From a virus (Duplodnaviria; Caudoviricetes): a stretch of 64,000 nt of DNA. The notes beneath the pieces are model-generated. The model searched no databases. It was not told where the DNA came from and was given only the letters and a program-made list of their open reading frames with translations. Below are positions 1 to 64,000 of this stretch, piece by piece (position 1 is the stretch's first letter; the number at the start of each line of letters is the position of its first letter). The translations under genes and the position numbers were made by a program. The stretch is taken from positions 21,940 through 85,939 of the IMG/VR virus record IMGVR_UViG_3300034059_000003. One strand, 5' to 3'.

Positions 1-2
1 TC

Positions 3-3000
3 TATCCTTATCTGTCTTCTTTCTTTCAGCCGGCCAAGGATCAATCTTATTTCATCAACACGTTTACGATATTCTTCTTCAGGACTGAATTTAGAATTAA
101 CAAGCGATTCAAATAAACTATCATTGGCTTTATCAGTATATTCTGAGATAGAAAATATCTTCGGACTTTTCTCAACAATTTTTTGATAAACATTCTCATC
201 AATACCGGCATTCTTAAGTGCTTCTCTATCATTTAAGAATGCTTTTATCATATTAAGATAAGATGAAACCTCAACAAACCGGTCCATATCTTCTTTCTCT
301 CCAAGGAACTGATTCGGAATCCAGACTGTCATCAAGTCACGAAACTTAATATCGGGATACTGAAGTTTAAGAAGAAATGCATATATCATTACCTGAAGTT
401 TTGCTCTCTCTCTTTGGTTGTCTGAGATGTATGTATCTTGTAATCCATACATCATTGGTTCCATTGTTGTTTTTATTCCAAATGCATTACCAGATTTCCA
501 ATCCTTTATACTCCATCTACCATCGGCATGACCAATCAAAGCATCCATTGTACCACCGAAACCAAGTAAGTCACTCCAAATTGTTACTTCAGGAAGATAA
601 ATAATATCCCTCAAGGCTTCTGGGATGTCTTTACTCAATACATTAACACCGGCATGTTTAAATACTTTCCTTAATACTTCCGGATCTTCTATCCAAGAGT
701 AATGTTCTATAGGTGTTTTCCCTTCCCCGCGGGATGCAACATTATTTATTTCTTTAAGGATGTCTTCGTCTTTTTCTCCAAGATGAAATAATCTATTTGC
801 TGTGCGTTTAAGGAAAAGGTGAAGAATGTTTCCTTTTATCTGGCCGAGTTTAGAATTAAGTTCCATACGATCTTTATATTGATCGTAATCTTCCATATTC
901 CCTTGTTCAGTGAGTAATTTATGATCATGTGTCCTGTCACCCCATTTAACATCAGCCAGGTGTTGTCCAAAAGTAATATTAGGATCTATCTTTTTGTTCG
1001 TAAACATAGATATGAATCCACCGGCATAATTTGTTATCCTACGGATCTTCTTTGCCATTCCCTCAACAATATAGAATTGTCCCTCAGTTCCGTCAGGAAG
1101 TTTCTCTACTTTAATCTTCTTAGCATTCTCTTTTATATTATCCGCAAGGTCAAGAATGTTTTTTCTGGTAGTATCTGAATCATTCCTTATCCCGACTTCT
1201 ACTTCAACTTCATATCCTAACTTGGTGTCCTTATAATAATTACCTGATTGACTTCTATATAAAATACCTTCTTTTGTAAATGAAGGAGTATGAGGACTAT
1301 TCAGAATTATCTGTAGGAGATCATTTGAGAACTCTTTTGCAAGAGAAATGAACTCCATAATCTTATCAAGGATTCGTTTTAACAATGATCTTTCTTCCTG
1401 GGATCTCTTTAATGAATCAATCATTTTTGCAAACTCATCATTCGATAATATCTCAGCAATAAACTCAAACTGATTTTTCATACCAAGTAGATTCATCGAA
1501 GATATTGAATTGATATCTTGGGGATATCCATTTTCAGAAAGGAATTTATCTACTGTTTTCTTTGCAAAAGGTTTAACAATAAGTTGCCCGGTTGTCTGAT
1601 CAACATCAAAATATTCATTAATTAACTTCAATATATCCTTACTAAATGATTCATTTTCTAACATTCCTGTTACAGTAATACCATGGATCATCTCATGAAA
1701 AAGAATCTTATCAACCTGGTCAATATCAATAGGCCCATTATGAATATAAAGATTAACAAGGTCAAGAACTATTGATCCATCAACAGAATATTCACCATAT
1801 CTACCAATACCACTAAGTTCTCCAAATTTTATTGTCATTCCCTGTTTTACAATTCTGTCCTTTAGTGTTGTTAAAAGATTGATTCTCCGTTTACTTTTAC
1901 TACGAAGTATCATATTATCAATTAAAGTACTGATGGATTCTTCTTCTGAATATAATTTCTGTACACTTTCAATCTCTTCCGTTATATTATCTTCCTTTAT
2001 ATTCTTGAGGAATTGTTTTGACCCATATATTACTTCTTGATCAGTATCAGAAATATTGTTGGTTTCAAAATATGACTTGATATTACTTTCATTGGCTTTC
2101 AAGAAGAAACTATGTAATGCATTCACATCAACATATATCTGAATACCGTCATACCAAAGTCTTTCTCTTAAGACCTGAATACCACCAAATTCTTCATTAT
2201 TTATTTTGCTCTTAAACTCCCGGGCCTCATTTGTGCTATGCTTTCCATAAAGAATACGACCACGACCTTTATTGTCATTTCTGAATGGTGTACCATGTTT
2301 CAACATCCTTGTCTTGAGATCTATGATAACATGTTCAGTTGCCATAGTAAATTTATCATAGGAATGTTTTGTAATCGCTTCTTTTACTGGTCTGATAATA
2401 TAACTGTTATCAAGTTTCTTTATGATCTTACAATATTGTTTATTGACGCGCGTTACATCGTGGAACTGAGTAAGGCTGACAATATCTCCTTCTTTTAATC
2501 CACTGCCATAATATTCAAATTCTTTGGTATTAAAATCAGCAACACGGACGTTATAGATACCATTGTTCTTAAAACTTTCATTGATATCAAATCCGTTTTC
2601 AAGAACCTCATCAGATGTATTATAGAATTTTATTGTAGAACTACGATCAACAACCTGGTAGTAAACGATAGGATCTATTGCATTATTAAGACGGAGATAA
2701 ATTCTTTTCACTCCGGCATAACTACTAACAATAAATCGTGGCATTTCTTTTTGGTCCGGATTTGAATAACTTCTATCATAGAAATACTCATTTGTCTTGC
2801 CACCATAGAAAGGAAGTGTTTGGCCGTATTCATTTACAAAAGATCCCTTTTTGATTGGTTTTCCCAACGTTCTGAATATATCAGGAATCATCTCTGAGTT
2901 ATTTAATACCAATTGGACCATGAAGTCGTCCTGGATCTTACTCCAATTCTCTTCATACTTATCCCCGGTGAATTTATCCATCAGTTTATTCAGGAGATTA

Positions 3001-6000
3001 TCAACACTATAGTATAGGTTCTCTGGTAGGATAGTACTATAATTCATTATCCCAAACTTAAGGCCCCAATTCATTATACCATAACTGACAAACTCACGTT
3101 GTAAGTCAGAATAATCAGAGTTACTCTTTGGTTCAGTATTCTTTTTGACAGTATATTTCCCTGTCTTTTTATTCCAGGATACTTCATACTTATTTAGTTC
3201 AAAGAATCCGTTTCGTGCATCAAGGATATCCATCTGATCCATGTTGGATCCACCCTCAAATGTTAATTCATATGTCTTGGTGACAGAATTATAAGATTGA
3301 CCTAATCTCTCAATAAAAGTATTTGAAATAGGATCTCCATCTTCTGTTCTTTCCTTGTTTATATAATTCTTCAGTGCTGTTATCTTACCAATGAAAATCT
3401 GATTAACAGCCTTTGGCCCGGTTAAAATTCGTTTCTCATCACCAACAGTATATTCAAATGAAACATCTTTTTCAATTTTGTATTCCCCTGAGAATATTTC
3501 ATTTGACATAAGATAGTTGATCAACTCATCTCTTATGACAGATTTTCCTTCTACCTCGTTCAGCCCAAACTTACCGAGTTGTCTATAAGCCTGGTTGACT
3601 ATATCTTCAAACTCAGGATAATATTTCTTTATTGAAGAAGTAAGAAGTTCATCAAATTGTCTTACTCCTTTATAAATTTGAAGTATATGTTTCGACTTTA
3701 AAAAGAATTCACTAATATCAAATGGAAATGATGAAACACCAAATGCAGGCAATGTACCATCTTCTTCTATAACTCCGAAAAGTTCAGTTGCTACATTCTT
3801 TATTTTATCGATATCATTTTTTGTTACAGGTAATGTTCGTGCAATCTTTAACCACTGAGCTAATTTGCCAATTGAATTACCAACATTAGTCATATTCTGG
3901 AATGTCTCAATGATATGCATCTGAAACATTAAAGCTTTGGCTGCCTTGTTATTTTTCTTTCCATCTTCAGAGATGGCATTATCATAGTCATCAATACTAT
4001 TACCACTACGGATCCCGGTAGATATATTTTGAGGATTTATCTCTGACTCCACTGCTTCATATCCGGAAAGTTTTTCTACGATCTGTTTCTTAATCATGTC
4101 AAAACTTCTTCCGTTTGCATAATCAAGTATCGCCGGCTGTTGTAAAATATCAACGGTATCAGTAAGATTTATTCCCAGTGTTCTCAAAGATATAAATGCA
4201 TGAATTGTCCTCATGTTTATATTGAGAGTAGGTAATGCCAACATTTTTATATTGTCTATCGCGGCATTAATGAAACCGTCAATAGAAACAAACAAACTCT
4301 GGCCGGTATTATCGAACAATGTAAGTTCATCGTATATCCTTAATTCTCCTTTTGAATCCCTTATTCTGACAATATTATTCTCATCTCTAAGTTTTGGATT
4401 TGATTGATTCTCTCCGGTACGCATCATATAAGCAAGGGTCTTTGCGGCATTACCAAAAACGCCGGTCGCTACAGCTGCGCCAAAGATTGTACTATGAGTA
4501 TCTATCTGATCATTATAATTTGAGAGATCAAGTTTATTTTCTCTTGGTCTGTAATTCGGATTTAATACACGAGTCTTCTGATCCATTATCTCCTTAAGAG
4601 GTATTGGAGAAAGCATACTTTCTATATTCTCCTGGTTACTGACAAGATCAAGTAACTCATGAATAACGGCATTCTTTCTGAAACCAATTTCTTCATAGAT
4701 ATCTTCAAAGTCTTTCGTGTTACGAATGAAAGTCATCCGGCCTTTCTTCTCTTTATATCCAATGTATTCACCTCGTTTGTTCTTTGCTCTCTTGATAATG
4801 AATAAAGAGTCAACGTCAAAGTCAGATCCATGAAGTCCAACCAGTAAGTCCGGTGCAATAATCACATTGATGTTTGGTGTCTTATAGAATCCAACAACTT
4901 TTATTGCTACTGCACTATGTATATCAGATGAAGGAATACGGAATCCCAGGAGATCTGGAAGATCAAAATAATCCTCTGCATTTTTGCCTTCGGCCAATGC
5001 CTGTTTTATAGAGTCTTCATATTCCTTTGGGAGAAGTCCTTCCGGGATTATACACTCTGCAACCATCCTACCGGTATCTGTCCTGATATATTTCAGTTTA
5101 TTCTTTGGTCCGTCACTTACCGGTAATCCATATTTCCTTACTCCAAACTCACTTTGGAGAACAAGTTTGGATCCAGGGAAATCAAACTCTACAATACTAT
5201 CCTTTAAATGACTTGATAAAGCAATGATTACTTTGTCAACGATAGACGGAAAGTTTATACTTATCTCTGATGACAAGATATCATGTGTATTCTCATTACC
5301 TTTTCCTCTCAATAACGATGTGATATTTGTCTTTATCGACCTTTCATCATTGAATTTGGAGAAGAACAACTCATTACCAAGTCTTGATAATTCACTCAAA
5401 TGATAATAGATCCTATCAGCTCTCTTTGTATTCTGTGATAAAACACTTGCAAGATATATTAACTGTGATGGTTGACTTGTCTTGCCTGATATCTTTGACT
5501 TTGGATCCATCTGGATTCTGTACTGATCATTATTGATATCAAATAACATTGAAGGATCAGCGGCATAATTCTCTGATAATACACTTTCGAATGGAGCTGC
5601 AGACTCAGGAATACCAATTTTTATTGCTGATCTGAATACGGCTTCATCGGCATTATTTCTACGCATATTTGCCAGAAGTATACCAAGAGAAGGAAACTCC
5701 TCAATAAGTTCATCAGATAAAACAATAGATGAATATTTTATTCCTCTCGCTACCCCTTCTTCTGATACAGAATAAACTACGGGCTTTAATATCTTATGTA
5801 AAGAAAATTCTGTAGCAAAACCTCCGTTACGAAGTTCTTCAAATCTTTCAGGAGTCATAAATCCCTGTCCATCCCAAATGTTTATATTCTCCTTGAATTT
5901 CTCCATTAGGATAGGTAATTTGGCCTTTTCTTCATCTGTTTTGAGTACAGCATCAAGTCTGGCTTCGATATCCTTAAATCCTTTTATTTGGTCTTCTATG

Positions 6001-9000
6001 ACAAGGAACCTCGCTTTTTCTTTCATACCAAAGGTTTTGTTTACTAAACCCTTTGACCCGGGGGCAGTGGCTAAAGAGAAACGACGCATGACATCTTCCT
6101 CATTAACGAACTGATTGTTTTCGCCAAGTATAATCTGATTTAAGAAAAATGAATTGACATAGTTATTTGCAATAAAAGAGTGTGTCAATGGTAATATCTG
6201 TTCCATGGTCCAGTTATATGAACCATCAGGTTTCATCGACCTGGACTCACTTCTTCCATAATGTTTAGAATTTCTGAATGAATCAAGATCAACTTTGTCA
6301 GGAGAGACAATCTTTTCGAGATTCTTATTTGAGAAAATCTCTTTGTCAAGAGGAACCCTGTTCCGGATAACACGTTCTGCAAGTTTCTTTGCCTCTTCAG
6401 ATAATAATGATTCTACAACTTGAGAATATTTGTCAATCTCCGTTTCACTTAAAGGTTTCGCTACAATATCACGACCTTTAAGAGCTTTCTCAAGTAATCT
6501 GAAATTGATAAATCTCCCGGTATTATTCTGTTTTATACCCGATAAGACAGGTTCGGAATTAAATTGTCTTATTGCCTCTGATATTGCTACTCTTATTTCA
6601 GCATGAGTAAGAACGTTTACCTCAGCACCAAAGACATTTTCTCTCTCATTTGGATATACAAACTGGAAGTATCTTTCATGACCTGACTTTGAATAACGAA
6701 TGCGGTCAAGGAATCCGGCAACAAATCCTCTCAAGATAAAGTCACCTTCATTTTCTTTAGATTGTTTTATTCCTGTTATCTTCCCGGTATAATCCTTAAA
6801 TTTTATACCATCAGAATCAACAATATCATGTATTTTATTCTTCCCGGAAAGGAAAATGTTTTTCTTAAAGTATTCTGTTGTCAAATATTGTGGAAGACTC
6901 AGGGTTAAATTACCGGTCTTAAGAATCTTATTGTTCGCAATATTGAATAGAATATTATTTGCCCATGATGTAGGACTCCAAATATATTTTCTTTTGCCCT
7001 TAACATCTCTCACGCTGGTTGCTCTTACATATGCACTACTGACACTCATTAATTTTGATAAATTACCTGACATCTTTCCTTCTTCATCAAGTAATAAACC
7101 AATAGTCATTGGGACTTTCATCACTTCTCCAGTATCTTCATCCGTAATTTCCTCAACCTCTCCTATCCTATATATTGCACCACTACCCGGCCTTGTAAAG
7201 AATCCTTCTACGTCATAATATATTTGCTGGACATTTGTATTTGGAATACTATTGGCAATAGATCCCATACCCATCTCCTTAAGGAATACCTTTATGAACT
7301 CATAAGGATTAGATTTATACTTCTCGATATTTGGCCTTAACCAATCTTTCACAAACTTCTCAAGAGACCTCTTATCAGGAAAATAATTTCTGATGTTCTC
7401 ATTCAATAATGATCCGATACTTTTATGTGGTCCAATATATGATCCGGGTATATATCCAACAGCATATGTACCACCAGAGGTATGCGTTTTTTCAATGATA
7501 TAGAGATTTTTCTGTTTCTGATTATTGAATAGATTGACAAGACTCTTGTAACTATCTATTGCCTGGAATTTTTTAAAATGTCCAATAATCTCTTCTTCAG
7601 AAACATTATTTGTTTTTGCAATCCTTATTATAAACTCACGGGTTGATTCATTGGATCTCCTTTTATCAACAGTGGCACCATTTTGCATGGCCCCGGCCTC
7701 ACCATAAACATTGACAAGTTCTTCATCCGATATTACAAACATATCTTCAGTAACAAACTTCATATTATTCCCTAATGTCTCACCTCTTTCTCCGTAAATA
7801 TTACCAGAGGCGATAGTATGTAGTTCAATGATCTTGTTTAATAAGAATTCTGTTCTGTGATGTTTACCAAGGTTCTCCCATGCTTTTCTTAACTGATCTA
7901 TAAACCTATCGTTTTCCGGCTGAAGTCCTTCGAATAGTTGAAGAGTCCGGACATAAGCCTCTCTCCAATTCATAAATCTGTTATTGTCAATAGGAATATT
8001 ACTGAGAAAGTCCTTAACAGCCATACTCTGTTTCTTTACTTCCCAATTGACTTCATCACTTTCAATAGTATGTTGACTTATTCCACCATCAGTTTCGTCG
8101 TCCTCTTCATACTGAACAAGGATTTCTTCTGTTGAAATATCCATATTAACAACAATCTCATCTGCCTCATCAAGACTCCAATTTGGATATAAATCTTCTA
8201 TAATCCTGTCGTAATTTTCAATCGCCTTACCATAATATCTGAGTTCCCTGGCTATATTTAAAATCTCTCCTTCAGCAAGATCCTGTTGTACAATCATATT
8301 ATCAAAATTGTCTTTGATAATCAAATGATCGTTTTTTAAATTCCCAATGGTAATATCTTTAACTTCTCTTCTTGTTATAGGATAACCGGCAAATCCTTTT
8401 TCATATACATCATAAAATTCCTGTTGTATTATTGCCCGGGCATTTCGATATGTCTCAAGAGCCCCTTGAAAATCGTCGTTGTCATTTCCATATAGATTTA
8501 TGATATTCTTCATGGACCTTGTTATCCCTGCAGAATTTTCTTTTGTCGTAATAAAATATCCACTTTCGATAGTCTCAAAGAAACGATCAAAGTTCTTAAG
8601 ATTGAGATTTATGAATCCAAAGGTTGATGCAAGCCAGTTGAAGAATCTTTTAAGCACCTCGTTTATTCTTGATAGTTTTTTGGATTGATAATCCTGAAAC
8701 TTAATAGCAAGTTGTTCTTCAATTTCAATAATGCCTTTGTCTTTATATTCCGGGAATTGTTTTTTAAATGATTTAACAATAAGATCTTGTTCGTTTTTCG
8801 TTATATACTCATTGAATATCTTATGGAAAGCTTCATGTCTAATTATCTTCTCGAATGTACTACCATTCTTTTCCATTGCCCAGATTACTTCATCATGGAA
8901 TACTCCATAAGCATTATCACCGGCAATTTCATCAATAACTATTTTTTCAGCAAAATGAATAACATCTTTTCCTTGAGTAGTTATAGATGGGATAAACTTA

Positions 9001-12000
9001 GCAAGTAATGATCTGGCTTCAGAAAGAGTTAATTCTTTACCAAGATCCATTCCGGGAGTTGCACGCATCAAACGTTTCTTCCTGTTCTTAATCTTTTCCT
9101 GGATCTTATCATAGGTATTTTCAAAACCTTTCTTTATTGAATCTTTCTTCGCATCTTCCTTTGAAATTGGTTCATCAAGTTTGATCTGGATCCTGGTTCG
9201 GATTATATCTTCAAGTTTTGTTCCAAGGATATCTTCAAGTTGTTCAAGATTGGAATTAATATTTTTCCCGAGTTCATTTACACCATAGATACCACTCATT
9301 TTAAGAGGTAGAGTAAGAGTCTTGTGTACTCCGGCGTTATCAAAAGACAACAGATTGTTAAGATCAGATATCTTCAAAGGTTCTTTTACATATTTCTCCT
9401 TTGTTATATTCAACTCTTCTCTTGATAATCCTTGTATATCACTACCTGCATTACCCCAATCAATAAGAACCTGTTCAATCTTTGCTATATTCTCCTGATC
9501 ATCAAGTCTCTTTGATTCCTTATCAATAAATGAACTATAAGAAGGAAGTTCGACACCAATAGCTTTTGCTTCTTCTTGCATGTCTTTCCATACAGTCTTA
9601 ATGTAATTGATATATTCAGATGTTGAGGTTTCTTCTGCAAAAAGACTTTTACTTTCTGATGATATAACCACACGTTTCTTTCCATTACGAAAGAGATTTG
9701 TTTTATGTGATATAGAGAATGGTAATTTATTATTTGCTCTTGCAAGAACATTCATTCTTTTCTGCACTATTCCTTCTCCGGCGATCAAACCAGTATCATA
9801 AACATATTCCTTTTCATCTTCATTCTTGCGGTTTGTCATTAAGATATAACCACCATTACTTTTTGGATGCTCTTTAAACTCATAACTCGTATTCGGATCA
9901 GTCTTCTTATTCTCACCGAGATACTCCCACATTGCGTCTTCATCAATAACTTCTTTCTTTGTCCTGCCCGGACCATAGAAAGCAGGTATCAATGTATTGG
10001 ATAAGTCATATAATAAATCAAATTGCTCTTTCGTTAATATAGGAAAACCTCTTTCATCTCTTTCTTCGAGATAAGTATTGTATGAATACCTATTTACTTT
10101 TGCCGGAACAATTTCATCATCGATAACATCAAAGTTTCTCTTGAACCTTTTTATCAATTCGTTGGTTTTTGGATCTCCCCAGGTACCAATACCTTCAGAT
10201 TCGAGTTTCTTTACCGTATCTCTGAATTCAATTATTGGTTGTAAGATACTGTCAGTATTTCTTATCTTCCTTGCATTAAGACGGATAAATTGACTCTCAG
10301 CTCCTTCTTCTTTGCCGGCTCTCATAGTCTTACGTTCAATATCAAGATAAGGGACACCGGGAGTATGGTTACCAAGACGGTCATCATTACGAGCATATAT
10401 CTTAACTGAGAACTCAAGATTTTCATTGGCAAATGTCTGTTTGACTTTTGATATTAATGAAGAAAGAAATCCAGGTCCGGAAGAAGTGATATCATCTGAA
10501 TATTTATATGAAAGAGGTTGTGCTTTTTGTATTACTCCTTCAGCAAGAATAGTCGGTCCATCTTTTATCTGAAGAATACCGGTATTACCTTGAGATAATC
10601 TGTTTGAAAGTTCCTTACCATCTTGAGTTTTTGCTGCACTCATCTTATATAATAAGGTTTTACCAAAGTCAGTTGATAAAAGCTCTTTCTCTGAGAGAAC
10701 ACCTATCACACTCCATAAATCATTCTCAAGAGGTGTATCATCAATATTAAGATGTTGTCCAATTATATGAACTTCATATTTCTTAACATTGGCATTCCAA
10801 ACTTTGATGTATTTTACTTTTGATCCTGTTCTTACTGGAGCCATTTTAATTTCTTCCCATGATTGGGAAATAGGTTTTATTGGATAGTAAGATGGATATT
10901 CTACATCATGATATTCAGTATTACCAGATCCTACCTCAACAAAAGTTGCATTATCTGTTGGAGTATTCTTATCACTCAATGGTTCTTCTTCTCTTGCATC
11001 AGTCTCACTTTGTTGTGAAGCGATATCTGAAGGATCTCCTTTTTCAATATTGACGATCTGTGGTGTAGATATCTTAACACCTTTCATGTCATCTCCCAAA
11101 ATATTCAACTCAAAGGCAAGACGGTTGGTATATTCCTGAGCAATTTCTTTATTACGAGATTCATTATTCTCTTTCTTTATTTCGTCAATAGTATATTTCC
11201 ATGCATCAGGATCCATGTATGACTTGATGAAGATATATGATCTGGCCCGGGACAACGCAGTGTACATTCCCTCGTTGTATTTCCGATTAAATTCAAAGTC
11301 AACTGGATTTATATCGATATAAACTTCATCATAAGAAAGACTTGCAACTTCATGATAAAACATTACAGGTACACCTGTCTTTTCATACTGTCTTTTAAGA
11401 ACAGGATTACTTACAACAACCACCCGGCTGCGATTATTATTTTTCTTATGAACCTCAAGTTGGTCAAATAGTCTCTGTTGTATATTGGATACATGAACAC
11501 CATCAGCCGGCGCACCAATATCTGCAGAAGCTGTACCAAGAAATGACTTTATTTTACCTGGATAATCAAGGAATGAATTTTGTGCATGCAATACGGATGA
11601 GTTACCGCTACGGAACACAGAAGTCAAAGGATTAAACTCACGAATATTTGACATCTCATGCCTGAAAGAATTTATTGCGGGAAATGCATCATCAAGACTT
11701 GCTACTTGTGAAGGATCTCCGAGAACATATATTCGTATTGGAATTGCCCTTGTTTCATTTGCTGAAACAATTCTTTCGGCAAGAGTATGAAGTTCTTCAG
11801 CATTTAATCTGGCAACCTCATCTATTATAACAAGTTTATTGTTTTCATCTTTCAACATCTCATCAGTAAGATTACTAACAAGCATTGAGTTCTTCACTCC
11901 AGGAAGACTTTTCTTTAAAACTTCAAGAGCATTTTCATGTGTTGATAAGGCAATAAGAGATTCATGAGATATCCCAAGTAAATCAGGAAGATAGTTTGCC

Positions 12001-15000
12001 ATTAGATCCGTTTTGCCAGTATTATGAACAATAAAATCATTAGCAACATAGTTATGATAAGGAAATTGCATTATTATATCATATGTATCTTCATATTTAT
12101 ACTTTTCTATTGATATTATTTTTTCTTCGATAATTTTTGAAAATCTCATATTTGTTATATTATTATAACCATGTAATTTATCGTGTTCTTGTTTTGTTAT
12201 AATAACAAGATTATCTAAATCATCATTTATGGGATTTTCATCTTTATGATGAACAATTAATTTTGGATCAAGAAATTTATAAATAGATGAACTATTAGAA
12301 TTAGTTTTTAATTCATTAATAAATTGATTTACACCAATATTATTCATTTTTGCTTCAACAACTAATCTACAATATGGGAGTCTACCATAATCTTTATTAT
12401 TAACTATTTTAGTATATTTATTTGGATGATAAATAATCCCATAAATTATTTTTCTTCTTAATCTTTTTGAAAGGTCTCGACCAGTTCCTTTTTTAAGGTC
12501 ACGAAGAAATACAATATCACCAATTTTTAATTCTGATAACTTTTTAAAACCATCAACACTTTGTCCAATGGTTCCTTTAGGAACTTTAAATGGATGTTCT
12601 ATTGTAACACATATATTTCTACCAGAATCTACTGTAACTTTATATGTTTGTTTTTTACCACTATAAATAATATCTATAATTTTATTATATCCAATATAGC
12701 CATCTAATAAACTTAATGTTTCAATTGGAATAATTTTATCCCAAGGTCTCCCACTTATTCCTTTTACTTTTATATTATTAAATTTATAATAAGCATATTT
12801 AACCGAATTGATTCTACCACTTACTCTATTTTTTGTTTTAAATGGTAATAATACATCCCCAGACAAACAACCGGCCAATCCTTTTATATAATACCATCCC
12901 CGAAACTTTTCTTCTTTCTTTTCTATAGGAGAATTCATTTCTACAACGGCCTCTCTTAATGTGATATGTTGTTGATTGTTTGGAGATAACTTTTTCTCTT
13001 TTATAACTGCAGATTCAAGACCTATCATTTCCTGAATAGTAATCTTAGACGTAAGCCTGTCTTTTAACCTTGATAGACCCATAATCTCGATATGCGCTTT
13101 TATAAGATCAGAGAAATCATCTTTATTTATATTTGGGTATACAAGATCAACATTATTTTGAACAGCATCGAGCAACTGGAACACATCTTTATTACGGAAG
13201 AATCTATCAATAGGACTTATCTTTTCTGTCTGAACACGGAATCTATCTATCTGTATTTCTATTAATCTATCAAAAGCACGAAAAGGACTTTTCTTATATG
13301 CCTTAAGGTCATCACTGACACCAGATGTTATTCCTTTCTCTTCAAGTTTTGTCCACTTAACGTAAACATCAATAAAATTATTAATTTTATCAAACTCTAT
13401 TTTTTTAAGGAGATCAGATAGTCTCTTAACTCCATTATTTGCATCTTTAACTCTTGATATTATCTTCTCAATAAATATTCCATCAAAAGAATAGTCTGTT
13501 TCATTAAAGAATGCCGACTTAGCAGTCTCAAGAATATTGTCGAGTTCCGTCTTTCCTATAATTTCTGAGACAGCATTAAATAAATCCTGATTGTATACAG
13601 AATAAGATTTTTTTTCACGATTAATTGATATACCAATAGCATTGAAAAGAGATCCGGAATACGATAACCTTGTTCTTTTATCAAGTGATTTTCTTGATTC
13701 TCCATTTTCAAAGGCCTTATTTCTTATTGCCTTTAGTTTTGGGAGTACTTCATCAATTGATTCAATATATCCTTTAAATTCACTTGTTGTTAATAGTTTC
13801 TTTCTTCCTGGTAATGAATAAACTTTTTTCCTGTCTTCGAGTTTTCTCAAAATATCATCAACATCATCAACCTGATCAAATACATCTTTATTACCATTAT
13901 ATGAAAGAAGAAGATCTTTTGCTTTATCTACAGGAGTATCTGCAAATTCACGTTGAAATTTGCGATATGCTTTTCTACGTGATGACATCTGTTTTTTATC
14001 TGTCTTAAATTGTTGGCCAGATTGTTCTGACATATTTTTTATTTCAGATAAAGAATTCTCAGCATCAGTTTGATCCTGACTCTTCTGTATATAATTATCT
14101 AACCAAACCTGGTCCGATTCTCTTTGTTTTGGATTAAAGTTAGAATTTGGAATTTTATTCCCGGTAGGAAATCCATCTACTGTTTCCCATACTTCTTCTG
14201 TATTGGTATTAAGTCTTTTCTGTCTTTCCGGAACTTGTTTTGATGCACGATCAACAGATTCGCGTCTCTTTGAAATAAGATTACCAACTTTATCAATTTC
14301 TTCTGCAGAATAAACTATTCCATCAGAAAGATGTGATCTTATAGTCCCAATAATATCTGAAAGATTCCTCTTGCCTTTTGCAGCATCTTCCATTGTATTA
14401 TTAAGTTCTGCTTTCTTATACGCTGCCTTACCTCTATCAAAATAATAGTTATACCTGGCACCAAAAACATTCGCAGTCTTTGTCCCATTGGTTACAGACT
14501 GAGAATATATTGGAGAGAATGGATCTTCGGGACCTTCAATATAAAGAAACTCATCCCTATCATATTGTGCTTTTAATTTATCATTTGATGTTGCTTTTGA
14601 ATCCTTATTTACTTCTTCAAAGTTCTTAAGAACATTATTATATTGATCTCTCTCAAGTTTAAATTCATCATAAAGTTTCTCTCTTGTCTTTTTGTTGAGT
14701 AAGTTATCAGATAACTTCTTACTATCAGCAATTAATCTCTTTACATCTTCTTTCTGTTTATCTGATAGCTTTTCATTAGAGAGATATTCTTCATACATAT
14801 TTCTTTTTACTTCTTCAGCAAAAAGAGTTTTCATTGCTACCTGTTTGAATTGTGTTTTAGTTCTATCACCGGAAAAATCTTCAGCATCAGAAACCTGAGT
14901 CCTTGCATTTTCAAAAGCCTTCCTTATTGGTGTAAGATCGGATTTTGTAAATTTCTTATCGTAACCAAGTTTTGCAAGTTCTTCAGGTATTTGTAAATCT

Positions 15001-16613
15001 CTTTGTAATAAAAGATCATCAACCTCATCAAGTGAACTCATTAAATCATCGGTTGCATACCAATAATATAATCTTGTAAGAGCATCATTATTAATTGTAT
15101 TTAGATGAAGATCATCGGCATTTATCGTTGCAACCATTGCCTCATCATACAGAAATTTATCATTGACTGTATGCATAAACATACGATTGACGGCATCAAG
15201 ATCCACTTCAGTCTTACCATTTTTATTGTAATACGATTCAACATCTTTTTCAACTATAGATCCATCTGGTTGTGTCTCTTCTACTTTATTGACAAATTTC
15301 TTATATGGTTTGGTTACATGATCAACATACCATTTATCATAACCACTCATATTCCTTTTAAGATGATCATAAAGTTCTTCTTCTTTTTCTATCTCAGCTT
15401 TTTCTCCTAATCCTTCTCTATATCCTCCAATGCTACCAAATAAACCTCCAACTAAAGAACCAAGAACAATATTCTTTTGTCCTTCTGTTGTGAATAGATT
15501 ATCAACCCATTCTGAAGCAAGACCAAGAGTATAGTCATCAAGATCCTGACCATATGATTCTTTTTTCTTGTTATATGTTTGTAGTGCATACTGCATTCCT
15601 TCTTCCCAAGGACCTTCAGTACTCATCGCAAGACCAGCATCAGTTAATGATTTTTTGAATAGGTTTATATCTTCAGATGCAATTCTCCCGGACCTTACGC
15701 CGGCTCTTAAATCTTCCGCAGTCTTTCCAACCCGACCAAACATAAATCTACTCTGTATATAGTTTGGAACAAGAAGAACACCAAGATTACCATTGAATAC
15801 ATTCGCAGCGCCTTCAGAAACTTTTGATTTTACCTTATCCTGTGATGCCGGATCAAGATCAGTATATTGCATTCCATATTCATTAAATGCAAGATTATTC
15901 CGTTCTGTATCTTGGAAATCTTTTGCCTCAAAACCAGCCTCTCCAATAGAGTTTAATACTGTAGATCCATACACCTTTGCTTTTTGTACCATCTGTGCAG
16001 TTAAACCAAAAGCCTTTGAAGATGCCGACGCAAGGGCACCAACGCCAGCGCCAGTTATATATGCTGATCCAAGAAAAGCAAGAGCATCAAAACCATCATC
16101 AAACCAGAATCCAGGATCTTTCATCTGTTGAAGAAGATTGCCATTACGACCTTGCCATGTTCTATATATTGGAAATTTCTCTCTTAATCCTTCATCGGCT
16201 TTACTCATTGCATTAACAAAACCATTATCCCAAATGACAGATGGATCGGCTGTTTCTGGATCAGAGAGATAGTCAACACCAAATGATATAGCACCGCCAA
16301 TATGACCAATATTCTGACCAACCTTGGGAACTAAACTTGCCCCACGAGAAACAAGACCACTTGTGAATTTACCAAAGAAAGGTTGTGCTGCAGCGGACAT
16401 ACTCTGTTCATCCCATACTGGTTGACCTTGACCGACAAGTTTTTTATATGGAGTTCTCCATGGTTCAAAACGAAAATAACCGTCACCGGTTGTATCTTTC
16501 ATAATATCTGAATCTATTTTCGGTTGTTCCTTTACTGGAAGATTTGATGAATCAAGTTCTGGTGTAGTAAATGAATCTTCATCAAATCCAACCCAAGTTC
16601 TTTTATTTGCCAT
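3..16613 (-). CDS. Giant virion RNA polymerase/ejection polyprotein, partial (>=5537 aa; runs off window start)
   Basis: ATG at 16613 (MANKRTWVGFDEDSF...) overlaps the stop of the upstream cargo gene. The same frame reads as protein at every point I translated: 16600-15400, 12900-11200, 8940-8700, 5900, 4800, 1700, 850-360 and 60-3. The track reports no ORF ending in this frame, which implies no internal stop. Motifs: GLAG/TGKT, VIIDE, GDPSQ, YTALSRA, HEAFH, DGQGF, RIP...GSDFDVD, HEMIH, GTMD...DWK...QVMIY. Confidence 0.93.
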   Translation of the reverse strand, partial: MANKRTWVGFDEDSFTTPELDSSNLPVKEQPKIDSDIMKDTTGDGYFRFEPWRTPYKKLVGQGQPVWDEQSMSAAAQPFFGKFTSGLVSRGASLVPKVGQNIGHIGGAISFGVDYLSDPETADPSVIWDNGFVNAMSKADEGLREKFPIYRTWQGRNGNLLQQMKDPGFWFDDGFDALAFLGSAYITGAGVGALASASSKAFGLTAQMVQKAKVYGSTVLNSIGEAGFEAKDFQDTERNNLAFNEYGMQYTDLDPASQDKVKSKVSEGAANVFNGNLGVLLVPNYIQSRFMFGRVGKTAEDLRAGVRSGRIASEDINLFKKSLTDAGLAMSTEGPWEEGMQYALQTYNKKKESYGQDLDDYTLGLASEWVDNLFTTEGQKNIVLGSLVGGLFGSIGGYREGLGEKAEIEKEEELYDHLKRNMSGYDKWYVDHVTKPYKKFVNKVEETQPDGSIVEKDVESYYNKNGKTEVDLDAVNRMFMHTVNDKFLYDEAMVATINADDLHLNTINNDALTRLYYWYATDDLMSSLDEVDDLLLQRDLQIPEELAKLGYDKKFTKSDLTPIRKAFENARTQVSDAEDFSGDRTKTQFKQVAMKTLFAEEVKRNMYEEYLSNEKLSDKQKEDVKRLIADSKKLSDNLLNKKTREKLYDEFKLERDQYNNVLKNFEEVNKDSKATSNDKLKAQYDRDEFLYIEGPEDPFSPIYSQSVTNGTKTANVFGARYNYYFDRGKAAYKKAELNNTMEDAAKGKRNLSDIIGTIRSHLSDGIVYSAEEIDKVGNLISKRRESVDRASKQVPERQKRLNTNTEEVWETVDGFPTGNKIPNSNFNPKQRESDQVWLDNYIQKSQDQTDAENSLSEIKNMSEQSGQQFKTDKKQMSSRRKAYRKFQREFADTPVDKAKDLLLSYNGNKDVFDQVDDVDDILRKLEDRKKVYSLPGRKKLLTTSEFKGYIESIDEVLPKLKAIRNKAFENGESRKSLDKRTRLSYSGSLFNAIGISINREKKSYSVYNQDLFNAVSEIIGKTELDNILETAKSAFFNETDYSFDGIFIEKIISRVKDANNGVKRLSDLLKKIEFDKINNFIDVYVKWTKLEEKGITSGVSDDLKAYKKSPFRAFDRLIEIQIDRFRVQTEKISPIDRFFRNKDVFQLLDAVQNNVDLVYPNINKDDFSDLIKAHIEIMGLSRLKDRLTSKITIQEMIGLESAVIKEKKLSPNNQQHITLREAVVEMNSPIEKKEEKFRGWYYIKGLAGCLSGDVLLPFKTKNRVSGRINSVKYAYYKFNNIKVKGISGRPWDKIIPIETLSLLDGYIGYNKIIDIIYSGKKQTYKVTVDSGRNICVTIEHPFKVPKGTIGQSVDGFKKLSELKIGDIVFLRDLKKGTGRDLSKRLRRKIIYGIIYHPNKYTKIVNNKDYGRLPYCRLVVEAKMNNIGVNQFINELKTNSNSSSIYKFLDPKLIVHHKDENPINDDLDNLVIITKQEHDKLHGYNNITNMRFSKIIEEKIISIEKYKYEDTYDIIMQFPYHNYVANDFIVHNTGKTDLMANYLPDLLGISHESLIALSTHENALEVLKKSLPGVKNSMLVSNLTDEMLKDENNKLVIIDEVARLNAEELHTLAERIVSANETRAIPIRIYVLGDPSQVASLDDAFPAINSFRHEMSNIREFNPLTSVFRSGNSSVLHAQNSFLDYPGKIKSFLGTASADIGAPADGVHVSNIQQRLFDQLEVHKKNNNRSRVVVVSNPVLKRQYEKTGVPVMFYHEVASLSYDEVYIDINPVDFEFNRKYNEGMYTALSRARSYIFIKSYMDPDAWKYTIDEIKKENNESRNKEIAQEYTNRLAFELNILGDDMKGVKISTPQIVNIEKGDPSDIASQQSETDAREEEPLSDKNTPTDNATFVEVGSGNTEYHDVEYPSYYPIKPISQSWEEIKMAPVRTGSKVKYIKVWNANVKKYEVHIIGQHLNIDDTPLENDLWSVIGVLSEKELLSTDFGKTLLYKMSAAKTQDGKELSNRLSQGNTGILQIKDGPTILAEGVIQKAQPLSYKYSDDITSSGPGFLSSLISKVKQTFANENLEFSVKIYARNDDRLGNHTPGVPYLDIERKTMRAGKEEGAESQFIRLNARKIRNTDSILQPIIEFRDTVKKLESEGIGTWGDPKTNELIKRFKRNFDVIDDEIVPAKVNRYSYNTYLEERDERGFPILTKEQFDLLYDLSNTLIPAFYGPGRTKKEVIDEDAMWEYLGENKKTDPNTSYEFKEHPKSNGGYILMTNRKNEDEKEYVYDTGLIAGEGIVQKRMNVLARANNKLPFSISHKTNLFRNGKKRVVISSESKSLFAEETSTSEYINYIKTVWKDMQEEAKAIGVELPSYSSFIDKESKRLDDQENIAKIEQVLIDWGNAGSDIQGLSREELNITKEKYVKEPLKISDLNNLLSFDNAGVHKTLTLPLKMSGIYGVNELGKNINSNLEQLEDILGTKLEDIIRTRIQIKLDEPISKEDAKKDSIKKGFENTYDKIQEKIKNRKKRLMRATPGMDLGKELTLSEARSLLAKFIPSITTQGKDVIHFAEKIVIDEIAGDNAYGVFHDEVIWAMEKNGSTFEKIIRHEAFHKIFNEYITKNEQDLIVKSFKKQFPEYKDKGIIEIEEQLAIKFQDYQSKKLSRINEVLKRFFNWLASTFGFINLNLKNFDRFFETIESGYFITTKENSAGITRSMKNIINLYGNDNDDFQGALETYRNARAIIQQEFYDVYEKGFAGYPITRREVKDITIGNLKNDHLIIKDNFDNMIVQQDLAEGEILNIARELRYYGKAIENYDRIIEDLYPNWSLDEADEIVVNMDISTEEILVQYEEDDETDGGISQHTIESDEVNWEVKKQSMAVKDFLSNIPIDNNRFMNWREAYVRTLQLFEGLQPENDRFIDQLRKAWENLGKHHRTEFLLNKIIELHTIASGNIYGERGETLGNNMKFVTEDMFVISDEELVNVYGEAGAMQNGATVDKRRSNESTREFIIRIAKTNNVSEEEIIGHFKKFQAIDSYKSLVNLFNNQKQKNLYIIEKTHTSGGTYAVGYIPGSYIGPHKSIGSLLNENIRNYFPDKRSLEKFVKDWLRPNIEKYKSNPYEFIKVFLKEMGMGSIANSIPNTNVQQIYYDVEGFFTRPGSGAIYRIGEVEEITDEDTGEVMKVPMTIGLLLDEEGKMSGNLSKLMSVSSAYVRATSVRDVKGKRKYIWSPTSWANNILFNIANNKILKTGNLTLSLPQYLTTEYFKKNIFLSGKNKIHDIVDSDGIKFKDYTGKITGIKQSKENEGDFILRGFVAGFLDRIRYSKSGHERYFQFVYPNERENVFGAEVNVLTHAEIRVAISEAIRQFNSEPVLSGIKQNNTGRFINFRLLEKALKGRDIVAKPLSETEIDKYSQVVESLLSEEAKKLAERVIRNRVPLDKEIFSNKNLEKIVSPDKVDLDSFRNSKHYGRSESRSMKPDGSYNWTMEQILPLTHSFIANNYVNSFFLNQIILGENNQFVNEEDVMRRFSLATAPGSKGLVNKTFGMKEKARFLVIEDQIKGFKDIEARLDAVLKTDEEKAKLPILMEKFKENINIWDGQGFMTPERFEELRNGGFATEFSLHKILKPVVYSVSEEGVARGIKYSSIVLSDELIEEFPSLGILLANMRRNNADEAVFRSAIKIGIPESAAPFESVLSENYAADPSMLFDINNDQYRIQMDPKSKISGKTSQPSQLIYLASVLSQNTKRADRIYYHLSELSRLGNELFFSKFNDERSIKTNITSLLRGKGNENTHDILSSEISINFPSIVDKVIIALSSHLKDSIVEFDFPGSKLVLQSEFGVRKYGLPVSDGPKNKLKYIRTDTGRMVAECIIPEGLLPKEYEDSIKQALAEGKNAEDYFDLPDLLGFRIPSSDIHSAVAIKVVGFYKTPNINVIIAPDLLVGLHGSDFDVDSLFIIKRAKNKRGEYIGYKEKKGRMTFIRNTKDFEDIYEEIGFRKNAVIHELLDLVSNQENIESMLSPIPLKEIMDQKTRVLNPNYRPRENKLDLSNYNDQIDTHSTIFGAAVATGVFGNAAKTLAYMMRTGENQSNPKLRDENNIVRIRDSKGELRIYDELTLFDNTGQSLFVSIDGFINAAIDNIKMLALPTLNINMRTIHAFISLRTLGINLTDTVDILQQPAILDYANGRSFDMIKKQIVEKLSGYEAVESEINPQNISTGIRSGNSIDDYDNAISEDGKKNNKAAKALMFQMHIIETFQNMTNVGNSIGKLAQWLKIARTLPVTKNDIDKIKNVATELFGVIEEDGTLPAFGVSSFPFDISEFFLKSKHILQIYKGVRQFDELLTSSIKKYYPEFEDIVNQAYRQLGKFGLNEVEGKSVIRDELINYLMSNEIFSGEYKIEKDVSFEYTVGDEKRILTGPKAVNQIFIGKITALKNYINKERTEDGDPISNTFIERLGQSYNSVTKTYELTFEGGSNMDQMDILDARNGFFELNKYEVSWNKKTGKYTVKKNTEPKSNSDYSDLQREFVSYGIMNWGLKFGIMNYSTILPENLYYSVDNLLNKLMDKFTGDKYEENWSKIQDDFMVQLVLNNSEMIPDIFRTLGKPIKKGSFVNEYGQTLPFYGGKTNEYFYDRSYSNPDQKEMPRFIVSSYAGVKRIYLRLNNAIDPIVYYQVVDRSSTIKFYNTSDEVLENGFDINESFKNNGIYNVRVADFNTKEFEYYGSGLKEGDIVSLTQFHDVTRVNKQYCKIIKKLDNSYIIRPVKEAITKHSYDKFTMATEHVIIDLKTRMLKHGTPFRNDNKGRGRILYGKHSTNEAREFKSKINNEEFGGIQVLRERLWYDGIQIYVDVNALHSFFLKANESNIKSYFETNNISDTDQEVIYGSKQFLKNIKEDNITEEIESVQKLYSEEESISTLIDNMILRSKSKRRINLLTTLKDRIVKQGMTIKFGELSGIGRYGEYSVDGSIVLDLVNLYIHNGPIDIDQVDKILFHEMIHGITVTGMLENESFSKDILKLINEYFDVDQTTGQLIVKPFAKKTVDKFLSENGYPQDINSISSMNLLGMKNQFEFIAEILSNDEFAKMIDSLKRSQEERSLLKRILDKIMEFISLAKEFSNDLLQIILNSPHTPSFTKEGILYRSQSGNYYKDTKLGYEVEVEVGIRNDSDTTRKNILDLADNIKENAKKIKVEKLPDGTEGQFYIVEGMAKKIRRITNYAGGFISMFTNKKIDPNITFGQHLADVKWGDRTHDHKLLTEQGNMEDYDQYKDRMELNSKLGQIKGNILHLFLKRTANRLFHLGEKDEDILKEINNVASRGEGKTPIEHYSWIEDPEVLRKVFKHAGVNVLSKDIPEALRDIIYLPEVTIWSDLLGFGGTMDALIGHADGRWSIKDWKSGNAFGIKTTMEPMMYGLQDTYISDNQRERAKLQVMIYAFLLKLQYPDIKFRDLMTVWIPNQFLGEKEDMDRFVEVSSYLNMIKAFLNDREALKNAGIDENVYQKIVEKSPKIFSISEYTDKANDSLFESLVNSKFSPEEEYRKRVDEIRLILGRLKERRQIRI
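360..850 (-). other. RecB-like PD-(D/E)xK nuclease domain within the giant ORF
   Basis: In-frame KGNILH (~810-830), PEV, GFGGTMDAL, IKDWKSG (DWK at 495-503) and LQVMIYA (~380-400). This is the order of RecB-family nuclease motifs. Confidence 0.75.
1400..1800 (-). other. Zincin-like metalloprotease motif 2 within the giant ORF
   Basis: ILFHEMIHG (HEMIH at 1683-1697), followed downstream by NQFEFIAEILSNDEF, which offers a candidate third-ligand Glu. Confidence 0.7.
3900..6300 (-). other. crAss-type (QDE-1-related) two-barrel RNA polymerase core within the giant ORF; boundaries approximate
   Basis: WDGQGFMTPE (D at 5871-5873), then LKPVVY, then GFRIPSSDIHSAVAIKVVGFY...APDLLVGLHGSDFDVDSLF with the catalytic DxDxD at 4809-4823. 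Confidence 0.9.
8700..8940 (-). other. Zincin-like metalloprotease motif 1 within the giant ORF
   Basis: AYGVFHDEVIW...IIRHEAFHKIF (HEAFH at 8823-8837), followed by IEEQLAIKFQDY. Confidence 0.7.
11230..12900 (-). other. Superfamily-1 (RecD/UvrD-like) helicase domain within the giant ORF, interrupted by an intein
   Basis: Splicing restores Walker A GLAG|TGKT. Walker B LVIIDE (~11817-11835), motif III YVLGDPSQ, motif IV LTSVFRS and motif VI MYTALSRA (~11245-11270) follow in order. Confidence 0.85.
12021..12869 (-). mobile_element. Intein (283 aa) with HNH homing endonuclease, inserted in the helicase Walker A motif
   Basis: Starts CLSGDVLL, has block B VTIEHPF and HNH motif IVHHKDENPINDDLDNLVIITKQEHDKLH, and ends HNYVANDFIVHN followed by Thr(+1). 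It is visibly more AT-rich than its flanks. Confidence 0.92.
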
Positions 16614-18924
16614 TTGCAGCAGTATTATAATCTTCATTTAATAATTTAAGATCCTGCGTTATATCCTGTCCTTTCTTTTTCTTCATTTCAAGAAATGCTC
16701 TTGCTGCCATATACCGCATATGTAGATCATCAATATCACTTGAATAAGAACCAAGTGGAGCTGTCATATATCCTTGTGGATTATTCTTTGAATCAAATGG
16801 TTTTTTGATAGGACTCTCACCTTCCATTTCCCTTGGATTACCTTGGAAAACATTTAATTCAAGTTGTTCTGTCCTTGGATTCCTTCTTACACTCATCCAT
16901 GTATCATTACGGTTAGGACCCATTTTACCTTCAATATTATTCCAACGATCAACTACTTGAAGTTGTTGACCAGGACCAATATTTCTTACTGCGAAAAGAT
17001 CACCCTGACCTGCTCTATTTGGAAGATTATAAGAAAATGCATTATTACTAAACCTTTGTGGTTCTACAAGTTCATTTGGACCTTCAATATAGTATTGTTT
17101 ATCTCCTATTGTTACAGATAACATTCCCGGACCATATTGACTTGTTCTTGGATCTACCATTCCATAAACAAAGAATGCTTCATCCTTCTTAGCAATTGAT
17201 TTCTTTTCATCTTTATCAAATTCATGATTTGGATTTTCTGGATCAACCCATCTGCCACCAATTAATGCAGAACTAAGGCCACCTTCTCCTGTAAATCTTC
17301 CTTGTGTATCCATTGTAAGACCACCAAGTTTTTCAGATACATAAGCCTGGTCTTCAGGATCGAAAGCAATAACCTGGCCAAAACCAACAGTTTTACTTTG
17401 TTCTTTTTCGAATTTTTTTAGATTCGATTTTAACCACATGTTTTCTTTTGGTGTAAAATCCTTAGATCCTTTAATTAATAATTCTGTTTCACTTTTAAAT
17501 GGATTATCCGGATCATTGAAACCATAAGCAAGGGCTGCATTTATTGTTTTTGACTCTGAAAAATCATTATCAAAAGCATTCTCATTAATATTTAACTTAT
17601 CTAATGTCTTATCAATTGTCTTTAATACATCTTCTTTTTCTTCTTCAAGTGCTTTCTTTTCCCATTTACCAGTTACTTCTACTTCTTTCTTCGCAAAGTA
17701 TTCTTCAAACATTTTCTTTGTACCATAAGCATCTTCGACTAATCTGGTTGTTAATAATGCATTACGCATCATTTTTGAGTCACTACCAATTCCAAGAGGC
17801 GTCTTAGCATCAATCTTTCTCTCTTTCCCATCTTCACCAATTACATTTACAGAATGAAGTCCAAGGAGTGCTTCGGGATCATCTTTTACTTTTGCATAAT
17901 ATTCAAGATTATCCCCATAATTTAACAACTTGGTATCTTTAAATACTTTCAATGTTGACATTTTAGAAAGATCTCCTTCATTTGTTCCATCATCAAAAAA
18001 GTAACCAGGATTCATTGGTTCAAGAGGAAGATCAAATGTCATATCTATTTGTTGAATTTGACTTTTCTTTTTTCCTGAAGTTTTGGTTTGTCCAGGAAGA
18101 TATTCATAATTGTCTTTGAAACTTCTTGTTTTATATTTCTCTTCTTCACGAGAAATAATTTGATTAATATAATCTTCATTCCACTTATCAGGAGAAGTTG
18201 TTGCTTTTAGATAACGCGATCCAGGAGTTTCAGTATTGAGTATCTGTTGTACAAGTTGTTTTCTGTTTGCTGCAAGTTTCTCAGGACTTCTCTGTTCATA
18301 GGTGGTCGTTTTCATTGCAGCAACATCAACACCATTTGGACCAGGCACCCAAATTGTTGATGGTTCTCCACTACTTGTTTCTGTTTCTACCTGTCTATAT
18401 GATTCATTTACTTCATCAAGTATATTAGCATATTGTGTTGGTCTTTGATATTGGCTAAATCCTTGTCCAGAAATTAACTGTCTTACATCGCCGGTTTCAG
18501 GATTGATATTTGGATCAGCTTCTCTACGATATAGTGGATCTGAAATCCATCTATCATATAATGATGCTGCCTCACGATCTTGTTGAATAGTTTTTACATC
18601 TGGATCTGACCGGAACTCAGCATTTATTTTTGATAACTCTCTTAATGCAGGTATTGAATATGATGTTTCACCATAATCTTGCATCCATTTATTTACCTTT
18701 TGTTTATACTTATCTGTAACAAGTGGAGTCATTCCTTTTGTCTGATATCCTGGAATAAGACTACCGGTGAGTGCATTTGTTTCTTCTGCAAGTGCAATTG
18801 CCTTTTCGCCTCTCTGTAATTTTTCCTGTTCAAAGTTTATCATTTCACTATATGGACTTTTATCTTCCACAAATTGTGAAGTATAAACAGGAAGTGCTGG
18901 TGTATAAAATCTATTGATACCCAT
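16603..18924 (-). CDS. Cargo/ejection protein (773 aa)
   Basis: Lies between the muzzle/cargo genes and the vRNAP gene, as in crAss-like phages. Hydrophilic, helical-looking sequence; no enzyme motif seen. Confidence 0.6.
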   Translation of the reverse strand: MGINRFYTPALPVYTSQFVEDKSPYSEMINFEQEKLQRGEKAIALAEETNALTGSLIPGYQTKGMTPLVTDKYKQKVNKWMQDYGETSYSIPALRELSKINAEFRSDPDVKTIQQDREAASLYDRWISDPLYRREADPNINPETGDVRQLISGQGFSQYQRPTQYANILDEVNESYRQVETETSSGEPSTIWVPGPNGVDVAAMKTTTYEQRSPEKLAANRKQLVQQILNTETPGSRYLKATTSPDKWNEDYINQIISREEEKYKTRSFKDNYEYLPGQTKTSGKKKSQIQQIDMTFDLPLEPMNPGYFFDDGTNEGDLSKMSTLKVFKDTKLLNYGDNLEYYAKVKDDPEALLGLHSVNVIGEDGKERKIDAKTPLGIGSDSKMMRNALLTTRLVEDAYGTKKMFEEYFAKKEVEVTGKWEKKALEEEKEDVLKTIDKTLDKLNINENAFDNDFSESKTINAALAYGFNDPDNPFKSETELLIKGSKDFTPKENMWLKSNLKKFEKEQSKTVGFGQVIAFDPEDQAYVSEKLGGLTMDTQGRFTGEGGLSSALIGGRWVDPENPNHEFDKDEKKSIAKKDEAFFVYGMVDPRTSQYGPGMLSVTIGDKQYYIEGPNELVEPQRFSNNAFSYNLPNRAGQGDLFAVRNIGPGQQLQVVDRWNNIEGKMGPNRNDTWMSVRRNPRTEQLELNVFQGNPREMEGESPIKKPFDSKNNPQGYMTAPLGSYSSDIDDLHMRYMAARAFLEMKKKKGQDITQDLKLLNEDYNTAANGK

Positions 18925-18934
18925 TATAGTAAAA

Positions 18935-20503
18935 TTAACAAGACTTATATCTACGTTTTAATAATTTATTTACTTTAGATGTAATCCTTCCACCAAGCTC
19001 AAATTCCTCTTCTTCATCTGATTCAGGAGAAAAGAATTGTACAGCTGAAGGAAGTGTTGAGTTACCAGTTACTGATCCAAATTCTTCTGTCGGAAGTTGA
19101 AAAGCAGGTACTTCTTCCACAGTGTTTTTTCTGTCCTTCCATATATCCTGATATCCCTGAAGAATGTTCATGTATTGTTTACTTGCTCTATCACTTGCTG
19201 CCATACGTTTTTCGTCTGCAGATTGTATTCCGAGTTGAGTGGCAAGATTTGCTGAATATGATGAAACGGCATTTGATCTTGCTGCTCTATTTGCTGCAAG
19301 AGCATTTTCTTGTTCAATCCCTATCTGTGTGTTTATTTTATTAACAGCATTCTGACTCTGTGCATCAATAATATTTGCTCGATTTTCTATTTCGGCATTT
19401 TGTGATTGTACATTGGAAACGAAATCTCCGATTGTCTCTGCTTCAAGAGCTCCGATATTACCAAGATTATTCATATACATACGTGGATTTAATCTTCTTA
19501 ATCGTTCTCTGGTATTACCAAATGTACGATTAATTTTACGAATGCCTCCCTCAGTACTTATTGGTGTTCTTTTCGTTGCTACAAACTGTGTTCGTGGATA
19601 ATTTACTTCTTCAGGTTTTGATACAAGATTCTGAACAAGACCGAGACCACTTGATAAAATTGAAAGATTTCCTTTATCTCCTAACCAAGTATTAACAGCT
19701 CCACCACCAGCCATGATGTTTTCATTATTATATTCCTTACTAAGATCATCACTCATTTCTTCAAAAGGTACCTGTGATATTTTTCTTGCAGTATCATTCC
19801 ATTTGTCACCAGATCTTCTTTCGAATTTTCTATCTCTTGTTTTTAATACTGAAGAAACACTTCTTCCAATATCTGATTTCTTCAGTGGAACATTTCCTCC
19901 AAATCGCATCATGATTTCAGGTGTTATTTTTATTTTTTCTGAATGTACGATATCTCCGGTCCTTGACTCTCCATTTTCAACTTCAGCAATGCCGATATTT
20001 ATTCCACCCTGGCTATGTGGAAATCCTTTATAATCGGTACGTCTTGATAAACGTTTTAAATTACCTCCTCCTTCAGCAATAACAGTATCATATACCTGTC
20101 TTTCTTTTCCTATTGCCGGTTTATATGAATTAGCTATCTCCGCTTTTTTCTTTGCTTTTTCTTCAGCACTTCCACCTATTGCACCAAGACCAAAACCAGC
20201 AACGGCACCTATAAGTGTTCCCCATCCAGGAGAAATACTTGTTCCTGTCATTGCACCAGATACAGCACCAGAAGCAGCATTATCAAGCCAACCACCATTT
20301 GAATACAACTCAAGAATATCAGAATCTGATAATTCGCCACCAACCTCTAACTTTTTAAATTTTCTTTTTGCCATTCGTGCAAAATTAGCCATTGCACGAA
20401 CATTAACATTCTTTGAATGTAATGCCTCAGTAGTAGTTTTACCTGTACGTTTTTTATATGCGGTAAACTTTCCTTTGTTTTCTGGTTTTATCTTTATACT
20501 CAT
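18935..20503 (-). CDS. Cargo/ejection protein 1-like (522 aa)
   Basis: N-terminal IKIKPENKGKFTAY motif, Gly/Ala hydrophobic hairpin (AASGAVSGAMTGTSISPGWGTLIGAVAGFGLGAIGG), GFPHSQGGI motif and Q/N/A-rich coiled region. I recall these features from crAss cargo proteins, and the gene directly follows the muzzle. Confidence 0.7.
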   Translation of the reverse strand: MSIKIKPENKGKFTAYKKRTGKTTTEALHSKNVNVRAMANFARMAKRKFKKLEVGGELSDSDILELYSNGGWLDNAASGAVSGAMTGTSISPGWGTLIGAVAGFGLGAIGGSAEEKAKKKAEIANSYKPAIGKERQVYDTVIAEGGGNLKRLSRRTDYKGFPHSQGGINIGIAEVENGESRTGDIVHSEKIKITPEIMMRFGGNVPLKKSDIGRSVSSVLKTRDRKFERRSGDKWNDTARKISQVPFEEMSDDLSKEYNNENIMAGGGAVNTWLGDKGNLSILSSGLGLVQNLVSKPEEVNYPRTQFVATKRTPISTEGGIRKINRTFGNTRERLRRLNPRMYMNNLGNIGALEAETIGDFVSNVQSQNAEIENRANIIDAQSQNAVNKINTQIGIEQENALAANRAARSNAVSSYSANLATQLGIQSADEKRMAASDRASKQYMNILQGYQDIWKDRKNTVEEVPAFQLPTEEFGSVTGNSTLPSAVQFFSPESDEEEEFELGGRITSKVNKLLKRRYKSC

Positions 20504-20511
20504 GACTGTAA

Positions 20512-20799
20512 TTATTGATCAATTTTATTCATTACAGACTCTGCAGGAGTCATATACAAAGTTACAAGATCATGAAGAACTATCATATGGTGATTTTCAT
20601 CATGAACAAACCTTAATTCAATTTTTATATAGGTATCTCTTATCCTGGCTTTATCGAGAAGATTTCTTCCTATGGTAAATCTCCATGTACGAAATAGTCT
20701 TCTACAGTTCGTAACAGTTAGAACAACAGATCCTGTGTCTTGATAATCATTTGTTACCCTTACACTGGTTATAGTTTTTGTATGTACTTGTGTTTCCAT
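20512..20799 (-). CDS. Separated C-terminal segment of the muzzle protein (95 aa)
   Basis: VRVTNDYQDTG...RRLFRTWRFTIGR...RIRDTYIKIEL...LHDLVTLY matches the C-terminal pattern I recall for crAss muzzle proteins. It starts 1 nt after the muzzle stop (TAA T ATG). Confidence 0.65.
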   Translation of the reverse strand: METQVHTKTITSVRVTNDYQDTGSVVLTVTNCRRLFRTWRFTIGRNLLDKARIRDTYIKIELRFVHDENHHMIVLHDLVTLYMTPAESVMNKIDQ

Positions 20800-20800
20800 A

Positions 20801-23800
20801 TTAAATATCTCTTACACATTTTACTGACATACCATTTCTTTTATCATAATTATTTACACCAAGACTTGCAATAGTATTATACATCACTCTCATAACTGCC
20901 TGTGATGTATCATATTGTGTTGCTGTCCAAAATGCTGCAATAGTCTTACTTAAGAAATTAAAATTACCTACATAATCACGAACACCGGCAGGAATAGCAG
21001 TGAATCCAGTTTCATTTGTGGCTCCTATATTTGGAGATGCCCAATGTTCAGTTCCATTTTCTTTTAACTTTCCTCCAGTAACTGAATTACCTCCAAGGTA
21101 TGTTGCTAAATTTTCCCAATCTGTTTTTGTAGCAACTCTCCATCCTGTTTCATGAACACCATTACGTTTAAAATATACAAGACCTCTTGCATTATTAACT
21201 GCATACCAATTGTAGATTGCACCATAAAGTTCTCTATTATCAATATCATTGTTAGGCCAACAATATGCACCTGATCTATCTGCAGAAAATTCAGTTCCCA
21301 TTTCTATATATGGTATCGATACTCCATCTGCATATTTTGTTGTTTTTAGATTTGATACTATCCACTCCTGGTTATTTATTATAACGGTGTAATATACATT
21401 ATTATCAAGATCAGAAAGATCTATTAAAACTGAAAGTTCATTGGTTGTGAAGACAACTTCATTACCATAAGTTGTACCACCGGATGTTGTTGCATATGCA
21501 CGAACATAATAAATAGTACCAGGAACAAGATTAATAAGATTTGCAGAGAATGTTCCAAGACCGGATCCATTAACTGTATGAGAATTTGATATAGTTGGAT
21601 TTGAAGATGTATTCCAGCAAATACCTCTGGCAGTAACAATACCACCTCCACCGGAAACAATATTGCCACCAGAAACCGCAGTTGTTGTTGTTATACTTGA
21701 TATCTCTGTTGTTAATACATCTGCAGCAACAACATTATTTGTTGAGAAAGCAATCTCATTACCATATGCTGTTCCTGTTGAATTGGTACAATAAGCACGA
21801 ATATGATAATTTGTATCTTCAATCAGACCATCAAGAACTTTTGTATATGATTTAAGAAGACCACTTGTTCGACTATATAAAAGAGTTACAGGATAAAGTT
21901 TATTTGCTATTGTGGGTGTCGCACCTGTATTACAACATATACCAAATGCTGAAGGAGTTTCACCACCAAAATTTGAAACCTCAATACCGCTGATAGCACT
22001 GACATCAGTTATTGATGAAACAATAGTAGTTATCAATGTTGCAAGCGAAACAATTGTAAAAGTGCGTTCATTACCATATGCTGTTCCTGCACTGTTTGTT
22101 GCATATGCTCTTACATAATAAGTTTGGCCTGCTTGTAATCCTGAAATATTGCTTATAAATGTCGTAATTTCAGACCCAGCAGAAAGTTTACTACTATTTT
22201 CTATAGTTGGGTTTGTACTTAATCCATAACAAACACCCTTATCAATTATTGAATCCCCACCGTCAAAAGTGATAGTCCCTCCACTTCTTGCTGAAGTTCC
22301 TGTTATATTATCAATTACTCTTGTAGTTAATACTGGAATTGTTACACTATACTGAGTTGTCTCAAGATCTGTTTTATAAACTTCAGATGTTATTTCAAGA
22401 TTTGTAAATAGTGAAGTTAAATTTGGTTTTGGATTAACAACAACTGTAACATATGAATCATAATATTTACCAAAGAAGTGCCCAGGATATCCTTTATCTT
22501 CTCTGTAAACAAATTTATTGTATGCAGAAAAGACTTTATTATCAACTTTAAGATAAAAATATGCCTGTGTATCTACAAAACAAATAAATGAGTCTTCAAC
22601 CTCATATAATAATAAAGCAATACCATATTCAGAATTTTCCTTTATAATAAACCATGGTTCTTTATACATTGGATTGTGAAACATAAAGAATCCCTTCCCA
22701 TTCTTAGATGGACTTATTACATTATCATAATCTGCAAAGTCATTATCAATAGATTGTAAATAAGAATTAACACCACGGATTGTTGATACATCCTCTATAC
22801 TATTTAAGAATCGATTTATCGTCTTGCGTTTATGATCATACCAATAAATCCCACTGAAACTTTCGGTAATAGAGAAACGAGTACTTAATCCAAGATTTGT
22901 TGAAATGATATCAAATCTTGAAAGTATATCTCCTTCTCCGAGTTTTGTACTTCTTCCTTGTTGATCAGTTACAACAGATCTATCAAGAACGGACAAAGCA
23001 CCAATAGCATCAGTTTGCCAATATAAAAGAAAGTTCTTCCAGGAAAATAATTTATTGATTGGACCAAAACTATTATCAACTTGTATATTTTCGTTTGATG
23101 CCCATTGTGTCCATGGATCTATTGTTTCTTTGCCAACTTTTGCATTAGATGCCATTACAAGAGTATCATTTACTTCATCCGGATCATAATCTAATGGAGC
23201 AGGATAAAACTTTCTTGCATCAGCAAGTTTTATATATGCAGTATTCTCAAGATACAAATCAGTCCATCCCGGGGAATAAGTATTTCCTGCAGCGGTGAAT
23301 TCTGAATTGTTCTTTTCTCTTAAATAATAAGCTGTGTCTAACTGATTATATATTCTATGCCAACAATCATCAAGAGTATAAGCAAGATTAACACTTGTCT
23401 CTACAGGAAACATTTCAACAGCACCAAACCAATGTTGATTCTCTTCATAGTATTTATTGTAATAAGAAACAAGATGATCAGCATAACCAATATATGTATC
23501 TCCATAATTGGCATAAGCGGTGGCGGATCCAGAAGAAACAGAAACCATTTTACCTGCAGAAATATATTCATTTCTGGTTCTATCTTCATATGTGTGTCCA
23601 CCATATTGTGTACCCCATAAATTAGTTCGATAATTCAAAAGGAAATACTCTGTAGATGGTAAATTATTTGTATCAAAAAAAGCACTCATTTGTACAAGTA
23701 GACATGTACCAAGGTTTCCGACATATGTATTAACACCAGAATATTTCACCATGTTGGCTAAGAAATTATATCTACCATATGCGGTAAGTGTACCAAAATT

Positions 23801-25900
23801 TTTTTCTGTTGTTATATTATCTGGCGTATTGGTTGTTTCCTCTAATCTTGCAGAAATAACACTTACATCACGTGGGTTAATAGTAGTAAGATCATAACAT
23901 TTTAATGTTTCAAAATTAGAACTTGCGTCTATAACTCCTTTATATGTTCCAATAATTTCAACATAATCTCCGGATGTCTGAACAAACTTTTTATAATATG
24001 AAATGTCAGGAGAAAAAATAGCAATATGTCTTGCTGCATATTCAGGTCCTTCTTTTGATGATGAATTATAGTCTCCAACTGTAGATTTTGCAGGATTTAT
24101 AAAAGCTGTTTCAGCATATTTAGTTGTAAGCAAATTTGCCTTTCCCTGAAGTTTTACGGTTTTATCTTCGTCTGTTCTTTTAACATAAACAATTTGAACA
24201 TACTTTACATCTGAAGGAAGATTACTTAATGTGAAATTTATTTGTAGTGGTCTTGATCTTACATATCCAAGATTCACCGTCTGACAGAATGGAGAATTTC
24301 CATATGGTGATTCAAATTCAAACTCATTATTTGGCATTCTAATATCACCTATCCATTTTACTGGACTTATACGTCCTTTATCATCATAACCAATGATTCC
24401 AAATCTATAAATCTCATCACGACAAAATCCCCTTAATTGTTGATTGTATAATGGACTTTCAGAACCTCCATAATAACCAGGATCAGGATATGTTTGTCTT
24501 GATATAAAAAAAGTATTATCAGGACTGTCATAATCTATAGCTCTATTCACATCACCAACTGCAGTAGGGGTTATAGTATATTTAACATTTGGACCTTCTC
24601 CACCTATTGTTACACAATCTGTCTGATATAAATATGAACTGGAAAAAAGTTGTTTCTTATCATATTGAATATTATTCCGACAAATAGCATCAATATCAAG
24701 TGGAAGGTTTGCCATTCCAATTACGGTACCAATTGAAATACCTGATGAATTATAATGAATCCATAAATTAGGATTATCTCTATGATTATACCAATATTCT
24801 CCATTTGACTCATCAAGTCTGCAGTCTTCCCATGTATGATATCTCCACCTGTATGCTCTTGAATCATAAGAAAAATCAAACTCAGACTGTCTTGTATTTG
24901 CAGCAAAAAGAATATTGTTTTTAGTTGCAATTGTTTTACATCTTAACGGATTATTTATAAGTAGATATTCTGCAAGAGTATATGTCCCAAGATCATAATC
25001 ACCGTCATCAGTAACATAGATTGTTGAACTAACAGGTTTAACATCAACAATACTTACGGTTGGTTCTCCATTTAATGTACTATAATGAATAGCAACAACT
25101 TCAATTCTGTCATAGTTTGTGTCTACACCTGTTATTTTAATTTGAATTCCTTTACCTGATGATAATCCTTCACCAGAAGAATCGAGTGCGTCAGAACCCT
25201 TAAAAGTGGTTGTATTTGCTAAAGATTGTGATGATTGACTTAAAGGAAACATTTGACTTGCTGGAGAGAAATTACTCGCAGCTCCATATAATTTATATAA
25301 TCGATATGAATATTGAACCATTCCTACTGGAATGTTACCATTGACAACCTTAGAAAATTCTGGTATTACCATTGTAACTTTCTGAACAATATCAAACTCA
25401 TCCGGAGTTCTTGTTGATAGTAATGGATCCACGAGATTACAAAAGCGCAAATTATTATAATCATCAGTCCAATAAACTTTATGGATAGAATCACTTTCAT
25501 AAAACTCAACTATGTCTTCAATAGGATGTTGCATTGATAGATTGAGCAATCCATTATAAAGAAGTGTGAAATTTGACATTATCACAGTATCGTCATGAAG
25601 TGGGACACTCCATAGTCTGCCATATGATGCAGTAGGGTTTGCTGAGTCATCATCAGTAGTAATTATCAATGTCCTATCACGAAGTTTTTTTGCACCAATT
25701 ATTCTGTCATTTGGATATCCAAGTGTTTCAAAACTTCCGGCTAACGGTATATTACCAAGAACATCTGTAAGTGCATCATTACGAGAAGGGTTATTACTTG
25801 TTCTTCTCATATTACGGCAATCAAACATTGCATCACTTCCTATTTTATTAAGAGAAGTGTCACGATCAAGTTTCTTATATGTATTACGAAATGCTTGCAT
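20801..25900 (-). CDS. Tail muzzle/stabilisation protein (P22 gp10-like) with three appended FN3-like modules and a FISUMP domain (1699 aa)
   Basis: Muzzle-type core (DEIYRFGIIGYD; WASNENIQVDNSFGPINKL; GEGDILSRFDIIST; YWYDHKRK). Three repeats ending YxVRAYATNxxGTxYGNExxF at ~22340-21430, then a Fib_succ_major-like domain (YGAIYNWYAV...ATNETGFTAIPAG...GMSVKCVRD). Confidence 0.85.
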   Translation of the reverse strand: MQAFRNTYKKLDRDTSLNKIGSDAMFDCRNMRRTSNNPSRNDALTDVLGNIPLAGSFETLGYPNDRIIGAKKLRDRTLIITTDDDSANPTASYGRLWSVPLHDDTVIMSNFTLLYNGLLNLSMQHPIEDIVEFYESDSIHKVYWTDDYNNLRFCNLVDPLLSTRTPDEFDIVQKVTMVIPEFSKVVNGNIPVGMVQYSYRLYKLYGAASNFSPASQMFPLSQSSQSLANTTTFKGSDALDSSGEGLSSGKGIQIKITGVDTNYDRIEVVAIHYSTLNGEPTVSIVDVKPVSSTIYVTDDGDYDLGTYTLAEYLLINNPLRCKTIATKNNILFAANTRQSEFDFSYDSRAYRWRYHTWEDCRLDESNGEYWYNHRDNPNLWIHYNSSGISIGTVIGMANLPLDIDAICRNNIQYDKKQLFSSSYLYQTDCVTIGGEGPNVKYTITPTAVGDVNRAIDYDSPDNTFFISRQTYPDPGYYGGSESPLYNQQLRGFCRDEIYRFGIIGYDDKGRISPVKWIGDIRMPNNEFEFESPYGNSPFCQTVNLGYVRSRPLQINFTLSNLPSDVKYVQIVYVKRTDEDKTVKLQGKANLLTTKYAETAFINPAKSTVGDYNSSSKEGPEYAARHIAIFSPDISYYKKFVQTSGDYVEIIGTYKGVIDASSNFETLKCYDLTTINPRDVSVISARLEETTNTPDNITTEKNFGTLTAYGRYNFLANMVKYSGVNTYVGNLGTCLLVQMSAFFDTNNLPSTEYFLLNYRTNLWGTQYGGHTYEDRTRNEYISAGKMVSVSSGSATAYANYGDTYIGYADHLVSYYNKYYEENQHWFGAVEMFPVETSVNLAYTLDDCWHRIYNQLDTAYYLREKNNSEFTAAGNTYSPGWTDLYLENTAYIKLADARKFYPAPLDYDPDEVNDTLVMASNAKVGKETIDPWTQWASNENIQVDNSFGPINKLFSWKNFLLYWQTDAIGALSVLDRSVVTDQQGRSTKLGEGDILSRFDIISTNLGLSTRFSITESFSGIYWYDHKRKTINRFLNSIEDVSTIRGVNSYLQSIDNDFADYDNVISPSKNGKGFFMFHNPMYKEPWFIIKENSEYGIALLLYEVEDSFICFVDTQAYFYLKVDNKVFSAYNKFVYREDKGYPGHFFGKYYDSYVTVVVNPKPNLTSLFTNLEITSEVYKTDLETTQYSVTIPVLTTRVIDNITGTSARSGGTITFDGGDSIIDKGVCYGLSTNPTIENSSKLSAGSEITTFISNISGLQAGQTYYVRAYATNSAGTAYGNERTFTIVSLATLITTIVSSITDVSAISGIEVSNFGGETPSAFGICCNTGATPTIANKLYPVTLLYSRTSGLLKSYTKVLDGLIEDTNYHIRAYCTNSTGTAYGNEIAFSTNNVVAADVLTTEISSITTTTAVSGGNIVSGGGGIVTARGICWNTSSNPTISNSHTVNGSGLGTFSANLINLVPGTIYYVRAYATTSGGTTYGNEVVFTTNELSVLIDLSDLDNNVYYTVIINNQEWIVSNLKTTKYADGVSIPYIEMGTEFSADRSGAYCWPNNDIDNRELYGAIYNWYAVNNARGLVYFKRNGVHETGWRVATKTDWENLATYLGGNSVTGGKLKENGTEHWASPNIGATNETGFTAIPAGVRDYVGNFNFLSKTIAAFWTATQYDTSQAVMRVMYNTIASLGVNNYDKRNGMSVKCVRDI

Positions 25901-26682
25901 TATAATAAATCATTATTAAAACCAAGATTAAGATCTTCTCTGTTTCCAAGAAAAGCATATGAATAATCGTGAGAAGAGATAACAGGTAATAATCTTGTCC
26001 AATGTCTTGTCCAGATTTCTCTTCTTTCCGGAGATAATATTCTCATTGCATTTTGGGCACTTGGTAAGTAAAATAACCATTCTCTTTCACTATCATTATA
26101 AACCTCTCTACTGATCTTTCCAAGTCTCCAAAGTTTATGATCCTGTTTGAATGTTATAAATGTTCTGACTGCCTCCTTTACTCTTTCAATATCAGGAATC
26201 ATTGGGAAACCTTCTTCATCGACAAGAAATGCTCTGTATGCAAGTTCAAGAGTTGCAGTTTTTTCTGATGTCTCTATGTAATTGTTCTTGAGAATATATG
26301 TCAATCGACCAGTATCATTCTCAAGATCTTCATTATTAACTACTACTTGATTATGAAAAGAATCACTGCTGTTCTCATAAACTTCTTTTGAATCGAAATC
26401 TCTTACACCAGCAGGTAATAATTCAATAAAATCAATTGGTAATGTTCCACGGTGATCTGTAACAACTACATTAGGAGTTAATAATGAATTGCCGGTAACT
26501 TTTTCAATGAAGATACCTGGGGCATTAATCTTTGCAAGAGCTTTCCCGGCCCACGAAATTGCATCATTCCAATCAAGTTCATGAGCATATCCTTCATCTT
26601 GATAGACTTCCTCAAGAATGGATAATACTGATATGTATTTCTCGGCCATACATTTAGAATTATTCAACCAAAAGCATACCAC
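25900..26682 (-). CDS. Tail ring/tube protein (260 aa)
   Basis: Directly upstream of the muzzle. The pattern LELAYRAFLVDEEGFPMIPD...TFKQDHKLW...W.FYLPSA resembles crAss ring proteins. Confidence 0.65.
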   Translation of the reverse strand: MVCFWLNNSKCMAEKYISVLSILEEVYQDEGYAHELDWNDAISWAGKALAKINAPGIFIEKVTGNSLLTPNVVVTDHRGTLPIDFIELLPAGVRDFDSKEVYENSSDSFHNQVVVNNEDLENDTGRLTYILKNNYIETSEKTATLELAYRAFLVDEEGFPMIPDIERVKEAVRTFITFKQDHKLWRLGKISREVYNDSEREWLFYLPSAQNAMRILSPERREIWTRHWTRLLPVISSHDYSYAFLGNREDLNLGFNNDLL

Positions 26683-26992
26683 TTGAATTCATGACATCTT
26701 TAAAAGTATCAAGAATAGCATTGTCTTCTTTTGGTTTTTTGTCCATTTCCTTTTCAAGTTTATCCATTGGATTTTCCTTAGATACATACTTCTTATTTTC
26801 ATATTTATAATCAGTATTACCATTAGGCATCTTCTCTTTCCATTCTTTTGAAATGGTAATAATCCAACCGTTTTCAACCTGTTCTCCACGGACGGTTTTT
26901 GAGACACCATCGACATCTTTAGTAAAAGAAAATTCTTTTTTTTCTTTTTCTTTACCTTCATCGACAACTATTTTACCTTTTAAATCATTCAT
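26660..26992 (-). CDS. Hypothetical Lys/Glu-rich protein (likely start MNDLKG, 110 aa)
   Basis: ATG at 26992 overlaps the upstream stop (ATGAATGA), so the track's longer start at 27169 is less likely. Confidence 0.55.
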   Translation of the reverse strand: MNDLKGKIVVDEGKEKEKKEFSFTKDVDGVSKTVRGEQVENGWIITISKEWKEKMPNGNTDYKYENKKYVSKENPMDKLEKEMDKKPKEDNAILDTFKDVMNSSGMLLVE

Positions 26993-27527
26993 AGTATTCA
27001 ATTTTTTTGTTTCCCTTAAGAATATTCGCAAGATATCTATTGTTTGAGAAAGTAAAAACCATCGAATAGAGACTTCTATTAATAGCATTACTTCCTTTTT
27101 TATTCCAATATAATAAGAATCCGAAACCATCTGTATGTTCATTAAGATAATAAACCAGTGGTTTTCCATGGATCTCTTTCAACTGTAAAGATGTCAGTCC
27201 AGGATACTCTCTATTCCAAAGTAATTTTGTCTCTTTCCAATTAACACTTTGATTTGATTTGTCAATTGTACCATCAGGATTTAACCGGATTTTCTTTTTA
27301 TATTTCTTAATTCTTACATATCCAAGACGAAGAGGTATTTTAAATTCAACTGCTTCCTCAATCAATAGTTTTGTTAATTCCTGATTAAAATCTTTTATTA
27401 TAAGACTGAATCTTCTATATTCAAGGAACGCTGGATTATCTCGTTCTTTCTTCGTGAATTTCTGTCTGAAAAACTGATAGATCTCAGGTAATCCATTTTT
27501 TTCGTTATTCTTCATTACTTGCCACAT
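26985..27527 (-). CDS. HU/IHF-like DNA-binding protein
   Basis: EFKIPLRLGYVRIKKYKK arm motif and basic composition. crAss tail modules carry IHF-like genes at this position. Confidence 0.6.
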   Translation of the reverse strand: MWQVMKNNEKNGLPEIYQFFRQKFTKKERDNPAFLEYRRFSLIIKDFNQELTKLLIEEAVEFKIPLRLGYVRIKKYKKKIRLNPDGTIDKSNQSVNWKETKLLWNREYPGLTSLQLKEIHGKPLVYYLNEHTDGFGFLLYWNKKGSNAINRSLYSMVFTFSNNRYLANILKGNKKIEYYE

Positions 27528-28215
27528 TTAAAGTTTCGTTTGAATCATTTACTTTATCAGTAGGAGCACTCGTTAAAAATTTAAAGTTATCTTCAGTTAT
27601 CTGGTTGCGGATATAATTCCACATCCATCTATTCATCGGATATTCATCATCGTCACTATAACATGCTGTACCATCAATATGCGTGAAGTTTGAAACATCT
27701 TCAGGGTTCTCAAATATTCCACGGACGCCTAAGTATCTCATGTATACAAGAAAACTATCACCACTCATATTCTTTGATATTACGAGTAGTTTAAGCCCAT
27801 AACGGAAAGTAAATATCATATTTGAATTCCATCTTCCATTGCCACTAAATCTTGCTCGTTCAATTGGTACATATGAAAAAGGTCGACTCATTTTATCTAT
27901 TGGTCCAACGCTGATTATTCCATCACTTTTATTTAACTCGATCGTTTTTGGAATATCAAGTTTGGTCTGTAAAACTGTATAACCGGTAAGATGTTCTGGA
28001 CATGAACTCCTGTCTGCAAATTCAAGTTCCATACACAAAGTCTGTATTAACTGTTCATCAACTGAATGAGATTTATTCAAATCATTTCGTAACCAGAGGG
28101 CTCTTTGATTATGAATCCAGTTCTTTATCATACGATCATCAAGTTTGTCGTCATCATAAAGATTAAATTGACGAACTCTCTCTCTGATCTCATATATCAT
28201 TTCATTTGATGTCAT
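27505..28215 (-). CDS. Tail ring/tube protein (236 aa)
   Basis: DDRMIKNWIHNQRALWL...IQTLCMELEFAD...GIFENPEDV...YPM pattern, in the conserved crAss position. Confidence 0.65.
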   Translation of the reverse strand: MTSNEMIYEIRERVRQFNLYDDDKLDDRMIKNWIHNQRALWLRNDLNKSHSVDEQLIQTLCMELEFADRSSCPEHLTGYTVLQTKLDIPKTIELNKSDGIISVGPIDKMSRPFSYVPIERARFSGNGRWNSNMIFTFRYGLKLLVISKNMSGDSFLVYMRYLGVRGIFENPEDVSNFTHIDGTACYSDDDEYPMNRWMWNYIRNQITEDNFKFLTSAPTDKVNDSNETLNVASNEE

Positions 28216-28991
28216 TACTTGATTTTTTTATATAATAATTGGAATCCTTCAAATACAAAAATTCCCGTAAGAGAATGGAACCACCATTGTTGATATACTT
28301 TTGGCGGATCATTTACTATCGTAATTTCTGCATTATTGATAGTTAGATATCTATTAGTAGTAGTAAAAACACCAACGGGCTTTCTTTTAAAAAGCCCATC
28401 ATTCACATATCCAAGATACATTTGTCCTTTGATCGGAATCTCAAGATTAAAATATATCTGTCTATTTGCCCGCATACCTGCAATTAAATTAATATCTCTT
28501 GTATGCAAATCTATCAGAGTAAAAGGAACACGTAAGTAATCCTTTATCATAGATGAATCTTTAACTGTAATAAATTCCGATCCTGGTTGAATTGCCAAAG
28601 AATCCCTGAGAATCTTTATTGTGCCTTCAAGTTTTGCATTTGCTACAAGACTTTTTAAATGAAGTGCTTTCAATGTAGAATTCTCAAGGATTCCGGCATC
28701 AATGGCATCTTGCTGGGATAAAATCAAAGCATCTTTTTCAAAGACTAACATCTTCAGTCCTTTGATCTCTATCTCGTATGACCTGATTGAATCACGTTGA
28801 GCAATGATATTATATTTTAAGGTATTTCGGATCCTTAAAGTACTATATCTTCCTCCTATGAAGGAACCAACCATTATCAAAAGAAAGATTATTGTATAGA
28901 GAATCTTATTGTTAGATTTCTCCATCTTCTCTTTTATCCAAGCAAGAAACCACTTTTTCATCGTCTTATTCTTTTGGTTTGAACCATCCAT
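28215..28991 (-). CDS. Spanin-like membrane protein (N-terminal TM plus coiled coil)
   Basis: TM segment ILYTIIFLLIMVGSFIGG, a coiled region and a hydrophobic C-terminal tip. Adjacent to the holin- and endolysin-like genes. Confidence 0.45.
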   Translation of the reverse strand: MDGSNQKNKTMKKWFLAWIKEKMEKSNNKILYTIIFLLIMVGSFIGGRYSTLRIRNTLKYNIIAQRDSIRSYEIEIKGLKMLVFEKDALILSQQDAIDAGILENSTLKALHLKSLVANAKLEGTIKILRDSLAIQPGSEFITVKDSSMIKDYLRVPFTLIDLHTRDINLIAGMRANRQIYFNLEIPIKGQMYLGYVNDGLFKRKPVGVFTTTNRYLTINNAEITIVNDPPKVYQQWWFHSLTGIFVFEGFQLLYKKIK

Positions 28992-29373
28992 CTACTTTAT
29001 CAAGTATGGCTTTAACAAAAGGAATATCGAACATTCCATTTGCTACGAGTCCGGCAGCAAAACCATAATAGATAGCTTTAAAGATTGGAAAGTCAGCTGC
29101 AAAACCATAATTTAATAAATCTGCTGCAACTATGATAATAATAGAAACTCCCCAGGCTACAAGTTGTTTTACGAACTTTTTTGTCACCTTAAGAACACCA
29201 TTTAACATAGCTGCAAAGAAAGCTGATATTACAGCAAGACCTGCCAAAGAACCAAGATACACATCCAATTTTGTAATTACATCAAGGATGTTTGTTGGAT
29301 CAGGAATTTCCTGAGCATTGAGAACTCCAATTGTTACAAATAGTAACCCAAAAATGAAAATGATTTTTTTCAT
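28966..29373 (-). CDS. Holin-like multi-pass membrane protein with apparent signal peptide (135 aa)
   Basis: MKKIIFIFGLLFVTIGVLNA|QE followed by three hydrophobic segments. Lies next to the putative endolysin. Confidence 0.55.
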   Translation of the reverse strand: MKKIIFIFGLLFVTIGVLNAQEIPDPTNILDVITKLDVYLGSLAGLAVISAFFAAMLNGVLKVTKKFVKQLVAWGVSIIIIVAADLLNYGFAADFPIFKAIYYGFAAGLVANGMFDIPFVKAILDKVDGWFKPKE

Positions 29374-29411
29374 GATGTTTGAAATTTAGTTAATACTGCA
29401 TTTGAATCTCA

Positions 29412-29879
29412 TTATTGTTTAATAGTAATGAATACTCTATAATTTAGTTTTGCTTTACGAACCATCTCTGTTATTATCGTAGAATAAAGTCTTCCATCTA
29501 CAAGTTGACCTTTTATTTTATTTAATCCTACTCCTATACAACCAAGCGTATCTTCTTTGTCAACAACAGAATGTATCAAAATACCAGAGAATCCTTTTAC
29601 CCCTTTTAATCTTGGATATTCTTTTCCATATTTCTTCCAAAACCATAACTCGACTTCATATCTTCCACAAGGGATTGCAGTGTCACCATATACTTTCCCT
29701 TCTCCCGGATCATTAAAATCTCCATCATTGTTTTTATCAACCAATTCACGAATAGGATCCTCAAGTGTATCACAAAGAATATTATTTGTCTTTTCATCAG
29801 AATAACGATATAAGAATTTACCTATTGTATAGTCTGGTAATAACCATTTTCTGTAAACCTCAAGTTCTAATGTTTTCAT
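29412..29879 (-). CDS. DUF5675-like putative endolysin (155 aa)
   Basis: YTIGK...CDTLED...KVYGDTAIPCGRY...FSGILIH...DTLGCIGVG, the pattern of DUF5675 proteins found in crAss lysis cassettes. Confidence 0.75.
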   Translation of the reverse strand: MKTLELEVYRKWLLPDYTIGKFLYRYSDEKTNNILCDTLEDPIRELVDKNNDGDFNDPGEGKVYGDTAIPCGRYEVELWFWKKYGKEYPRLKGVKGFSGILIHSVVDKEDTLGCIGVGLNKIKGQLVDGRLYSTIITEMVRKAKLNYRVFITIKQ

Positions 29880-29882
29880 AAA

Positions 29883-30281
29883 TTATTCTTTTAATGCTTC
29901 ACCAAGATTTTTTATTCCAATAGTATTCCCATTGTCATTATATGAAAGACCACGTTTTTTTGCCAGTGATGAAATTACCTTTCTTTGAAAACTAAAGTAC
30001 TCATTCTGGATCTGTCTAACTTTATCCTGATCATTTTCTTTTATACCGATCAGTTCCTTTGTCATCAACTGATTACTCTCAAGTATCGCGTCTATAACAA
30101 AAAGTGGTGTGTAATCGTCATTTATTTTCTGGACTCTTTCTTCAAGATTGTTCTGAGCAACAGTCAGTTTAATTGACAATGTTATCTGTGTAATGCCAAC
30201 TCCTATAAATACAGACAGAAGAGCAATTATGATCTTCTGCATCGAGTCACCTTTTTCTTTAGTATGTTCTTTTTTTTCCAT
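29883..30281 (-). CDS. Single-TM protein of the lysis cassette (132 aa)
   Basis: IIIALLSVFIGVGITQITLSI followed by a coiled, charged tail. Confidence 0.5.
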   Translation of the reverse strand: MEKKEHTKEKGDSMQKIIIALLSVFIGVGITQITLSIKLTVAQNNLEERVQKINDDYTPLFVIDAILESNQLMTKELIGIKENDQDKVRQIQNEYFSFQRKVISSLAKKRGLSYNDNGNTIGIKNLGEALKE

Positions 30282-30309
30282 TATAGTAAATTATCAGCGT
30301 TAATAATAT

Positions 30310-32301
30310 TTAGTTCTTTATAAAAGTGTCGTCAAATATTACAAAATCGTTTCCATATTTTACGTAATTATTTACCAATGGTGGACTTGATGTAGTAAAT
30401 TCTACATCACTACCATAACCAGTCCCAGCACTATTTGTTGCATATGCACGAATATGATATATAGTTGATGCGGTAAGTCCCGATAAAGAACTTGTAAACG
30501 ATCCTTCTCCTGTACCATCGGAAGTATGTGTATCTGTCGTAGTAGGATTAATAGATGTACTCCAACATATTCCTTTAACAGTTACAGTACCATTACCATC
30601 AGATGTTACATTACCTCCGGAAGAGGCTGTAGTGGTAGTTATATTTGAAGTGGATGTTGTAGTAACAGTTGGAACAACAACTGTTATTGTACCATATTGA
30701 AAAGCACCTATACTTGGATTTGTACCATCAAATGATTCTCCGTTGAAGTCAAGAAGAATATCAAGATCCTGGCCTGCTGTTTTTATTGTTGACGAAGATG
30801 TTAAAGTATAATCTCCACCAGATAGATCAGTAAATAATGGATTAACAAAGTAACCATGCAATTCCCAACTTAATACACTCTGCAATGATGATAGAGTATT
30901 CATATAATACATTGCTGAACTTTCGTTTTCAACAACACGAAGAGAATTACTAACGCGATAGTAAGCATTATAATCTGCAGTCTGATAAGTTAAATCACGG
31001 CCATAGGCACGTACAAAGAGTTCACAACCATTATTGTCGTCAGTACTGGTTGTGTAAAAGACATTATTCTTTATTCTAATAGTATCGTTGTTTGCATCAA
31101 TCCAAACATGTGCCCAAGAAGTTGACTTATGATTTACAAAAGTATTATTATAGATATAAACACTTTGAGCTCCCTCCATATTTATTGAGGCAGATACAGG
31201 GGAAATAAAAACATTAGAATAGATATAGAGATTACAAATAGTTGATGAGAGATCAGAATAGTCATAGTTCTGAACAAAGATCTGATGCACGTCGTTCGTT
31301 GCATTATTATTTGTGTCATCAAAACTATTTCTCCGTATAATTGTATTATGAATCTTCATACCTGTACCATTGCCTACTGAAATATCAACACCGGTTGTAT
31401 GATAACAGTTATAAAACTCATTATCTTCTATAATAATGTTTGAAACAAGATATCCACCATATAAATGAAAGGAAAGAGCTCTTCTTCCAATATCATGCAT
31501 CTTACAATTTTTTACAAGCATTTCATTATATATTGCTTGTGTACCATAAGCATCTTCAGAGTTTTTAATACCTATATATCCTAACTCAAGATTCTGAATT
31601 TTTAAACCTGTCTTTTCTTGCCAACCACCATCTGCAGCATCAAACTGAATCCCGGCATAACCACAATAAAAAATATTAACGCCATTTATATCGATGTAAT
31701 TTTGGTAGTTAAGATCTATAATAAACGATTGTTGTGGTATTTCTATAGAAGTATATCTGGTATCTGGATCTGTCACAGCATATACATAAACTTTTCCACC
31801 TGTGTAATACCAATTATATTCTGCAGTTAAATATGCAATTCCTGTTTTATGTATTCCCCATGTTACTGCTCCTGAAGTGCTTTCAAAGAAGACCTCACAA
31901 CCGCCAGGCCCTGATCGTCCATACATATCAGTTGCATCAGGATCTGTAACAGTCGCATCACAAACCCATACATTAGTACTATATGATGACCATGTTGACT
32001 TTACAGAACCAAGGATCCTTGGATTATCACCGGTACCATATTTTCCTATGATAATATAATTTGCTGTAGTTCCACTTCCGGTAAGTGACAACATACCACG
32101 AAAAGTGTCACCACACTTGAAAAGGACCTGATCTCCGGCCACAAGAGTTGTAGCATTGACTTTTGTTATACTTGCCCATGCGAGTACCTCTGTCTGGCCT
32201 GAATCGTTGTCATTACCATCAGAAGAACTTACATAATATATTGTCGCATACAATGGAGATGCGATAAGAACCATCAATAATATAAGAATCTTTTTCATCA
32301 T
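30310..32301 (-). CDS. Right-handed beta-helix (pectate-lyase-like) protein with signal peptide and C-terminal FN3-like module (663 aa)
   Basis: MKKILILLMVLIASPLYA|TIYYVSSSDGNDNDSG, GDQVLFKCGDTFRG, repeated parallel beta-helix rungs (IIIEDNEFYNC, IIRRNSF, YIYSNVF, YIYNNTF, IKNNVF), and C-terminal ...YHIRAYATNSAGTGYG. Confidence 0.8.
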   Translation of the reverse strand: MMKKILILLMVLIASPLYATIYYVSSSDGNDNDSGQTEVLAWASITKVNATTLVAGDQVLFKCGDTFRGMLSLTGSGTTANYIIIGKYGTGDNPRILGSVKSTWSSYSTNVWVCDATVTDPDATDMYGRSGPGGCEVFFESTSGAVTWGIHKTGIAYLTAEYNWYYTGGKVYVYAVTDPDTRYTSIEIPQQSFIIDLNYQNYIDINGVNIFYCGYAGIQFDAADGGWQEKTGLKIQNLELGYIGIKNSEDAYGTQAIYNEMLVKNCKMHDIGRRALSFHLYGGYLVSNIIIEDNEFYNCYHTTGVDISVGNGTGMKIHNTIIRRNSFDDTNNNATNDVHQIFVQNYDYSDLSSTICNLYIYSNVFISPVSASINMEGAQSVYIYNNTFVNHKSTSWAHVWIDANNDTIRIKNNVFYTTSTDDNNGCELFVRAYGRDLTYQTADYNAYYRVSNSLRVVENESSAMYYMNTLSSLQSVLSWELHGYFVNPLFTDLSGGDYTLTSSSTIKTAGQDLDILLDFNGESFDGTNPSIGAFQYGTITVVVPTVTTTSTSNITTTTASSGGNVTSDGNGTVTVKGICWSTSINPTTTDTHTSDGTGEGSFTSSLSGLTASTIYHIRAYATNSAGTGYGSDVEFTTSSPPLVNNYVKYGNDFVIFDDTFIKN

Positions 32302-33785
32302 TCTATTCCTTTAGAGTTTGAATCCATGTATGTTTCTATAGCTGCATTGACATCATCTACTAAACCTGCCAATGAACCACCAAGATGAACAACAGATATC
32401 TGTGCATCACAAAAACGTTTTGGTACTGGTCCAGTTGGCGCATTAATGCAAAGAATATACGGTTTTGCATAACTATTAACAGCGGTTGAAGTATATGATG
32501 CTGTTTCAAGTAAAGTCCCGTTTCTATATAACACTAAATCAGATGAATTTGGCTTATCAACTGTCCAATAACCTCTTGATTCACCACTCCATTCATTTGC
32601 ATAATCTTCTCCACCAGTACTATTAAGACAGTATATAACACCATATGAACCAAATGAAGAAGAAAATTGATTGTATGCATTACCATCATTAGTACATCCG
32701 AACATCCATTTACCTTCTGTTGCTGTGTACCCAACACGAACATAAAGTCCATAAGATGCATTGTTTAGTGTATATTTAGTCAAATTACTAAGATACATTC
32801 CACCAGCTTCAAGATAACCATTACTCGTATCATCTCCACCTTCAGTTGCAGTACCTTTAAATCCTTCATATGCTGTAAATACCGGGGTATTATGAATGAT
32901 AGAATTATAAGTACCAGGATTCTTCCAATTGATTAAAGCCTCTGAACCACTATTTGAATGAGTGGCAAATACATAGAATATATCAAATGTTGTCCAGGCA
33001 CCACACGCTTTCAATGTTTTAACCAGTGTATTCTGATTGGATCCAACCGCTACAGACGGTTTATTGGTCATTGCATTATAAACAGCATAATATTCATCAG
33101 TATATATATCACCAGCTTCAAATAAATCACCGAGAGTTACTCCATTATTATAACCAGTTATACCTGCCTTTCCAGAAGTATATTCTGTTACTGTAGCTGA
33201 ACCACTTGTGCCAACACCAGTATCAACTGATCCATTTAGATATGCAGTTATGGTAGTACCATTAATTTCTAATCTTACAGTAGCACCTGCACTTATTGAT
33301 GCAGTACCTGCTGATCCAAGATTTGTCTTTACACCATTATCTATTCTAAATAAACGCTGTGTACCATTCATTACATAGTAACCATATCCACAAGTTGTAG
33401 CCCCAGTACCAGATAATCTAACACCAACTCCCATTGCATCACTTACATCACCAACATTTGATATTGTTATTTGTGCATATTGATTTGTACCGAAAGTGGC
33501 ATCATATTGAGCAACTGTAACTGAAGTAGAAGTATAAGACTGAACTAATCTCGCACCATTTCCACCATCATATACAGTAATGGAATTTAATAAAACATCC
33601 CAATTACCTTGTCCATTTAGAGATGCTACAGAATAGGTGTTGAAGTTATCCGTATATGCCGGACCATAATGTAATGTTTCTCCTGAAGGAACACGATATG
33701 AAGAGGCAACTACGCCAGGTATTACCTGTGATGTTACAGATAGCGATACTATAAGTAACGATAGAAGAAATGTTAACTTTTTCAT
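32298..33785 (-). CDS. Lectin-like (ConA/LamG-type) distal fibre/adhesin with signal peptide (495 aa)
   Basis: MKKLTFLLSLLIVSLSVTS|QVIPGVVASS, then two beta-sandwich-like regions (VRLEINGTTITAYLNG; LVLYRNGTLL). Confidence 0.6.
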   Translation of the reverse strand: MKKLTFLLSLLIVSLSVTSQVIPGVVASSYRVPSGETLHYGPAYTDNFNTYSVASLNGQGNWDVLLNSITVYDGGNGARLVQSYTSTSVTVAQYDATFGTNQYAQITISNVGDVSDAMGVGVRLSGTGATTCGYGYYVMNGTQRLFRIDNGVKTNLGSAGTASISAGATVRLEINGTTITAYLNGSVDTGVGTSGSATVTEYTSGKAGITGYNNGVTLGDLFEAGDIYTDEYYAVYNAMTNKPSVAVGSNQNTLVKTLKACGAWTTFDIFYVFATHSNSGSEALINWKNPGTYNSIIHNTPVFTAYEGFKGTATEGGDDTSNGYLEAGGMYLSNLTKYTLNNASYGLYVRVGYTATEGKWMFGCTNDGNAYNQFSSSFGSYGVIYCLNSTGGEDYANEWSGESRGYWTVDKPNSSDLVLYRNGTLLETASYTSTAVNSYAKPYILCINAPTGPVPKRFCDAQISVVHLGGSLAGLVDDVNAAIETYMDSNSKGIE

Positions 33786-35614
33786 GCTTCAATGTCTCCA
33801 ATTAAAATCCATGTATCTGTGTCTGTCTTAATTATAGTGCAACTGGACCATTGTACTCTAAGATCCTTATAACTTCCAGCACTATTAAGCGTACCTCCTG
33901 AAGTAATTGCTATTGTCGTTTCTCCTGCACCACCCTGTATAATTGTAATCTGTGTTCCTGTTGGAAAAGCAACTGAAGAATTAAGAGGAATAGTAAATGT
34001 ATTGGCAGATGCATTAGTCATCGTAACAATCTTATAAGCATCACCAATTACTGCTGTATACGTTGTTCCTGTCTGTGCATTAAGAGTAACACTCTTTGGT
34101 GCTTTTGCATCAAGTTGTGTTTGTACAGCACTTGTTACACCATCCATATATGCAAGTTCAGTAGCATCTACAGAACTTACTGATGTTCCCCATGCAGATC
34201 CTGTTGAAATAGGAATTCCGGCTCCAGGATATACCATACTACCACTACCATTTGCAACCCAAGATCTCGTTCCTCCAGTTGTTGAAGATAGAACATATCC
34301 AGTCGTTCCTGGATTACCAAGAGAACTTTCTTTTGCTGCAAGACCTGTTGTTAAATCATAATTTGATGCATAATGTCCCGAGCCAGGTACTGAGTCTGCA
34401 ATCATCACTGCTAAACTTGATAAAGAAATTGCACCACCAAGTCTTGCAGAAATACTATCATTAATCAATGTTGGGATAGTAGACATCGCATATGCTGTAG
34501 TTGCTATCTGTGTAGTATTTGTCTTTGCAGTAGCAGTTGGAGCAATTGGAACCCCTGTTAATGTTGAACTTGTAAGTATTGTCTCTTTTGATTCATTAGT
34601 AACGTTACCAAGACCAACATCAGATGAAACAAGAGAAAGGGCAGTTTTAAAATTTGCAACGGATAAGGTTGAAATAGTATTATCAGCATTAAACCTTGGA
34701 AATGTTATTGCTCCTGGATTTGTAAGAGTAAATATATTACTACCTATTGTTGTCGCTCCTAATGACGTTCTTCCTGTAGCAGCTGTCAATCCTGTTGCAC
34801 CACCGTCCCACTTAAGACGGTCTGTATAAGCAGTAACTGCATTAGTGCCGTTAGTATTTACCCAAGTATATGCAGTATTCCAATTCGTTGAGTTATCTGT
34901 TATTGACGTACCCCAAGCAGAAGAACCTCCATAAACAACAATTCCGGCTGTTGCCGGCCATGTCATTGATCCTCCACTACCATTTGCAACCCAAGATCGT
35001 ACTCCGGCTGCCGAAGAAGATAATACATAACCATCAGTTCCTGGATTACCTAATGCTGCTTCTGCAGATATAGCAGTTCTGAAGTTTGCTGCACTTAATG
35101 TCGAAACAGTATTATTAGCATTTATTTGAGGAAATGTAATGGCACCAGGATCTGATAGTGTAAAAAAATTGCTACCAACTGTTGTTGCACCAAGAGATGT
35201 TCTACCAGTTGCAGCAGTAAGTCCAGTAGAACCTCCATCCCATTTTAATCTATCTGTATAAGCTGTTACGGCATTAGCCCCATTTGAATTAACCCAAGTA
35301 TAAGCGGTATTCCAGTTTGTAGAGTTGTTTGTTATACTCGTTCCCCAAGATGTACCTGCAGAAACAGCAATGCCGGCAGTAGGATATACCATTGTTCCAC
35401 CACCGGAGTTATAAACATAGTCACGTACATCTTGTAATGATGCTACAGTGTCAGTTGTTCCAATAAGGAGTGTTGCTTTATTAAAGGCGACAGAATCCTT
35501 AAAGAATGATTTGTATCTTATAGGAACCCATCCATTTGATAATCTGAATCTCGTTTGACCGCATGAGATCAATGTAAAACAGATTAGAACCGAAATGATT
35601 AGACTTTTTTTCAT
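33782..35614 (-). CDS. Tail-fibre-like protein with signal peptide and internal repeats (610 aa)
   Basis: MKKSLIISVLICFTLISCG|QT. Thr/Ala/Gly-rich shaft with a duplicated ~90-aa block, KAPIASPTFTG-like segment (SSTLTGVPIAPTA), and C-terminal LRVQWSSCTIIKTDTDTWILIGD fibre-tip domain. Confidence 0.75.
   Translation of the reverse strand: MKKSLIISVLICFTLISCGQTRFRLSNGWVPIRYKSFFKDSVAFNKATLLIGTTDTVASLQDVRDYVYNSGGGTMVYPTAGIAVSAGTSWGTSITNNSTNWNTAYTWVNSNGANAVTAYTDRLKWDGGSTGLTAATGRTSLGATTVGSNFFTLSDPGAITFPQINANNTVSTLSAANFRTAISAEAALGNPGTDGYVLSSSAAGVRSWVANGSGGSMTWPATAGIVVYGGSSAWGTSITDNSTNWNTAYTWVNTNGTNAVTAYTDRLKWDGGATGLTAATGRTSLGATTIGSNIFTLTNPGAITFPRFNADNTISTLSVANFKTALSLVSSDVGLGNVTNESKETILTSSTLTGVPIAPTATAKTNTTQIATTAYAMSTIPTLINDSISARLGGAISLSSLAVMIADSVPGSGHYASNYDLTTGLAAKESSLGNPGTTGYVLSSTTGGTRSWVANGSGSMVYPGAGIPISTGSAWGTSVSSVDATELAYMDGVTSAVQTQLDAKAPKSVTLNAQTGTTYTAVIGDAYKIVTMTNASANTFTIPLNSSVAFPTGTQITIIQGGAGETTIAITSGGTLNSAGSYKDLRVQWSSCTIIKTDTDTWILIGDIEA
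34641..35347 (-). repeat. Two ~273-nt direct repeats within the fibre gene (~35075-35347 and ~34641-34916)
   Basis: Both encode WGTSITxNSTNWNTAYTWVNxNGxNAVTAYTDRLKWDGGxTGLTAATGRTSLGATTxGSNxFTLxxPGAITFPxxNAxNTxSTLSxANFxTA. Confidence 0.85.
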
Positions 35615-36186
35615 TAGTATATTATTTTAATTCGTACATCATCAATTGCATCAGAAGAATACACGGTAATTACATAAATACCACCGACAAGACTTATTAT
35701 TGGATCACCAAGATTCTTAGTAATCACAATACCATCAGAATCAATGAACTCAATATTATATGGTTCATATGTCAATGTTGTAGTAATTATGTTATTACCA
35801 ACAACAAGATCTTGTGTTATTGTATATTTTGCCATGTCGGAAACAGTGTTAGTTGTTGGAGTAGTAACAATAGGAGTTGTATTTGAACTCCTTTCATAGT
35901 TATATCTGTCCAGTTCGCGGTAAGCATCGTCAATTATACTTTGGATATCATTAACAGTAAGTACATTATAGTATTCTGTTACAGCAACATCACCTATTAC
36001 CTGATAACGATAAAGTATCTCAATATACTTTGAAATTAAGATGTTTCTTTTATTAAGGTTGGCAAGAAATAACTGACCTCCTGTATGATAAGCAAAAGAC
36101 TTTGACAGGTCTTCAGCAAGACGACTATGCAATAATTGAATTGTTGCTATATCACTATTCAATATATTCTGATCCAGAACTTGCAT
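35614..36186 (-). CDS. Tail hub/collar-like structural protein (190 aa)
   Basis: Helical N-terminal part and a short beta-rich C-terminal part. Assigned by position in the tail module. Confidence 0.45.
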   Translation of the reverse strand: MQVLDQNILNSDIATIQLLHSRLAEDLSKSFAYHTGGQLFLANLNKRNILISKYIEILYRYQVIGDVAVTEYYNVLTVNDIQSIIDDAYRELDRYNYERSSNTTPIVTTPTTNTVSDMAKYTITQDLVVGNNIITTTLTYEPYNIEFIDSDGIVITKNLGDPIISLVGGIYVITVYSSDAIDDVRIKIIY

Positions 36187-38536
36187 TTGCTTTTAAATTA
36201 TCAAATGTTAAACTATCAACAATATAGTTAATTCTATTATCTTGGGACATCCATTTAGAAATTAAATCCCTTTCTGCTATAGTGTTATGATGAGAGGAAG
36301 GTTTTATTTTTTCTTCAAGAAAATAATGACTTTTTTCACTTTGAAAAAATGTGAATCCAGAAATAATTATATTCTTAAATCCAAGAGCTCGGGCTATTCC
36401 AATAGCCATTATGCCTACAGTTGGAAATGCATTTATCTCTTCCGTAACTTCTCTGAATAACATAGCAAAAGCATCATTATTTCCATAAGTATAAACTACA
36501 TTGCCATTCTTTATTAATTTCTCAGCATTATTCAACCAATGTAGATGCATCATTTTTGCAGAAGTATATTTTTGGTACAAATTATCTGATATCGGAAGAA
36601 CACCAAGTATTGGATAATCAACCTTTCCAGAAGGGATAATCTCATGATAAAGACTCGAAATATTAAGATCTATTTTTGATCCGATTTCTTTATATTGTTC
36701 TCCTATCTTGAAATTATTACATCTCATAACAAAAGAATGATCAATTTTATCTGAGAGATCTGTTCTGAATGGACCATTCCCTATTACTGAACAGGTATCG
36801 AAATCTTTACACAGTTTCTCTATTTCAGTAAATAGAAAATTATATTTGTCTGATTTATAATCAGGAACCTCTTTCTTTAAAGAAACTTTATCCTTGAACC
36901 GTCTTGATGCTTGATGATGTGAAACTACTGGATTATCACACTGTAAAAATTGATTATCCCAAATATAAATATACTCTTTTGGTAAATCAGCAACAATTAT
37001 ATCAGTATATCCACTAATCACCAATTGGAAATTAGGTGCATCGGGATTATTGTTGGTTGAATTTAACTGAATCCACTTATTTAATATTTCTCTTGTTACA
37101 GTATTGTTTTTAAAATACATTGTCCCGGTCATCTTTTCATTCCACTCTTTTATATAATGGAATGAAATATCACAATTAAGAGAATAAAAGAATTCAGGAT
37201 CTCTTAAAACTTCAGCATCAGCATCAATCCATACAACATCTTTGTTGTATTTATCCATTACACTCTTTATAACTTGTGGTTTCATTTGAGTGTTTAATTC
37301 CCAGGATCCCTGATTCCTTAATCCAACAATTTCATAAGGCAAATTAAACTTATCAAGAGACTTCTTTAGTGTTTCAACTTCTTTTTCATATGGTGTGTCT
37401 GAAGTAAACATGCTGACATATATTATATCGTTCTTTCCAGACATAGAAAAATTCAACTTATCTTCAATGAATTTAAGATTTTGTTCATTCTGATTACGTA
37501 TGTCTTCTGGAATTCCATCACAGAACTTTACCATTAATGCATGTTCTTTTGCCTGTATAAAATTACCAATCCAATAATAACAGATAGCAAGTTCGAAATC
37601 AGCCTGGAATCTTTTATTTGTTAAATGAATAAACAGTTTATCCGTCTTTGGATATGACATTCTTAATACTTCTTCCTGTATAATTCGTGCAAGATGATAT
37701 TTCTTTTTCTCGCGATAAATCAATCCAAGCATAAACAAGGCCTCAAATCTTGTTGGCCGATATGAATAGGCTTCTGCTAATTGTATTGTTGCACTATCAT
37801 AATTCTTAAGATGATACTGAAGAACTCCTATCTGGAATAATGAATAGTAAACCTCTTCTTCCCAACCCATTCTACGAACTCTTTCTTCATAATATTTTAT
37901 AGCTTTTTCATATTCTTGCATATTGGCATATGTCTGAGCCAGATAGAAATAGTTCCGTGTTTCATTTGGATTATCGACAATTGCTTTCTCAAGTAGATCT
38001 CTATCACGAACAAGTTTTTCCTTTCTTGATCCACCATCGGCATGATGAATAATAGATAACTCATGTAATTCAGGACTTTCTCCACAATTAGTTGAATTGA
38101 TATATTCATGTGTTACTCCAGTATAGAACCAATGCTTATTGCCATTTACAAGGAGTATCTGAGCGAAATCAAGATCACCAAGATATCTTAAATGATACCA
38201 ATCATACTTCAATGTGTTTTTGTCAAATGAATCTAAGATGACATATTCAAAATCAGCATCAGCCAATAATAAATAACTCGACTTGTCATAAGCGAGTTCC
38301 ATCAATTCATTCCTATTATGTCCAAAATTAACCCAAGATCTTTCGTGTATTTCTCCTGGAATATCTCCCATTGTTTCTTTTATCACTGCGATTGTGTTAT
38401 CAGTAGATCCAGTGTCAACAATGCAGTAATAATCAATAATTGACTTACAACTATTGATTAATCTTGCAATTGTTTTTTCTTCTTGTTTAACAATTGCACA
38501 TAAACAGATAGTTTTGTTTGTTACTGTTGATTCCAT
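36155..38536 (-). CDS. Three-domain glycosyltransferase: GT2 + TPR + second GT-A + GT29 (sialyltransferase-like) (793 aa)
   Basis: ICLCAIVKQEE...IVDTGSTD...LLADAD (GT2); TPR repeats (YFYLAQTY, YYSLFQIG, EALFMLG); SWELNTQMKP...VWIDAD (GT-A DxD); CSVIGNG...VMRCNN, PTVGIMAI...GFTFF and HHNTIAE resembling sialylmotifs L, S and VS. Confidence 0.85.
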   Translation of the reverse strand: MESTVTNKTICLCAIVKQEEKTIARLINSCKSIIDYYCIVDTGSTDNTIAVIKETMGDIPGEIHERSWVNFGHNRNELMELAYDKSSYLLLADADFEYVILDSFDKNTLKYDWYHLRYLGDLDFAQILLVNGNKHWFYTGVTHEYINSTNCGESPELHELSIIHHADGGSRKEKLVRDRDLLEKAIVDNPNETRNYFYLAQTYANMQEYEKAIKYYEERVRRMGWEEEVYYSLFQIGVLQYHLKNYDSATIQLAEAYSYRPTRFEALFMLGLIYREKKKYHLARIIQEEVLRMSYPKTDKLFIHLTNKRFQADFELAICYYWIGNFIQAKEHALMVKFCDGIPEDIRNQNEQNLKFIEDKLNFSMSGKNDIIYVSMFTSDTPYEKEVETLKKSLDKFNLPYEIVGLRNQGSWELNTQMKPQVIKSVMDKYNKDVVWIDADAEVLRDPEFFYSLNCDISFHYIKEWNEKMTGTMYFKNNTVTREILNKWIQLNSTNNNPDAPNFQLVISGYTDIIVADLPKEYIYIWDNQFLQCDNPVVSHHQASRRFKDKVSLKKEVPDYKSDKYNFLFTEIEKLCKDFDTCSVIGNGPFRTDLSDKIDHSFVMRCNNFKIGEQYKEIGSKIDLNISSLYHEIIPSGKVDYPILGVLPISDNLYQKYTSAKMMHLHWLNNAEKLIKNGNVVYTYGNNDAFAMLFREVTEEINAFPTVGIMAIGIARALGFKNIIISGFTFFQSEKSHYFLEEKIKPSSHHNTIAERDLISKWMSQDNRINYIVDSLTFDNLKANASSGSEYIE

Positions 38537-38588
38537 TTTTCCTGTCTTAAATTTATACTTTGAATCTTCATATCAAAGTTATATCATT

Positions 38589-39941
38589 TTATGTATGAAA
38601 CACATTTGTCCAATCATTATCGTATGCACAAATAGCCTGAGTCGATAATCCTAACCAAGCAGTTCCATCTATTACTTCAGGAATTAAAACACCACTTCTT
38701 AAATGTTTGCATGCATAATTCTGAACCATCCATACTTGACCACCTATTAGAACCGTGTCATAAATATTACCATCATAATCAGAAACCTTTTCTCCTTCAG
38801 TATATCCAGTTAAATTGTCTCTTATTAACCTTATCGCACACCCTTGTTTTTTAATAATAGATCTTGCTAATATTGCTTCTCCGGTAGCAACAAATTTATT
38901 CGCATATGCATTTACTCCATATGATAAACTATCTTCTGTATTTGTCCACAGTTCTCCAACATTCTTTAATTGTTGAAAATTAGCAACTAATAAACCGTTT
39001 CTTATACCATTTCCTACTGCTGTAAATCCTGAACTATTTGTTGCACCCTCATCGTCACTAATCCAATGTATTATTCCAGTTTCTCTGCAGGCTTTATTTA
39101 CTTCTATCAAAGTACTCCAATTATTAAATAATGTTTGGTATTCGGATGTAGAAGGAATATGCCATCCTATTGGTGGTGTTAATGCATTATTCGCAGCGTA
39201 CCAATTATATAAAAGACCATAATTTATTACATTACTATAACCAGGTAAAAATACATAATCCCAATTATTGTCATAAGCACAACATCCTGGTGTAATTAAT
39301 TCAAACCATGAATTAGCATTTTGTACTTCTGGAATTGGAACTCCATTTGAAAAATGTGTTACAGCAAGATTTTGTTGAAGCCAAACCTGCGTACCAATCT
39401 TTACAGTAGTATAAATATTTCCATCATAATCTCTAACTACCATTCCGGGATACCATTGAGACGTATCTATTAATAGACATCTTATCGACATACCCCATTT
39501 TTTGTCATCGTTTGCAGGTGATCCTCCAACTACTGTATACGCATATTCATGTATAGAATCATATCTTATTTGTTGAACATAAGTTAGGTTATTATGAAAA
39601 TATCCAGAATTTTTTAATCCATCAAAATATGGAGATACATTATAAATACTATATCTCCAACCACCGCCAAATATTGTAAGTTTTGAACTGTTTGTTGCGC
39701 CAGTATTAGGATAATTCCAATGGATATATCCAACTTCTTTACATTTACCTCCTGCAATTGATATTCCACCAAGATAATTCCATAATGTAGTCCAATCGGC
39801 TAAAAGTGGAACTTTCCATCCTATAGGAGCAATTCCATTTGAACTATTGGCTGCATACCAATTATAAAGTAAACCATATGAAATATTAGATACTGGTCTT
39901 ATAGAATTAAGTAATGATCTGAAGATAGAAGAACTTCTCAT
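38589..39941 (-). CDS. FISUMP (Fib_succ_major, C-type-lectin-like) tandem protein, circularly permuted (450 aa)
   Basis: YGLLYNWYAA...GWxxP...ATNSS...G(M/C)xIR occurs twice, each time followed by DYDGNIYxTVxIGxQVW...CAYDNxW. Confidence 0.85.
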   Translation of the reverse strand: MRSSSIFRSLLNSIRPVSNISYGLLYNWYAANSSNGIAPIGWKVPLLADWTTLWNYLGGISIAGGKCKEVGYIHWNYPNTGATNSSKLTIFGGGWRYSIYNVSPYFDGLKNSGYFHNNLTYVQQIRYDSIHEYAYTVVGGSPANDDKKWGMSIRCLLIDTSQWYPGMVVRDYDGNIYTTVKIGTQVWLQQNLAVTHFSNGVPIPEVQNANSWFELITPGCCAYDNNWDYVFLPGYSNVINYGLLYNWYAANNALTPPIGWHIPSTSEYQTLFNNWSTLIEVNKACRETGIIHWISDDEGATNSSGFTAVGNGIRNGLLVANFQQLKNVGELWTNTEDSLSYGVNAYANKFVATGEAILARSIIKKQGCAIRLIRDNLTGYTEGEKVSDYDGNIYDTVLIGGQVWMVQNYACKHLRSGVLIPEVIDGTAWLGLSTQAICAYDNDWTNVFHT

Positions 39942-39944
39942 TTC

Positions 39945-41789
39945 TTATTGTGTATATGGTCCTCCAATATTCCAATAGAATCCGGTATTATCATAGATAA
40001 ACGATACTATCGTTCTCTCGTTTGGTCCTGTGAATATGTTTTTTTCAGTACCATCTTTGAAATAATTTGTTCCTGTAAAAGACAAAGAATGTCCGCCAGA
40101 GGCATCTTGAAAAACAAGTAAATTTCCACATTCCCCGCTTAGAACATTTGATAATATAATAGTCGTATTCTGTGTTAAGAATAATTTTGCATTATATCCT
40201 TGTGAAAGATTCCAATGAACACCTGCAGTTGAATTATCAAGTCTCAGAAATGCCTTTTGTGCTTCAGCTGGTCCTGTAGGACCTATTAATCCTTGTGAAC
40301 CGGAAGGACCAGTTGGTCCCATAGAACCTTGCATTGCTTCAACAAACAATCTTGCCTTCATTACCTGAAGATATCCACTACCTGTTGATCTCCTATATCT
40401 TCCTTTAATAGTATGTGACCCTATAGATAAAGCATCAAACCTTACTATTACAGGAATCATTTGTGGATTTAATGAATCAAGATATATTTGATGTTCTCCA
40501 GAGTCTACACCATCAACTTGAACAGCAAGTGCAAGAGTAGATGCACCACCAGCACCTCTTGTTGTATCAAGTCTTACTTCACAATTTAACGTAATGAGTA
40601 ACTCAACAGATTCATTCAAAATAATTGTTGTAATGACACCAGAAATATCTTCTAAAGTCGATGATACTGTTCCTGAAGAAGTAAGTTTCTCAATATATGA
40701 ACTTGGTATTTTACCTGCAATAGCATCAATACCTGCAGGACCAGTAGACCCTTGTACTCCTGTTAGCCCAATTGGACCAGTTGGTCCGGTTATTCCTTGT
40801 GCTCCTATTGAACCAGTCGATCCTTTTGAACCTGTAGGACCTACAGATCCTGTATTGCCTTTTGCACCTGTAGGACCTGTTACAGATAATCCAGATGCGC
40901 CTGTCGGCCCTATTGGACCTGTTGGACCCAAAGGTCCTGTTGGACCGGTTACAGACGGTCCAGTACTACCTTGTGGACCGGTAGGACCCGGTGCATATGC
41001 GCCACCATAAAGATTTATTTTCCAATCAGAGTAAGTTCCTGATCCAGTATGATTTATCGATTGTACTGATAATTCTCCTGAAGCACCGGTATAATTAACA
41101 ACTGATGCTCTGAATAAGTTATTAACATCATAAGCAATAACAACATCTTGTCCTGTTGTATATGCTCTTCCTGTAGAACAAGTTATATCTATTCCTATAG
41201 GATGTGACGATGGGATTACTATTGTATCGGAAGATAAAGATGCATATCTCTCTCCTATTCCGGTTGCACCTGTTGGACCTTGTATCCCTTGTGGACCGGT
41301 TGGTCCTGCAGCGGTTGATGCGGCTCCGGTTATACCGGCAGGTCCTACTGCACCGGCTGGACCTGTTGGACCGGTATTTCCTTGTGGACCTGTAGGTCCT
41401 TGGACACCTGTTGGACCGGTAGATCCCGGTATTATAGATGCTGGACCAGTTGGTCCTGTACTTCCTTTTGATCCTGCCGGTCCTGATGGTCCGGCAATTC
41501 CTTGTATTCCGGTTGCACCTTTTATCCCAATTGGACCTGTCACACCTTTAGGTCCTACTGTTCCTGTAACACCACGCGGTCCAGTTGGTCCTACACCTTG
41601 AGGTCCTGTTGGTCCTACTGCACCGGTAGGTCCTCTTTGTCCTGCCGGTCCAGGAATACTTGTACCTGGTAAGACTGTTAATCCTGAGAGAATAATGTTT
41701 TTATTATCATTCCTTGCAGGTTCAACTGCATAACCAGAACTCCCAGTAATAGAGGGAGATGGTCCTAAGAATTGTGCCCCAGTACTCAT
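39945..41789 (-). CDS. Collagen-like fibre protein rich in Gly-Pro-Thr (614 aa)
   Basis: Three Gly-X-Y tracts dominated by GPT/GST/GAT/GVT, separated by globular domains. C-terminal tip domain [11 protein letters not shown]...[17 protein letters not shown]. Confidence 0.9.
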
Positions 41790-42553
41790 TATAGATTTGG
41801 ATCTACATCATTAAAATCAAGAATTTGATTAAGTTCAGCTTGTATTGTTGTTAAGGTCACAATATTTGCTGATGAAATAGCACTTTTTAATCCTTGTAGT
41901 AATGCCCAAACAGTATTTGCATCATTCTGATATTTCTTTCTTGTCTCCCCTGGAACAAGTCTTGAGAGATTGGCATACATTTTTTCAACTCCGGCTTCTG
42001 CCTCACAATAAACATAAGGATAAAATGTACTCTTATATTCTTTTGTTGCTGTACATGAACCATCATCTGAAACCCATGCATCAGTAAAATAAAATTCGTT
42101 TTGATTTATTACGGTGATAAGATGTTCACCACCATAATTTGTGCTTCCTGTAACGTCAACATACATTCCGGAAACAAGACCATGGAAAGGAGATACTGCT
42201 TTTACAGTTCCATTAACCGTTGATCCATAGTTAGCAAAAGAAGAGATTATGATATCTGTAGTTTTTAGTTTGTAAATGATATTATGAAGACCATCTACAT
42301 TTGTTCCGGTCAAATCATTAAACCACCAAACATCAACAACCGGATTTGGTATCTGACTTAACACATCATATTCTGCAGACGCAACCCCACTCGGATTTAT
42401 TATCTGTATTATTGCGGATGTCAATGTTGATGGATCGAGTCCATAAGTTCCATTCCATTTTGTTCCGTCACCTGTATCAACACCAGTCTTATCTTGTATA
42501 CTGAATTTTGAACACCTGGTAACAACTTTTAGATCAAGATCGGGAGTAAACAT
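41789..42553 (-). CDS. Tail hub-like structural protein (254 aa)
   Basis: Follows the auxiliary capsid gene. Contains an [13 protein letters not shown]...F beta-domain and a helical C-terminus. Confidence 0.5.
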
Positions 42554-42591
42554 GAGAGTACGATTTTAAAGGTTATGAGAAATTTAAAAAT

Positions 42592-42614
42592 AGGGGAAGC
42601 GGATTGCCTCCCCT
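42592..42614 (-). terminator. Rho-independent terminator after the auxiliary capsid gene
   Basis: Minus strand AGGGGAGGC-AATCC-GCTTCCCCT followed by ATTTTT, about 20 nt past the stop at 42635. Confidence 0.75.
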
Positions 42615-42634
42615 AATTTTAAATATTAACACGG

Positions 42635-43945
42635 TTATACACCTATAGTACTTGCCTGAGTTGCAAATGCTGCCAGAATATCAGAAATAATATCGGGTGC
42701 TTCACCATTTGAAAAACCAGTTTCAAATGCGAGCAAAAGTTGTTTCTGCCTTCTTGGTGTTGCACCTACACCTCCTGTAGAATGATCACCAAAATGAGTA
42801 ATTGATATCTGATCATATGTTTTCCCGGATGTTGCACAAGCCCTTGCTGCAGTCCACATAAAATCGGAAGGATAAGGATTTCCATCATTACCAAGAAGAT
42901 TCCATTCCAATTCAGCAATTTGTTCATAGTTTCCTTGTCCGAGAGACATTGCGGTACTGTATGTAACAACTGTACCACCAAATGAAGCAGCCGAATCAAG
43001 ACCAACCAAAAATGATACCTTTGAATAAGGGAATTTACCAACTGTAAATGACTTTGCAACACCTGATAATTTAATACCAAGATTTGCAGTAGCCATTTTA
43101 GCCGCGGTAAGAACTGTGGCGGAGGCTTTAGCTGCAGCTACAGCACTAAAACTTTCTTCTTCAATAGGACGGTCAACCTTAAATACAGTTGTTGAGGTTA
43201 GTTCAGTTACCTTATAGATACCATCTGTAACAAGACAGCCGGTTGTAGCTGGCGCATCAGACAATCTTACATAATCACCAACAGCAAGATCAACGTTTGT
43301 ATTATAATCAGTATTTGTTGCTACAGAAATATACTGTTCTCCTTTTACAAACGTAACAGCATGAGCAATAGCCGCTGTAGCAAAATAAGCAAGATTACAA
43401 ACGAGTTCTGCCTGGATAGGTGCCTGTGGTGTCTGACGGCGAAGCATACGACTTAATTGTTGAACAAGACCAAGGGCAACTTCGAGTTGAGTAGCAGAAG
43501 CATCACTTTTATATGGTGCATTGAGTATTCTCTGTTGTCCGAAACCGGTAACATCCTGTTCTTTCAGTTCAATACGAACAACATAAAGTTTACTGTTTAC
43601 TACCTCAATCGAATTGGATGTTCCATTATAACCAATATAAGAAACCTGTTCAGCTGCAGCAACGTCAACCTGTGTTTTAAACGCAAGTATATTTGCCTGT
43701 TTTATCAGGTCACTCTGGATAATATCGGTACCATTACGCATGATAACCTTAATACCAGATTCAGCGACAATATCATCCGTAAGTACCGAAGTTGCACTCA
43801 GGACTTTATTGTGGGAGTTTACTACTGCCATTTCCCCATCTACTAATTTACTGTAGTCGGAAATGTAGCCATTGACAGCAGTTGTTGGAGTTGCTGCACC
43901 AACATCTTTGCCAATGAACAATTGCATTACGTCATTTTGTGTCAT
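42635..43945 (-). CDS. Auxiliary capsid (cement-like) protein (436 aa)
   Basis: Follows the ring genes and is followed by a terminator. Patterns SDLIKQANI, AAAEQVSYIG, GQGNYEQIAELEW and YDQISITH fit the crAss auxiliary capsid protein as I recall it. Confidence 0.65.
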   Translation of the reverse strand: MTQNDVMQLFIGKDVGAATPTTAVNGYISDYSKLVDGEMAVVNSHNKVLSATSVLTDDIVAESGIKVIMRNGTDIIQSDLIKQANILAFKTQVDVAAAEQVSYIGYNGTSNSIEVVNSKLYVVRIELKEQDVTGFGQQRILNAPYKSDASATQLEVALGLVQQLSRMLRRQTPQAPIQAELVCNLAYFATAAIAHAVTFVKGEQYISVATNTDYNTNVDLAVGDYVRLSDAPATTGCLVTDGIYKVTELTSTTVFKVDRPIEEESFSAVAAAKASATVLTAAKMATANLGIKLSGVAKSFTVGKFPYSKVSFLVGLDSAASFGGTVVTYSTAMSLGQGNYEQIAELEWNLLGNDGNPYPSDFMWTAARACATSGKTYDQISITHFGDHSTGGVGATPRRQKQLLLAFETGFSNGEAPDIISDILAAFATQASTIGV

Positions 43946-43976
43946 TGTCCTTTTTTTTGAAATTAATAATTAAGTC

Positions 43977-44222
43977 TCAGATACTCTCATTAGTCCAGAG
44001 ATAACCTTTATATTTTGTCTGGTTCTTGATAGCACCATTAATATTTGGCTTATAAAAACCTTTTGCTACCGCATCTTCAATAGAATCAAATGATTCTTTA
44101 ACTTCACCGGTAACCGGATCTTTTGCAACAATTTTTACAGATTCTTTCTGCACTGATGGTTTAGTTTTTTTCCCAACAAGATTTTGCCTTACAAGAATCC
44201 GGGAACGAATTGCTCTGTTCAT
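43977..44222 (-). CDS. Small protein with a NUMOD1-type DNA-binding motif (81 aa)
   Basis: GEVKESFDSIEDAVAKGFYKPNINGAIKNQTKYKGYLW. Confidence 0.6.
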   Translation of the reverse strand: MNRAIRSRILVRQNLVGKKTKPSVQKESVKIVAKDPVTGEVKESFDSIEDAVAKGFYKPNINGAIKNQTKYKGYLWTNESI

Positions 44223-44908
44223 TCTGTTTGATTTTTAGGTTTAACATTCCTACTTGGTATAGTTGAAAGAGCAATTATTACTGCTCTGTTTACTATTTCT
44301 TCATGAACACTTGAATGTAATTCACAATCTACTCCATTATTAATATCTATCGCCACTGGTCTTTTTAGATAACGAAGTCTGTATAAAGATATGATATTAC
44401 CTGTTCCGTAAATCAATTCGTGTTTTTTTGTTCCTGTATTACCATAATCCATTCTCCAGACAAGTTTCTTATATGGTTTGCTAAATGGATTATTGATGTT
44501 TGCAGAATACTCATCATGTCTTATTGGTATTACTTTCGCTTCTTCAGTTGCTGCAGCACCATTACAATCTACATAAGCAACGGTACACATTTCACTTATC
44601 GGATATAACATTTCACTTGGGAGTGAAACAAAGATAGCATTTGTATGTAATGCACTATCAGTTGAATTAAATGAAGATCCAGTAGCATTAAAATTATCAA
44701 TAAGGTTCCCCAATTCAACTCTTGTCTTTTCATCTACTTCGAAATAAGATAGTGTCTTTCCTTCTTTTGGAGAATATCGATCATTTACAACTTCATCCTG
44801 TCCCATATTAAGAAAACCAGACACATCAACTGACGTGAATGTTTTCTCCGGAACATGAAACTCATGAAGTTTAAGCTCAAAATGATATTGCATCTCCTGG
44901 GCAGTCAT
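44219..44908 (-). CDS. Tail ring protein paralog 3 (229 aa)
   Basis: FLNMGQDEVV...VELGNLI...YLKRPVAI...CELHSSVHEEIVNRAV; shares this pattern with the two neighbouring genes. Confidence 0.7.
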   Translation of the reverse strand: MTAQEMQYHFELKLHEFHVPEKTFTSVDVSGFLNMGQDEVVNDRYSPKEGKTLSYFEVDEKTRVELGNLIDNFNATGSSFNSTDSALHTNAIFVSLPSEMLYPISEMCTVAYVDCNGAAATEEAKVIPIRHDEYSANINNPFSKPYKKLVWRMDYGNTGTKKHELIYGTGNIISLYRLRYLKRPVAIDINNGVDCELHSSVHEEIVNRAVIIALSTIPSRNVKPKNQTE

Positions 44909-45798
44909 TACGAGGCAGATTTTTTAATTAGTTTAAATTTAGCTTCATCAACAAACAATGATACCGCTTTTTCAACAAGTTCATCATGTAGATAATCAGG
45001 TAAATCAGGAACATCTGTATATCCCCATGGTGTACCTATCTTAAGTTGTTCATCAATATATGTGATTGTATTATATCCAGCAATCTTTTGGACTTTTGAT
45101 CCAGTTCTGAAAGTTGTAGGAACACCAGTAGAATTAACATATAATATATTGCTTTTGGCAAGAAAATATGATCCATTTGATATTGCAAATATGTCAAGAT
45201 TACCTGTACCAACTCCATCGAGTTCTGAATATTCAAATGAAAGTTTATATGGTTTTCTTAAATAAACAAGATTACCAGGAATAATCGTTGTGGTATATGC
45301 ATCTCCTATCAACATTATGTAATATGGATCTTCCCAAACAGCAACAGGTCGTGGATACATAACTTTATCACCAGAATGACTAACAAGTCTTTGTGCCTGT
45401 AGTCTTGATACCCAATCTGCAAATAATGTTTGATTAGTCATAGAATACACTTCTGTGCGACTTACACTACATGATATACTTATTGGAATAAGAATATCAT
45501 CTGGTGTGCGATATCTATGTCCTCTTGTTGACCAGTTATATTGTGTTAAGTCTTTTTGTGCGGATAAAACACCATCAACACTTATCAGATCTTTCAATTC
45601 ATCTCCATTAAGATCTATTGCAATAAGTCTTTGTTGAAAGGTTGGAAGATTTATATACTTATTGGCAAGATAGTTATCAATGGCCTTGTTAATATAATTA
45701 CAAAAAGTAAATGAGTCAGGTCTTTGTTCTACCTCAAAAATAGGATTAATATCCTGTATCTTTTGTTGAAATAATATTTGTAACTCTACGATATTCAT
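44908..45798 (-). CDS. Tail ring protein paralog 2 with an internal insertion (296 aa)
   Basis: YINKAID...DELKDLI...YLRKPYKL[~75-aa insert]DLPDYLHDELVEKAV. Confidence 0.7.
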   Translation of the reverse strand: MNIVELQILFQQKIQDINPIFEVEQRPDSFTFCNYINKAIDNYLANKYINLPTFQQRLIAIDLNGDELKDLISVDGVLSAQKDLTQYNWSTRGHRYRTPDDILIPISISCSVSRTEVYSMTNQTLFADWVSRLQAQRLVSHSGDKVMYPRPVAVWEDPYYIMLIGDAYTTTIIPGNLVYLRKPYKLSFEYSELDGVGTGNLDIFAISNGSYFLAKSNILYVNSTGVPTTFRTGSKVQKIAGYNTITYIDEQLKIGTPWGYTDVPDLPDYLHDELVEKAVSLFVDEAKFKLIKKSAS

Positions 45799-46466
45799 TA
45801 TTTCGTCTTTGCCATTTCTGTCTGAATCTTTGTTATTAATCTTGGATCCTGTATAGTCTGTAGTGCTACCATTACAGCAATATCCAAAATTTCATCATGT
45901 GTGTGTTCTGGAAGATCACAAGTTCCTCCTTCAATAAGTTCTGTTGGTTCAACTATATAATTAAGTAATACTTCTGTCACTGTCGTAAATCTGTCTACTA
46001 TAAGTTCTAAAAAGGTGCCGGCTATGACAACCTTTGGTTTTATAAAATGAGTTCTGTTTGTTGTCGAATTTATAAACTTCAATTTATGCTCTGTCTTTAT
46101 TGTTTGACAATCAAAATATTCTCCTGATGTTACTATAGGATAATTTGTTCTCGTACAAAGAGCATTGGCATTAATTGGATAAAGAAAATCTGTTGGTAAA
46201 GTATAAAGTGCTGCACCAACAGGATCTATAGAATTAAAAAAAAGACTTGCTGGTTTAACAAGTGTCCGAAGATCAGCCACTCGCTTCGAGTTATCCTCAA
46301 AAGCAGGTGGCTGAAATTTTTCTCCGAACATACGATCTTTGACGAATTGACCCTGAGCATAATTAAGAAATATAAGTTTTTCATCAACCTCATAACCCGG
46401 GGAAGAAAAACTTGATATTCTGTCATAATGAATATCAAAGGCTTCTATCATCTGATCAACATCCAT
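45798..46466 (-). CDS. Tail ring protein paralog 1 (222 aa)
   Basis: SSPGYEVDEKLIFLNYAQ...FEDNSKRVADLRTLV...YIVEPTEL...CDLPEHTHDEILDIAV. Confidence 0.75.
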   Translation of the reverse strand: MDVDQMIEAFDIHYDRISSFSSPGYEVDEKLIFLNYAQGQFVKDRMFGEKFQPPAFEDNSKRVADLRTLVKPASLFFNSIDPVGAALYTLPTDFLYPINANALCTRTNYPIVTSGEYFDCQTIKTEHKLKFINSTTNRTHFIKPKVVIAGTFLELIVDRFTTVTEVLLNYIVEPTELIEGGTCDLPEHTHDEILDIAVMVALQTIQDPRLITKIQTEMAKTK

Positions 46467-47422
46467 TACACATTTTCTATTTGATGTAGCAATTTCATGC
46501 GTACATCCTGATTTTTGGTATCATCAAGAAAAACAAGAAGATCTGAAAGAACACCAATTGGTTTATCTGCACCCGGGAGAGAATAGAGATGTCCGTTTCT
46601 TTTTAATGATCCTATCTCAACACTCTTCTGAATTAACAGTTTAAGATTATAATAGTCATCATCAAGAATTGACAAATAAATGAGTCTGTCATCTTCAATT
46701 ATACGACCAATCTCTTTCTTAAGTTGATCTAAGGTTGCATTTTTCGGAGGTCTCTTTGCATCCTTTTTTTCAAGATAATAGATGTAAAGAAAATCACGCA
46801 TTTTTACAACATTAGAATTCATCTTGTTAAATAGAATGTATGCTCTTGTCTTTTCTTCAAGATCATCGACATTATCTCTTAGTTCTTCTCCTTCTTCAAC
46901 AAGAGCAAATTTATAAGTCCCCTTGTCAAATCTTTCAGACCATGATTGAGCTATCCTTTCTGTATCAGACCGTAATATCAAAAACTGAACAAAATGATCT
47001 ATTCTTGATAATTCAAGGAATAATCCATTACGGTTTAAATTCACCGTTTTACCTCTCCAATATGATTTTGGTACATGGATATTAAGTTTCTGCACATCTG
47101 GTAGTCCAAGTTCATTTGAAAAAGAAAGTACATCTTCTTTTGTAAATTCTTTCATTGGATTTACAAGAACATTCCCAGGTAATACAGGGACAACTATTCC
47201 AAGTTTTGCTCCATCATTCATAAATGAAGAATCGTGATCAACTCCAACCCATTGTCCTTTTCGTTTTATGGGTCTTACGACATACTTCTTCCCACGAAGA
47301 TTTCTTACTTTAAGTGAATAAGGATATTCAAATATGTCTTCTGCAACAATATAGTCTTCGGCAGAAGAATCATTTTCTTCCGAAGAACTTTTCTTGTTAC
47401 CACTTTTACCTTTGTTTGCCAT
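46466..47422 (-). CDS. Conserved crAss protein downstream of the major capsid gene (318 aa)
   Basis: Conserved position; function not evident from the sequence. Confidence 0.55.
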   Translation of the reverse strand: MANKGKSGNKKSSSEENDSSAEDYIVAEDIFEYPYSLKVRNLRGKKYVVRPIKRKGQWVGVDHDSSFMNDGAKLGIVVPVLPGNVLVNPMKEFTKEDVLSFSNELGLPDVQKLNIHVPKSYWRGKTVNLNRNGLFLELSRIDHFVQFLILRSDTERIAQSWSERFDKGTYKFALVEEGEELRDNVDDLEEKTRAYILFNKMNSNVVKMRDFLYIYYLEKKDAKRPPKNATLDQLKKEIGRIIEDDRLIYLSILDDDYYNLKLLIQKSVEIGSLKRNGHLYSLPGADKPIGVLSDLLVFLDDTKNQDVRMKLLHQIENV

Positions 47423-47444
47423 GCTGTTAATCTCCTATTATTAA

Positions 47445-48935
47445 TTACGCTACAGAAAGAACTGAAGGTTTAATTGTAGCACATCTGGTAGGATCGTTTA
47501 CTAAAGTTCCACCAACAAAAGCTCTGTGGAAAGTGTAACCATCTTCCGGTGATGCCATGAACCTACGTTCACTCTGAACCTGGAATGGATCTCTGAGACC
47601 AGGAATGTAACCCATGAAGTCTTCCATACCTTTGTTGTATACAAGACGGATATTGTCTTCACCGCCAGTACGACCAACATTAAGGATCTGGTAAACATAA
47701 CTCTGAGCAACACCCTTACCACTTGGATGCATGATCTTATTACGTTCTCTGTCATCAAAAGCCGGGTCAACGAGAACAGAGAGAATGGTACCATCAGGAC
47801 CCCAATACTCTACAAAGTTTTCATGATATCCCCAACCACTTCCGGTTTTGTAAACACCCATTTCCTGTTGATAAGGTTGATAGAGTGTTGAGTAATTCTT
47901 GATTGACTTATGGAAATTATAAGCTCCCCATTTACCTGTACGCATAAGGATCCGACGTGTCTGACCATAACCACCGTTAGTGTCATCAGTAAGGTCCATG
48001 ATTGCTTCAGTAAGCCATTCAATATCTACATCAAAATCATTATAGAAGAGAACGTTTGATGCTTCTATCTGCTGTTCGAGACCGGCTCCCTGTTCGATTT
48101 TGAAACCACTGTATCCGATCTGTTTGAAGGTACCGTCATCAGCGCGGTTTGTCGTAGCGAAATTGAGAAGTTTATCCTTCATATCCTGGAATTGTTTTTC
48201 AAATTCCCAGTCAGCATACTGTGTCCAGGTAGTCATGATTTTCTCTTTTCCGTTTGTATCGATTCCCTTCCAGGAGAAAGCAACCGGCCTTGAGGTCATG
48301 TTACCAGGTCTTGTATCCTGCATCCTTATCATCGAGAAAGTATTCTTCATCGAGAATGGACTTGTATATGTTGGAGTTCCACCCTTTATAGAGAGGGTCT
48401 TTTCAACAATAGACCATTCTTTTGAAAAACGTTTTCCGGCAACAAGTTCTTCATATGGTATATAAAGATCAGGATCACCTGTGAACAGTTCGCATTCATA
48501 ATCCCATTGAGTTCCATTAGGAACAGGAATATTTACAATTCTTATCGGATAGACAGAGTTTTTTTCACCAACAATGATATTGGTATCTGAGAAATACTGT
48601 TCCGGGAATGTAAGAGTAAAACGGGCACCATTACGACCAACCTGAGAGGTTGCTGTTATTGCGCTTCCGCCTACGAGACATTGAACCAACTGGATGTTCT
48701 TCTTTGAAGAGCCCTGTAATCTCCAACGGAAATCATCATCGGTATCAAGATACAGAGGTGAAAATTTCTGTAAAAAGAGACCGAAATTCGTGCCGTAATT
48801 AGATCTGTAGAGCATGTTAATCATAGGACTTGCATCCTGTGGTTTCGATTGGTAGATAGCACCAAGGTGGTTTTTGGTCGTTAACCCTGACCAGTCCTTG
48901 GGTTCATACTCCTGAAGTGGTGATACTCGTTGCAT
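47445..48935 (-). CDS. Major capsid protein (496 aa)
   Basis: DWSGLTTKNHLG N-terminus, FTLTFPEQYF, SPFSMKNTFSMIR and C-terminal DGYTFH...VNDPTR, as in crAss MCPs. Size and gene order also fit. Confidence 0.9.
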   Translation of the reverse strand: MQRVSPLQEYEPKDWSGLTTKNHLGAIYQSKPQDASPMINMLYRSNYGTNFGLFLQKFSPLYLDTDDDFRWRLQGSSKKNIQLVQCLVGGSAITATSQVGRNGARFTLTFPEQYFSDTNIIVGEKNSVYPIRIVNIPVPNGTQWDYECELFTGDPDLYIPYEELVAGKRFSKEWSIVEKTLSIKGGTPTYTSPFSMKNTFSMIRMQDTRPGNMTSRPVAFSWKGIDTNGKEKIMTTWTQYADWEFEKQFQDMKDKLLNFATTNRADDGTFKQIGYSGFKIEQGAGLEQQIEASNVLFYNDFDVDIEWLTEAIMDLTDDTNGGYGQTRRILMRTGKWGAYNFHKSIKNYSTLYQPYQQEMGVYKTGSGWGYHENFVEYWGPDGTILSVLVDPAFDDRERNKIMHPSGKGVAQSYVYQILNVGRTGGEDNIRLVYNKGMEDFMGYIPGLRDPFQVQSERRFMASPEDGYTFHRAFVGGTLVNDPTRCATIKPSVLSVA

Positions 48936-48960
48936 TTCTATTTAATTTAGAACGATTAAG

Positions 48961-50247
48961 TTACATTGTAAATTGAGGAAAGATAAAGTCATCATCTTTG
49001 TCTTTTGATCTCTTTTCTTTATCTACCTCAGATACCGGTTTCTTCTTAGTAGCTTCTTCTCCACTTAGAACCTGACTCAACCTTTTTGCGGCTGAAGTTT
49101 CAACTTTTTTTGTGAAATTAGAAAAAGCTCCTTCTTTAATGTTTTCATCAAAGAGACCGTGTTTAATAAAATAAGCGAGCCTTGCTTCAAAAGCAATAGG
49201 ATTCTTTGCTCTCAATGCCATAGCTTCACTTACCGGGATCTTTTTACCATCTTTATTTGTAAAGATCACTGGTACTGTCATCATCTTTACAATTTCTTTC
49301 TTCTCATCTTCTGAAACAGGAATACCAGGAAAAATCTCTTTTAGTTCCTTGACTGATTTGCCAATTGCTTCTTTTGTCTTTTTCTTGTTATCCTCTTCCT
49401 TTTCCTTTTTTATCTTCGTTTCACTCTCAATATGTTTCCTTTCTTCTTTGATACTTGTTTGAATCTCAGCCAAACCATCAACTGCGTCTGTAAGAAGAGT
49501 TTCCTTTTCTTTGGCAAATGCAATATAATTTTTGATTTTTGATTCAGGAATACCTTTGAGAGTAAGATAATCGGAATAGAGTTGTTCCTGAAGTTCTACG
49601 TTATCTTTCAAATCTTTTTCAGATATAGATCCATAACGTTCTTCAAGAGAGTAATTATCTGCTAAGTCATCAAATGGAACACCTGACTCAAGCGATTCAA
49701 TAAACTTCAATGCTTTCTCTCCAATGGTTGATTTATATTCATCAATGCCGTCTTTTATTTCAGCATCGATTTGACCTTGGATGTGTTCATTGATTTTAAG
49801 AATTGCCTCTTCTGGTTCTAATCCATCAAGACTTTTCAAATCGAAGTTTGGGAGTACACCACTTTCTTGAAGAGCCGCAGCATGAAGATAGACAGGAGAT
49901 TCGTTCCCTTCTGTAGGTATACTCCCATTCTTCTTGTCTTTATCTTTTATATTTTTGTCTTTGGCATCTTTCTTATCGGATTCAGAATCATCTATTTCTT
50001 CGTCCTTTCCATCATCAACAATAAATGTATTGTCTTTAGGAGGGGTTTGTGGATTTTCCTTTTTATCCACCTTGTCACCAGGCTTTTCTTTATCAGCCGG
50101 TGTCGTCTTTCCTTTATCTCCGGGTTTCTCCACATGACTATCTCCTTCATCAGGTGGACCATCGACGTCGATGAGATCCATGTCAAATTCGGGCATTTGA
50201 ATTGATCCGAACAACTGGTCATCATCAGAATTTAGCTGCTTTGTCAT
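48961..50247 (-). CDS. Acidic scaffold-like protein (428 aa)
   Basis: Highly Asp/Glu/Lys-rich and coiled, located between the portal and MCP genes. Confidence 0.6.
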   Translation of the reverse strand: MTKQLNSDDDQLFGSIQMPEFDMDLIDVDGPPDEGDSHVEKPGDKGKTTPADKEKPGDKVDKKENPQTPPKDNTFIVDDGKDEEIDDSESDKKDAKDKNIKDKDKKNGSIPTEGNESPVYLHAAALQESGVLPNFDLKSLDGLEPEEAILKINEHIQGQIDAEIKDGIDEYKSTIGEKALKFIESLESGVPFDDLADNYSLEERYGSISEKDLKDNVELQEQLYSDYLTLKGIPESKIKNYIAFAKEKETLLTDAVDGLAEIQTSIKEERKHIESETKIKKEKEEDNKKKTKEAIGKSVKELKEIFPGIPVSEDEKKEIVKMMTVPVIFTNKDGKKIPVSEAMALRAKNPIAFEARLAYFIKHGLFDENIKEGAFSNFTKKVETSAAKRLSQVLSGEEATKKKPVSEVDKEKRSKDKDDDFIFPQFTM

Positions 50248-50371
50248 TTTACTGCGTTTAAATTAATACAAGTTTATAAATTACTCAGAATAAAGACAAG
50301 AGTATCATCAATACAGTGTCTTATTTAGTCGTTGTCATTATAGATAAAACTATAAATTATTTTTTTATAAA

Positions 50372-52816
50372 TTATTTTTTTATAGTTGCCGGTTTTGGTC
50401 TGCTTCTTGCGATCTTTTCAGTACTTGCAATTTGCATCTTTGTTATATTTCTTTGTTCCTGTAGTTTATCATAGAACTGTTTCGACTTTTCTTTCATCTC
50501 AAGTTTTCTCTGATCAAGTTGCATCTTGAGTTTTTCAAGTTCATGTTTTCTATTTTCTACCTCTTGATTTGTCATATTACCAAGGCCTTCTTCATTATCT
50601 AATTTAGCATATTCAACTTGAATATCAAGTTCTTTCATGTATATGTCTGCATCAATACGATTGTTCTCAAGTCTTTCTCCCTGTTCAAGTTTCATTAACT
50701 CTAATTCATTGATAGCTTGTTGCATCCTTTCACTACTTTCGTATCCTTCTCTCCTTGCATCATCTTCTCTTTGATTCCTTTGTTCTTCTGAATCTTCAAG
50801 CTTACGGATCATTCCAGCAACACTTGTATCACGATATATTGTAAACAGATCTTTGAATGTTGCTTTATCGTTCTGTAAAGCTGCAAGACTTAATTGTTTA
50901 ATAGCCTGAATTAATTCGGCATCAGTCTGGCCATCAGATATAAAGAATCCATATTCAAATTCAGAAAGCTCACGACCATCCACTTCAAATAATTGTGTAA
51001 TCATACCATCATCGGTATACTGTAATTTTTTCTTATTGTCTCCTGTAGCATTTCTCCAAGCATATTTTGCAGTTTCAAGTAATAGTTCAAGAAATCTTAT
51101 TTTACTATTATCATGCAATCTGAACCATTCTTCAGTAATATGTGAACTCTGTGTTACAGATCTCTCTACACCGCCATATGTTTCACGATTATCGATCAGA
51201 CCTTCTCGTTGTGGAGTAATACCAGCAACTTCACCAAGTTCATTCTTAACATATCTTGCAAGTTCAAGGTTTGCTCTGATTACATCAGCACTATTAAGAT
51301 TAAGAACATCACTACCTCTTTGTTTTATTGTTGAAATAAGTTTACCCTGGGCAATACCTTTTTTACCTTCCTTGAATGAATCTTTTATCATATATCCATT
51401 TGCTTCTGCAAACATCATGACAAGCTCTTCATCCCATCCATCAGGAATTTCTGCAAGGTCAAGTTCGGCAATAACACCCTTATTTCTTGCACTGGCAAGT
51501 TCTGTACGACGCATATAAACATTATATAAATACTTATATGGTTTGACCCTATCCATAAGTGAAACTCCTGTTCCACCTCCAATGGAATATACTGTACCAA
51601 CATATGGACAAAGACAAATAGATGGATTTGAAAACTTACTGCCAATTCTTGGGAGAGGTTCTATTCTTTTATACATATCAGAACCAATCTTATGACCCTG
51701 CCACCATTCATTTATCCATTTCCATTCGATTGTCCAACCTTGGTCTTTAAATTCGTCAATTGGAAAGTTTTCATCAACAATAGTTTCCTGTTCTTCTCCC
51801 TTATCATCAAAGTAATTTAAGATGCCAATCTTTCTTCTACTCTGCCAAACAATAATGGCATTGTAAATATTACCTTCCATGTCATATTGTCCACCATAAG
51901 CATTTATCTGTTGGCCATCGACAACTATAAGTTGAGAATTGGCATTATCTTTTGAGTCTGTTTGACGATCTATCGGTCCAGTCAAAACAATATTCCCTGA
52001 ATATCTATTTTCTCTGGCACCACTTTCAAGGGCATCTATTTCATCCGGAGTAAGTACATCCCAATAATCATCTATGATTTTGCCTATTGGAGAATAACCT
52101 GACTCAATTATTATTGTTGAGTCTTCAACTTTATAACTTTCTCCATTACCAAATGTTGTAATATTTAGAGGATTGCACTTTCTTGCAATAGGTTCACCAT
52201 GTATAATAGGTACTTTGAAAATTTCTTCAGCACCAAGAAGAACATCATAGAATGAATCTGAAAACATATTTCTTAAATGTTGTGTATACCAGAAGTAATC
52301 AAGTATCCTCTGACCCATTACTTCACCATAATCCTGAAATTCATATTGTTGATAGTGATGTAACTGTTTTAATCTTCGTGAGACCAGTTCCTCAGAATAG
52401 TTTTGATTTACTATTTCGTCAGTAATCAAACCATATAGTTGTTCACGCATTGCGACTTGTTTACTACTTACAACATCAGGATTTGTACATCTTAATTTGT
52501 AATCAAATCGTCGTTTTGCTTCCTCTCCTTTGAGTACGTTGAATTTTGATAACTCGATTGGATAGTTCTGAATCTTTGCAGGGAAATGGACACCTTTTAT
52601 ACCCATTGGATTAAATGCCCTTTCGATATCGCTTTCATCCATGATCCCATTAATAAGATCATAGTTTATCTGTTTTGCTGCCTTACTTTTTCGAATCTTA
52701 CTTGTGTCACCATTAGTAATAGTTAGACCAGATTCGATACATTCTATACCCCATTTTTCTGTTTTCTCCCGTAACAATTTCTTTTGTGCAGGAAACTGAA
52801 ATATTGTGTTTGCCAT
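50372..52816 (-). CDS. Portal protein (814 aa)
   Basis: FPAQKK, NYDLING, IQNYPI, WINEWWQG, VSLMDRVKPYKYLYN and GITPQREG motifs. Lies between terminase and scaffold/MCP. Confidence 0.9.
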   Translation of the reverse strand: MANTIFQFPAQKKLLREKTEKWGIECIESGLTITNGDTSKIRKSKAAKQINYDLINGIMDESDIERAFNPMGIKGVHFPAKIQNYPIELSKFNVLKGEEAKRRFDYKLRCTNPDVVSSKQVAMREQLYGLITDEIVNQNYSEELVSRRLKQLHHYQQYEFQDYGEVMGQRILDYFWYTQHLRNMFSDSFYDVLLGAEEIFKVPIIHGEPIARKCNPLNITTFGNGESYKVEDSTIIIESGYSPIGKIIDDYWDVLTPDEIDALESGARENRYSGNIVLTGPIDRQTDSKDNANSQLIVVDGQQINAYGGQYDMEGNIYNAIIVWQSRRKIGILNYFDDKGEEQETIVDENFPIDEFKDQGWTIEWKWINEWWQGHKIGSDMYKRIEPLPRIGSKFSNPSICLCPYVGTVYSIGGGTGVSLMDRVKPYKYLYNVYMRRTELASARNKGVIAELDLAEIPDGWDEELVMMFAEANGYMIKDSFKEGKKGIAQGKLISTIKQRGSDVLNLNSADVIRANLELARYVKNELGEVAGITPQREGLIDNRETYGGVERSVTQSSHITEEWFRLHDNSKIRFLELLLETAKYAWRNATGDNKKKLQYTDDGMITQLFEVDGRELSEFEYGFFISDGQTDAELIQAIKQLSLAALQNDKATFKDLFTIYRDTSVAGMIRKLEDSEEQRNQREDDARREGYESSERMQQAINELELMKLEQGERLENNRIDADIYMKELDIQVEYAKLDNEEGLGNMTNQEVENRKHELEKLKMQLDQRKLEMKEKSKQFYDKLQEQRNITKMQIASTEKIARSRPKPATIKK

Positions 52817-52824
52817 GGTAGTAA

Positions 52825-55800
52825 TTATTGACGATTGTTAAGTATTTTTTTAAATGGATCATTTGATTGTTTCAGTTTTTCCTGAAACATCTCCATACGA
52901 GCAAAGAACGGACTAAGTGCGTTCTGAGGTTTCTTATTGACATCTTCAGGTTCTATGTTTTGCATATCTTCCTTTAGTATCATTAGCATTTGTAATGCAT
53001 CAACTCTATCAAAGTTACCCTTTGTATTCCAATAAATTAACTCTTGTAATAAAGGAATTGATCGAATTCTATGGAGATTTAATATTTCACTTCCAGGTGT
53101 TATCGGTGTAGTAAGCCAAACCAATATTTTCTCACGTCCCCATTTTTGTATAGGAAGTGTACCAGGAGTACCTTTACCACGATTAAGAAGTGATTTATCA
53201 AAGATCTTGTCTACAATTATCTTAGGAGTATCACATAGAAGATGTGATGAATGTTTATTATTCAAATATGTGAATAATCCTTTCCAGTTATTTTCATAGT
53301 TACAAATTCCACGATAATAAAGTAATAACCGTCTTACGTTTTCATAATATGCATCAGCTGTCCTTGGTCGGCCAGTATATTCAGCAACTATTCTCTCGGT
53401 TATACGATTCATTATGAATGTACTTCCAAGTGAATCTGTTGTACTTTCATCATGGTCATATGTATCATTGCCAGCAATATATAATCCCCAAGGAATAATT
53501 CCATCAATCTCAACAGGATGTTCCCAGATAACTATAGCACCTTCAGTATTGTTTTTATCAAGCTCAGGAAATTTCTGAATTGGTTTTACATTACTATCTG
53601 GTCTCCATTCTACCTTTTCATTTTCTTCATTTATACCAAGGATTCCGAGATATTCTGTTTCTTCAAATCTGTCAGGATTAGCCAATAAATAATTCATATG
53701 ATGTTTCAAATCATTTATTGGAAATATTGTACCACCAATACGCATTACTGCTTCTTGTGGACAACGTGGTTCCTCTGCTATGTATCTTATAATAGCCTCT
53801 GGATTCTTTGTATTCTTTATTACTTTCTCACGAGCGAAATCAGTAAGTTTCCTTGCTATATCTGGAATAGAATTCCCATATTCATCCATTGCACCTTCAA
53901 GATTCTGCTCAACAGAAACAAAGTGACCACATTTTGTATTTGCGGCTCCTTCATCCCATATGTTAGGAATAAGATGAATGTTATAAGCACCTCCCTGATA
54001 ATGTAATTGTTCAAGACCCATGAAATCTTCATCTTCTGTTCCCCCAGTATTATGAGTTATAATACCATTTGCAATATAAGTATGAGTAGTATTGGCTGTA
54101 AGATTATAAATATCTTTTAATCCAATATATTCTATTTTGACAACTCTTTCAAGTCTTATTCCTTTTAATATTGACGACTTTGATATTTGATGTCTATATT
54201 TTAATAAATTTGATTCATTCAATCTTTTTTGTTTTTCCTTTGGAAATAATTTAATATTCTTTTTAAATTTAAAAACACTTAATTGATCATCTATACAAAG
54301 TCTGTAATATTCGTTTTTATCACTAATTCTTCTTATTCTATTGTATGCAACTATAATTTGTATATTCGAATGTATACCAAATTTCATTAATAAAAACATA
54401 ATTTGTTCACACAAATCTTTAGAACTTGAGGTAAAATTAATTCTTATTCCTCCTTTTCTTTTTTGCACATATCCATCGGTATCAAATAATCCTCCGAGTA
54501 AATTTCTTAGATCATTTTTACAATATTTATTAATGTCGTCTGGAAGTCTTTTTTTGTTTTTTGTCTGTCCATATATTCCAAGTTTCCTTAATTTATCACA
54601 TATTCCTTTGATTCTTGTTTCCTGGTATATTTTAAGTTGTTTTGTAAAATAGATCTTTTCAATTCTGGTATCAAACTTTCTTAATATATAATTGTTTATT
54701 TCATCATCACAATTTGATAATACCGGTGTTTTATTATAACCATAGGACCCATCACCAATTAACCATCCTATAAACCGAGGTTCCCACATTTTCTTTTTAC
54801 CAAAAACTGGAACCTCATCAACAATTGCAATTCTATCATTTATTTTAAGTTGATCCGTTCTTAAAAAACTATATATTCTCTCTAATTTTCTATACTCCCT
54901 TACAGATCCATTTATACGATATTTTTTTTGTCTTATCTTTTTAGGATATTTCTGCCCAATATATGTATATATAGGATGATCTACACTACATTCAAGATAT
55001 TTCCCAGTGTGAGTAGTTATTCTAATACATTCCTTTTGTTTTTTTTCTTGAATATATGTAATATTTTCTTTAGATATATTTATTCCATTATAACCTAAAA
55101 TCCCATCAGATTGGCATAAATCTTCAATATTAATAAGGTCGCCATTTTTATTCCAGACTTTTGTCCCTGCACATACACAACCAAACGCTACCTGGAGCCC
55201 AAAGGTAAGGCGTCCTTGTTGCATACTCTTTAGAGAAACGTTCCATGCTTTTAATAGATTTGGATTTTTACCAGACTCTTCATAAAGTATTAATTTTCCT
55301 CTTTTACCACGTGCCTTATTCCAGTTATTCTTTAATGAGATTCCAATAATCTCACTTTTAAATCCCTTTTCTATTTTTCTACCGCCAGAATCAACAACAT
55401 ATGATGCTCTTTTGTAAAGAGATGTATCATGTTTTTGCCGTCTTTTTCCCCAGGGTGTGTGTTGTTCGATATGGTCCATCATCTCCCAACATTTCGATAA
55501 TAGACCGTCTTCTATTAAATATGCTTTATCATCGGCAAAAACGAAACTCTTACTTCCTGGAATAAGATAGAAGTTACGATCACACATAGATCCTCCTTTA
55601 AATGAATAACCCCTGCCTCTCGTTTTAATTATTACTCCATGTTCTCCAGCAGTTTCAGCATCATCAAGATACCAGAAATACTGATAGTCGCCATCCCAAA
55701 AGTCAGGTAATCGAAATTCTCTGTCTGCTTGAGCCTGCTCATAAAGTCTTACTAAGTCGTCTTTATCAACTTCATTTACATCTACTCCAAGTTCTATTGC

Positions 55801-56061
55801 CTTATAAATTGGACAGTAATTTAGATACCAATAAAAATAGCCGGATATCTTATCCCGGCCTATGTCATAACCATAAACAGATCTTCTCGCTTCTTCTTCC
55901 CAAAATTTATAATATCTTGATGAAGGATGATCATTTACTGGATACTTTGTATAACAACCAAATTCCTCAAAATGGAGTGCACTTGCCCTCCATTCATCGG
56001 TATTATAATGTTTAATGTTCTTATAATAACCTCTGTCTATTATTATTTTTTCATCATCCAT
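52825..56061 (-). CDS. terL: Terminase large subunit with intein (1078 aa precursor, ~701 aa spliced)
   Basis: Walker A KTRGRGYS, Walker B LILYEESG, coupling motif AFG|TGG, and nuclease motifs YIAGNDTYD...DSLGS and NFDRVDAL. Confidence 0.95.
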   Translation of the reverse strand: MDDEKIIIDRGYYKNIKHYNTDEWRASALHFEEFGCYTKYPVNDHPSSRYYKFWEEEARRSVYGYDIGRDKISGYFYWYLNYCPIYKAIELGVDVNEVDKDDLVRLYEQAQADREFRLPDFWDGDYQYFWYLDDAETAGEHGVIIKTRGRGYSFKGGSMCDRNFYLIPGSKSFVFADDKAYLIEDGLLSKCWEMMDHIEQHTPWGKRRQKHDTSLYKRASYVVDSGGRKIEKGFKSEIIGISLKNNWNKARGKRGKLILYEESGKNPNLLKAWNVSLKSMQQGRLTFGLQVAFGCVCAGTKVWNKNGDLINIEDLCQSDGILGYNGINISKENITYIQEKKQKECIRITTHTGKYLECSVDHPIYTYIGQKYPKKIRQKKYRINGSVREYRKLERIYSFLRTDQLKINDRIAIVDEVPVFGKKKMWEPRFIGWLIGDGSYGYNKTPVLSNCDDEINNYILRKFDTRIEKIYFTKQLKIYQETRIKGICDKLRKLGIYGQTKNKKRLPDDINKYCKNDLRNLLGGLFDTDGYVQKRKGGIRINFTSSSKDLCEQIMFLLMKFGIHSNIQIIVAYNRIRRISDKNEYYRLCIDDQLSVFKFKKNIKLFPKEKQKRLNESNLLKYRHQISKSSILKGIRLERVVKIEYIGLKDIYNLTANTTHTYIANGIITHNTGGTEDEDFMGLEQLHYQGGAYNIHLIPNIWDEGAANTKCGHFVSVEQNLEGAMDEYGNSIPDIARKLTDFAREKVIKNTKNPEAIIRYIAEEPRCPQEAVMRIGGTIFPINDLKHHMNYLLANPDRFEETEYLGILGINEENEKVEWRPDSNVKPIQKFPELDKNNTEGAIVIWEHPVEIDGIIPWGLYIAGNDTYDHDESTTDSLGSTFIMNRITERIVAEYTGRPRTADAYYENVRRLLLYYRGICNYENNWKGLFTYLNNKHSSHLLCDTPKIIVDKIFDKSLLNRGKGTPGTLPIQKWGREKILVWLTTPITPGSEILNLHRIRSIPLLQELIYWNTKGNFDRVDALQMLMILKEDMQNIEPEDVNKKPQNALSPFFARMEMFQEKLKQSNDPFKKILNNRQ
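54049..55179 (-). mobile_element. Intein (377 aa) with LAGLIDADG homing endonuclease in TerL
   Basis: Starts CVCAGTKV, has block B CSVDHPI and LAGLIDADG motifs FIGWLIGDG and LLGGLFDTDG, and ends HTYIANGIITHN followed by Thr. Confidence 0.95.
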
Positions 56062-56597
56062 GTTGCTGCTTCAGGATTTTCAAATATTCCAATATTACCA
56101 CCACCACGGATTTCCATTGAATCTTCTTCAGAAAAAACTTTCTTTTCCCATTTCTCAAGTTTTTCAATTATTGATTCAACATCTTTAAGAGCTTTCGTTA
56201 CTGCACTTGGATCATAGTTAGTAACATTCATAGTATTACTATTGAATCTTAATTGATCATAAAACTTCATAAGTGAATTTGCTGTCTCTCTGACACTTTT
56301 TAAATATCTCATTGATATTGTTTCTTGCAATGATGTATATTTTGCAATTGCTTTTTCAATAAGTTCATCAGGAATATAGAATTCATCATTCATGACATCA
56401 ATTGATACCATCTTCTGTTTTTCAATACCCTGGGAGTTATATTCACTTTTATAGTCACCCATGAAATAAACAAAAGCAAGTTCCTTAATGGCTCTTGCCT
56501 TATCACGCGAAGTATCTCTATCCCAAATTTTTTTAAATTCGTTAATCAATAGAATCTTCGGTTCTATCGTTAGTTTGTTTTGACTCAGAATAAACAT
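56043..56597 (-). CDS. Conserved protein upstream of TerL (possible small terminase subunit) (184 aa)
   Basis: Overlaps the TerL start; helical. Function inferred from position only. Confidence 0.45.
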   Translation of the reverse strand: MFILSQNKLTIEPKILLINEFKKIWDRDTSRDKARAIKELAFVYFMGDYKSEYNSQGIEKQKMVSIDVMNDEFYIPDELIEKAIAKYTSLQETISMRYLKSVRETANSLMKFYDQLRFNSNTMNVTNYDPSAVTKALKDVESIIEKLEKWEKKVFSEEDSMEIRGGGNIGIFENPEAATWMMKK

Positions 56598-56841
56598 TGT
56601 CTATAATTTTTTTACTTTTTTCTTTAAAGAAATCCTGTTTACCTTTCTTCACTTTGAACACACAAAAATAAGGTAGTCTAATATATGGAAAAAAACCATT
56701 GTAAGAATCTACCTTTTTCATAGTTTGTTTTGTCATCTCAAATTCTGAGGCAACAACCATCCGAACGGTATTTTTATGTATTCCATATCTTTTTGCTATC
56801 CGTTCAAATATTCTATCAAGTTCCTTTGATTGAATGTCCAT
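56542..56841 (-). CDS. HU/IHF-like DNA-binding protein (99 aa)
   Basis: IAKRYGIHKNTVRMVV...YIRLPYFCVFKVK resembles the HU fold. Confidence 0.6.
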   Translation of the reverse strand: MDIQSKELDRIFERIAKRYGIHKNTVRMVVASEFEMTKQTMKKVDSYNGFFPYIRLPYFCVFKVKKGKQDFFKEKSKKIIDNVYSESKQTNDRTEDSID

Positions 56842-57229
56842 TTAGTTTAAATGTAAAAGTTAAACTACGATCATCAGCGAAAATAATAAATGCTTGTCGA
56901 ATCTTTTTGCCAGAAAGGATATTCAATGATCTTAACTGTGAAATATAGATGTTTAAATGATGTTCTTTCATTTTAAGATTTAAACAAATCTGTTCCTTCA
57001 CTTCCTTGGAGAATAAATATTTATCTCTTTCAGATTCAGCAATATCTTTATATTGATCATTGAAAAATAATAACTGTGCAAGAACTCTTAATGGTTTATC
57101 ACTAAGAGTTGCTTTTCTGTCATTATTTACCTTCTTGAGAATAGAATCAATAACCGGTTTCTTAAGAAGCAAATACTCAAGAAAGAACTTTTCTTTCGTT
57201 GTAGTTATTTCTATTGCTTCATTTGTCAT
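56816..57229 (-). CDS. Putative winged-helix DNA-binding protein (137 aa)
   Basis: ICLNLKMKEHHLNIYISQLRSLNIL helix-turn-helix-like segment. Confidence 0.4.
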   Translation of the reverse strand: MTNEAIEITTTKEKFFLEYLLLKKPVIDSILKKVNNDRKATLSDKPLRVLAQLLFFNDQYKDIAESERDKYLFSKEVKEQICLNLKMKEHHLNIYISQLRSLNILSGKKIRQAFIIFADDRSLTFTFKLNGHSIKGT

Positions 57230-57272
57230 ATTGTTTTTTATAAATTATTTCTTTATAAATCCTATCTAAACT

Positions 57273-57308
57273 ACAAAGCCAGGAAGGACTTTGAGCCTCC
57301 TGGCTTGT
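57273..57308 (-). terminator. Strong intergenic hairpin, terminator-like
   Basis: Minus strand ACAAGCCAGGAGG-CTCAAAGT-CCTTCCTGGCTTTGT followed by a T-rich tract. Confidence 0.45.
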
Positions 57309-57359
57309 AATTTTGAGACGATGACTAAAATTGCTCCATGCTGCAATCGAGTTATACGT

Positions 57360-57367
57360 CAAAAGTA
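57360..57367 (-). promoter_or_regulatory. Candidate Bacteroidota sigma-70 -7 element (TAnnTTTG)
   Basis: Minus strand TACTTTTG in an AT-rich intergenic gap. No clear -33 TTTG seen. Confidence 0.35.
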
Positions 57368-57419
57368 AAACAGATTTTTATAAAATCCTAATTTATATCT
57401 TTGGATTTTATTATTTTAA

Positions 57420-57776
57420 TTATCTTTCTGATCCATCACTTTCTGATGGATACTCTTTCTCAGTATCAATGGTGTCAGGCACAGCATTAACATCATAATC
57501 TTTATCTCCCGGGACAGGACGTAATTTCATTTCATAGTCCTTACCAATAACAAACATATTTGCTGCTTCAGTATTGACTGTACAGAGAGTAGGTTTTGTC
57601 CCACCAGACATCACTGAATAAACATTATCCTTTGCATATGGGATATCGAATTCAATTTCGAATCTCTTTGGATAGGCGGGATCATAATTGATCAGTTCTT
57701 TCTTTGCTACGCACTTCAGTACGACTTTTGTTTCAGTTATCATAATAGTTATGGATTTTATTGTGAGCCCGTCCAA
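57420..57776 (-). CDS. Hypothetical protein (118 aa; start uncertain)
   Basis: ORF tightly packed after groES; no recognised motif. Confidence 0.5.
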   Translation of the reverse strand: MDGLTIKSITIMITETKVVLKCVAKKELINYDPAYPKRFEIEFDIPYAKDNVYSVMSGGTKPTLCTVNTEAANMFVIGKDYEMKLRPVPGDKDYDVNAVPDTIDTEKEYPSESDGSER

Positions 57777-57779
57777 GGC

Positions 57780-58205
57780 TTATTTTATCAAGTCAGCTGC
57801 AGGAACAATACCATGAATGTCATTATCACGAATTACCCAATATAGTTTTTTGTTTATGACTAATGGTTCTCCTGAGTTTCCTCTTATAAGTATATGTTCC
57901 CCAACTTTAATTTTTGGTATAAGTACAAAATCAGGTGTGATCTGCCTACCTGGCCCTACGGCCATTACTATAGCCTGATTGGGATTTTCATCCCATCTCG
58001 CAAGTAACTTTCCTTCAGATTCTTCATAACGACTGATTTGTTCTGCGGCCTGTTTTTCTATATCCATAAGATTTTTTGGAGGTGCACCTTTTTCAAGAAT
58101 GATTTTATTCTTTTCAGCTCTTTTTTGAACCTTGTCAAGAATATGTATCCGTTCAATAATTATCTGATCACCATAGGGATTAACTGGGAATTTCTTTGTT
58201 ATCAT
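57780..58205 (-). CDS. groES: GroES/Cpn10 co-chaperonin with an enlarged mobile-loop region (141 aa)
   Basis: PVNPYGDQIIIER...AIVMAVGPGR...IKVGEHILI...GEPLVINKKLYWVIRDNDIHGIV. Confidence 0.8.
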   Translation of the reverse strand: MITKKFPVNPYGDQIIIERIHILDKVQKRAEKNKIILEKGAPPKNLMDIEKQAAEQISRYEESEGKLLARWDENPNQAIVMAVGPGRQITPDFVLIPKIKVGEHILIRGNSGEPLVINKKLYWVIRDNDIHGIVPAADLIK

Positions 58206-58215
58206 GTTTTTATTT

Positions 58216-58710
58216 TTAAAATGGTAAGTCGTCTTTAATATCTGTTATACTATCTGATTTATTAAAATCAGAATTGAAATCATCATCATCATCAAGTCCA
58301 GGAAGATTATTTTTCTTTTTCTCAGAGATGAATTTCTTTTCATCTTCGATTATATCAGAGGCTCGGTTAATGATTGTTAGTGATTCAATATCAAGATTAG
58401 TATAGAAAGATTCATCATCTCCCTTTCCAAGTTTTCTTCCTGATATTTTAAATCTGCAAACAACCTGTTCTCCAACATTTGCATTTGCAAGAAGATTAAT
58501 TTTATCATTGATACATTGCATCCTTAAGTATTCAACAAAGGTACCTTTGTCTGTCGGATTTGTAACCATCAAGATAAATTCTTGTTTCCTGAAATTCTCT
58601 TTCTTTTGATCAACCAGGAGTATTTTATATATCCTCCCTTTCAATGTATATAGATCCATTTTTATAAAATTTAGTTTTATAAAATTAAAACTTATTTTTC
58701 CCTTCTCCAA
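58216..58710 (-). CDS. DUF3127-like single-stranded DNA-binding protein
   Basis: FRKQEFIL...VGEQVVCRFKISGR...FYTNL OB-fold pattern and acidic tail ending DDLPF. Confidence 0.8.
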   Translation of the reverse strand: MEKGKISFNFIKLNFIKMDLYTLKGRIYKILLVDQKKENFRKQEFILMVTNPTDKGTFVEYLRMQCINDKINLLANANVGEQVVCRFKISGRKLGKGDDESFYTNLDIESLTIINRASDIIEDEKKFISEKKKNNLPGLDDDDDFNSDFNKSDSITDIKDDLPF

Positions 58711-60076
58711 TTCTTTTTATTGTCACACCATCTTGGTCCAGAATATACCTGAATGGATCTATAACGATACTTCCTACTGGAAATATAAACCTACTAAATG
58801 CATCATGTTTTGTACCAATGAAGAATATATGAGGTTCTGTAATAAATTGAATCATATCTCTTGTTCCGAGATCTTTTGATTTAAGTATAGAACCTTTCAT
58901 GCCATATATTGTAGTATCATCAATAAATGGATCGAACATCTTTATTTGTTCATCAAGTATTCCGCAATTATCAAGGAAATGTTTAAGTAATAATGCTGGA
59001 CTACCTATTGTAAGACTTGTTTCTGGTTTGAAAGAATATCCAAGGATCATTATATCCAGTTCACATTTTGCCACATAATATTCACGTTCTATAATCTCTG
59101 CAAACCATTGTGTTTGTTTTTCTCTACATATCATAAGATTTTCCCACCAGTCGTATGATATATCAAGTTTCTTTGCAATAAAACTCAAGGCAATATTATC
59201 TCTTGGATGACATCCACCGCCATCACCCATACCGGCTCTCATATAAGAACCAGAAGTAATTCTTCTTGTCCCAAGTTGCAGACAATTGATAAGATCGTCA
59301 ACGTCTGCTCCGGTCTTCTCACAAAGTTCCATGGCTGCATTAGCAAAACAGATCTTCTGAGTGATGTAAGTATTATAAAGAACCTTGATTGCTTCTGCAG
59401 TATCAATAGAACACCTGAACACTTTTGGTACTTCTGGTTCACGATCAGGTATAGAAGGAAGTGCTGAATTGTAAAACTCTTCAACAATAGTTGCCGGATA
59501 TAAATCATCAACACCGAAAAGAACAAACTCCGGATAAAGGAAATCTTTTATTGTCGTACCCATTGCAATAAAGAATGGATTATAAACAATGTGAAGATTA
59601 TCCAGACCGGCTGGTATTAAAGGAATTATCTCACGGTACATAGTTCCAGGAAGAACAGTAGAAATAATACTAATGACAAAATGTTTTCTTTCTTTTTTTC
59701 TCTTATCTGTTTCTTCATTCAACTCCTGTATAACATAAATGATTCTATTAATACATTGAATAAGAATCGAATAATTGAAATCCACTCTGGATATTGGCAG
59801 TGGAGTTATTCCTTCATACATTGGATCATGAGGTGTTTGTACTGCAACAAAACAGATATCCGTCTTTTCAAGCACTTCGCGCATTGGTAGAACCATAAGA
59901 TTTGTTTTTTGAAGTAGTTCTTCAGCTCCTTCTTCACGATAAGGTATTTTCCTGTTCTCAACATACTTTTTGATTTCAGGATTTACATCATAACCATAGA
60001 CATCATAACCTCTTGACTCTATCGCGAGTATTGAGGGAAGTCCAAGTTTTCCAAGTCCTATCATTCCAATTTTCAT
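58685..60076 (-). CDS. UDP-glucose/GDP-mannose dehydrogenase family protein (463 aa)
   Basis: IGMIGLGKLG Rossmann motif, FVAVQTP, STVLPGT, AEAIKVLYN, GDGGGCHPRD (catalytic Cys) and LGYSFKPET. Confidence 0.9.
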   Translation of the reverse strand: MKIGMIGLGKLGLPSILAIESRGYDVYGYDVNPEIKKYVENRKIPYREEGAEELLQKTNLMVLPMREVLEKTDICFVAVQTPHDPMYEGITPLPISRVDFNYSILIQCINRIIYVIQELNEETDKRKKERKHFVISIISTVLPGTMYREIIPLIPAGLDNLHIVYNPFFIAMGTTIKDFLYPEFVLFGVDDLYPATIVEEFYNSALPSIPDREPEVPKVFRCSIDTAEAIKVLYNTYITQKICFANAAMELCEKTGADVDDLINCLQLGTRRITSGSYMRAGMGDGGGCHPRDNIALSFIAKKLDISYDWWENLMICREKQTQWFAEIIEREYYVAKCELDIMILGYSFKPETSLTIGSPALLLKHFLDNCGILDEQIKMFDPFIDDTTIYGMKGSILKSKDLGTRDMIQFITEPHIFFIGTKHDAFSRFIFPVGSIVIDPFRYILDQDGVTIKRIGEGKNKF

Positions 60077-60093
60077 AACGGTAGTTTTTAGTT

Positions 60094-60735
60094 TTATTTA
60101 TTATTAATTTTTATTGTTAAAAACCCATTTGCAGATTTCTTTTTCCAGTGATCTTTCACTCCATGGAATTCAGTTGAGAAAAGAATATGTTCAACATTAT
60201 TCTCCTGACTATTTTGAAATTGATCAATCCACCATTGTATATTCTCGCGGATAATGTGAGTTATATCATGTTCATATATAGGTTCATTATATGAAAGTCC
60301 ATCACTACTTAAAGGAACTACGATAAACAGATTTTTAGTATGTTGACATAAATTGAATATCACACTTTTAATTTGATTATATGGAACATGTTCGAGAACG
60401 TCTTTACAGATTATCCAATCCCATATATGATAATTTTTCCATACGTCTGTATAAAAAACAAATTCTTCTATTTCTCTTGGAACCTGGTGAACTGCATACT
60501 CACTTATATCATATCCCCAACAGTTTATATCAAGGAGTCGCATTGCTTTAACAAGATATCCTTTCGCACAACCAAAATCAAGAACACGATCTTTTGTTGA
60601 TATCTCAAGATTTTTAATGATATTATGAGCCATAGGGATTGTTAATTCAGGGATCCACCTGTAATTTGAATAAAGACTCTTTCCAGATTGAATACCGTAT
60701 TCAAAATATTCTTCATCAAATTTCTCTTTCATCAT
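60094..60735 (-). CDS. Class I SAM-dependent methyltransferase (213 aa)
   Basis: VLDFGCAKGYLV, GYDISEYA and WIICKDVLEHVP motifs. Confidence 0.9.
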   Translation of the reverse strand: MMKEKFDEEYFEYGIQSGKSLYSNYRWIPELTIPMAHNIIKNLEISTKDRVLDFGCAKGYLVKAMRLLDINCWGYDISEYAVHQVPREIEEFVFYTDVWKNYHIWDWIICKDVLEHVPYNQIKSVIFNLCQHTKNLFIVVPLSSDGLSYNEPIYEHDITHIIRENIQWWIDQFQNSQENNVEHILFSTEFHGVKDHWKKKSANGFLTIKINNK

Positions 60736-61748
60736 ACAAAGTTTATATGTTCAATGATATTATCTGTATTACACTCAATAGATGTAAATGGAGAATCAGA
60801 ATTGAAGATATGGTCAAGGAGATCCACGTTCTTATGGAATACACAACCGGTACATTCTCTTGCATCGAAAGGTTGTTTTATCTCATGACTCATATAATCA
60901 TTTATCTTGTCAGCTGGACAAAGGGCATATTTCATGTCAAATAGACCATTGTTGTCAATTAAAGGAACACTATCACATGGAAACACTGTACCACCATTTA
61001 TCTCGCTGAGATATGGTCTAAAATAACTCTGGTGACATATAGAACAAGATGGAGCTTTTTTTACTTTCTCCTGTACGAAAAATCTTTTATCATTTAACTT
61101 ATGACAGAAGTTATACAGTACATCATATTGATATTTGAGTTCATTATTTGTTAATGCACAATCAGGTAATAATCTTACATACTTTGCATCAAATAAATCA
61201 GCAAGTCGGATTAATTCATCTGGTTGAAAATTTTTGTTTTCATCTGCATAAATTAAACTCATACCAATTGTACATCCTTTGTAAAAAGAATAATCTCTTT
61301 CAAGAAACTTATTTGTTATAACTTTCCTATTGATACTTATTCTTATCCAGGAAGCCATTAGATGACTTAAGAGATCGAGATTAGTTCCATTTGTTATAAT
61401 TGCATATTCGAGGCCTTTACTCTCTACAAAATGTACCATTTGAAGAAAATCAGGATGCAATGTTGGTTCACCACCACCAGTAAATATTACTGCCTTACAT
61501 CCGAGTTCTACAATATCGGTTATATACTTATTGAATGTTTCAAGAAAGATACTTTCAAATGTATTACGTTTACTTACACTACAGTAATCACAATTAAGAT
61601 TACATTTCCCGATAGGAGATATATGAGTTGATATTATTGTACTTCTTATATGGAAGTTATAAAAAGTCAACTGGTCCAAATGTTTCAAAAACTTAACTCC
61701 GGTCGATGTGTAGACATCTTCCAGTGATGTAGTTCTCTTTGTAATCAT
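60732..61748 (-). CDS. Radical SAM enzyme with a C-terminal SPASM/twitch-like Cys region (338 aa)
   Basis: CNLNCDYC, FTGGGEPTLHP, IITNG and WIRISI, then C-terminal CHQSY...VFPC...CTGC. Confidence 0.9.
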   Translation of the reverse strand: MITKRTTSLEDVYTSTGVKFLKHLDQLTFYNFHIRSTIISTHISPIGKCNLNCDYCSVSKRNTFESIFLETFNKYITDIVELGCKAVIFTGGGEPTLHPDFLQMVHFVESKGLEYAIITNGTNLDLLSHLMASWIRISINRKVITNKFLERDYSFYKGCTIGMSLIYADENKNFQPDELIRLADLFDAKYVRLLPDCALTNNELKYQYDVLYNFCHKLNDKRFFVQEKVKKAPSCSICHQSYFRPYLSEINGGTVFPCDSVPLIDNNGLFDMKYALCPADKINDYMSHEIKQPFDARECTGCVFHKNVDLLDHIFNSDSPFTSIECNTDNIIEHINFV

Positions 61749-62535
61749 ATTTTATAGCATGAGGTATTAAATGAGCATAGTTTTTACTTATCTCAAGATT
61801 TAAGTTATTCCTTTTGTAATCCCATGAGACCCATTTCTTTTCAAACCAATCTTCATTGGGTATTGAATCTCCAATCAAAGGAGAATTTCCAATAGCAAGA
61901 ATGTGTTTATAGAACATACCACGTATTGAAAGACAGAAACCATAATTATAGATAAATTCATCAATAAATAACATTCCTGGAAAGGATCCATTCTTACATG
62001 TATTTGGCATATTTCTACCACCACTAACCGAATAAAAGATTGCTCCAGGTCTTTCACGTAAAGGAATTATATATTTCTCAGATTTCCAAAATTCTATCTG
62101 ATAAGTACATAAAGGACTAAATAGAGATTTCTCAAGAGTATTTAAAAGAGGTTTAAGTTTCCCTTCCGGCCAAACCATATCTGGTTCCATCAACATAACA
62201 ACATTTATCTCTTTGTCAGAAAGGAATCCTTTAATGAAATTAAATAATATGGTGAATTGGTTATCTGGTTTTGGAAGATTCATACAGAATGAAAATATCT
62301 TTTGTGGTCTATTCTCTTTCTGGTATTTTAATTCCATATCTTTTACTATATGTACGGATCTATCTATTGGACAAGGGATATTTATTTTTTTCCCTTTATA
62401 CATTACACTATCAAAACCTCCCCATGGTATATCTGAATACATCACGAAAACCATATCAATATCATCAATAATACTGTTTATCGATTTCTCAATAAAGTCC
62501 TCACCATAGTACATTCTGTAAATAGCAATATTCAT
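61693..62535 (-). CDS. Glycosyltransferase-like (GT-A/GT2-related) protein (280 aa)
   Basis: YYGEDFIEKSINSIIDDIDMVFVMYS start, typical of GT2-like folds, and LMEPDMVW at the DxD position. Confidence 0.55.
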   Translation of the reverse strand: MNIAIYRMYYGEDFIEKSINSIIDDIDMVFVMYSDIPWGGFDSVMYKGKKINIPCPIDRSVHIVKDMELKYQKENRPQKIFSFCMNLPKPDNQFTILFNFIKGFLSDKEINVVMLMEPDMVWPEGKLKPLLNTLEKSLFSPLCTYQIEFWKSEKYIIPLRERPGAIFYSVSGGRNMPNTCKNGSFPGMLFIDEFIYNYGFCLSIRGMFYKHILAIGNSPLIGDSIPNEDWFEKKWVSWDYKRNNLNLEISKNYAHLIPHAIKYDYKENYITGRCLHIDRS

Positions 62536-63278
62536 TTCTTTGATTTTTCATTTAAATAATGTCCAATTTGTCCGAATAATGTTTCAGACATATTCTGTCT
62601 TACTCTTTCAGAATCTTTGTAAGTATGTGTGTCAATATCATGAGTGTTATCTACTCTCCATTGAGCATAAGTTTCATCATATAATGTATTATCTTTTGAG
62701 AAATGATTATGTGAAATCTCAACCTCAGGGATATAAACTGCAACTCCAGCTCTTTTTGCTATATCAAAGACCCAGGTATCATGGAAGAAGAACCTAAAAT
62801 GTTCAGCTGTAAAACCGCCAAGAAGTGAAACCCAATGTTTTGAAATAACAGGAAAGGCACAATGATTAACACCATTTATCCCATCATTAAACCAATAACA
62901 GAAAAAAGGATGATTTTTTTCGTTTATCTTTTCTTCCAGGATCTTATCCCAATTTTGAGTTGTATAAATAAGATCATCGTTACCCATGATAAACCAGTCT
63001 GCACTATCACACCATCGTCTTAACTTGGCAAGATCATTCCATATAGCACCAACAGATTTCTGATCACTTTCAAACATAGTTAGTCTCACATTATCTGGTT
63101 TCCTTGATAGAGCAAGACTAAGTAAATCGTAGTATTCACTTTTGTGTGGATCATTGTTATCTATTTCAAAGTCGAAATATATTTGGTTGTCTGGACTTAC
63201 CGTTTTACAAACACTTTCAAAAAAATTAAAAAGACCTTTTGATCTTCCTCTACTTGGTGTAAGAATCGCAATTTTCAT
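62532..63278 (-). CDS. Family-2 glycosyltransferase (248 aa)
   Basis: IAILTPSRGR...IDNNDP...VGAIWNDLA...FIMGNDDL...FPVIS...FHDTW...IEISHNH. Confidence 0.8.
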   Translation of the reverse strand: MKIAILTPSRGRSKGLFNFFESVCKTVSPDNQIYFDFEIDNNDPHKSEYYDLLSLALSRKPDNVRLTMFESDQKSVGAIWNDLAKLRRWCDSADWFIMGNDDLIYTTQNWDKILEEKINEKNHPFFCYWFNDGINGVNHCAFPVISKHWVSLLGGFTAEHFRFFFHDTWVFDIAKRAGVAVYIPEVEISHNHFSKDNTLYDETYAQWRVDNTHDIDTHTYKDSERVRQNMSETLFGQIGHYLNEKSKK

Positions 63279-63615
63279 GTTTCTCTCTTTTGGTTAGTAT
63301 TTTTAAAAAAAGATTTTTTATTCCTTGTGTATTTGGTGTTCTAAATGATGTTCCCATGACATAGAATACGATATCTCTTGTCTTTGTATCAGAATCTATA
63401 TCCGGATCACACCAGAAACCAGTTATCATGTTTTCATCAACGAAAAACGGAGTTAATTTGTAGGCAATATTATAATCAATCTTTTCGATATTATTCTTTT
63501 CAAATCCAAGAAGATTATTTTCCTTAATGAGTTTATCTTGAGTCTTCTCTTTCTCTAAGATCATTTCATTATCCATGATATAAATAGATAGTTCTATCAT
63601 ATATATTACCTCCAA
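63250..63615 (-). CDS. Hypothetical protein (likely start at 63600)
   Basis: ORF in the track; GGAGGT lies just upstream of the ATG at 63600. Confidence 0.5.
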   Translation of the reverse strand: MEVIYMIELSIYIMDNEMILEKEKTQDKLIKENNLLGFEKNNIEKIDYNIAYKLTPFFVDENMITGFWCDPDIDSDTKTRDIVFYVMGTSFRTPNTQGIKNLFLKILTKREKHENCDSYTK

Positions 63616-63743
63616 TTATCGATTTGACGAAGTGGTTCTCTATTTGGATTCTCCTGTGAAGTTATACACATTTTTGTAAATAACATTAATGACCAGAGTA
63701 TCAATGCTAATATTAAATATTTACTTAATCTCTTTGGTTTCAT
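63606..63743 (-). CDS. Small membrane peptide (45 aa, below the track cutoff)
   Basis: MKPKRLSKYLILALILWSLMLFTKMCITSQENPNREPLRQIDNWR*, filling the gap between neighbouring genes. Confidence 0.4.
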   Translation of the reverse strand: MKPKRLSKYLILALILWSLMLFTKMCITSQENPNREPLRQIDNWR

Positions 63744-63952
63744 AGTTAATTGAATGTCATAAAACATGATAGAAAACGTAAAGACCCATTATCTGCGAAT
63801 AATGGATATAGAAATTCCAATTGAAATTCATCAAAGAAGATCAAAGGTTGTCTTGAAGGTATCTTCCATAAATCAATTTCGTTCATCTGGTATATTTTTA
63901 AAGAAGTCATCAAATTCATTTGCAACAGACCGATGCTCAGAAGCCTTTGTAG

Positions 63953-64000
63953 CTGTCTCTTATACACATCTGACGCTGCCGACGAAGAGGATAGTGTAGA
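63953..64000 (+). other. Illumina Nextera adapter read-through (technical artefact)
   Basis: CTGTCTCTTATACACATCT (Tn5 mosaic end), GACGCTGCCGACGA, the 8-nt index AGAGGATA, then GTGTAGA (start of the P5 reverse complement). Confidence 0.98.

Follow-up and report, generated by a model that had tools for sequence, protein, structure and literature searches.

A giant gene of a crAss-like phage as a fused form of the Crassvirales RNA polymerase cargo block, with an HNH intein in its helicase

Genomic context and extent of the giant ORF

The window (i.e. the whole stretch of DNA analysed, 64,000 nucleotides) corresponds to positions 21940-85939 of a viral genome that consists of one contig of 85,939 bp, in which no terminal repeat was found. 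Crassvirus hallmark genes were detected by PHROG searches (MCP, 6.8e-99; portal, 3.4e-94; TerL, 4.8e-110), and the best matches of the MCP (~37% identity; phi14:2, DAC15) were within Steigviridae. Taken with the muzzle gene, these markers place the genome in the Crassvirales. The genes at the locus are listed below (window coordinates).

20801..25900, minus strand: crassvirus muzzle protein, 1,699 aa (Pfam crAss_MUZ, 487.8 bits; BLASTP match to phi14:2 gp71)
18935..20503, minus strand: upstream gene of 522 aa with a glycine-zipper segment, its single cysteine being the last residue
16603..18924, minus strand: gene of 773 aa upstream of the giant ORF, of no known family, syntenic with phi14:2 and crAss001
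3..16613, minus strand: giant ORF, part within the window (start ATG 16611-16613; alternative in-frame ATG 16635-16637)

The tail genes end with the muzzle gene, which lies directly upstream of the cargo block; from there the order continues through the small cargo genes and the giant ORF to a convergent early block (plus strand, genome 1-19.4 kb). Judged by its position, the 773-aa gene appears to correspond to a crassvirus cargo protein (C1/C2-like).

In the ORF listing, the minus-strand ORF occupies window positions 3..16637 as a single frame of 5,545 aa that is open at its 3' end, and its translation within the window is stop-free, as the initial annotation of this DNA had claimed. That annotation had also taken the chain to be still incomplete at 5537 aa, which is borne out by the full genome: the ORF extends a further 2,544 nt to the left of the window, where it is closed by the stop codon 19395-19397 of the genome (L001:396-398). 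It spans genome 19395..38576 (minus strand; one fifth of this crAss-like phage genome) and encodes 6,385 aa when read from position 16613 of the window (6,393 aa from the first ATG), with a precursor mass of 733 kDa. Because the N-termini of relatives align to the start at 16613, which is also used in the database copy P0002, this start and the residue numbering originally given from it are right; the residue numbers used here are counted from the ATG at 16637, i.e. they are higher by 8.

The unusual length of the frame raises the question of whether it results from a misassembly, or is a decayed pseudogene never translated as one chain (misassembly or frameshift being a worry already voiced in the initial annotation). 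We regard either as highly improbable, since independent Logan assemblies (two studies: wastewater 2025; metagenome 2019) span L001:200-19800 without gaps, joints or indels, and differ over the giant ORF by a sole substitution (T3399K), while homologues with 30-57% identity are collinear with it over the full length (those with 56-57% from end to end) and conserve the catalytic motifs throughout. One Logan contig of 95,905 bp covers the entire giant-ORF stretch. No support was found for an artefact; both versions were rejected, and the giant ORF is confirmed as one real, complete gene. Among public runs, no RNA datasets carrying its sequence were listed.

Domain architecture

A helicase, a zincin, an RNA polymerase (RNAP), a second zincin and a nuclease had been read from the frame in this order, and the order holds on testing. 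The features inside the window, all on the minus strand, are given from the N-terminus onwards.

15201..16385, minus strand: N-terminal domain (aa 85-479), with homology to the N-termini of the virion protein phi14:2 gp67 and the Kehishuvirus gp47-like protein
16029..16085, minus strand: hydrophobic segment rich in Gly and Ala (aa 185-203), retained in the consensus of homologue alignment A5
15423-15476, minus strand: second, glycine-zipper-like segment (~aa 388-405)
12870..12881, minus strand: N-extein half of the Walker A motif, GLAG (aa 1253-1256)
12021..12869, minus strand: intein (aa 1257-1539; length 283 aa), characterized by Cys1 (C1257), TxxH (VTIEH), terminal HN (N1539) and +1 Thr (T1540)
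12180-12263, minus strand: HNH homing-endonuclease motif in the intein (aa ~1459-1486)
11226..12020, minus strand: core of the SF1 (RecD/Dda-like) helicase that follows the intein (aa 1540-1804), with motifs I (TGKT), II (DE), III (GDPxQ) and VI (YTAxSRA)
8619..9035, minus strand: zincin-like domain 1 (aa 2535-2673), HEAFH at aa 2601-2605 (8823-8837)
3483..6389, minus strand: two-barrel virion RNAP core (aa ~3417-4385), assigned by profile, BLASTP and motif conservation
5859-5873, minus strand: DGQGF (aa 3589)
4809-4823, minus strand: catalytic DFDVD (aa 3939)
1338..1997, minus strand: zincin-like domain 2 (aa 4881-5100), HEMIH at aa 4981-4985 (1683-1697), conserved Glu 5058 and 5062
354..875, minus strand: RecB-type PD-(D/E)XK nuclease (aa 5255-5428), with D5365, D5379-W-K5381 (495-503) and Q5415...Y5419

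The N-terminal domain aligned with residues 74-456 of gp67 (BLASTP, E=9e-23; matched by tblastn as well) and with a Kehishuvirus protein of 2,310 aa (E=3e-6). Homologues of the domain were found in 684 representative clusters at E<=1e-3, and it occupies the N-terminal position in every protein that bears it. The hydrophobic Gly/Ala segments reported earlier near the N-terminus are present, the first of them being the sole 19-residue window of the whole protein with a Kyte-Doolittle hydropathy above 1.5; they may have the role in translocation that had been suggested for this region. At the opposite end, beyond the window, aa 5928-6365 gave a BLAST match to phi14:2 gp65.

No family of Pfam, PHROGs or NCBIfam matched the N-terminal or C-terminal domain, the RNAP or either of the zincin regions, and tblastn against 50,697 GenBank phage records retrieved phi14:2 gp67 as the only match with aa 1-3000 and no match with the last 2,193 aa. 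A single-sequence search of three large pieces against the PDB hit the intein and otherwise TPRKB only, a match that was dismissed as chance (6VR4 was reached by profile alone). In a protein-atlas search, aa 1-1250 showed low recognition (1785), with weak neighbours that included clusters with the large-polyvalent-protein-associated domains LPD22 and LPD14.

Helicase and intein

The SF1 helicase motifs of the initial annotation were recovered with a Walker A motif divided between GLAG (1253) and TGKT (1540). The family model scored above its cut-off (Pfam Viral_helicase1, 26.2 bits; cut-off 21; plus AAA_30), and the invariant positions in A5 comprise G1541, K1542, D1606, E1607, G1640-D-P-x-Q1644 and Y1792...S-R-A1798. 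Walker A is conserved in 40 relatives; in the giant ORF it is intact only once the intein is removed.

The HNH intein within the helicase Walker A had been overlooked in the earlier reading. It is recognized by Pfam Intein_splicing (38.8 bits; cut-off 35.8) and by NCBIfam intein models, and matches the gp41-1 intein in the PDB (E=7e-4), while its HNH part is borderline (Pfam HNH_3, 24.2 bits, under the cut-off of 24.8; PHROG HNH families, E=3e-6). Position 1, block B, the terminal HN, the +1 residue and the restored host motif all conform to an intein; excision in silico rebuilds GLAGTGKT, as in relatives, and all the other 98 homologues compared have a gap at its site. We infer from these signatures that the intein in the P-loop would splice out, leaving a chain of ~700 kDa. 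Its presence shows that a selfish element can be accommodated in the P-loop of a (presumably packaged) cargo enzyme.

Zincin-like domains, polymerase and nuclease

Both HExxH motifs named previously (HEAFH and HEMIH) were located, at 2601 and 4981, and are conserved in homologues. In the first zincin-like domain, RHExFHK is conserved in 46 relatives and H, E, H and E are invariant in alignment A1, the invariant Glu lying ~36-40 residues downstream of HEAFH; the second HExxH stands at a fixed offset in relatives. For domain 1 (AF2 core pLDDT 79-91), VIA-align gave PPEP-2 (Z 6.8) and the anthrax lethal-factor catalytic domain (Z 6.7), and also PprI, SPRTN and ArdC, with Z below the caution line of 8; Foldseek with this model returned no match at E<=0.001. 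For domain 2 (AF2 pLDDT 82.5), it gave lethal factor (Z 7.6), minigluzincins (Z 7.1 and 6.5) and a PhiM1 ejectosome protein (Z 5.5), again all below that line. The structural neighbours of the two modules were almost all zincins (including Wss1/SPRTN), at modest Z, and the region of domain 2 had a profile match to 9sfn_G, an 'Internal virion protein' (E=8.5e-5).

The polymerase motifs DGQGF and DFDVD are likewise present and conserved, DFDxD being kept in 99/99 homologues and D[AG]QGF in 97. Searched against the PDB, the RNAP profile (alignment A4) reached 6VR4_A (phi14:2 gp66, residues 726-1828) at E=1.9e-28, and BLASTP linked aa 3417-3984 to gp66 (E=2e-8) and the RNAP to that of Kehishuvirus (E=2e-12). 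On the strength of the profile relationship and DFDxD, the module is of the crAss type (two-barrel; phi14:2 gp66/QDE-1-like), and the match to 6VR4 suggests that it adopts the two double-psi beta-barrel fold.

The RecB-like DWK lies at 5379 and is accompanied by QxxxY; both are conserved in relatives (D[WM]K in 56 of them), and the nuclease motif columns are invariant or nearly so in A4. The Pfam score is borderline (PDDEXK_1, 21.8 bits, against a cut-off of 22), a PHROG exonuclease family matched at E=8.5e-7, and PF12705 is precomputed on many homologues. The nuclease has no Cas4-type cysteine cluster, the mature protein containing two cysteines in all.

Fused and split relatives

At least 41 fused homologues (5,136-7,577 aa) occur in metagenomes, 21 of them with all seven modules detectable by BLAST; the closest relative of the giant ORF has an identity of 57% only. 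Some crAss-like phages are stated, in a passage of Drobysheva et al. (bioRxiv 10.1101/2020.03.07.982082, citing Yutin et al. 2018), to have a single huge fused polyprotein. Little is left of the novelty initially attached to the domain string: it recurs in many crAss-like contigs, and the literature already mentions the fused polyprotein. In the giant ORF, the Crassvirales RNAP cargo block is present in its fused form, a kind already known. A PDDEXK domain in large transcription-block proteins was also noted earlier (PMC7886860). In split relatives, the natural breaks of the gene fall within aa ~2220-2550 and ~4710-5115, each adjacent to a zincin.

Proposed role of the fused chain

We consider it very probable that the giant ORF encodes a fused virion RNAP cargo precursor that is spliced, packaged, ejected, active in early-gene transcription and processed by zincins. 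Homology speaks strongly for a fused virion cargo chain, as the ORF is collinear with phi14:2 gp67, gp66 and gp65, which were annotated from virion MS/MS. One late gene would yield the 733-kDa precursor, composed (from the N- to the C-terminus) of a gp67-like domain, the intein-split SF1 helicase, zincin 1, the RNAP, zincin 2, the RecB nuclease and a gp65-like domain. After splicing, with GLAGTGKT rebuilt, the ~700-kDa chain would be loaded into the capsid together with the smaller cargo proteins of the two upstream genes, and pushed through tail and muzzle into the host along with the DNA, where the polymerase would transcribe the early genes of the plus-strand block. The helicase and nuclease would be delivered as helpers, possibly for template opening, end processing or counter-defence. 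Most likely, the two zincins, each of which adjoins a site at which the gene is split in relatives, would detach the modules from one another or activate them, once assembly or delivery is complete; zincin 1 is, against cleavage, retained in relatives already split at that junction.

Since no helicase or nuclease Pfam match was found in phi14:2 or in the crAss001-type phage, the roles of these two modules are not readable from the studied systems, and they are evidently not required for RNAP function. This leaves room for a reading in which helicase, nuclease and zincins stand outside the transcription machine, as injected weapons against host DNA or defence proteins. Such an architecture would fit the theme of 'polyvalent proteins' (packaged multi-enzyme phage proteins in which zincin peptidases occur; PMC5512222), and the LPD22 and LPD14 clusters among the N-terminal atlas neighbours offer a weak lead in the same direction. 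We nevertheless hold it to be unlikely: no match to a defence-related family speaks for it, and helicase, nuclease and RNAP are found together in one chain in 42/98 homologues, with which a polymerase-coupled role is equally in keeping.

The distribution of cysteines bears on the proposed separation of the modules. Proteins that end after the RNAP have a cysteine within their last 6 residues in 34/39 cases, and those that start at the RNAP have one within their first 6 residues in 15/17, while no fused protein (0/41) has a terminal cysteine at either end; an independent set agrees (52/64 and 18/26 split forms vs 0/5 fused). In phi14:2, gp67 has a single cysteine, at its very last position, those of gp66 are confined to residues 3 and 2179 of 2180, and that of gp65 to residue 3. 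Many fused giants are devoid of cysteines over more than 6,000 residues. The pattern suggests that selection keeps the continuity of the chain, not its separation. For the N4 virion RNAP (3,500 aa), both packing and ejection involve a single unbroken polypeptide, and structural disulfides exist in crAss001 virions.

It is therefore conceivable, albeit doubtful in our view, that the ~700-kDa chain is packed and ejected whole and uncut, that split-gene phages link their pieces head to tail via the terminal cysteines, and that the zincins come into play only once the cargo has arrived, or else are directed at host targets. The terminal cysteines could equally serve metal binding or docking, a disulfide between cargo proteins being putative (no description of such a tether was found in the key papers), and the conservation of two zincins beside the junctions would be left unexplained. 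Continuous threading is partly compatible with the preferred reading, a zincin-processed fused precursor, provided that the thread stays intact while it is ejected and comes apart only later. As a tentative general rule, crassvirus RNAP cargo might enter as one thread, with split pieces tied by disulfides that would open in the reducing cytoplasm, and fused ones released by the junction-side zincins. The fused and the Cys-capped split relatives constitute a natural experiment on the passage of ~700 kDa of protein through a phage tail and its subsequent release.

Comparison with known systems

The established picture of crAss-like phage biology is left unchanged by this gene. As a fully mapped fused cargo with module borders set by natural fission points, it helps to annotate 'hypothetical' metagenome proteins of 4,000-7,500 aa. 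The fused polyproteins of other crAss-like phages are the same kind of object, from which it is set apart by the HNH intein in the helicase P-loop, found in the giant ORF alone (98 others compared).

Comparison with phi14:2 gp65-67 and the crAss001 cargo, as proposed in the initial annotation, yielded collinear matches to all three proteins of phi14:2 and of Kehishuvirus. The phi14:2 block (g071...g067-g066-g065, then convergent genes) has the same setting: it is preceded by the muzzle and small cargo genes and closes the late strand, facing the early block. The matches run in order (aa 85-479 to gp67, 3417-3984 to gp66, 5928-6365 to gp65), and the HEIMH zincin of gp65, an RNAP-associated protein, is the positional equivalent of zincin 2 with its HEMIH. 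In contrast to the single gene described here, phi14:2 has three (1,797 + 2,180 + 1,421 aa), without the first HExxH or an intein, with no SF1 helicase or PDDEXK Pfam match in its proteins, and with cysteines at the junction ends that are absent from the fused protein.

In crAss001, gp47, gp49 and gp50 total 694 kDa (PMC10172136), vs ~700 kDa for the predicted spliced product. In Kehishuvirus, the gp47-like protein corresponds to the N-terminal domain and has zincin 1 (HEAFH) at its end, a 2,412-aa protein corresponds to the RNAP, and a 1,349-aa protein to the C-terminal domain; unlike here, they are encoded by separate genes on two strands, the second HExxH is absent, and no helicase or nuclease Pfam family was found in crAss001-type cargo proteins. 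The resemblance to N4 lies in a giant packaged and ejected polymerase chain with a zincin-like peptidase domain (PMC5512222), whereas its polymerase is a T7-like single-subunit enzyme instead of a two-barrel one, with no sequence relationship outside the zincin theme.

A giant open reading frame in the late operon

The observation of a giant ORF is confirmed. The ORF listing places it in a single minus-strand frame (window 3..16637, 3' end open), whose 5,545 codons within the window hold zero stops upon translation, as the initial annotation had proposed for the frame opening at 16613. The chain had been taken to be at least 5537 aa long and incomplete; it does run past the window edge, and by extending it leftwards in the full 85,939-bp single contig, of which the window represents bases 21940-85939, the frame reaches its stop (genome 19395..38576, stop included), giving a full length of 6,393 aa if the first ATG is used and of 6,385 aa with the one at window 16613. 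Since the N-termini of homologues (e.g., MAKKRTW, MVAKRTWI) align with the 16613 start, the start and numbering first proposed are right (residues given here count from the first ATG, and are 8 higher). The gene occupies 22% of the genome.

Besides lacking in-frame stops, the region bore no sign of misassembly: L001:200-19800 (the genome locus carrying the giant ORF) was covered without gaps, indels or joints by contigs of two independent metagenomic studies, one of 2019 and one of 2025 on wastewater, and was wholly contained in one 95,905-bp public contig. The sole difference between public contigs and the record over this stretch was one substitution (T3399K): at L001:9382 (window 6443) four out of four public runs had T and the record G, changing Thr3399 to Lys, and at this site the record may represent a minor variant or be in error. 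No terminal repeat was present in the 85,939-bp record, while one ORF-bearing public contig measured 95,905 bp; the record may be ~10 kb short.

A crassvirus late operon on the strand of the giant ORF makes up the remainder of the window; it encodes TerL, portal, MCP (~37% identical to phi14:2 and DAC15), tail fibre genes and the muzzle protein (Pfam crAss_MUZ, 487.8 bits). The muzzle gene is followed by a 522-aa gene, a 773-aa gene and the giant ORF, with a convergent plus-strand block of small genes 12 nt from its end. The layout of phi14:2 is the same: g071 (muzzle), g070-g068, g067 (1,797 aa), g066 (RNAP, 2,180 aa) and g065 (1,421 aa), the last three all annotated from virion MS/MS, then convergent genes.

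Homology and modular composition

BLASTP recovered three collinear phi14:2 matches in the giant ORF (minus strand):

aa 85-479, match to gp67 (E=9e-23)
aa 3417-3984, match to gp66 (E=2e-8)
aa 5928-6365, match to gp65 (E=3e-8)

A profile of nine relatives matched the gp66 crystal structure (6VR4) with E=1.9e-28. The comparison suggested at the outset, with phi14:2 gp65-67 and the crAss001-type cargo and RNAP proteins, thus returned collinear matches to all of them, as the Kehishuvirus proteins (crAss001-type) followed the same pattern: a 2,310-aa gp47-like protein matches the N-terminal domain and carries the first HExxH at its end, a 2,412-aa protein is the RNAP, and a 1,349-aa protein matches the C-terminus.

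The initial annotation had read Gly/Ala segments, an SF1 helicase with Walker A, HEAFH, RNAP DGQGF and DFDVD, HEMIH and a RecB-like DWK nuclease in this frame, and each reading held. The N-terminal Gly/Ala hydrophobic segments are real and conserved; that they serve translocation is a guess. The helicase matches Pfam Viral_helicase1 and AAA_30 (aa 1540-1804), with invariant SF1 motifs I, II, III and VI. In the first zincin-like domain RHExFHK is kept in 46 relatives, and its AlphaFold model (core confident) has as nearest structures PPEP-2 (Z 6.8), the anthrax lethal factor catalytic domain (Z 6.7), PprI, SPRTN and ArdC. The RNAP motifs D[AG]QGF and DFDxD are found in 97 and 99 relatives, respectively. 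The second zincin-like domain (pLDDT 82.5) neighbours lethal factor (Z 7.6; as the preceding scores, below the tool's caution line of 8), minigluzincins, Wss1 and the PhiM1 ejectosome protein, and its profile matches the solved 'Internal virion protein' 9sfn_G. HExxH occurs exactly twice in almost all homologues, ~1,340 residues ahead of DFDxD and ~1,040 past it, and the second copy corresponds to HEIMH of phi14:2 gp65. The nuclease conserves D...DWK...QxxxY and matches a PHROG exonuclease (E=8.5e-7), Pfam PDDEXK_1 falling 0.2 bits below cut-off. Modules, order and collinear homology support the interpretation as a fused chain of helicase, zincin-like domain, RNAP, zincin-like domain and nuclease. 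In the two studied phages, phi14:2 and the crAss001-type phage, no helicase or nuclease family match was found.

Inteins and introns

A feature overlooked initially is an intein in the helicase P-loop. The Walker A motif is split into GLAG (aa 1253-1256) and TGKT by an insert of 283 aa with Cys as its first residue, VTIEH inside and HN at its end. The insert scores over threshold for Pfam Intein_splicing and encloses a borderline HNH_3 match as well as PHROG HNH matches. Removal of aa 1257-1539 yields YIKGLAG-TGKTDL, equal to YLKGLAGTGKT of relatives, and the intein is absent from all the other homologues (98 of 98). TerL (window 52825-56061, minus strand; 1,078 aa) is likewise enlarged by an intein, here one that contains a LAGLIDADG endonuclease (Pfam matches Intein_splicing, LAGLIDADG_3); hence, the genome has at least two inteins with different endonuclease types. 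Inteins in crAss-like genomes, including those of TerL, are known (Yutin et al. 2021, PMC7886860).

In one relative (L008:20709-21598) the RNAP ORF breaks off within the catalytic motif (…HGSD) and resumes ~890 nt on with FDVD. The LAGLIDADG_2 ORF lying in between identifies the interruption as a group I-type intron within the DFDxD codons, a motif for which interruptions are mentioned in Zeta-group phages (PMC7886860).

One chain or processed pieces

With the RNAP region as query, a word-indexed search gave 99 homologous proteins (3,516-7,577 aa), which we classed by BLAST coverage: 41 are fused forms that reach from the N-terminal or helicase part to the C-terminal domain, 39 span the N-terminus to the RNAP and 17 the RNAP to the C-terminus. 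Helicase, RNAP and nuclease share a single chain in 42 of them. The N-terminal domain by itself accounts for 684 representative clusters.

Building on the observed sequence, modules, collinear homology and intein boundaries, we propose that the giant gene would be expressed late as one chain, protein splicing would rebuild the helicase P-loop, the chain would be packaged as capsid cargo and then ejected, and its delivered RNAP would transcribe early genes. The position of the zincins favours cutting of the chain, as the fission points of relatives (aa ~2220-2550 and ~4710-5115) adjoin the zincin-like domains; one split relative has 2,363-aa and 3,811-aa genes with a one-base overlap, another a 4,900-aa gene followed two bases on by a 1,305-aa gene. 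Terminal cysteines, in turn, favour a chain that stays continuous: split relatives have a cysteine at the junction ends in 34/39 C-termini and 15/17 N-termini, the 41 fused proteins all lack one at both ends, and a second, independent set (135 representatives) gave the same pattern. The three phi14:2 proteins have cysteines only at gp67 residue 1797 (the last), gp66 residues 3 and 2179, and gp65 residue 3, many fused giants have none over >6,000 residues, and the mature giant protein has two. We hypothesize a single thread during ejection, to be released later through reduction where the genes are split and through the zincins where they are fused; this would reconcile processing with continuity.

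The terminal-cysteine rule (upstream protein ending in Cys, downstream protein starting MxxC, fused forms without terminal Cys) was seen in relatives' proteins P0023-P0099, relatives' loci L005, L006 and L008, phi14:2 (L004) and Kehishuvirus (L007), the junction cysteines of split forms being often the sole ones among thousands of residues. We found no mention of it in two key papers. Upstream of the giant ORF, the 522-aa glycine-zipper protein (window 18935-20503, minus strand) has one cysteine, its last residue; the 773-aa protein after it has zero, and the giant ORF none near its N-terminus.

Relation to known cargo proteins

The domain string, initially regarded as novel, is not: all seven modules occur in 21 of the homologues. 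Drobysheva et al. (bioRxiv 10.1101/2020.03.07.982082) give the gp65, gp66 and gp67 orthologues as virion proteins and cite Yutin et al. 2018 for a single huge fused polyprotein in some crAss-like phages, PDDEXK domains in large transcription-block proteins were described by Yutin et al. 2021 (PMC7886860), and packaged polyvalent proteins with processing zincins by Iyer et al. 2017 (PMC5512222). Fused RNAP cargo is a kind already in the literature, to which the present ORF adds a member that also carries an intein; the combination of this intein and all seven modules sets the copy apart. Without its intein the giant protein amounts to 700 kDa, compared with 694 kDa for crAss001 gp47, gp49 and gp50 together (PMC10172136).

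What the first reader, a model, noticed from the sequence alone, without database searches (positions are those of the whole stretch)
20512..22370. Muzzle protein split by a captured FN3x3-FISUMP adhesin
The muzzle core stops at ...LFTNLEITSEVYKTDLETTQ, continues into three FN3-like modules and a FISUMP lectin domain, and terminates. The expected muzzle C-terminus (NDYQDTG...FRTWR...RIR...LHDL) appears as a separate 95-aa ORF starting 1 nt later. Inference: a host surface-protein tail, complete with its stop codon, was inserted into a muzzle loop. That would give a two-chain muzzle displaying lectin domains at the tail tip, a receptor-binding design I do not know from crAss phages.
Basis: partly seen in the sequence, partly recalled or inferred. 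Interest (0 to 1): 0.75.

Follow-up and report, generated by a model that had tools for sequence, protein, structure and literature searches.

The report
Split crass-phage muzzle carrying lectin arms
In this environmental crAss-like phage the conserved tail "muzzle" protein is encoded as two genes, because a stalk-plus-lectin cassette ending in its own stop codon sits inside a hairpin of the muzzle's last domain; at least five diverged relatives share the arrangement, so it is a real two-chain design and not an assembly error.

Summary
On the minus strand, a 1699-aa ORF (25900..20801) holds a crassvirus muzzle body, three FN3-like repeats and a complete Fib_succ_major (FISUMP) domain. It ends in TAA. 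One nucleotide later a 95-aa ORF (20799..20512) begins.

Pfam's 83-position muzzle C-terminal model is cut between the two ORFs, at positions 4-43 and 46-83. Unsplit relatives run straight across the junction.

The split is not an error. Five relatives fetched with DNA (53-60% identical cores) have the same cassette at the same turn, followed by a 95-96-aa ORF. Their gaps of 1, 2 or 9 nt give three different reading frames. The small ORF is better conserved than the muzzle core.

An AF2 model of an unsplit relative puts the break at a tight β-hairpin turn in the nozzle-specific C-terminal domain. This domain corresponds to T7's "platform" and to the crass "ring-joining" domain at the barrel end of the muzzle. 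It is not at the tail tip.

The FISUMP domain models as a C-type-lectin-like fold.

Best reading: a two-chain muzzle with six built-in adhesin arms. The split was needed because a rod-shaped insert cannot return to a hairpin.

Capture of the cassette from a host is plausible but not shown.

Verdict: new variant of a known kind, interest about 0.6.

The parts
22343..25900 (-). Chain A, muzzle body (residues 1 to about 1186). Homologous to crAss001 gp44. Ends with the long beta-strand ...LFTNLEITSEVYKT, the first arm of the interrupted hairpin.
   Evidence: PF25731 at 1.2e-145 and PF25729 positions 4-43. PDB 7qok_A gp44 at 2e-22. Collinear with unsplit P0011, P0012 and P0015.
21410..22342 (-). 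Chain A, short linker plus three ~100-aa FN3-like repeats (residues about 1187-1497). Proposed stalk.
   Evidence: Internal repeats are 36-50% identical. Repeat profile A3 hits FN3 domains of titin, neogenin and fibronectin at E 9e-5 to 2e-3. Pfam fn3 is below its cut-off.
20804..21400 (-). Chain A, C-terminal Fib_succ_major (FISUMP) domain (residues 1501-1699). Modelled as a C-type-lectin-like fold. Proposed ligand-binding head.
   Evidence: PF09603 1-187/187, 108.7 bits. AF2 pLDDT 95.6. VIA-align neighbours are CLec/FGE-fold proteins: CarF Z 8.9, TvpA 8.8, Lcl-C 7.9, InvE 7.6, Mtd 6.2.
20800..20803 (-). Junction: TAA stop of chain A (20803..20801) plus one spacer nucleotide (20800) before the ATG of chain B.
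   Evidence: Relatives have TAA plus 1, 2 or 9 nt. No RNA structure at the junction (z 0.66).
20512..20799 (-). Chain B, 95 aa. Second arm of the hairpin plus the remaining strands and terminal helix of the ring-joining (platform-like) domain. Carries the family's most conserved motifs (NDYQDTG, RRLxRTWR, RxRDTY, LHDL).
   Evidence: PF25729 positions 46-83. E 3e-27 to the C-terminus of unsplit P0015. 56-63% identical to the stand-alone ORFs of the five split relatives, which are 66-80% identical to one another; dN/dS about 0.13-0.40.
25900..26682 (-). Upstream neighbour: tail ring protein 1. Same gene order as in all relatives.
   Evidence: PF24228 at 9.6e-38. Synteny in L008, L011, L013, L016 and L021.

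Best explanation
The muzzle of this crAss-like phage (the hexameric gp44-type protein that closes the tail) is made from two separately translated polypeptides.

Chain A is the whole muzzle body up to the first strand of a beta-hairpin in the C-terminal ring-joining (T7 'platform'-like) domain. From the hairpin turn it continues outward as a stalk of three FN3-like modules and ends in a C-type-lectin-like FISUMP head with a free C-terminus.

Chain B (95 aa) starts 1 nt after chain A's stop, probably by termination-reinitiation. It supplies the second hairpin strand and the rest of the ring-joining domain. It would complement chain A non-covalently, so that the muzzle can still dock on the tail barrel.

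The result would be six adhesin arms anchored at the muzzle-barrel junction. These arms most likely bind a host-surface ligand.

The split is the price of the stalk. A rod-like array has its ends far apart and cannot re-enter a tight turn, whereas compact domains can be inserted in frame, as seen in other crassviruses.

Shown here: the anatomy, the conservation of the split, selection on chain B, the fold assignments, and the position of the break in the model.

Inferred: separate translation, assembly in trans, outward display and ligand binding.
For: 1. Collinearity. P0001 residues ~1001-1177 match P0011 1019-1197, and P0002 residues 4-95 match P0011 1201-1292. Pfam MUZ_C is cut at positions 43/46.

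2. Conservation. Seven other muzzles end after an FN3(n)-FISUMP cassette (P0009/P0010 with extra FN3-like domains after the FISUMP) and lack the C-terminus. All five fetched with DNA have a 95-96-aa ORF after TAA plus 1 nt (L015, L016), 2 nt (L008, L011) or 9 nt (L013). P0008 is indexed in 59 blocks of the assembly collection. Split muzzles plus one unsplit one (P0011) form one clade with SH-aLRT 100.

3. Selection. Chain B is 56-80% identical between pairs, against 53-61% for the core. Its dN is 0.14-0.38 and dN/dS about 0.13-0.40.

4. Structure. AF2 of unsplit P0015 residues 880-1263 gives pLDDT 89. It matches gp44 1013-1371 at Z 24.6. Generic propellers align only to model residues 12-247. 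P22 gp10, T7 gp12 and SU10 nozzles align through to the end. The break falls at the 2-residue turn after strand 274-287. T7's C-terminal platform is a jelly roll of long strands that binds the adaptor (PMC6702177).

5. Head. The FISUMP model has a CLec-like fold. The phage has a second FISUMP protein next to a collagen-repeat fibre gene.

6. In-frame contrast. P0034, P0041 and P0044 carry FISUMP domains without a stalk, in frame, before MUZ_C.
Against: There is no direct evidence that either chain is in a virion or that they associate. No co-fold could be run.

Whether the hairpin turn faces outward was not determined, because no coordinates were available.

The ligand of FISUMP domains is unknown, and a shared fold does not show function.

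Chain B alone scores below the Pfam cut-off (19 vs 27 bits).

The window's own reads could not be checked.
Confidence: 0.75

Rival explanations
1. Sequencing or assembly error: a 1-nt homopolymer error (TTT in ATTTAAT) creates an artificial stop, and the real protein is one chain with an internal FN3-FISUMP insert.
For: One T fewer would fuse the frames. The window comes from a single metagenomic virus record.
Against: Five independently assembled, diverged relatives show the same split. Their gaps of 1, 2 and 9 nt put chain B in three different frames relative to chain A, and all have a TAA directly after the last domain. None of the seven cassette-bearing relatives found within 934-2974 aa contains the C-terminal piece.
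Confidence: 0.03
2. Recoding: programmed frameshift, stop-codon read-through or stop reassignment joins the two ORFs into one polypeptide.
For: Some crAss-like phages reassign TAG or TGA (PMC12386605). The gap is tiny.
Against: The stop is TAA in all six loci. The required shift would be +1, +2 or 0 depending on the phage. There is no RNA structure at the junction (z 0.66) and no tRNA gene in the window. Other genes in the window are long and uninterrupted under table 11. A conserved ATG opens every chain B.
Confidence: 0.05
3. Chain B is a decaying remnant. The muzzle works without its old C-terminus, with the cassette replacing it.
For: Chain B alone is below Pfam's gathering score.
Against: Chain B keeps its length (95-96 aa), its start codon and all family motifs across relatives whose cores are only 53-61% identical. 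It has lower dN than the core. It holds most of the strands of a domain conserved from T7 and P22 to crAss001.
Confidence: 0.05
4. Both chains are made, but the FN3-FISUMP arm is not a host-receptor binder. It could bind environmental polymers or particles, or stabilise the tail.
For: The FISUMP ligand is unknown. Ig/FN3-like decorations on phages are often accessory adhesins. The phage also has separate fibre-like genes.
Against: CLec-fold heads serve as receptor binders in phage BPP-1 Mtd and in adhesins such as invasin, InvE and Lcl. A second FISUMP protein lies beside the collagen-repeat fibre gene.
Confidence: 0.12

Closest known systems
crAss001 muzzle protein gp44 (PDB 7qok/7qol; Pfam PF25731 + PF25729)
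   Same: Same family, with the same gene position after ring protein 1. The C-terminal region of a close unsplit relative superposes on gp44 1013-1371 (Z 24.6).
   Different: gp44 and nearly all homologues are single chains. Length variation reported so far is by in-frame insertions in the crass and IG2 domains (PMC10172136). Here the C-terminal domain is cut into two genes and carries a ~510-aa stalk-and-lectin arm.
Genes-in-pieces in phages, where a gene is cut in two by inserted DNA and the two products reassemble (e.g. split nrdA or DNA polymerase in T4-like phages; recalled from memory, not checked here)
   Same: One ancestral ORF is now two adjacent ORFs collinear with unsplit homologues, and both are conserved.
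   Different: In those cases the insert is a free-standing homing endonuclease gene. Here the insert is fused in frame to the upstream half and becomes a functional extension of it. No endonuclease is present.
Split nozzle of Pseudomonas podophage A1002 (PMC13730344)
   Same: A podovirus nozzle function is distributed over two proteins.
   Different: A1002 uses two different proteins (nozzle-base gp42 and nozzle-rope gp39). It is not one domain cut at a hairpin by a captured cassette.
In-frame FISUMP-bearing muzzles of other crass-like phages (P0034, P0041, P0044)
   Same: Same domain family added to the same protein, near the same region.
   Different: The insertion lies between MUZ and MUZ_C, has no FN3 stalk, has no stop, and gives a single chain.
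C-type-lectin-fold receptor binders (Bordetella phage BPP-1 Mtd; invasin/InvE; Legionella Lcl C-terminal domain)
   Same: The head domain model shares the fold (Z 6.2-7.9).
   Different: There is no diversity-generating retroelement here: no reverse transcriptase and no template repeat. Sequence identity to these proteins is only about 9-12%.

Membership tests
Crassvirus muzzle protein (PF25731/PF25729, gp44-type) | Match to crAss_MUZ above the curated cut-off | tested here: met
   487.8 bits against a cut-off of 27. phrog_28748 at 7e-110.
Crassvirus muzzle protein (PF25731/PF25729, gp44-type) | Complete C-terminal domain (crAss_MUZ_C) in the same polypeptide | tested here: not met
   Profile positions 4-43 are in chain A and 46-83 in chain B. 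The domain is complete only across the two ORFs.
Crassvirus muzzle protein (PF25731/PF25729, gp44-type) | Gene position directly after ring protein 1 | tested here: met
   PF24228 protein at 25900..26682. The order is the same in the relatives.
Crassvirus muzzle protein (PF25731/PF25729, gp44-type) | gp44-like 3-D structure of the C-terminal propeller and ring-joining part | tested here: met
   Tested on the unsplit relative P0015, whose C-terminus is 60% identical to chain B. Z 24.6 and TMq 0.72 to 7qol/7qok.
Crassvirus muzzle protein (PF25731/PF25729, gp44-type) | Hexamer closing the tail of the virion | not testable with these tools
   Needs virions or a multimer model.
Fib_succ_major / FISUMP (PF09603, TIGR02145) | Full-length match above the cut-off | tested here: met
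   1-187/187, 108.7 bits against 33.9. 201 homologues at E<=1e-5.
C-type-lectin-like fold | Structural similarity of the head to CLec/FGE-fold proteins | tested here: met
   The model has pLDDT 95.6. 49 chains score Z>=5, and almost all those listed are CLec-fold, the top ones at Z 8.9-7.6. Foldseek alone gave only weak hits.
Fibronectin type III | Pfam fn3 above the gathering score | tested here: inconclusive
   21.5 bits against a cut-off of 25. 14 of 19 repeats hit fn3 weakly. The repeat profile hits FN3 domains in the PDB at E 9e-5.
Split gene with reassembling products (genes in pieces) | Two adjacent ORFs collinear with an unsplit homologue, both under purifying selection | tested here: met
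Split gene with reassembling products (genes in pieces) | Physical association of the two products | not testable with these tools
   No multimer prediction was available and there is no experiment.
Programmed ribosomal frameshift or read-through | Conserved shift direction and stimulatory signal | tested here: not met
   Gaps of 1, 2 and 9 nt. No RNA structure at the junction.
Diversity-generating retroelement target | Reverse transcriptase and a template repeat matching the 3' end of the lectin-domain gene | tested here: not met
   No RVT_1 in the 85.9-kb record. No template-like repeat. The record is about 88% complete.

The most novel reading that the evidence does not exclude
A clade of environmental crassviruses has turned the muzzle itself into a receptor-binding organelle. 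The 3' end of a cellular FN3-lectin surface-protein gene, with its stop codon, was captured into a hairpin of the ring-joining domain. This created an obligatory two-chain jelly roll and a crown of six adhesin arms at the muzzle-barrel junction. The free distal end can then be lengthened (3 to about 9 FN3 repeats) or rebuilt (one or two FISUMP domains, extra FN3 domains) without touching the muzzle fold.
Probability: 0.45. Interest if true: 0.7.

Novelty: new variant of a known kind. Interest (0 to 1): 0.6.

Why it matters
The muzzle is the most conserved tail protein of the Crassvirales and is thought to be the gatekeeper for DNA and cargo ejection.

A natural, evolutionarily stable cut through its barrel-docking domain has three consequences:
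- It shows where the fold tolerates a break.
- It gives a ready-made case of non-covalent domain complementation in a virion.
- It identifies a site where receptor-binding modules are grafted directly on the muzzle. This bears on how uncultured crass-like phages find hosts.

It also shows one way phage structural genes gain rod-shaped appendages: accept a stop codon and restart.

For annotation, the 95-aa ORFs are currently unnamed proteins with no precomputed Pfam hit. One such muzzle is filed under a TM6 bacterium in NCBI.

Tried and rejected
- Assembly error and recoding were rejected from the junctions of the relatives, the RNA fold and the tRNA scan.
- A diversity-generating retroelement acting on the C-terminal lectin domain was rejected. 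There is no reverse transcriptase and no template repeat. Only distant paralogy to the 450-aa FISUMP gene was found.
- A target-site duplication was considered because chain A has LETTQ and chain B starts METQ. There is no DNA repeat and the resemblance is absent in relatives.
- Recent intragenomic duplication of the FISUMP head from the phage's other FISUMP gene was rejected: identity is only 29-34%.
- Nucleotide search of the phage collection found nothing for this region. IMG/VR gave only ~30%-identical muzzles.
- Sequence search of the PDB with chain B alone, or with the FISUMP domain, gave no meaningful hit.
- Two trees were left unresolved. The position of unsplit P0011 relative to the split clade is a polytomy. 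The origin of the FISUMP heads is also unresolved. I therefore make no claim about re-fusion or head swapping.
- Other short stand-alone C-terminal ORFs were checked. L019 contains a scaffold gap and L020 is cut by the contig end. Neither is informative.
- The DNA of P0011 could not be fetched. The window's own record is withheld from the look-ups.
Full report
**What is in the sequence**

All genes here lie on the minus strand. ORF 25900..20801 encodes 1699 aa (P0001) and ends ...VKCVRDI, followed by TAA. After one nucleotide (20800), ATG at 20799 opens a 95-aa ORF (P0002) that ends at 20512.

Pfam finds the following in P0001:
- crAss_MUZ at 1.2e-145.
- crAss_MUZ_C profile positions 4-43 at residues 1140-1184.
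- Weak FN3/Ig-like hits between residues 1250 and 1490.
- A complete Fib_succ_major (FISUMP) domain, 1-187/187, at residues 1506-1697.

P0002 matches the other half of crAss_MUZ_C, positions 46-83, at residues 7-46. PHROGs gives the same picture with phrog_28748.

**The small ORF is the muzzle C-terminus**

A search of 1.84 billion representative proteins with P0002 gave 279 hits. These are overwhelmingly the last ~80-95 residues of 1200-1600-aa muzzle proteins. One example is P0015, residues 1169-1261 of 1263, at E 3e-27 and 60% identity. In cultured or named crassviruses it aligns to the extreme C-terminus of phi14:2 g071 and of the cr116_1 'stabilization protein'.

In unsplit close relatives the two window ORFs are collinear and abut. 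P0001 residues ~1001-1177 match P0011 1019-1197, and P0002 residues 4-95 match P0011 1201-1292 of 1293. A multiple alignment places the break between ...SEVYKT-D and ETQVHTKTI.... This corresponds to about residue 1290 of the 1371-aa crAss001 gp44. No residues are missing. The cassette sits in a 2-4-residue turn.

**The split is real and old**

A homology search found seven other muzzles (49-54% identical) that carry FN3-like repeats and FISUMP after the same ...SEVY(K/L)(T/A)DL junction. They lack the C-terminal piece (P0004-P0010).

I fetched DNA for five of them. In every case a 95-96-aa ORF follows the stop:
- TAA-t-ATG in the window, L015 and L016.
- TAA-tc/tt-ATG in L008 and L011.
- TAA-aaaattatt-ATG in L013.

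Chain B is thus in frame +1, +2 or 0 relative to chain A. This excludes both a shared sequencing artefact and a conserved frameshift or read-through. P0008 is indexed in 59 blocks of the assembly collection.

Further points against recoding:
- The stop is TAA everywhere.
- There is no tRNA gene in the window.
- There is no RNA structure at the junction (z 0.66).

The small ORFs share 56-80% identity, against 53-61% for the first 1160 residues of the same muzzles. Their dN is 0.14-0.38 and dN/dS about 0.13-0.40. Chain B is therefore under at least as much constraint as the body.

In a tree of muzzle cores, the eight split proteins and one unsplit protein (P0011) form a clade with SH-aLRT 100. 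The branching inside that clade is unresolved. A single insertion is compatible with the tree but not proven.

**Where the break lies in the structure**

I modelled residues 880-1263 of the unsplit relative P0015 with a 55-sequence alignment. The result has pLDDT 89 and pTM 0.77.

The model superposes on crAss001 gp44 residues 1013-1371 (Z 24.6, rmsd 3.8 Å over 336 residues). It also superposes on podovirus nozzle and hub proteins through to their C-termini: P22 gp10 to residue 472, T7 gp12 to 794, and SU10. Generic β-propellers (WD40 proteins, BamB) align only to model residues ~12-247.

Model residues ~248-384 are therefore a nozzle-specific C-terminal domain built of long strands. In T7 this is the 'platform'. 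It is a jelly roll formed by the C-terminus plus three N-terminal strands, and it binds the adaptor (PMC6702177). In crAss001 it is the 'ring-joining domain', which is similar to that of T7 (PMC10172136).

The break maps to model residues 288-289. This is the two-residue turn between the 14-residue strand 274-287 and the following strands.

[quoted passage not shown] It follows that the cassette is anchored at the barrel end of the muzzle, not at the tip. I could not obtain coordinates, so the outward orientation of the turn is inferred. The basis is that a 510-aa arm has to go somewhere. In addition, neighbouring loops accept in-frame domains in other crassviruses:
- FISUMP before MUZ_C in P0034, P0041 and P0044.
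- An extra ~80-110 residues after about profile position 60 in P0036, P0039 and P0055. In P0036 these weakly resemble an endosialidase β-barrel.

**The cassette**

The three ~100-aa repeats are 36-50% identical to each other. As a profile they hit FN3 domains of titin, neogenin and fibronectin at E 9e-5 to 2e-3 over most of the domain. Pfam fn3 stays below its cut-off.

The FISUMP domain was modelled with 75 homologues and gave pLDDT 95.6. An all-against-representatives structural search returned almost only C-type-lectin-like/FGE-fold proteins:
- CarF, Z 8.9.
- Treponema TvpA, Z 8.8.
- PvdO, Z 8.7.
- Legionella Lcl C-terminal domain, Z 7.9.
- PorK, Z 7.7.
- Yersinia InvE, Z 7.6.
- Bdellovibrio Bd2740 C-terminal domain, Z 7.0.
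- Bordetella phage Mtd, Z 6.2.
- Dozens of animal C-type-lectin-like domains.

Foldseek alone was weak. In the model the first and last strands of this domain are residues 5-8 and 195-198. In C-type-lectin-like domains these terminal strands pair, which is established knowledge of the fold. Such a domain can be inserted in frame. A three-FN3 rod cannot bring its ends together.

This gives a simple rationale. The stalk-bearing cassette coexists with a stop and restart, while the stalk-less FISUMP inserts of P0034, P0041 and P0044 are in frame. This rationale is inference.

**Variation among relatives**

From the repeat coordinates and the Pfam scan:
- The stalk has three repeats in the window, P0006 and P0009.
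- It has roughly nine repeats in P0004, P0005, P0007 and P0008.
- P0006 has two FISUMP domains.
- P0009 and P0010 add FN3-like domains after the FISUMP.

**Origin**

Chain A ends two residues after the FISUMP profile end. Cellular-type proteins that combine the same repeats and FISUMP domains with T9SS sorting domains are 40-47% identical over the repeats. Examples are P0014, with PF18962, and a Pontibacter protein, P0027.

This fits capture of the 3' end of a surface-protein gene together with its stop codon. A FISUMP tree is unresolved, and an in-frame insertion followed by a later nonsense mutation cannot be excluded.

The head is not a recent copy of the phage's other FISUMP gene (450 aa, 38589..39941, next to a collagen-repeat protein). 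Identity between them is only 29-34%.

There is no diversity-generating retroelement.

**Mechanism proposed**

The proposed sequence of events is:
1. Chain A is translated.
2. Ribosomes terminate at TAA and restart 1-9 nt downstream on chain B. This is inferred from the conserved tight spacing.
3. Chain B's strands insert beside chain A's last core strand, and probably beside its N-terminal strands as in T7, to complete the ring-joining domain.
4. Six AB pairs form the muzzle and dock on the barrel.
5. Six FN3-lectin arms project from the junction and bind a surface ligand of the host.

The host is presumably in the Fibrobacterota-Chlorobiota-Bacteroidota group, where FISUMP proteins occur (PMC11661182).

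**Novelty**

Full-text searches returned no description of a split muzzle or of FISUMP on crassvirus muzzles. The crAss001 paper mentions only length variation by insertions in the crass and IG2 domains.

The components are known: muzzle, FN3, a CLec-fold head, and the genes-in-pieces idea. Their combination and the site are new. I rate it a new variant of a known kind.

Noticed in passing
window 38589-39941 (-) and 39945-41789 (-): A second FISUMP protein (450 aa, two to three Fib_succ_major domains) lies directly downstream of a 614-aa protein with collagen triple-helix repeats. It is only 29-34% identical to the muzzle's FISUMP head.
   Followed up: partly
window 36155-38536 (-): A 793-aa protein inside the structural block combines GT2, TPR repeats and a GT29 (sialyltransferase-like) domain.
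   Followed up: no
window 3-16637 (-): One open frame of at least 5545 aa runs off the window edge, where crAss001 has several separate large genes including RNA-polymerase subunits (gp47, gp49, gp50). Its content was not examined.
   Followed up: no
L018:1-929: A 1.3-kb contig from another crass-like phage shows a muzzle that stops at the same hairpin after a short acidic tail. An 11-nt gap and a 91-aa C-terminal ORF (P0159) follow, with no inserted domains. It is a single short contig, so it may be an error. If real, it is a split without a cassette.
   Followed up: partly
P0034, P0041, P0044; P0036, P0039, P0055: Other crass-like muzzles carry in-frame additions in neighbouring loops of the C-terminal region. 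P0034, P0041 and P0044 have FISUMP domains between MUZ and MUZ_C. P0036, P0039 and P0055 have an extra ~80-110 residues after about MUZ_C position 60; in P0036 these weakly resemble an endosialidase beta-barrel.
   Followed up: partly
P0008 / L008-L010: The 2291-aa split muzzle P0008 is filed in NCBI as a hypothetical protein of a candidate division TM6 bacterium MAG. It lies on ~97-kb crass-like phage contigs indexed in 59 blocks of the assembly collection, so it is probably a mis-binned phage.
   Followed up: no
window 25898-25902: The muzzle ATG overlaps the stop of ring protein 1 by one base. The gene caller's version of the protein (P0003, 1669 aa) starts 30 residues later, but the Pfam alignment begins at residue 11 of the longer form.
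   Followed up: no

Follow-up and report, generated by a model that had tools for sequence, protein, structure and literature searches.

Tailed-phage particles are built in the cytoplasm. Bacteroidota proteins that use the Sec pathway and signal peptidase I (SPase I) and follow the Q-rule are cellular substrates with a basic n-region, a hydrophobic core, small residues at -3 and -1, and Gln at +1 (Bochtler et al., 2018, PMC5837995; PMC10653852). Q-rule leader proteins of unknown function have also been described in P. gingivalis prophages (Matrishin et al., 2023, PMC10367356). In the branched receptor-binding complexes of phages, such as TSP1-4 of CBA120, gp66/gp63.1 of G7C, and gp10 of T4, an anchor protein assembled in the cytoplasm holds further receptor-binding proteins by their N-terminal parts, using XD2/XD3 jelly-roll docking domains near its own N-terminus (Chao et al., 2022, PMC8825819). 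Tail fibres gp22-gp26 of crAss001 sit on THA/THB hubs, with a fibre N-terminus plugging into the hub and further fibres hanging from the first (Bayfield et al., 2023, PMC10172136). Lastly, the mosaic adhesive trimer (MAT) fibres of Bdellovibrio are phage-fibre-like trimeric adhesins shown on a Gram-negative cell surface, which shows that maturation outside the cytoplasm is possible for fibres of this kind (Caulton et al., 2024, PMC10769870); these are cellular proteins of a predator from another phylum, and no homology between them and the genes considered here was found.

The window, a stretch of 64,000 nucleotides (positions 21,940 to 85,939 of IMG/VR record IMGVR_UViG_3300034059_000003), belongs to an uncultured crAss-like phage with a Bacteroidota host. 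This phage falls in the same virus order as crAss001 and shares with it Ring 1-4, muzzle, and AuxCP proteins as well as a fibre block adjoining lysis genes; the crAss001 fibres are all leaderless and have no sequence similarity to the proteins analysed here, namely those of genes A, B, and C and a 190-aa upstream neighbour (Table 1). The three open reading frames and N-termini reported in a preliminary description of this DNA were re-found on the minus strand with their leaders. The genes are translationally coupled through stop/start overlaps (TAATG, ATGA, ATGATG), and each opens with a 19-residue Sec-type leader. Residues 2-18 of the A leader are predicted to be helical in the structure model, and the translation of C begins M-MKKILILLMVLIASPLYA ahead of its +1 Thr. 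The A and B leaders share all of the Q-rule features named above, whereas the cargo here consists of a recognisable tail fibre, a lectin, and a depolymerase, one module of a lytic-type crAss-like phage.

Table 1. Coordinates of the features discussed, in window positions.
Feature	Position	Strand	Description
Gene A	33782-35614	minus	610-aa fibre protein with leader
A leader	35558-35614	minus	residues 1-19 MKKSLIISVLICFTLISCG; predicted SPase I site between SCG and Q
A tip domain	33785-34102	minus	residues ~505-610, ends TDTWILIGDIEA; pLDDT >90
Gene B	32298-33785	minus	495-aa lectin partner; leader and two beta-sandwich domains
B leader	33729-33785	minus	residues 1-19 MKKLTFLLSLLIVSLSVTS; predicted cleavage between VTS and Q
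B mature N-terminus	33699-33728	minus	QVIPGVVASS, predicted; candidate docking peptide for A tip
B C-domain	32301-33104	minus	residues ~228-495; ConA-like lectin jelly-roll
Gene C	30310-32301	minus	663 aa; leader, right-handed beta-helix glycanase, FN3-like domain, short C-terminal tail
C leader	32245-32301	minus	residues 1-19 MMKKILILLMVLIASPLYA; predicted cleavage between LYA and T
190-aa protein	35614-36186	minus	leaderless; C-terminal ~70-aa beta domain ends ..VGGIYVITVYSSDAIDDVRIKIIY at the stop
Lysis-type cassette	28215-30281	minus	adjoins gene C
N-terminal-TM protein	29883-30281	minus	lysis-type cassette
DUF5675 protein	29412-29879	minus	homologous to crAss001 gp30
Small membrane protein	28966-29373	minus	leader and TM; lysis-type cassette
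TM protein	28215-28991	minus	lysis-type cassette
Collagen-like protein	39945-41789		leaderless fibre candidate
Fib_succ_major protein	38589-39941		leaderless fibre candidate

Because gene starts are sequence-based calls and C clearly derives from a cellular family of secreted enzymes, the leaders might be artefacts, arising from misplaced start codons or from newly captured host genes without phage function. Such an origin is highly improbable: the start codons are fixed by their overlap with preceding stops (the ATG of B overlapping the stop codon of A), and neither A nor B contains a Met between leader and conserved mature N-terminus. The single internal Met of C, at codon 10, would yield a truncated leader lacking its n-region. 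Also against an artefact is the distribution of the leader-bearing cassette, which is found in crAss-like, podovirus-like, prophage-like, and HK97-capsid phages and is nearly missing from 185,579 bacterial genomes.

Within the window, a detector of n-h-c architecture flagged six of ~42 real genes, namely A, B, C, and the three membrane-protein genes of the adjacent lysis-type cassette. The N-terminal-TM and TM proteins among them are internal-start matches and were read as membrane anchors. This leaves just four real genes of the window with a Sec-type leader, and in three (A, B, and the 135-aa small membrane protein) Gln follows at +1. The proposed assignment of all three module leaders to the Q-rule holds for B and, with a predicted SCG site, for A, with the reservation that 'LISC' in A also fits an SPase II lipobox, so that a cut before Cys18 is a possible alternative to SPase I. 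For C the leader stands, while its +1 Thr departs from the Q-rule and reflects the habit of its own family, whose leaders (17-21 aa) end in an AXA-type site followed by T/H-x-YY[VI]. Two homologues of A (P0013 and P0026) have clear LSGC lipoboxes and are predicted lipoproteins. As a separate observation, tip-bearing homologues of this lipoprotein type fit membrane anchoring better than a virion role.

Leaders were compared across 46 non-redundant phage loci containing 92 of them. Leader genes cluster: 44 adjacent pairs were observed where 19.5 +/- 3.0 were expected, a count reached in 0 of 5000 shuffles. Although the detector is blind to the +1 residue, Gln occupies it in 32 leaders (35%), ten-fold above background. 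Leader-bearing neighbours accompany beta-helices with a leader at 12 of 14 loci and leaderless ones at 0 of 4 (p ~0.005, from a small, partly hand-corrected, and phylogenetically non-independent table); as judged from these comparisons, leaders are gained and lost jointly with those of their neighbours. The leaders of A-C and their homologues share one grammar (basic n-region, h-region, AXA-type site, constant length), and across divergent lineages length and AXA-type sites are retained while sequence drifts. Together these comparative data support the leaders as true export signals that have been maintained: the predicted signals of these phage genes match the export grammar of the host, and very probably function in export. 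With a host secretion signal on fibre, lectin, and glycanase, this host-recognition gear therefore probably matures outside the cytoplasm. Literature searches for leader-bearing phage fibre modules found no description.

Support for a specific contact between A and B can be found in their ends. The preliminary description had paired the TDTWILIGD tip of A with the QVIPGVVASS peptide of B, and motif surveys agree. A scan of viral contigs for Q.IPGVVASS gave ten matches, eight of them genuine, in which the motif directly follows a leader and the gene directly follows one ending T.TWLL[IF]GDI; in 596 Gb of bacterial genomes there were 50, of which two were genuine and 48 lacked leader and tip. 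All genuine genes with leader and motif follow a gene ending T.TW.LIGD, and in every one the motif sits exactly at the predicted cleavage site. The same motif also heads LamG and beta-helix payloads, the beta-helix case lying behind a tip variant, and in one homologue (P0114) an A-type fibre is fused to the B lectin domain. These findings support the view that the A tip and the predicted post-cleavage N-terminus of B are a matched pair. As in branched complexes, payloads appear modular and swappable; in contrast to those complexes, the candidate socket is C-terminal, the plug is a 10-residue peptide, and Sec leaders occur throughout.

In the structure model the A tip is a gp9/XD1-like beta-sandwich, best matched by the C-domain of the Pa223 capsid spike (Z 14.7, rmsd 1.7, 97 aligned), followed by a KP1 baseplate protein (Z 10.7) and residues 80-180 (XD1) of CBA120 TSP4 (Z 9.3), and it also resembles the glycan-binding domains of CpaA/StcE. 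The XD1/gp9-like fold is regarded as one for spacing or glycan binding, the known docking fold being XD2/XD3 (Chao et al., PMC8825819), and the case for docking therefore comes from gene pairing and the one fusion. Gordonia phage Nubi gp36 is the tip domain as a stand-alone protein. The C-terminus of A matches PHROG minor-tail and virion families, its 'GNPGT.GYVLSS..G.RSWV' type repeats are common to other fibres, and of its 2147 modular homologues, the best 120 include 47 with a leader. The 'lectin' and 'beta-helix' labels given earlier are supported by fold and homologue matches. For the B C-domain these are lectin-type jelly-rolls, CBMs, and a cyanopodophage tailspike domain (VIA Z 14-17); the domain occurs without leader in Flavobacterium phage elemo and in the closest crAss-like relative (L018), and fused to a tail-tube protein (PF06199) in other phages. 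Both the tip fold and the lectin fold are known in virion proteins, which, with the tail-tube fusion and the near absence of the cassette from bacterial genomes, speaks for phage fibre modules rather than cell proteins.

Sequence comparison places C, a beta-helix glycanase, among the relatives of T9SS-secreted enzymes of Bacteroidota. Its homologues carry PF13229 and DUF5123. Many come from Bacteroidota, include the T9SS sorting domain PF18962, and are 40-49% identical to C over the leader-proximal beta-helix, with the same leader/cap junction; one of them is encoded on a chromosome of 4.38 Mb. For the N-cap, matches were found to the GH136-type beta-helix enzymes 7v6m and 6kqs. C differs from the secreted enzymes in lacking PF18962 and ending, as other phage copies do, in an FN3-like domain (residues 540-649) and short tail. 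Leaderless homologues of C begin M-[AI]-[TI]YYV exactly at its predicted cleavage point.

Leaderless forms of the same modules are common, which shows that export is not required for such modules to fold and work. The same slot in L018 holds leaderless fibre, B-like, LamG, and C-like proteins, the last 58% identical to C, and, in line with the original remark that leaders are unusual on tailed-phage fibres, among cultured crassviruses the fibres are leaderless throughout, both in the solved crAss001 virion and in MS-annotated phi14:2. One could accordingly envisage leaders that are translated but unused for Sec export, acting as cytoplasmic-face tethers or assembly/trimerisation aids, or simply tolerated, with assembly in the cytoplasm. 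This is unlikely given the full signal-peptide grammar kept despite sequence drift, the excess of +1 Gln, the gain and loss of leaders as a set, the placement of the docking motif, and the use of the same leader for real export by cellular relatives of C.

The gene upstream of A adds a possible link between exported and cytoplasmic components. Domains homologous to the ~70-aa C-domain of the 190-aa protein precede, with stop/start overlap, leader-bearing fibres with a 'GW.P.R.K..F.DSV' mature N-terminus in 6/6 loci (the window, L002, L004, L112, L113, and L114). A leaderless protein co-varying with the mature N-terminus of A implies that the pair would meet across compartments, and the 190-aa protein may be the partner that fibre A meets in the cytoplasm or on the virion side. 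It has zero matches in Pfam, PHROG, and NCBIfam, and BLAST found no link to crAss001 THA/THB.

We infer actual export, cleavage, docking, a role for the 190-aa protein, and virion attachment at lysis to proceed as follows. A, B, and C would form one co-translated receptor-binding module sent through the host Bacteroidota Sec pathway, with SPase I trimming the leaders so that A and B would start with Gln (later pyroglutamate) and C with Thr; alternatively, A may be cut and lipidated at Cys18. In the periplasm A would fold into a fibre whose C-terminal beta-sandwich tip takes up the (pyroGlu)-VIPGVVASS end of B, accompanied by C, a putative descendant of T9SS-secreted host enzymes whose sorting domain was swapped for the FN3-like domain and short tail. 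A domain search of A, B, and C found no T9SS sorting domain, nor is there an evident signal for lipoprotein export to the surface, so the module would stay periplasmic until lysis; O-glycosylation sequon enrichment was not found in A-C. Neighbouring holin-type proteins would then open the inner membrane, letting particles and module mix while the outer membrane is closed, and the conserved mature N-terminus of A would bind the 190-aa protein to join the module to the tail. The whole chain, virion incorporation at lysis included, stands at about even chances.

The module may instead be exported without ever becoming part of the virion, which we consider possible but rather less probable. Whether within the infected cell's envelope, on it, or as a free complex after lysis, lectin and fibre might bind surface glycans and the beta-helix cut them, clearing capsule or receptor so that progeny do not become trapped on debris, preventing superinfection, or opening up the matrix around neighbouring cells. 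C is built like a secreted host enzyme, its leader running straight into the beta-helix cap with no tailspike anchor or other recognisable virion-anchor domain, and its nearest cellular relatives are T9SS-secreted; the lipoboxes of some tip-bearing homologues, and perhaps of A, point the same way, and the leader proteins of P. gingivalis prophages have been proposed as host-surface modifiers (PMC10367356). The virion, moreover, may not need A-C, since the window holds other fibre candidates, which are leaderless: the two in Table 1 and a muzzle with a lectin end. The cassette also adjoins lysis genes in several phages: the set next to C includes a DUF5675 protein with 39% identity (E 8e-24) to gp30 of crAss001, whose annotation is L,D-carboxypeptidase, and comparable adjacency occurs in L003, L112, L114, and phi10:1. 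Against a role apart from the virion, a periplasmic stop would keep A, B, and C away from surface glycans before lysis, their domains are typical virion fibre modules, and the co-varying leaderless upstream protein is hard to explain without contact to cytoplasmic components.

Further bearing on this choice is Cellulophaga phage phi10:1 (KC821618.1), in which four consecutive leader+Gln proteins, gp091-gp094, are annotated in GenBank as structural from MS/MS, and on this annotation incorporation at lysis is favoured over a non-virion role. The neighbouring pectate lyase gp095, also leader-bearing, is without MS-detected annotation, a point for the non-virion role. The record's annotation is silent on leaders. 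phi10:1 is a siphovirus. It lacks the Q.IPGVVASS motif and, but for a weak resemblance of gp094 to the A tip, nothing in it is detectably homologous to A, B, or C. It lends support by analogy, through a remark in an annotation, and virion preparations can also contain co-purified periplasmic proteins or vesicles. Also on the side of the virion, the beta-helix of gp093 in this phage is 44% identical to gp097, a leaderless MS-detected tail protein of crAss-like phi14:2.

In textbook tailed phages, every virion part is made in the cytoplasm. Three consecutive genes of this crAss-like phage, encoding a fibre (A), its lectin partner (B) and a beta-helix protein (C), are headed by apparent signal peptides and sit within a variable tail-fibre block flanked by Ring 3/4 on one side and Ring 2 on the other. 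The assignment of the window to the Crassvirales is based on a crAss-type MCP (at most 37% identical to that of any catalogued phage), portal and TerL, together with Ring 1, Ring 2, Ring 3/4, muzzle and auxiliary capsid protein (AuxCP) and a giant virion-protein ORF of more than 5545 aa. No cultured close relatives of the A-C cassette were found by Megablast, and tblastn searches with A, B and C returned distant partial matches only (Gordonia minor tail tips, the Flavobacterium elemo 'YapH', FN3 pieces).

Coordinates and main properties of the features discussed (a slash marks the predicted cleavage point)
Feature	Coordinates	Strand	Properties
Window	21940-85939 of the 85.9-kb IMG/VR virus record		all genes on the minus strand
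Muzzle	20801-25900	-	FN3-like repeats; Fib_succ_major domain at C-end
135-aa small membrane protein	28966-29373	-	leader ..GVLNA/QEIPDP, +1 = Gln; in lysis-type cassette
Lysis-type cassette		-	directly downstream of A-C; includes DUF5675 protein
DUF5675 protein	29412-29879	-	39% identity, E 8e-24, to crAss001 gp30, annotated L,D-carboxypeptidase
C	30310-32301	-	663 aa, 19-residue n-h-c leader at N-terminus
B	32298-33785	-	495 aa, 19-residue n-h-c leader at N-terminus
A	33782-35614	-	610 aa, 19-residue n-h-c leader at N-terminus
190-aa protein	35614-36186		leaderless; heads A-B-C group
Glycosyltransferase, 793 aa	36155-38536	-	GT2 + TPR + GT29-like; tail-fibre block, between collagen-like fibre and A-C cassette
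Protein with two Fib_succ_major domains	38589-39941	-	leaderless; tail-fibre block, between collagen-like fibre and A-C cassette
Terminase ORF, 1078 aa	52825-56061	-	TerL match limited to residues 642-1052

Stop and start codons overlap at every junction of the 190-aa gene, A, B and C (TAATG, ATGA, ATGATG), and the leaders therefore begin at translationally coupled ATGs. True starts downstream of the leaders, a possibility raised in the preliminary description, are not borne out in A and B, in which the leader and the conserved mature sequence have no Met between them; in C a single Met occurs at codon 10, within its leader. All three proteins pass a strict n-h-c detector and show the features of a Sec/SPase I signal peptide, with positive charge in the n-region, 8-17 unbroken hydrophobic residues in the h-region and small side chains at -3/-1. 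Among the approximately 42 real genes of the window this detector matched six, namely A, B, C, the 135-aa membrane protein and two internal-start cases; the last two read as membrane anchors, so that the genuine leader genes number four. The same description had assigned Q-rule leaders to all three genes, which holds for A (G/Q) and B (S/Q) but not for C, whose A/T junction is typical of the whole C family, cellular members included.

With regard to the type of cleavage, a lipobox test ([LVI][ASTVI][GAS]C at the leader end) identified L-I-S-C at residues 15-18 of A, and the same stretch permits SCG/Q. Clear LSGC lipoboxes are present in two tip-bearing homologues, P0013 and P0026, and the B and C junctions are without Cys; as judged from these motifs, A may alternatively be processed by SPase II, as a lipoprotein. 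A Pfam scan (E <= 0.01) found no T9SS sorting domain (PF18962 / type A CTD) in any of the three proteins. Neither is the Bacteroidota O-glycosylation sequon D[ST][AILVMT] enriched (A, 4 vs 3.1 expected; B, 0 vs 1.8; C, 1 vs 3.6), and B and C together (30310-33785), with one sequon against approximately 5.4 expected from composition, are mildly depleted. The leaders of A, B and C very probably serve as export signals.

Leaders are neither peculiar to this phage nor scattered at random among related loci. The fibre A is modular, with 2147 homologues, and leaders occur in 47 of the best 120 of these and in 33 of the best 53 homologues of C; within the beta-helix family the leaders are of near-constant length (17-21 residues) and end in an AXA-type site. 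A locus search with the single C sequence gave no matches, and an alignment-based query was needed to find loci. In a survey of 46 non-redundant loci (579 genes, 92 leaders), 44 adjacent leader-gene pairs were observed vs 19.5 +/- 3.0 expected, a number reached in 0/5000 shuffles, and Gln occupies +1 in 32/92 leaders (35%) recognized by a detector blind to that position. Leader-bearing neighbours were found in 12/14 loci where the beta-helix has a leader vs 0/4 where it is leaderless (Fisher p ~0.005), a suggestive result from a small table whose entries lack phylogenetic independence and were corrected by hand where ORFs were truncated or mis-started. Before that correction the automatic table did not reach significance (p 0.33), owing to the mis-scoring of genes truncated at contig ends or assigned too early a start. 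In the closest relative, the 99-kb crAss-like contig L018, the corresponding slot is occupied by a fibre and by B-like (64% identity), LamG and C-like (58% identity) proteins, all leaderless, and the C-like protein begins M-ATYYV, the exact predicted cleavage point of C. Judging from these comparisons, the leaders are retained and travel together.

The tip of A and the predicted mature N-terminus of B had been paired in the preliminary description (TDTWILIGD with QVIPGVVASS), and a degenerate DNA scan for Q.IPGVVAS, conducted in viral contigs and then in 596 Gb of bacterial genomes, bore out this pairing. Specifically, eight of the ten matches in viral contigs are genuine, consisting of a leader followed by Q[FILM]IPGVVASS directly after a gene ending '..T.TWLL[IF]GDI..', while the remaining two have neither leader nor tip gene. 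The bacterial genomes yielded only 2/50 genuine matches, the other 48 acting as a negative control, and this scarcity indicates that the cassette is phage-borne. The parts that follow Q.IPGVVAS range from 157 to 645 aa. The motif is also portable: in the form Q.[IL]PGV.AS it comes immediately behind the leader in proteins whose payload is a lectin, a LamG domain or a beta-helix, and a tip-ending gene always precedes. A LamG protein of locus L113 is headed by the variant QIRLGTIASS, and the motif heads P0169, a beta-helix of the C family, whose upstream gene ends, as predicted beforehand, in the tip 'NYWIYGNLQD*'. Additionally, P0114 (L114 1057-3276) unites in one chain an A-type leader, N-terminus and shaft (43-48% identity) with the B lectin domain (E 1e-21). 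Taken together, the pairing of motif and tip genes, the portability of the motif and the P0114 fusion support a physical complex of A and B, in which B would be distal and its plug exposed through leader cleavage, the binding itself being inferred.

In L009 (652-2368) and L011, which represent the same phage, the reading frame is already open for approximately 400 codons ahead of the leader of the Q.IPGVVASS gene; this internal leader could reflect a fusion, read-through, or an unannotated gene that has no stop codon.

In the structural models, B comprises an N-terminal beta-sandwich and a C-terminal ConA-like lectin jelly-roll, a two-sheet fold of about 200 residues, residues 253-494 of which match ConA-like/CBM jelly-rolls at Z 14-17 (rmsd 2.7-3.4, 185-213 residues aligned) in a model of overall pLDDT 61; its first 100 residues are modelled at low confidence. 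Elsewhere the B C-domain is found leaderless in other phages and also fused to a tail-tube protein. The C-terminal 105 residues of A form a confidently modelled beta-sandwich (pLDDT >90); the shaft model is of low confidence, and the fold search effectively covers this tip only. The tip matches the Pa223 capsid-spike C-domain (Z 14.7), a KP1 baseplate protein (Z 10.7) and residues 80-180 (XD1) of CBA120 TSP4 (Z 9.3), with no XD2 or XD3 match to the confident tip. XD1, a gp9-like sandwich, is also found as the glycan-binding fold of StcE and CpaA, while the docking modules of branched RBP complexes are XD2 and XD3 (PMC8825819). A gp10-type docking domain was considered for the A tip and rejected, as TSP4 residues 80-178 are XD1 and not docking XD2/XD3 (Chao et al., PMC8825819); by itself, therefore, the fold denotes a 'distal fibre domain' and not a 'socket'. 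Branched RBP complexes with T4 gp10-like docking carry XD2/XD3 jelly-rolls on their anchor; in A, the searched tip matches an XD1/gp9-type sandwich. The module resembles such complexes in the conserved N-terminal segment, putatively for attachment, that its branch proteins carry ahead of a variable payload.

C is a right-handed beta-helix composed of repeats and an N-terminal cap; its homologues carry PF13229, PF22842 and DUF5123, the cap matches structures 7v6m and 6kqs, and by homology the protein is a predicted polysaccharide-degrading enzyme. It shares 40-49% identity with Bacteroidota proteins bearing the T9SS sorting domain PF18962, one of them encoded on a 4.38-Mb chromosome, but where many homologues have PF18962, C has a terminal FN3-like domain followed by a short tail. 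Identity between the muzzle FN3 repeats and the FN3-like domain (residues 537-626) of the L018 C-like protein is 36-58%, and a small FN3-like domain is therefore common to tail tip and enzyme.

The leaderless 190-aa protein may link the two sides of the membrane. Its C-terminal beta domain precedes every fibre with the mature N-terminus 'GW.P.R.K..F.DSV' (6/6 loci). Since a cytoplasmic protein here co-varies with an exported fibre's mature end, the two may meet once the membrane is breached. The 190-aa protein was also considered as a counterpart of the crAss001 THA/THB hub, which was rejected on finding no BLAST similarity. In crAss001, residues 1-26 of fibre gp22 plug into the THA/THB hubs, gp22 bears further fibres, and the tail barrel, fibre hubs and a capsid auxiliary dimer are reported to be stabilised by disulfide bonds (PMC10172136). 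Such disulfides are unusual for assembly in a reducing cytoplasm and may bear on when and where crassvirus tails mature.

Directly beyond C lies the lysis-type cassette, in which the DUF5675 protein is probably the endolysin and the 135-aa protein, having two or three more hydrophobic segments after its cleavable-looking leader, could be holin-like and made with a signal peptide. In L114, P0114 is followed by a leader-bearing beta-helix with a DUF5675 gene directly 3' of it, a compact form of the window cassette.

As to the fate of the module, one guide is a cultured phage with leader-bearing, MS-annotated proteins, Cellulophaga phage phi10:1, whose likeness to the window module is one of analogy. 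In each of its gp091-094 a Gln comes after the leader, and all four carry the annotation 'structural protein, experimental MS/MS'. Next to them is a pectate lyase that likewise has a leader, and membrane proteins come after it. The gp093 beta-helix is 44% identical to the leaderless, MS-detected gp097 of crAss-like phi14:2. Against incorporation, cultured crassviruses have only leaderless fibres, the window encodes other fibre candidates, C resembles a free secreted enzyme and some relatives are predicted lipoproteins. Incorporation of the A-C module into virions at lysis has about an even chance of being correct, and the alternative that A-C act outside the virion, in the envelope or as a free complex, appears less likely.

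Returning to virion incorporation, a two-compartment assembly can be proposed, tentatively and with some doubt, for many Bacteroidota tailed phages. Assembly of heads and tails would take place in the cytoplasm. The distal receptor-binding module would leave by Sec, obtain its docking N-terminus through SPase I trimming and fold in the periplasm, to be clipped to particles only once the inner membrane is opened by the holin. The leader would be an option that can be switched, with the whole module acquiring or losing it together.

Q-rule leaders have previously been noted on phage genes of unknown function (PMC10367356), and our literature search turned up no account of tailed-phage fibre modules with Sec leaders. 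Four points are specific to this window: the tip/peptide rule, the evidence from the fusion, the contrast in leader state with a close crAss-like relative and the descent of C from T9SS cargo. Were periplasmic maturation true, it would change host-range prediction, the reading of virion proteomes, and the expression and engineering of fibres from crAss-like and other gut or environmental phages, for which leaders would have to be kept or removed on purpose and a periplasmic folding environment and pyroglutamate N-terminus would be needed. Were the module instead to act on the infected cell envelope, it would belong to a widespread class of complexes, encoded by phages and exported, that bind and cut glycans. 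Under either fate phi10:1 provides a testable cultured model, and the tip with its leader-Q.IPGVVASS partner is a simple sequence rule for assigning proteins to fibres in uncultured phages.

Elsewhere in the window, the N-terminal 640 residues of the terminase ORF show weak matches to primase/helicase PHROGs.
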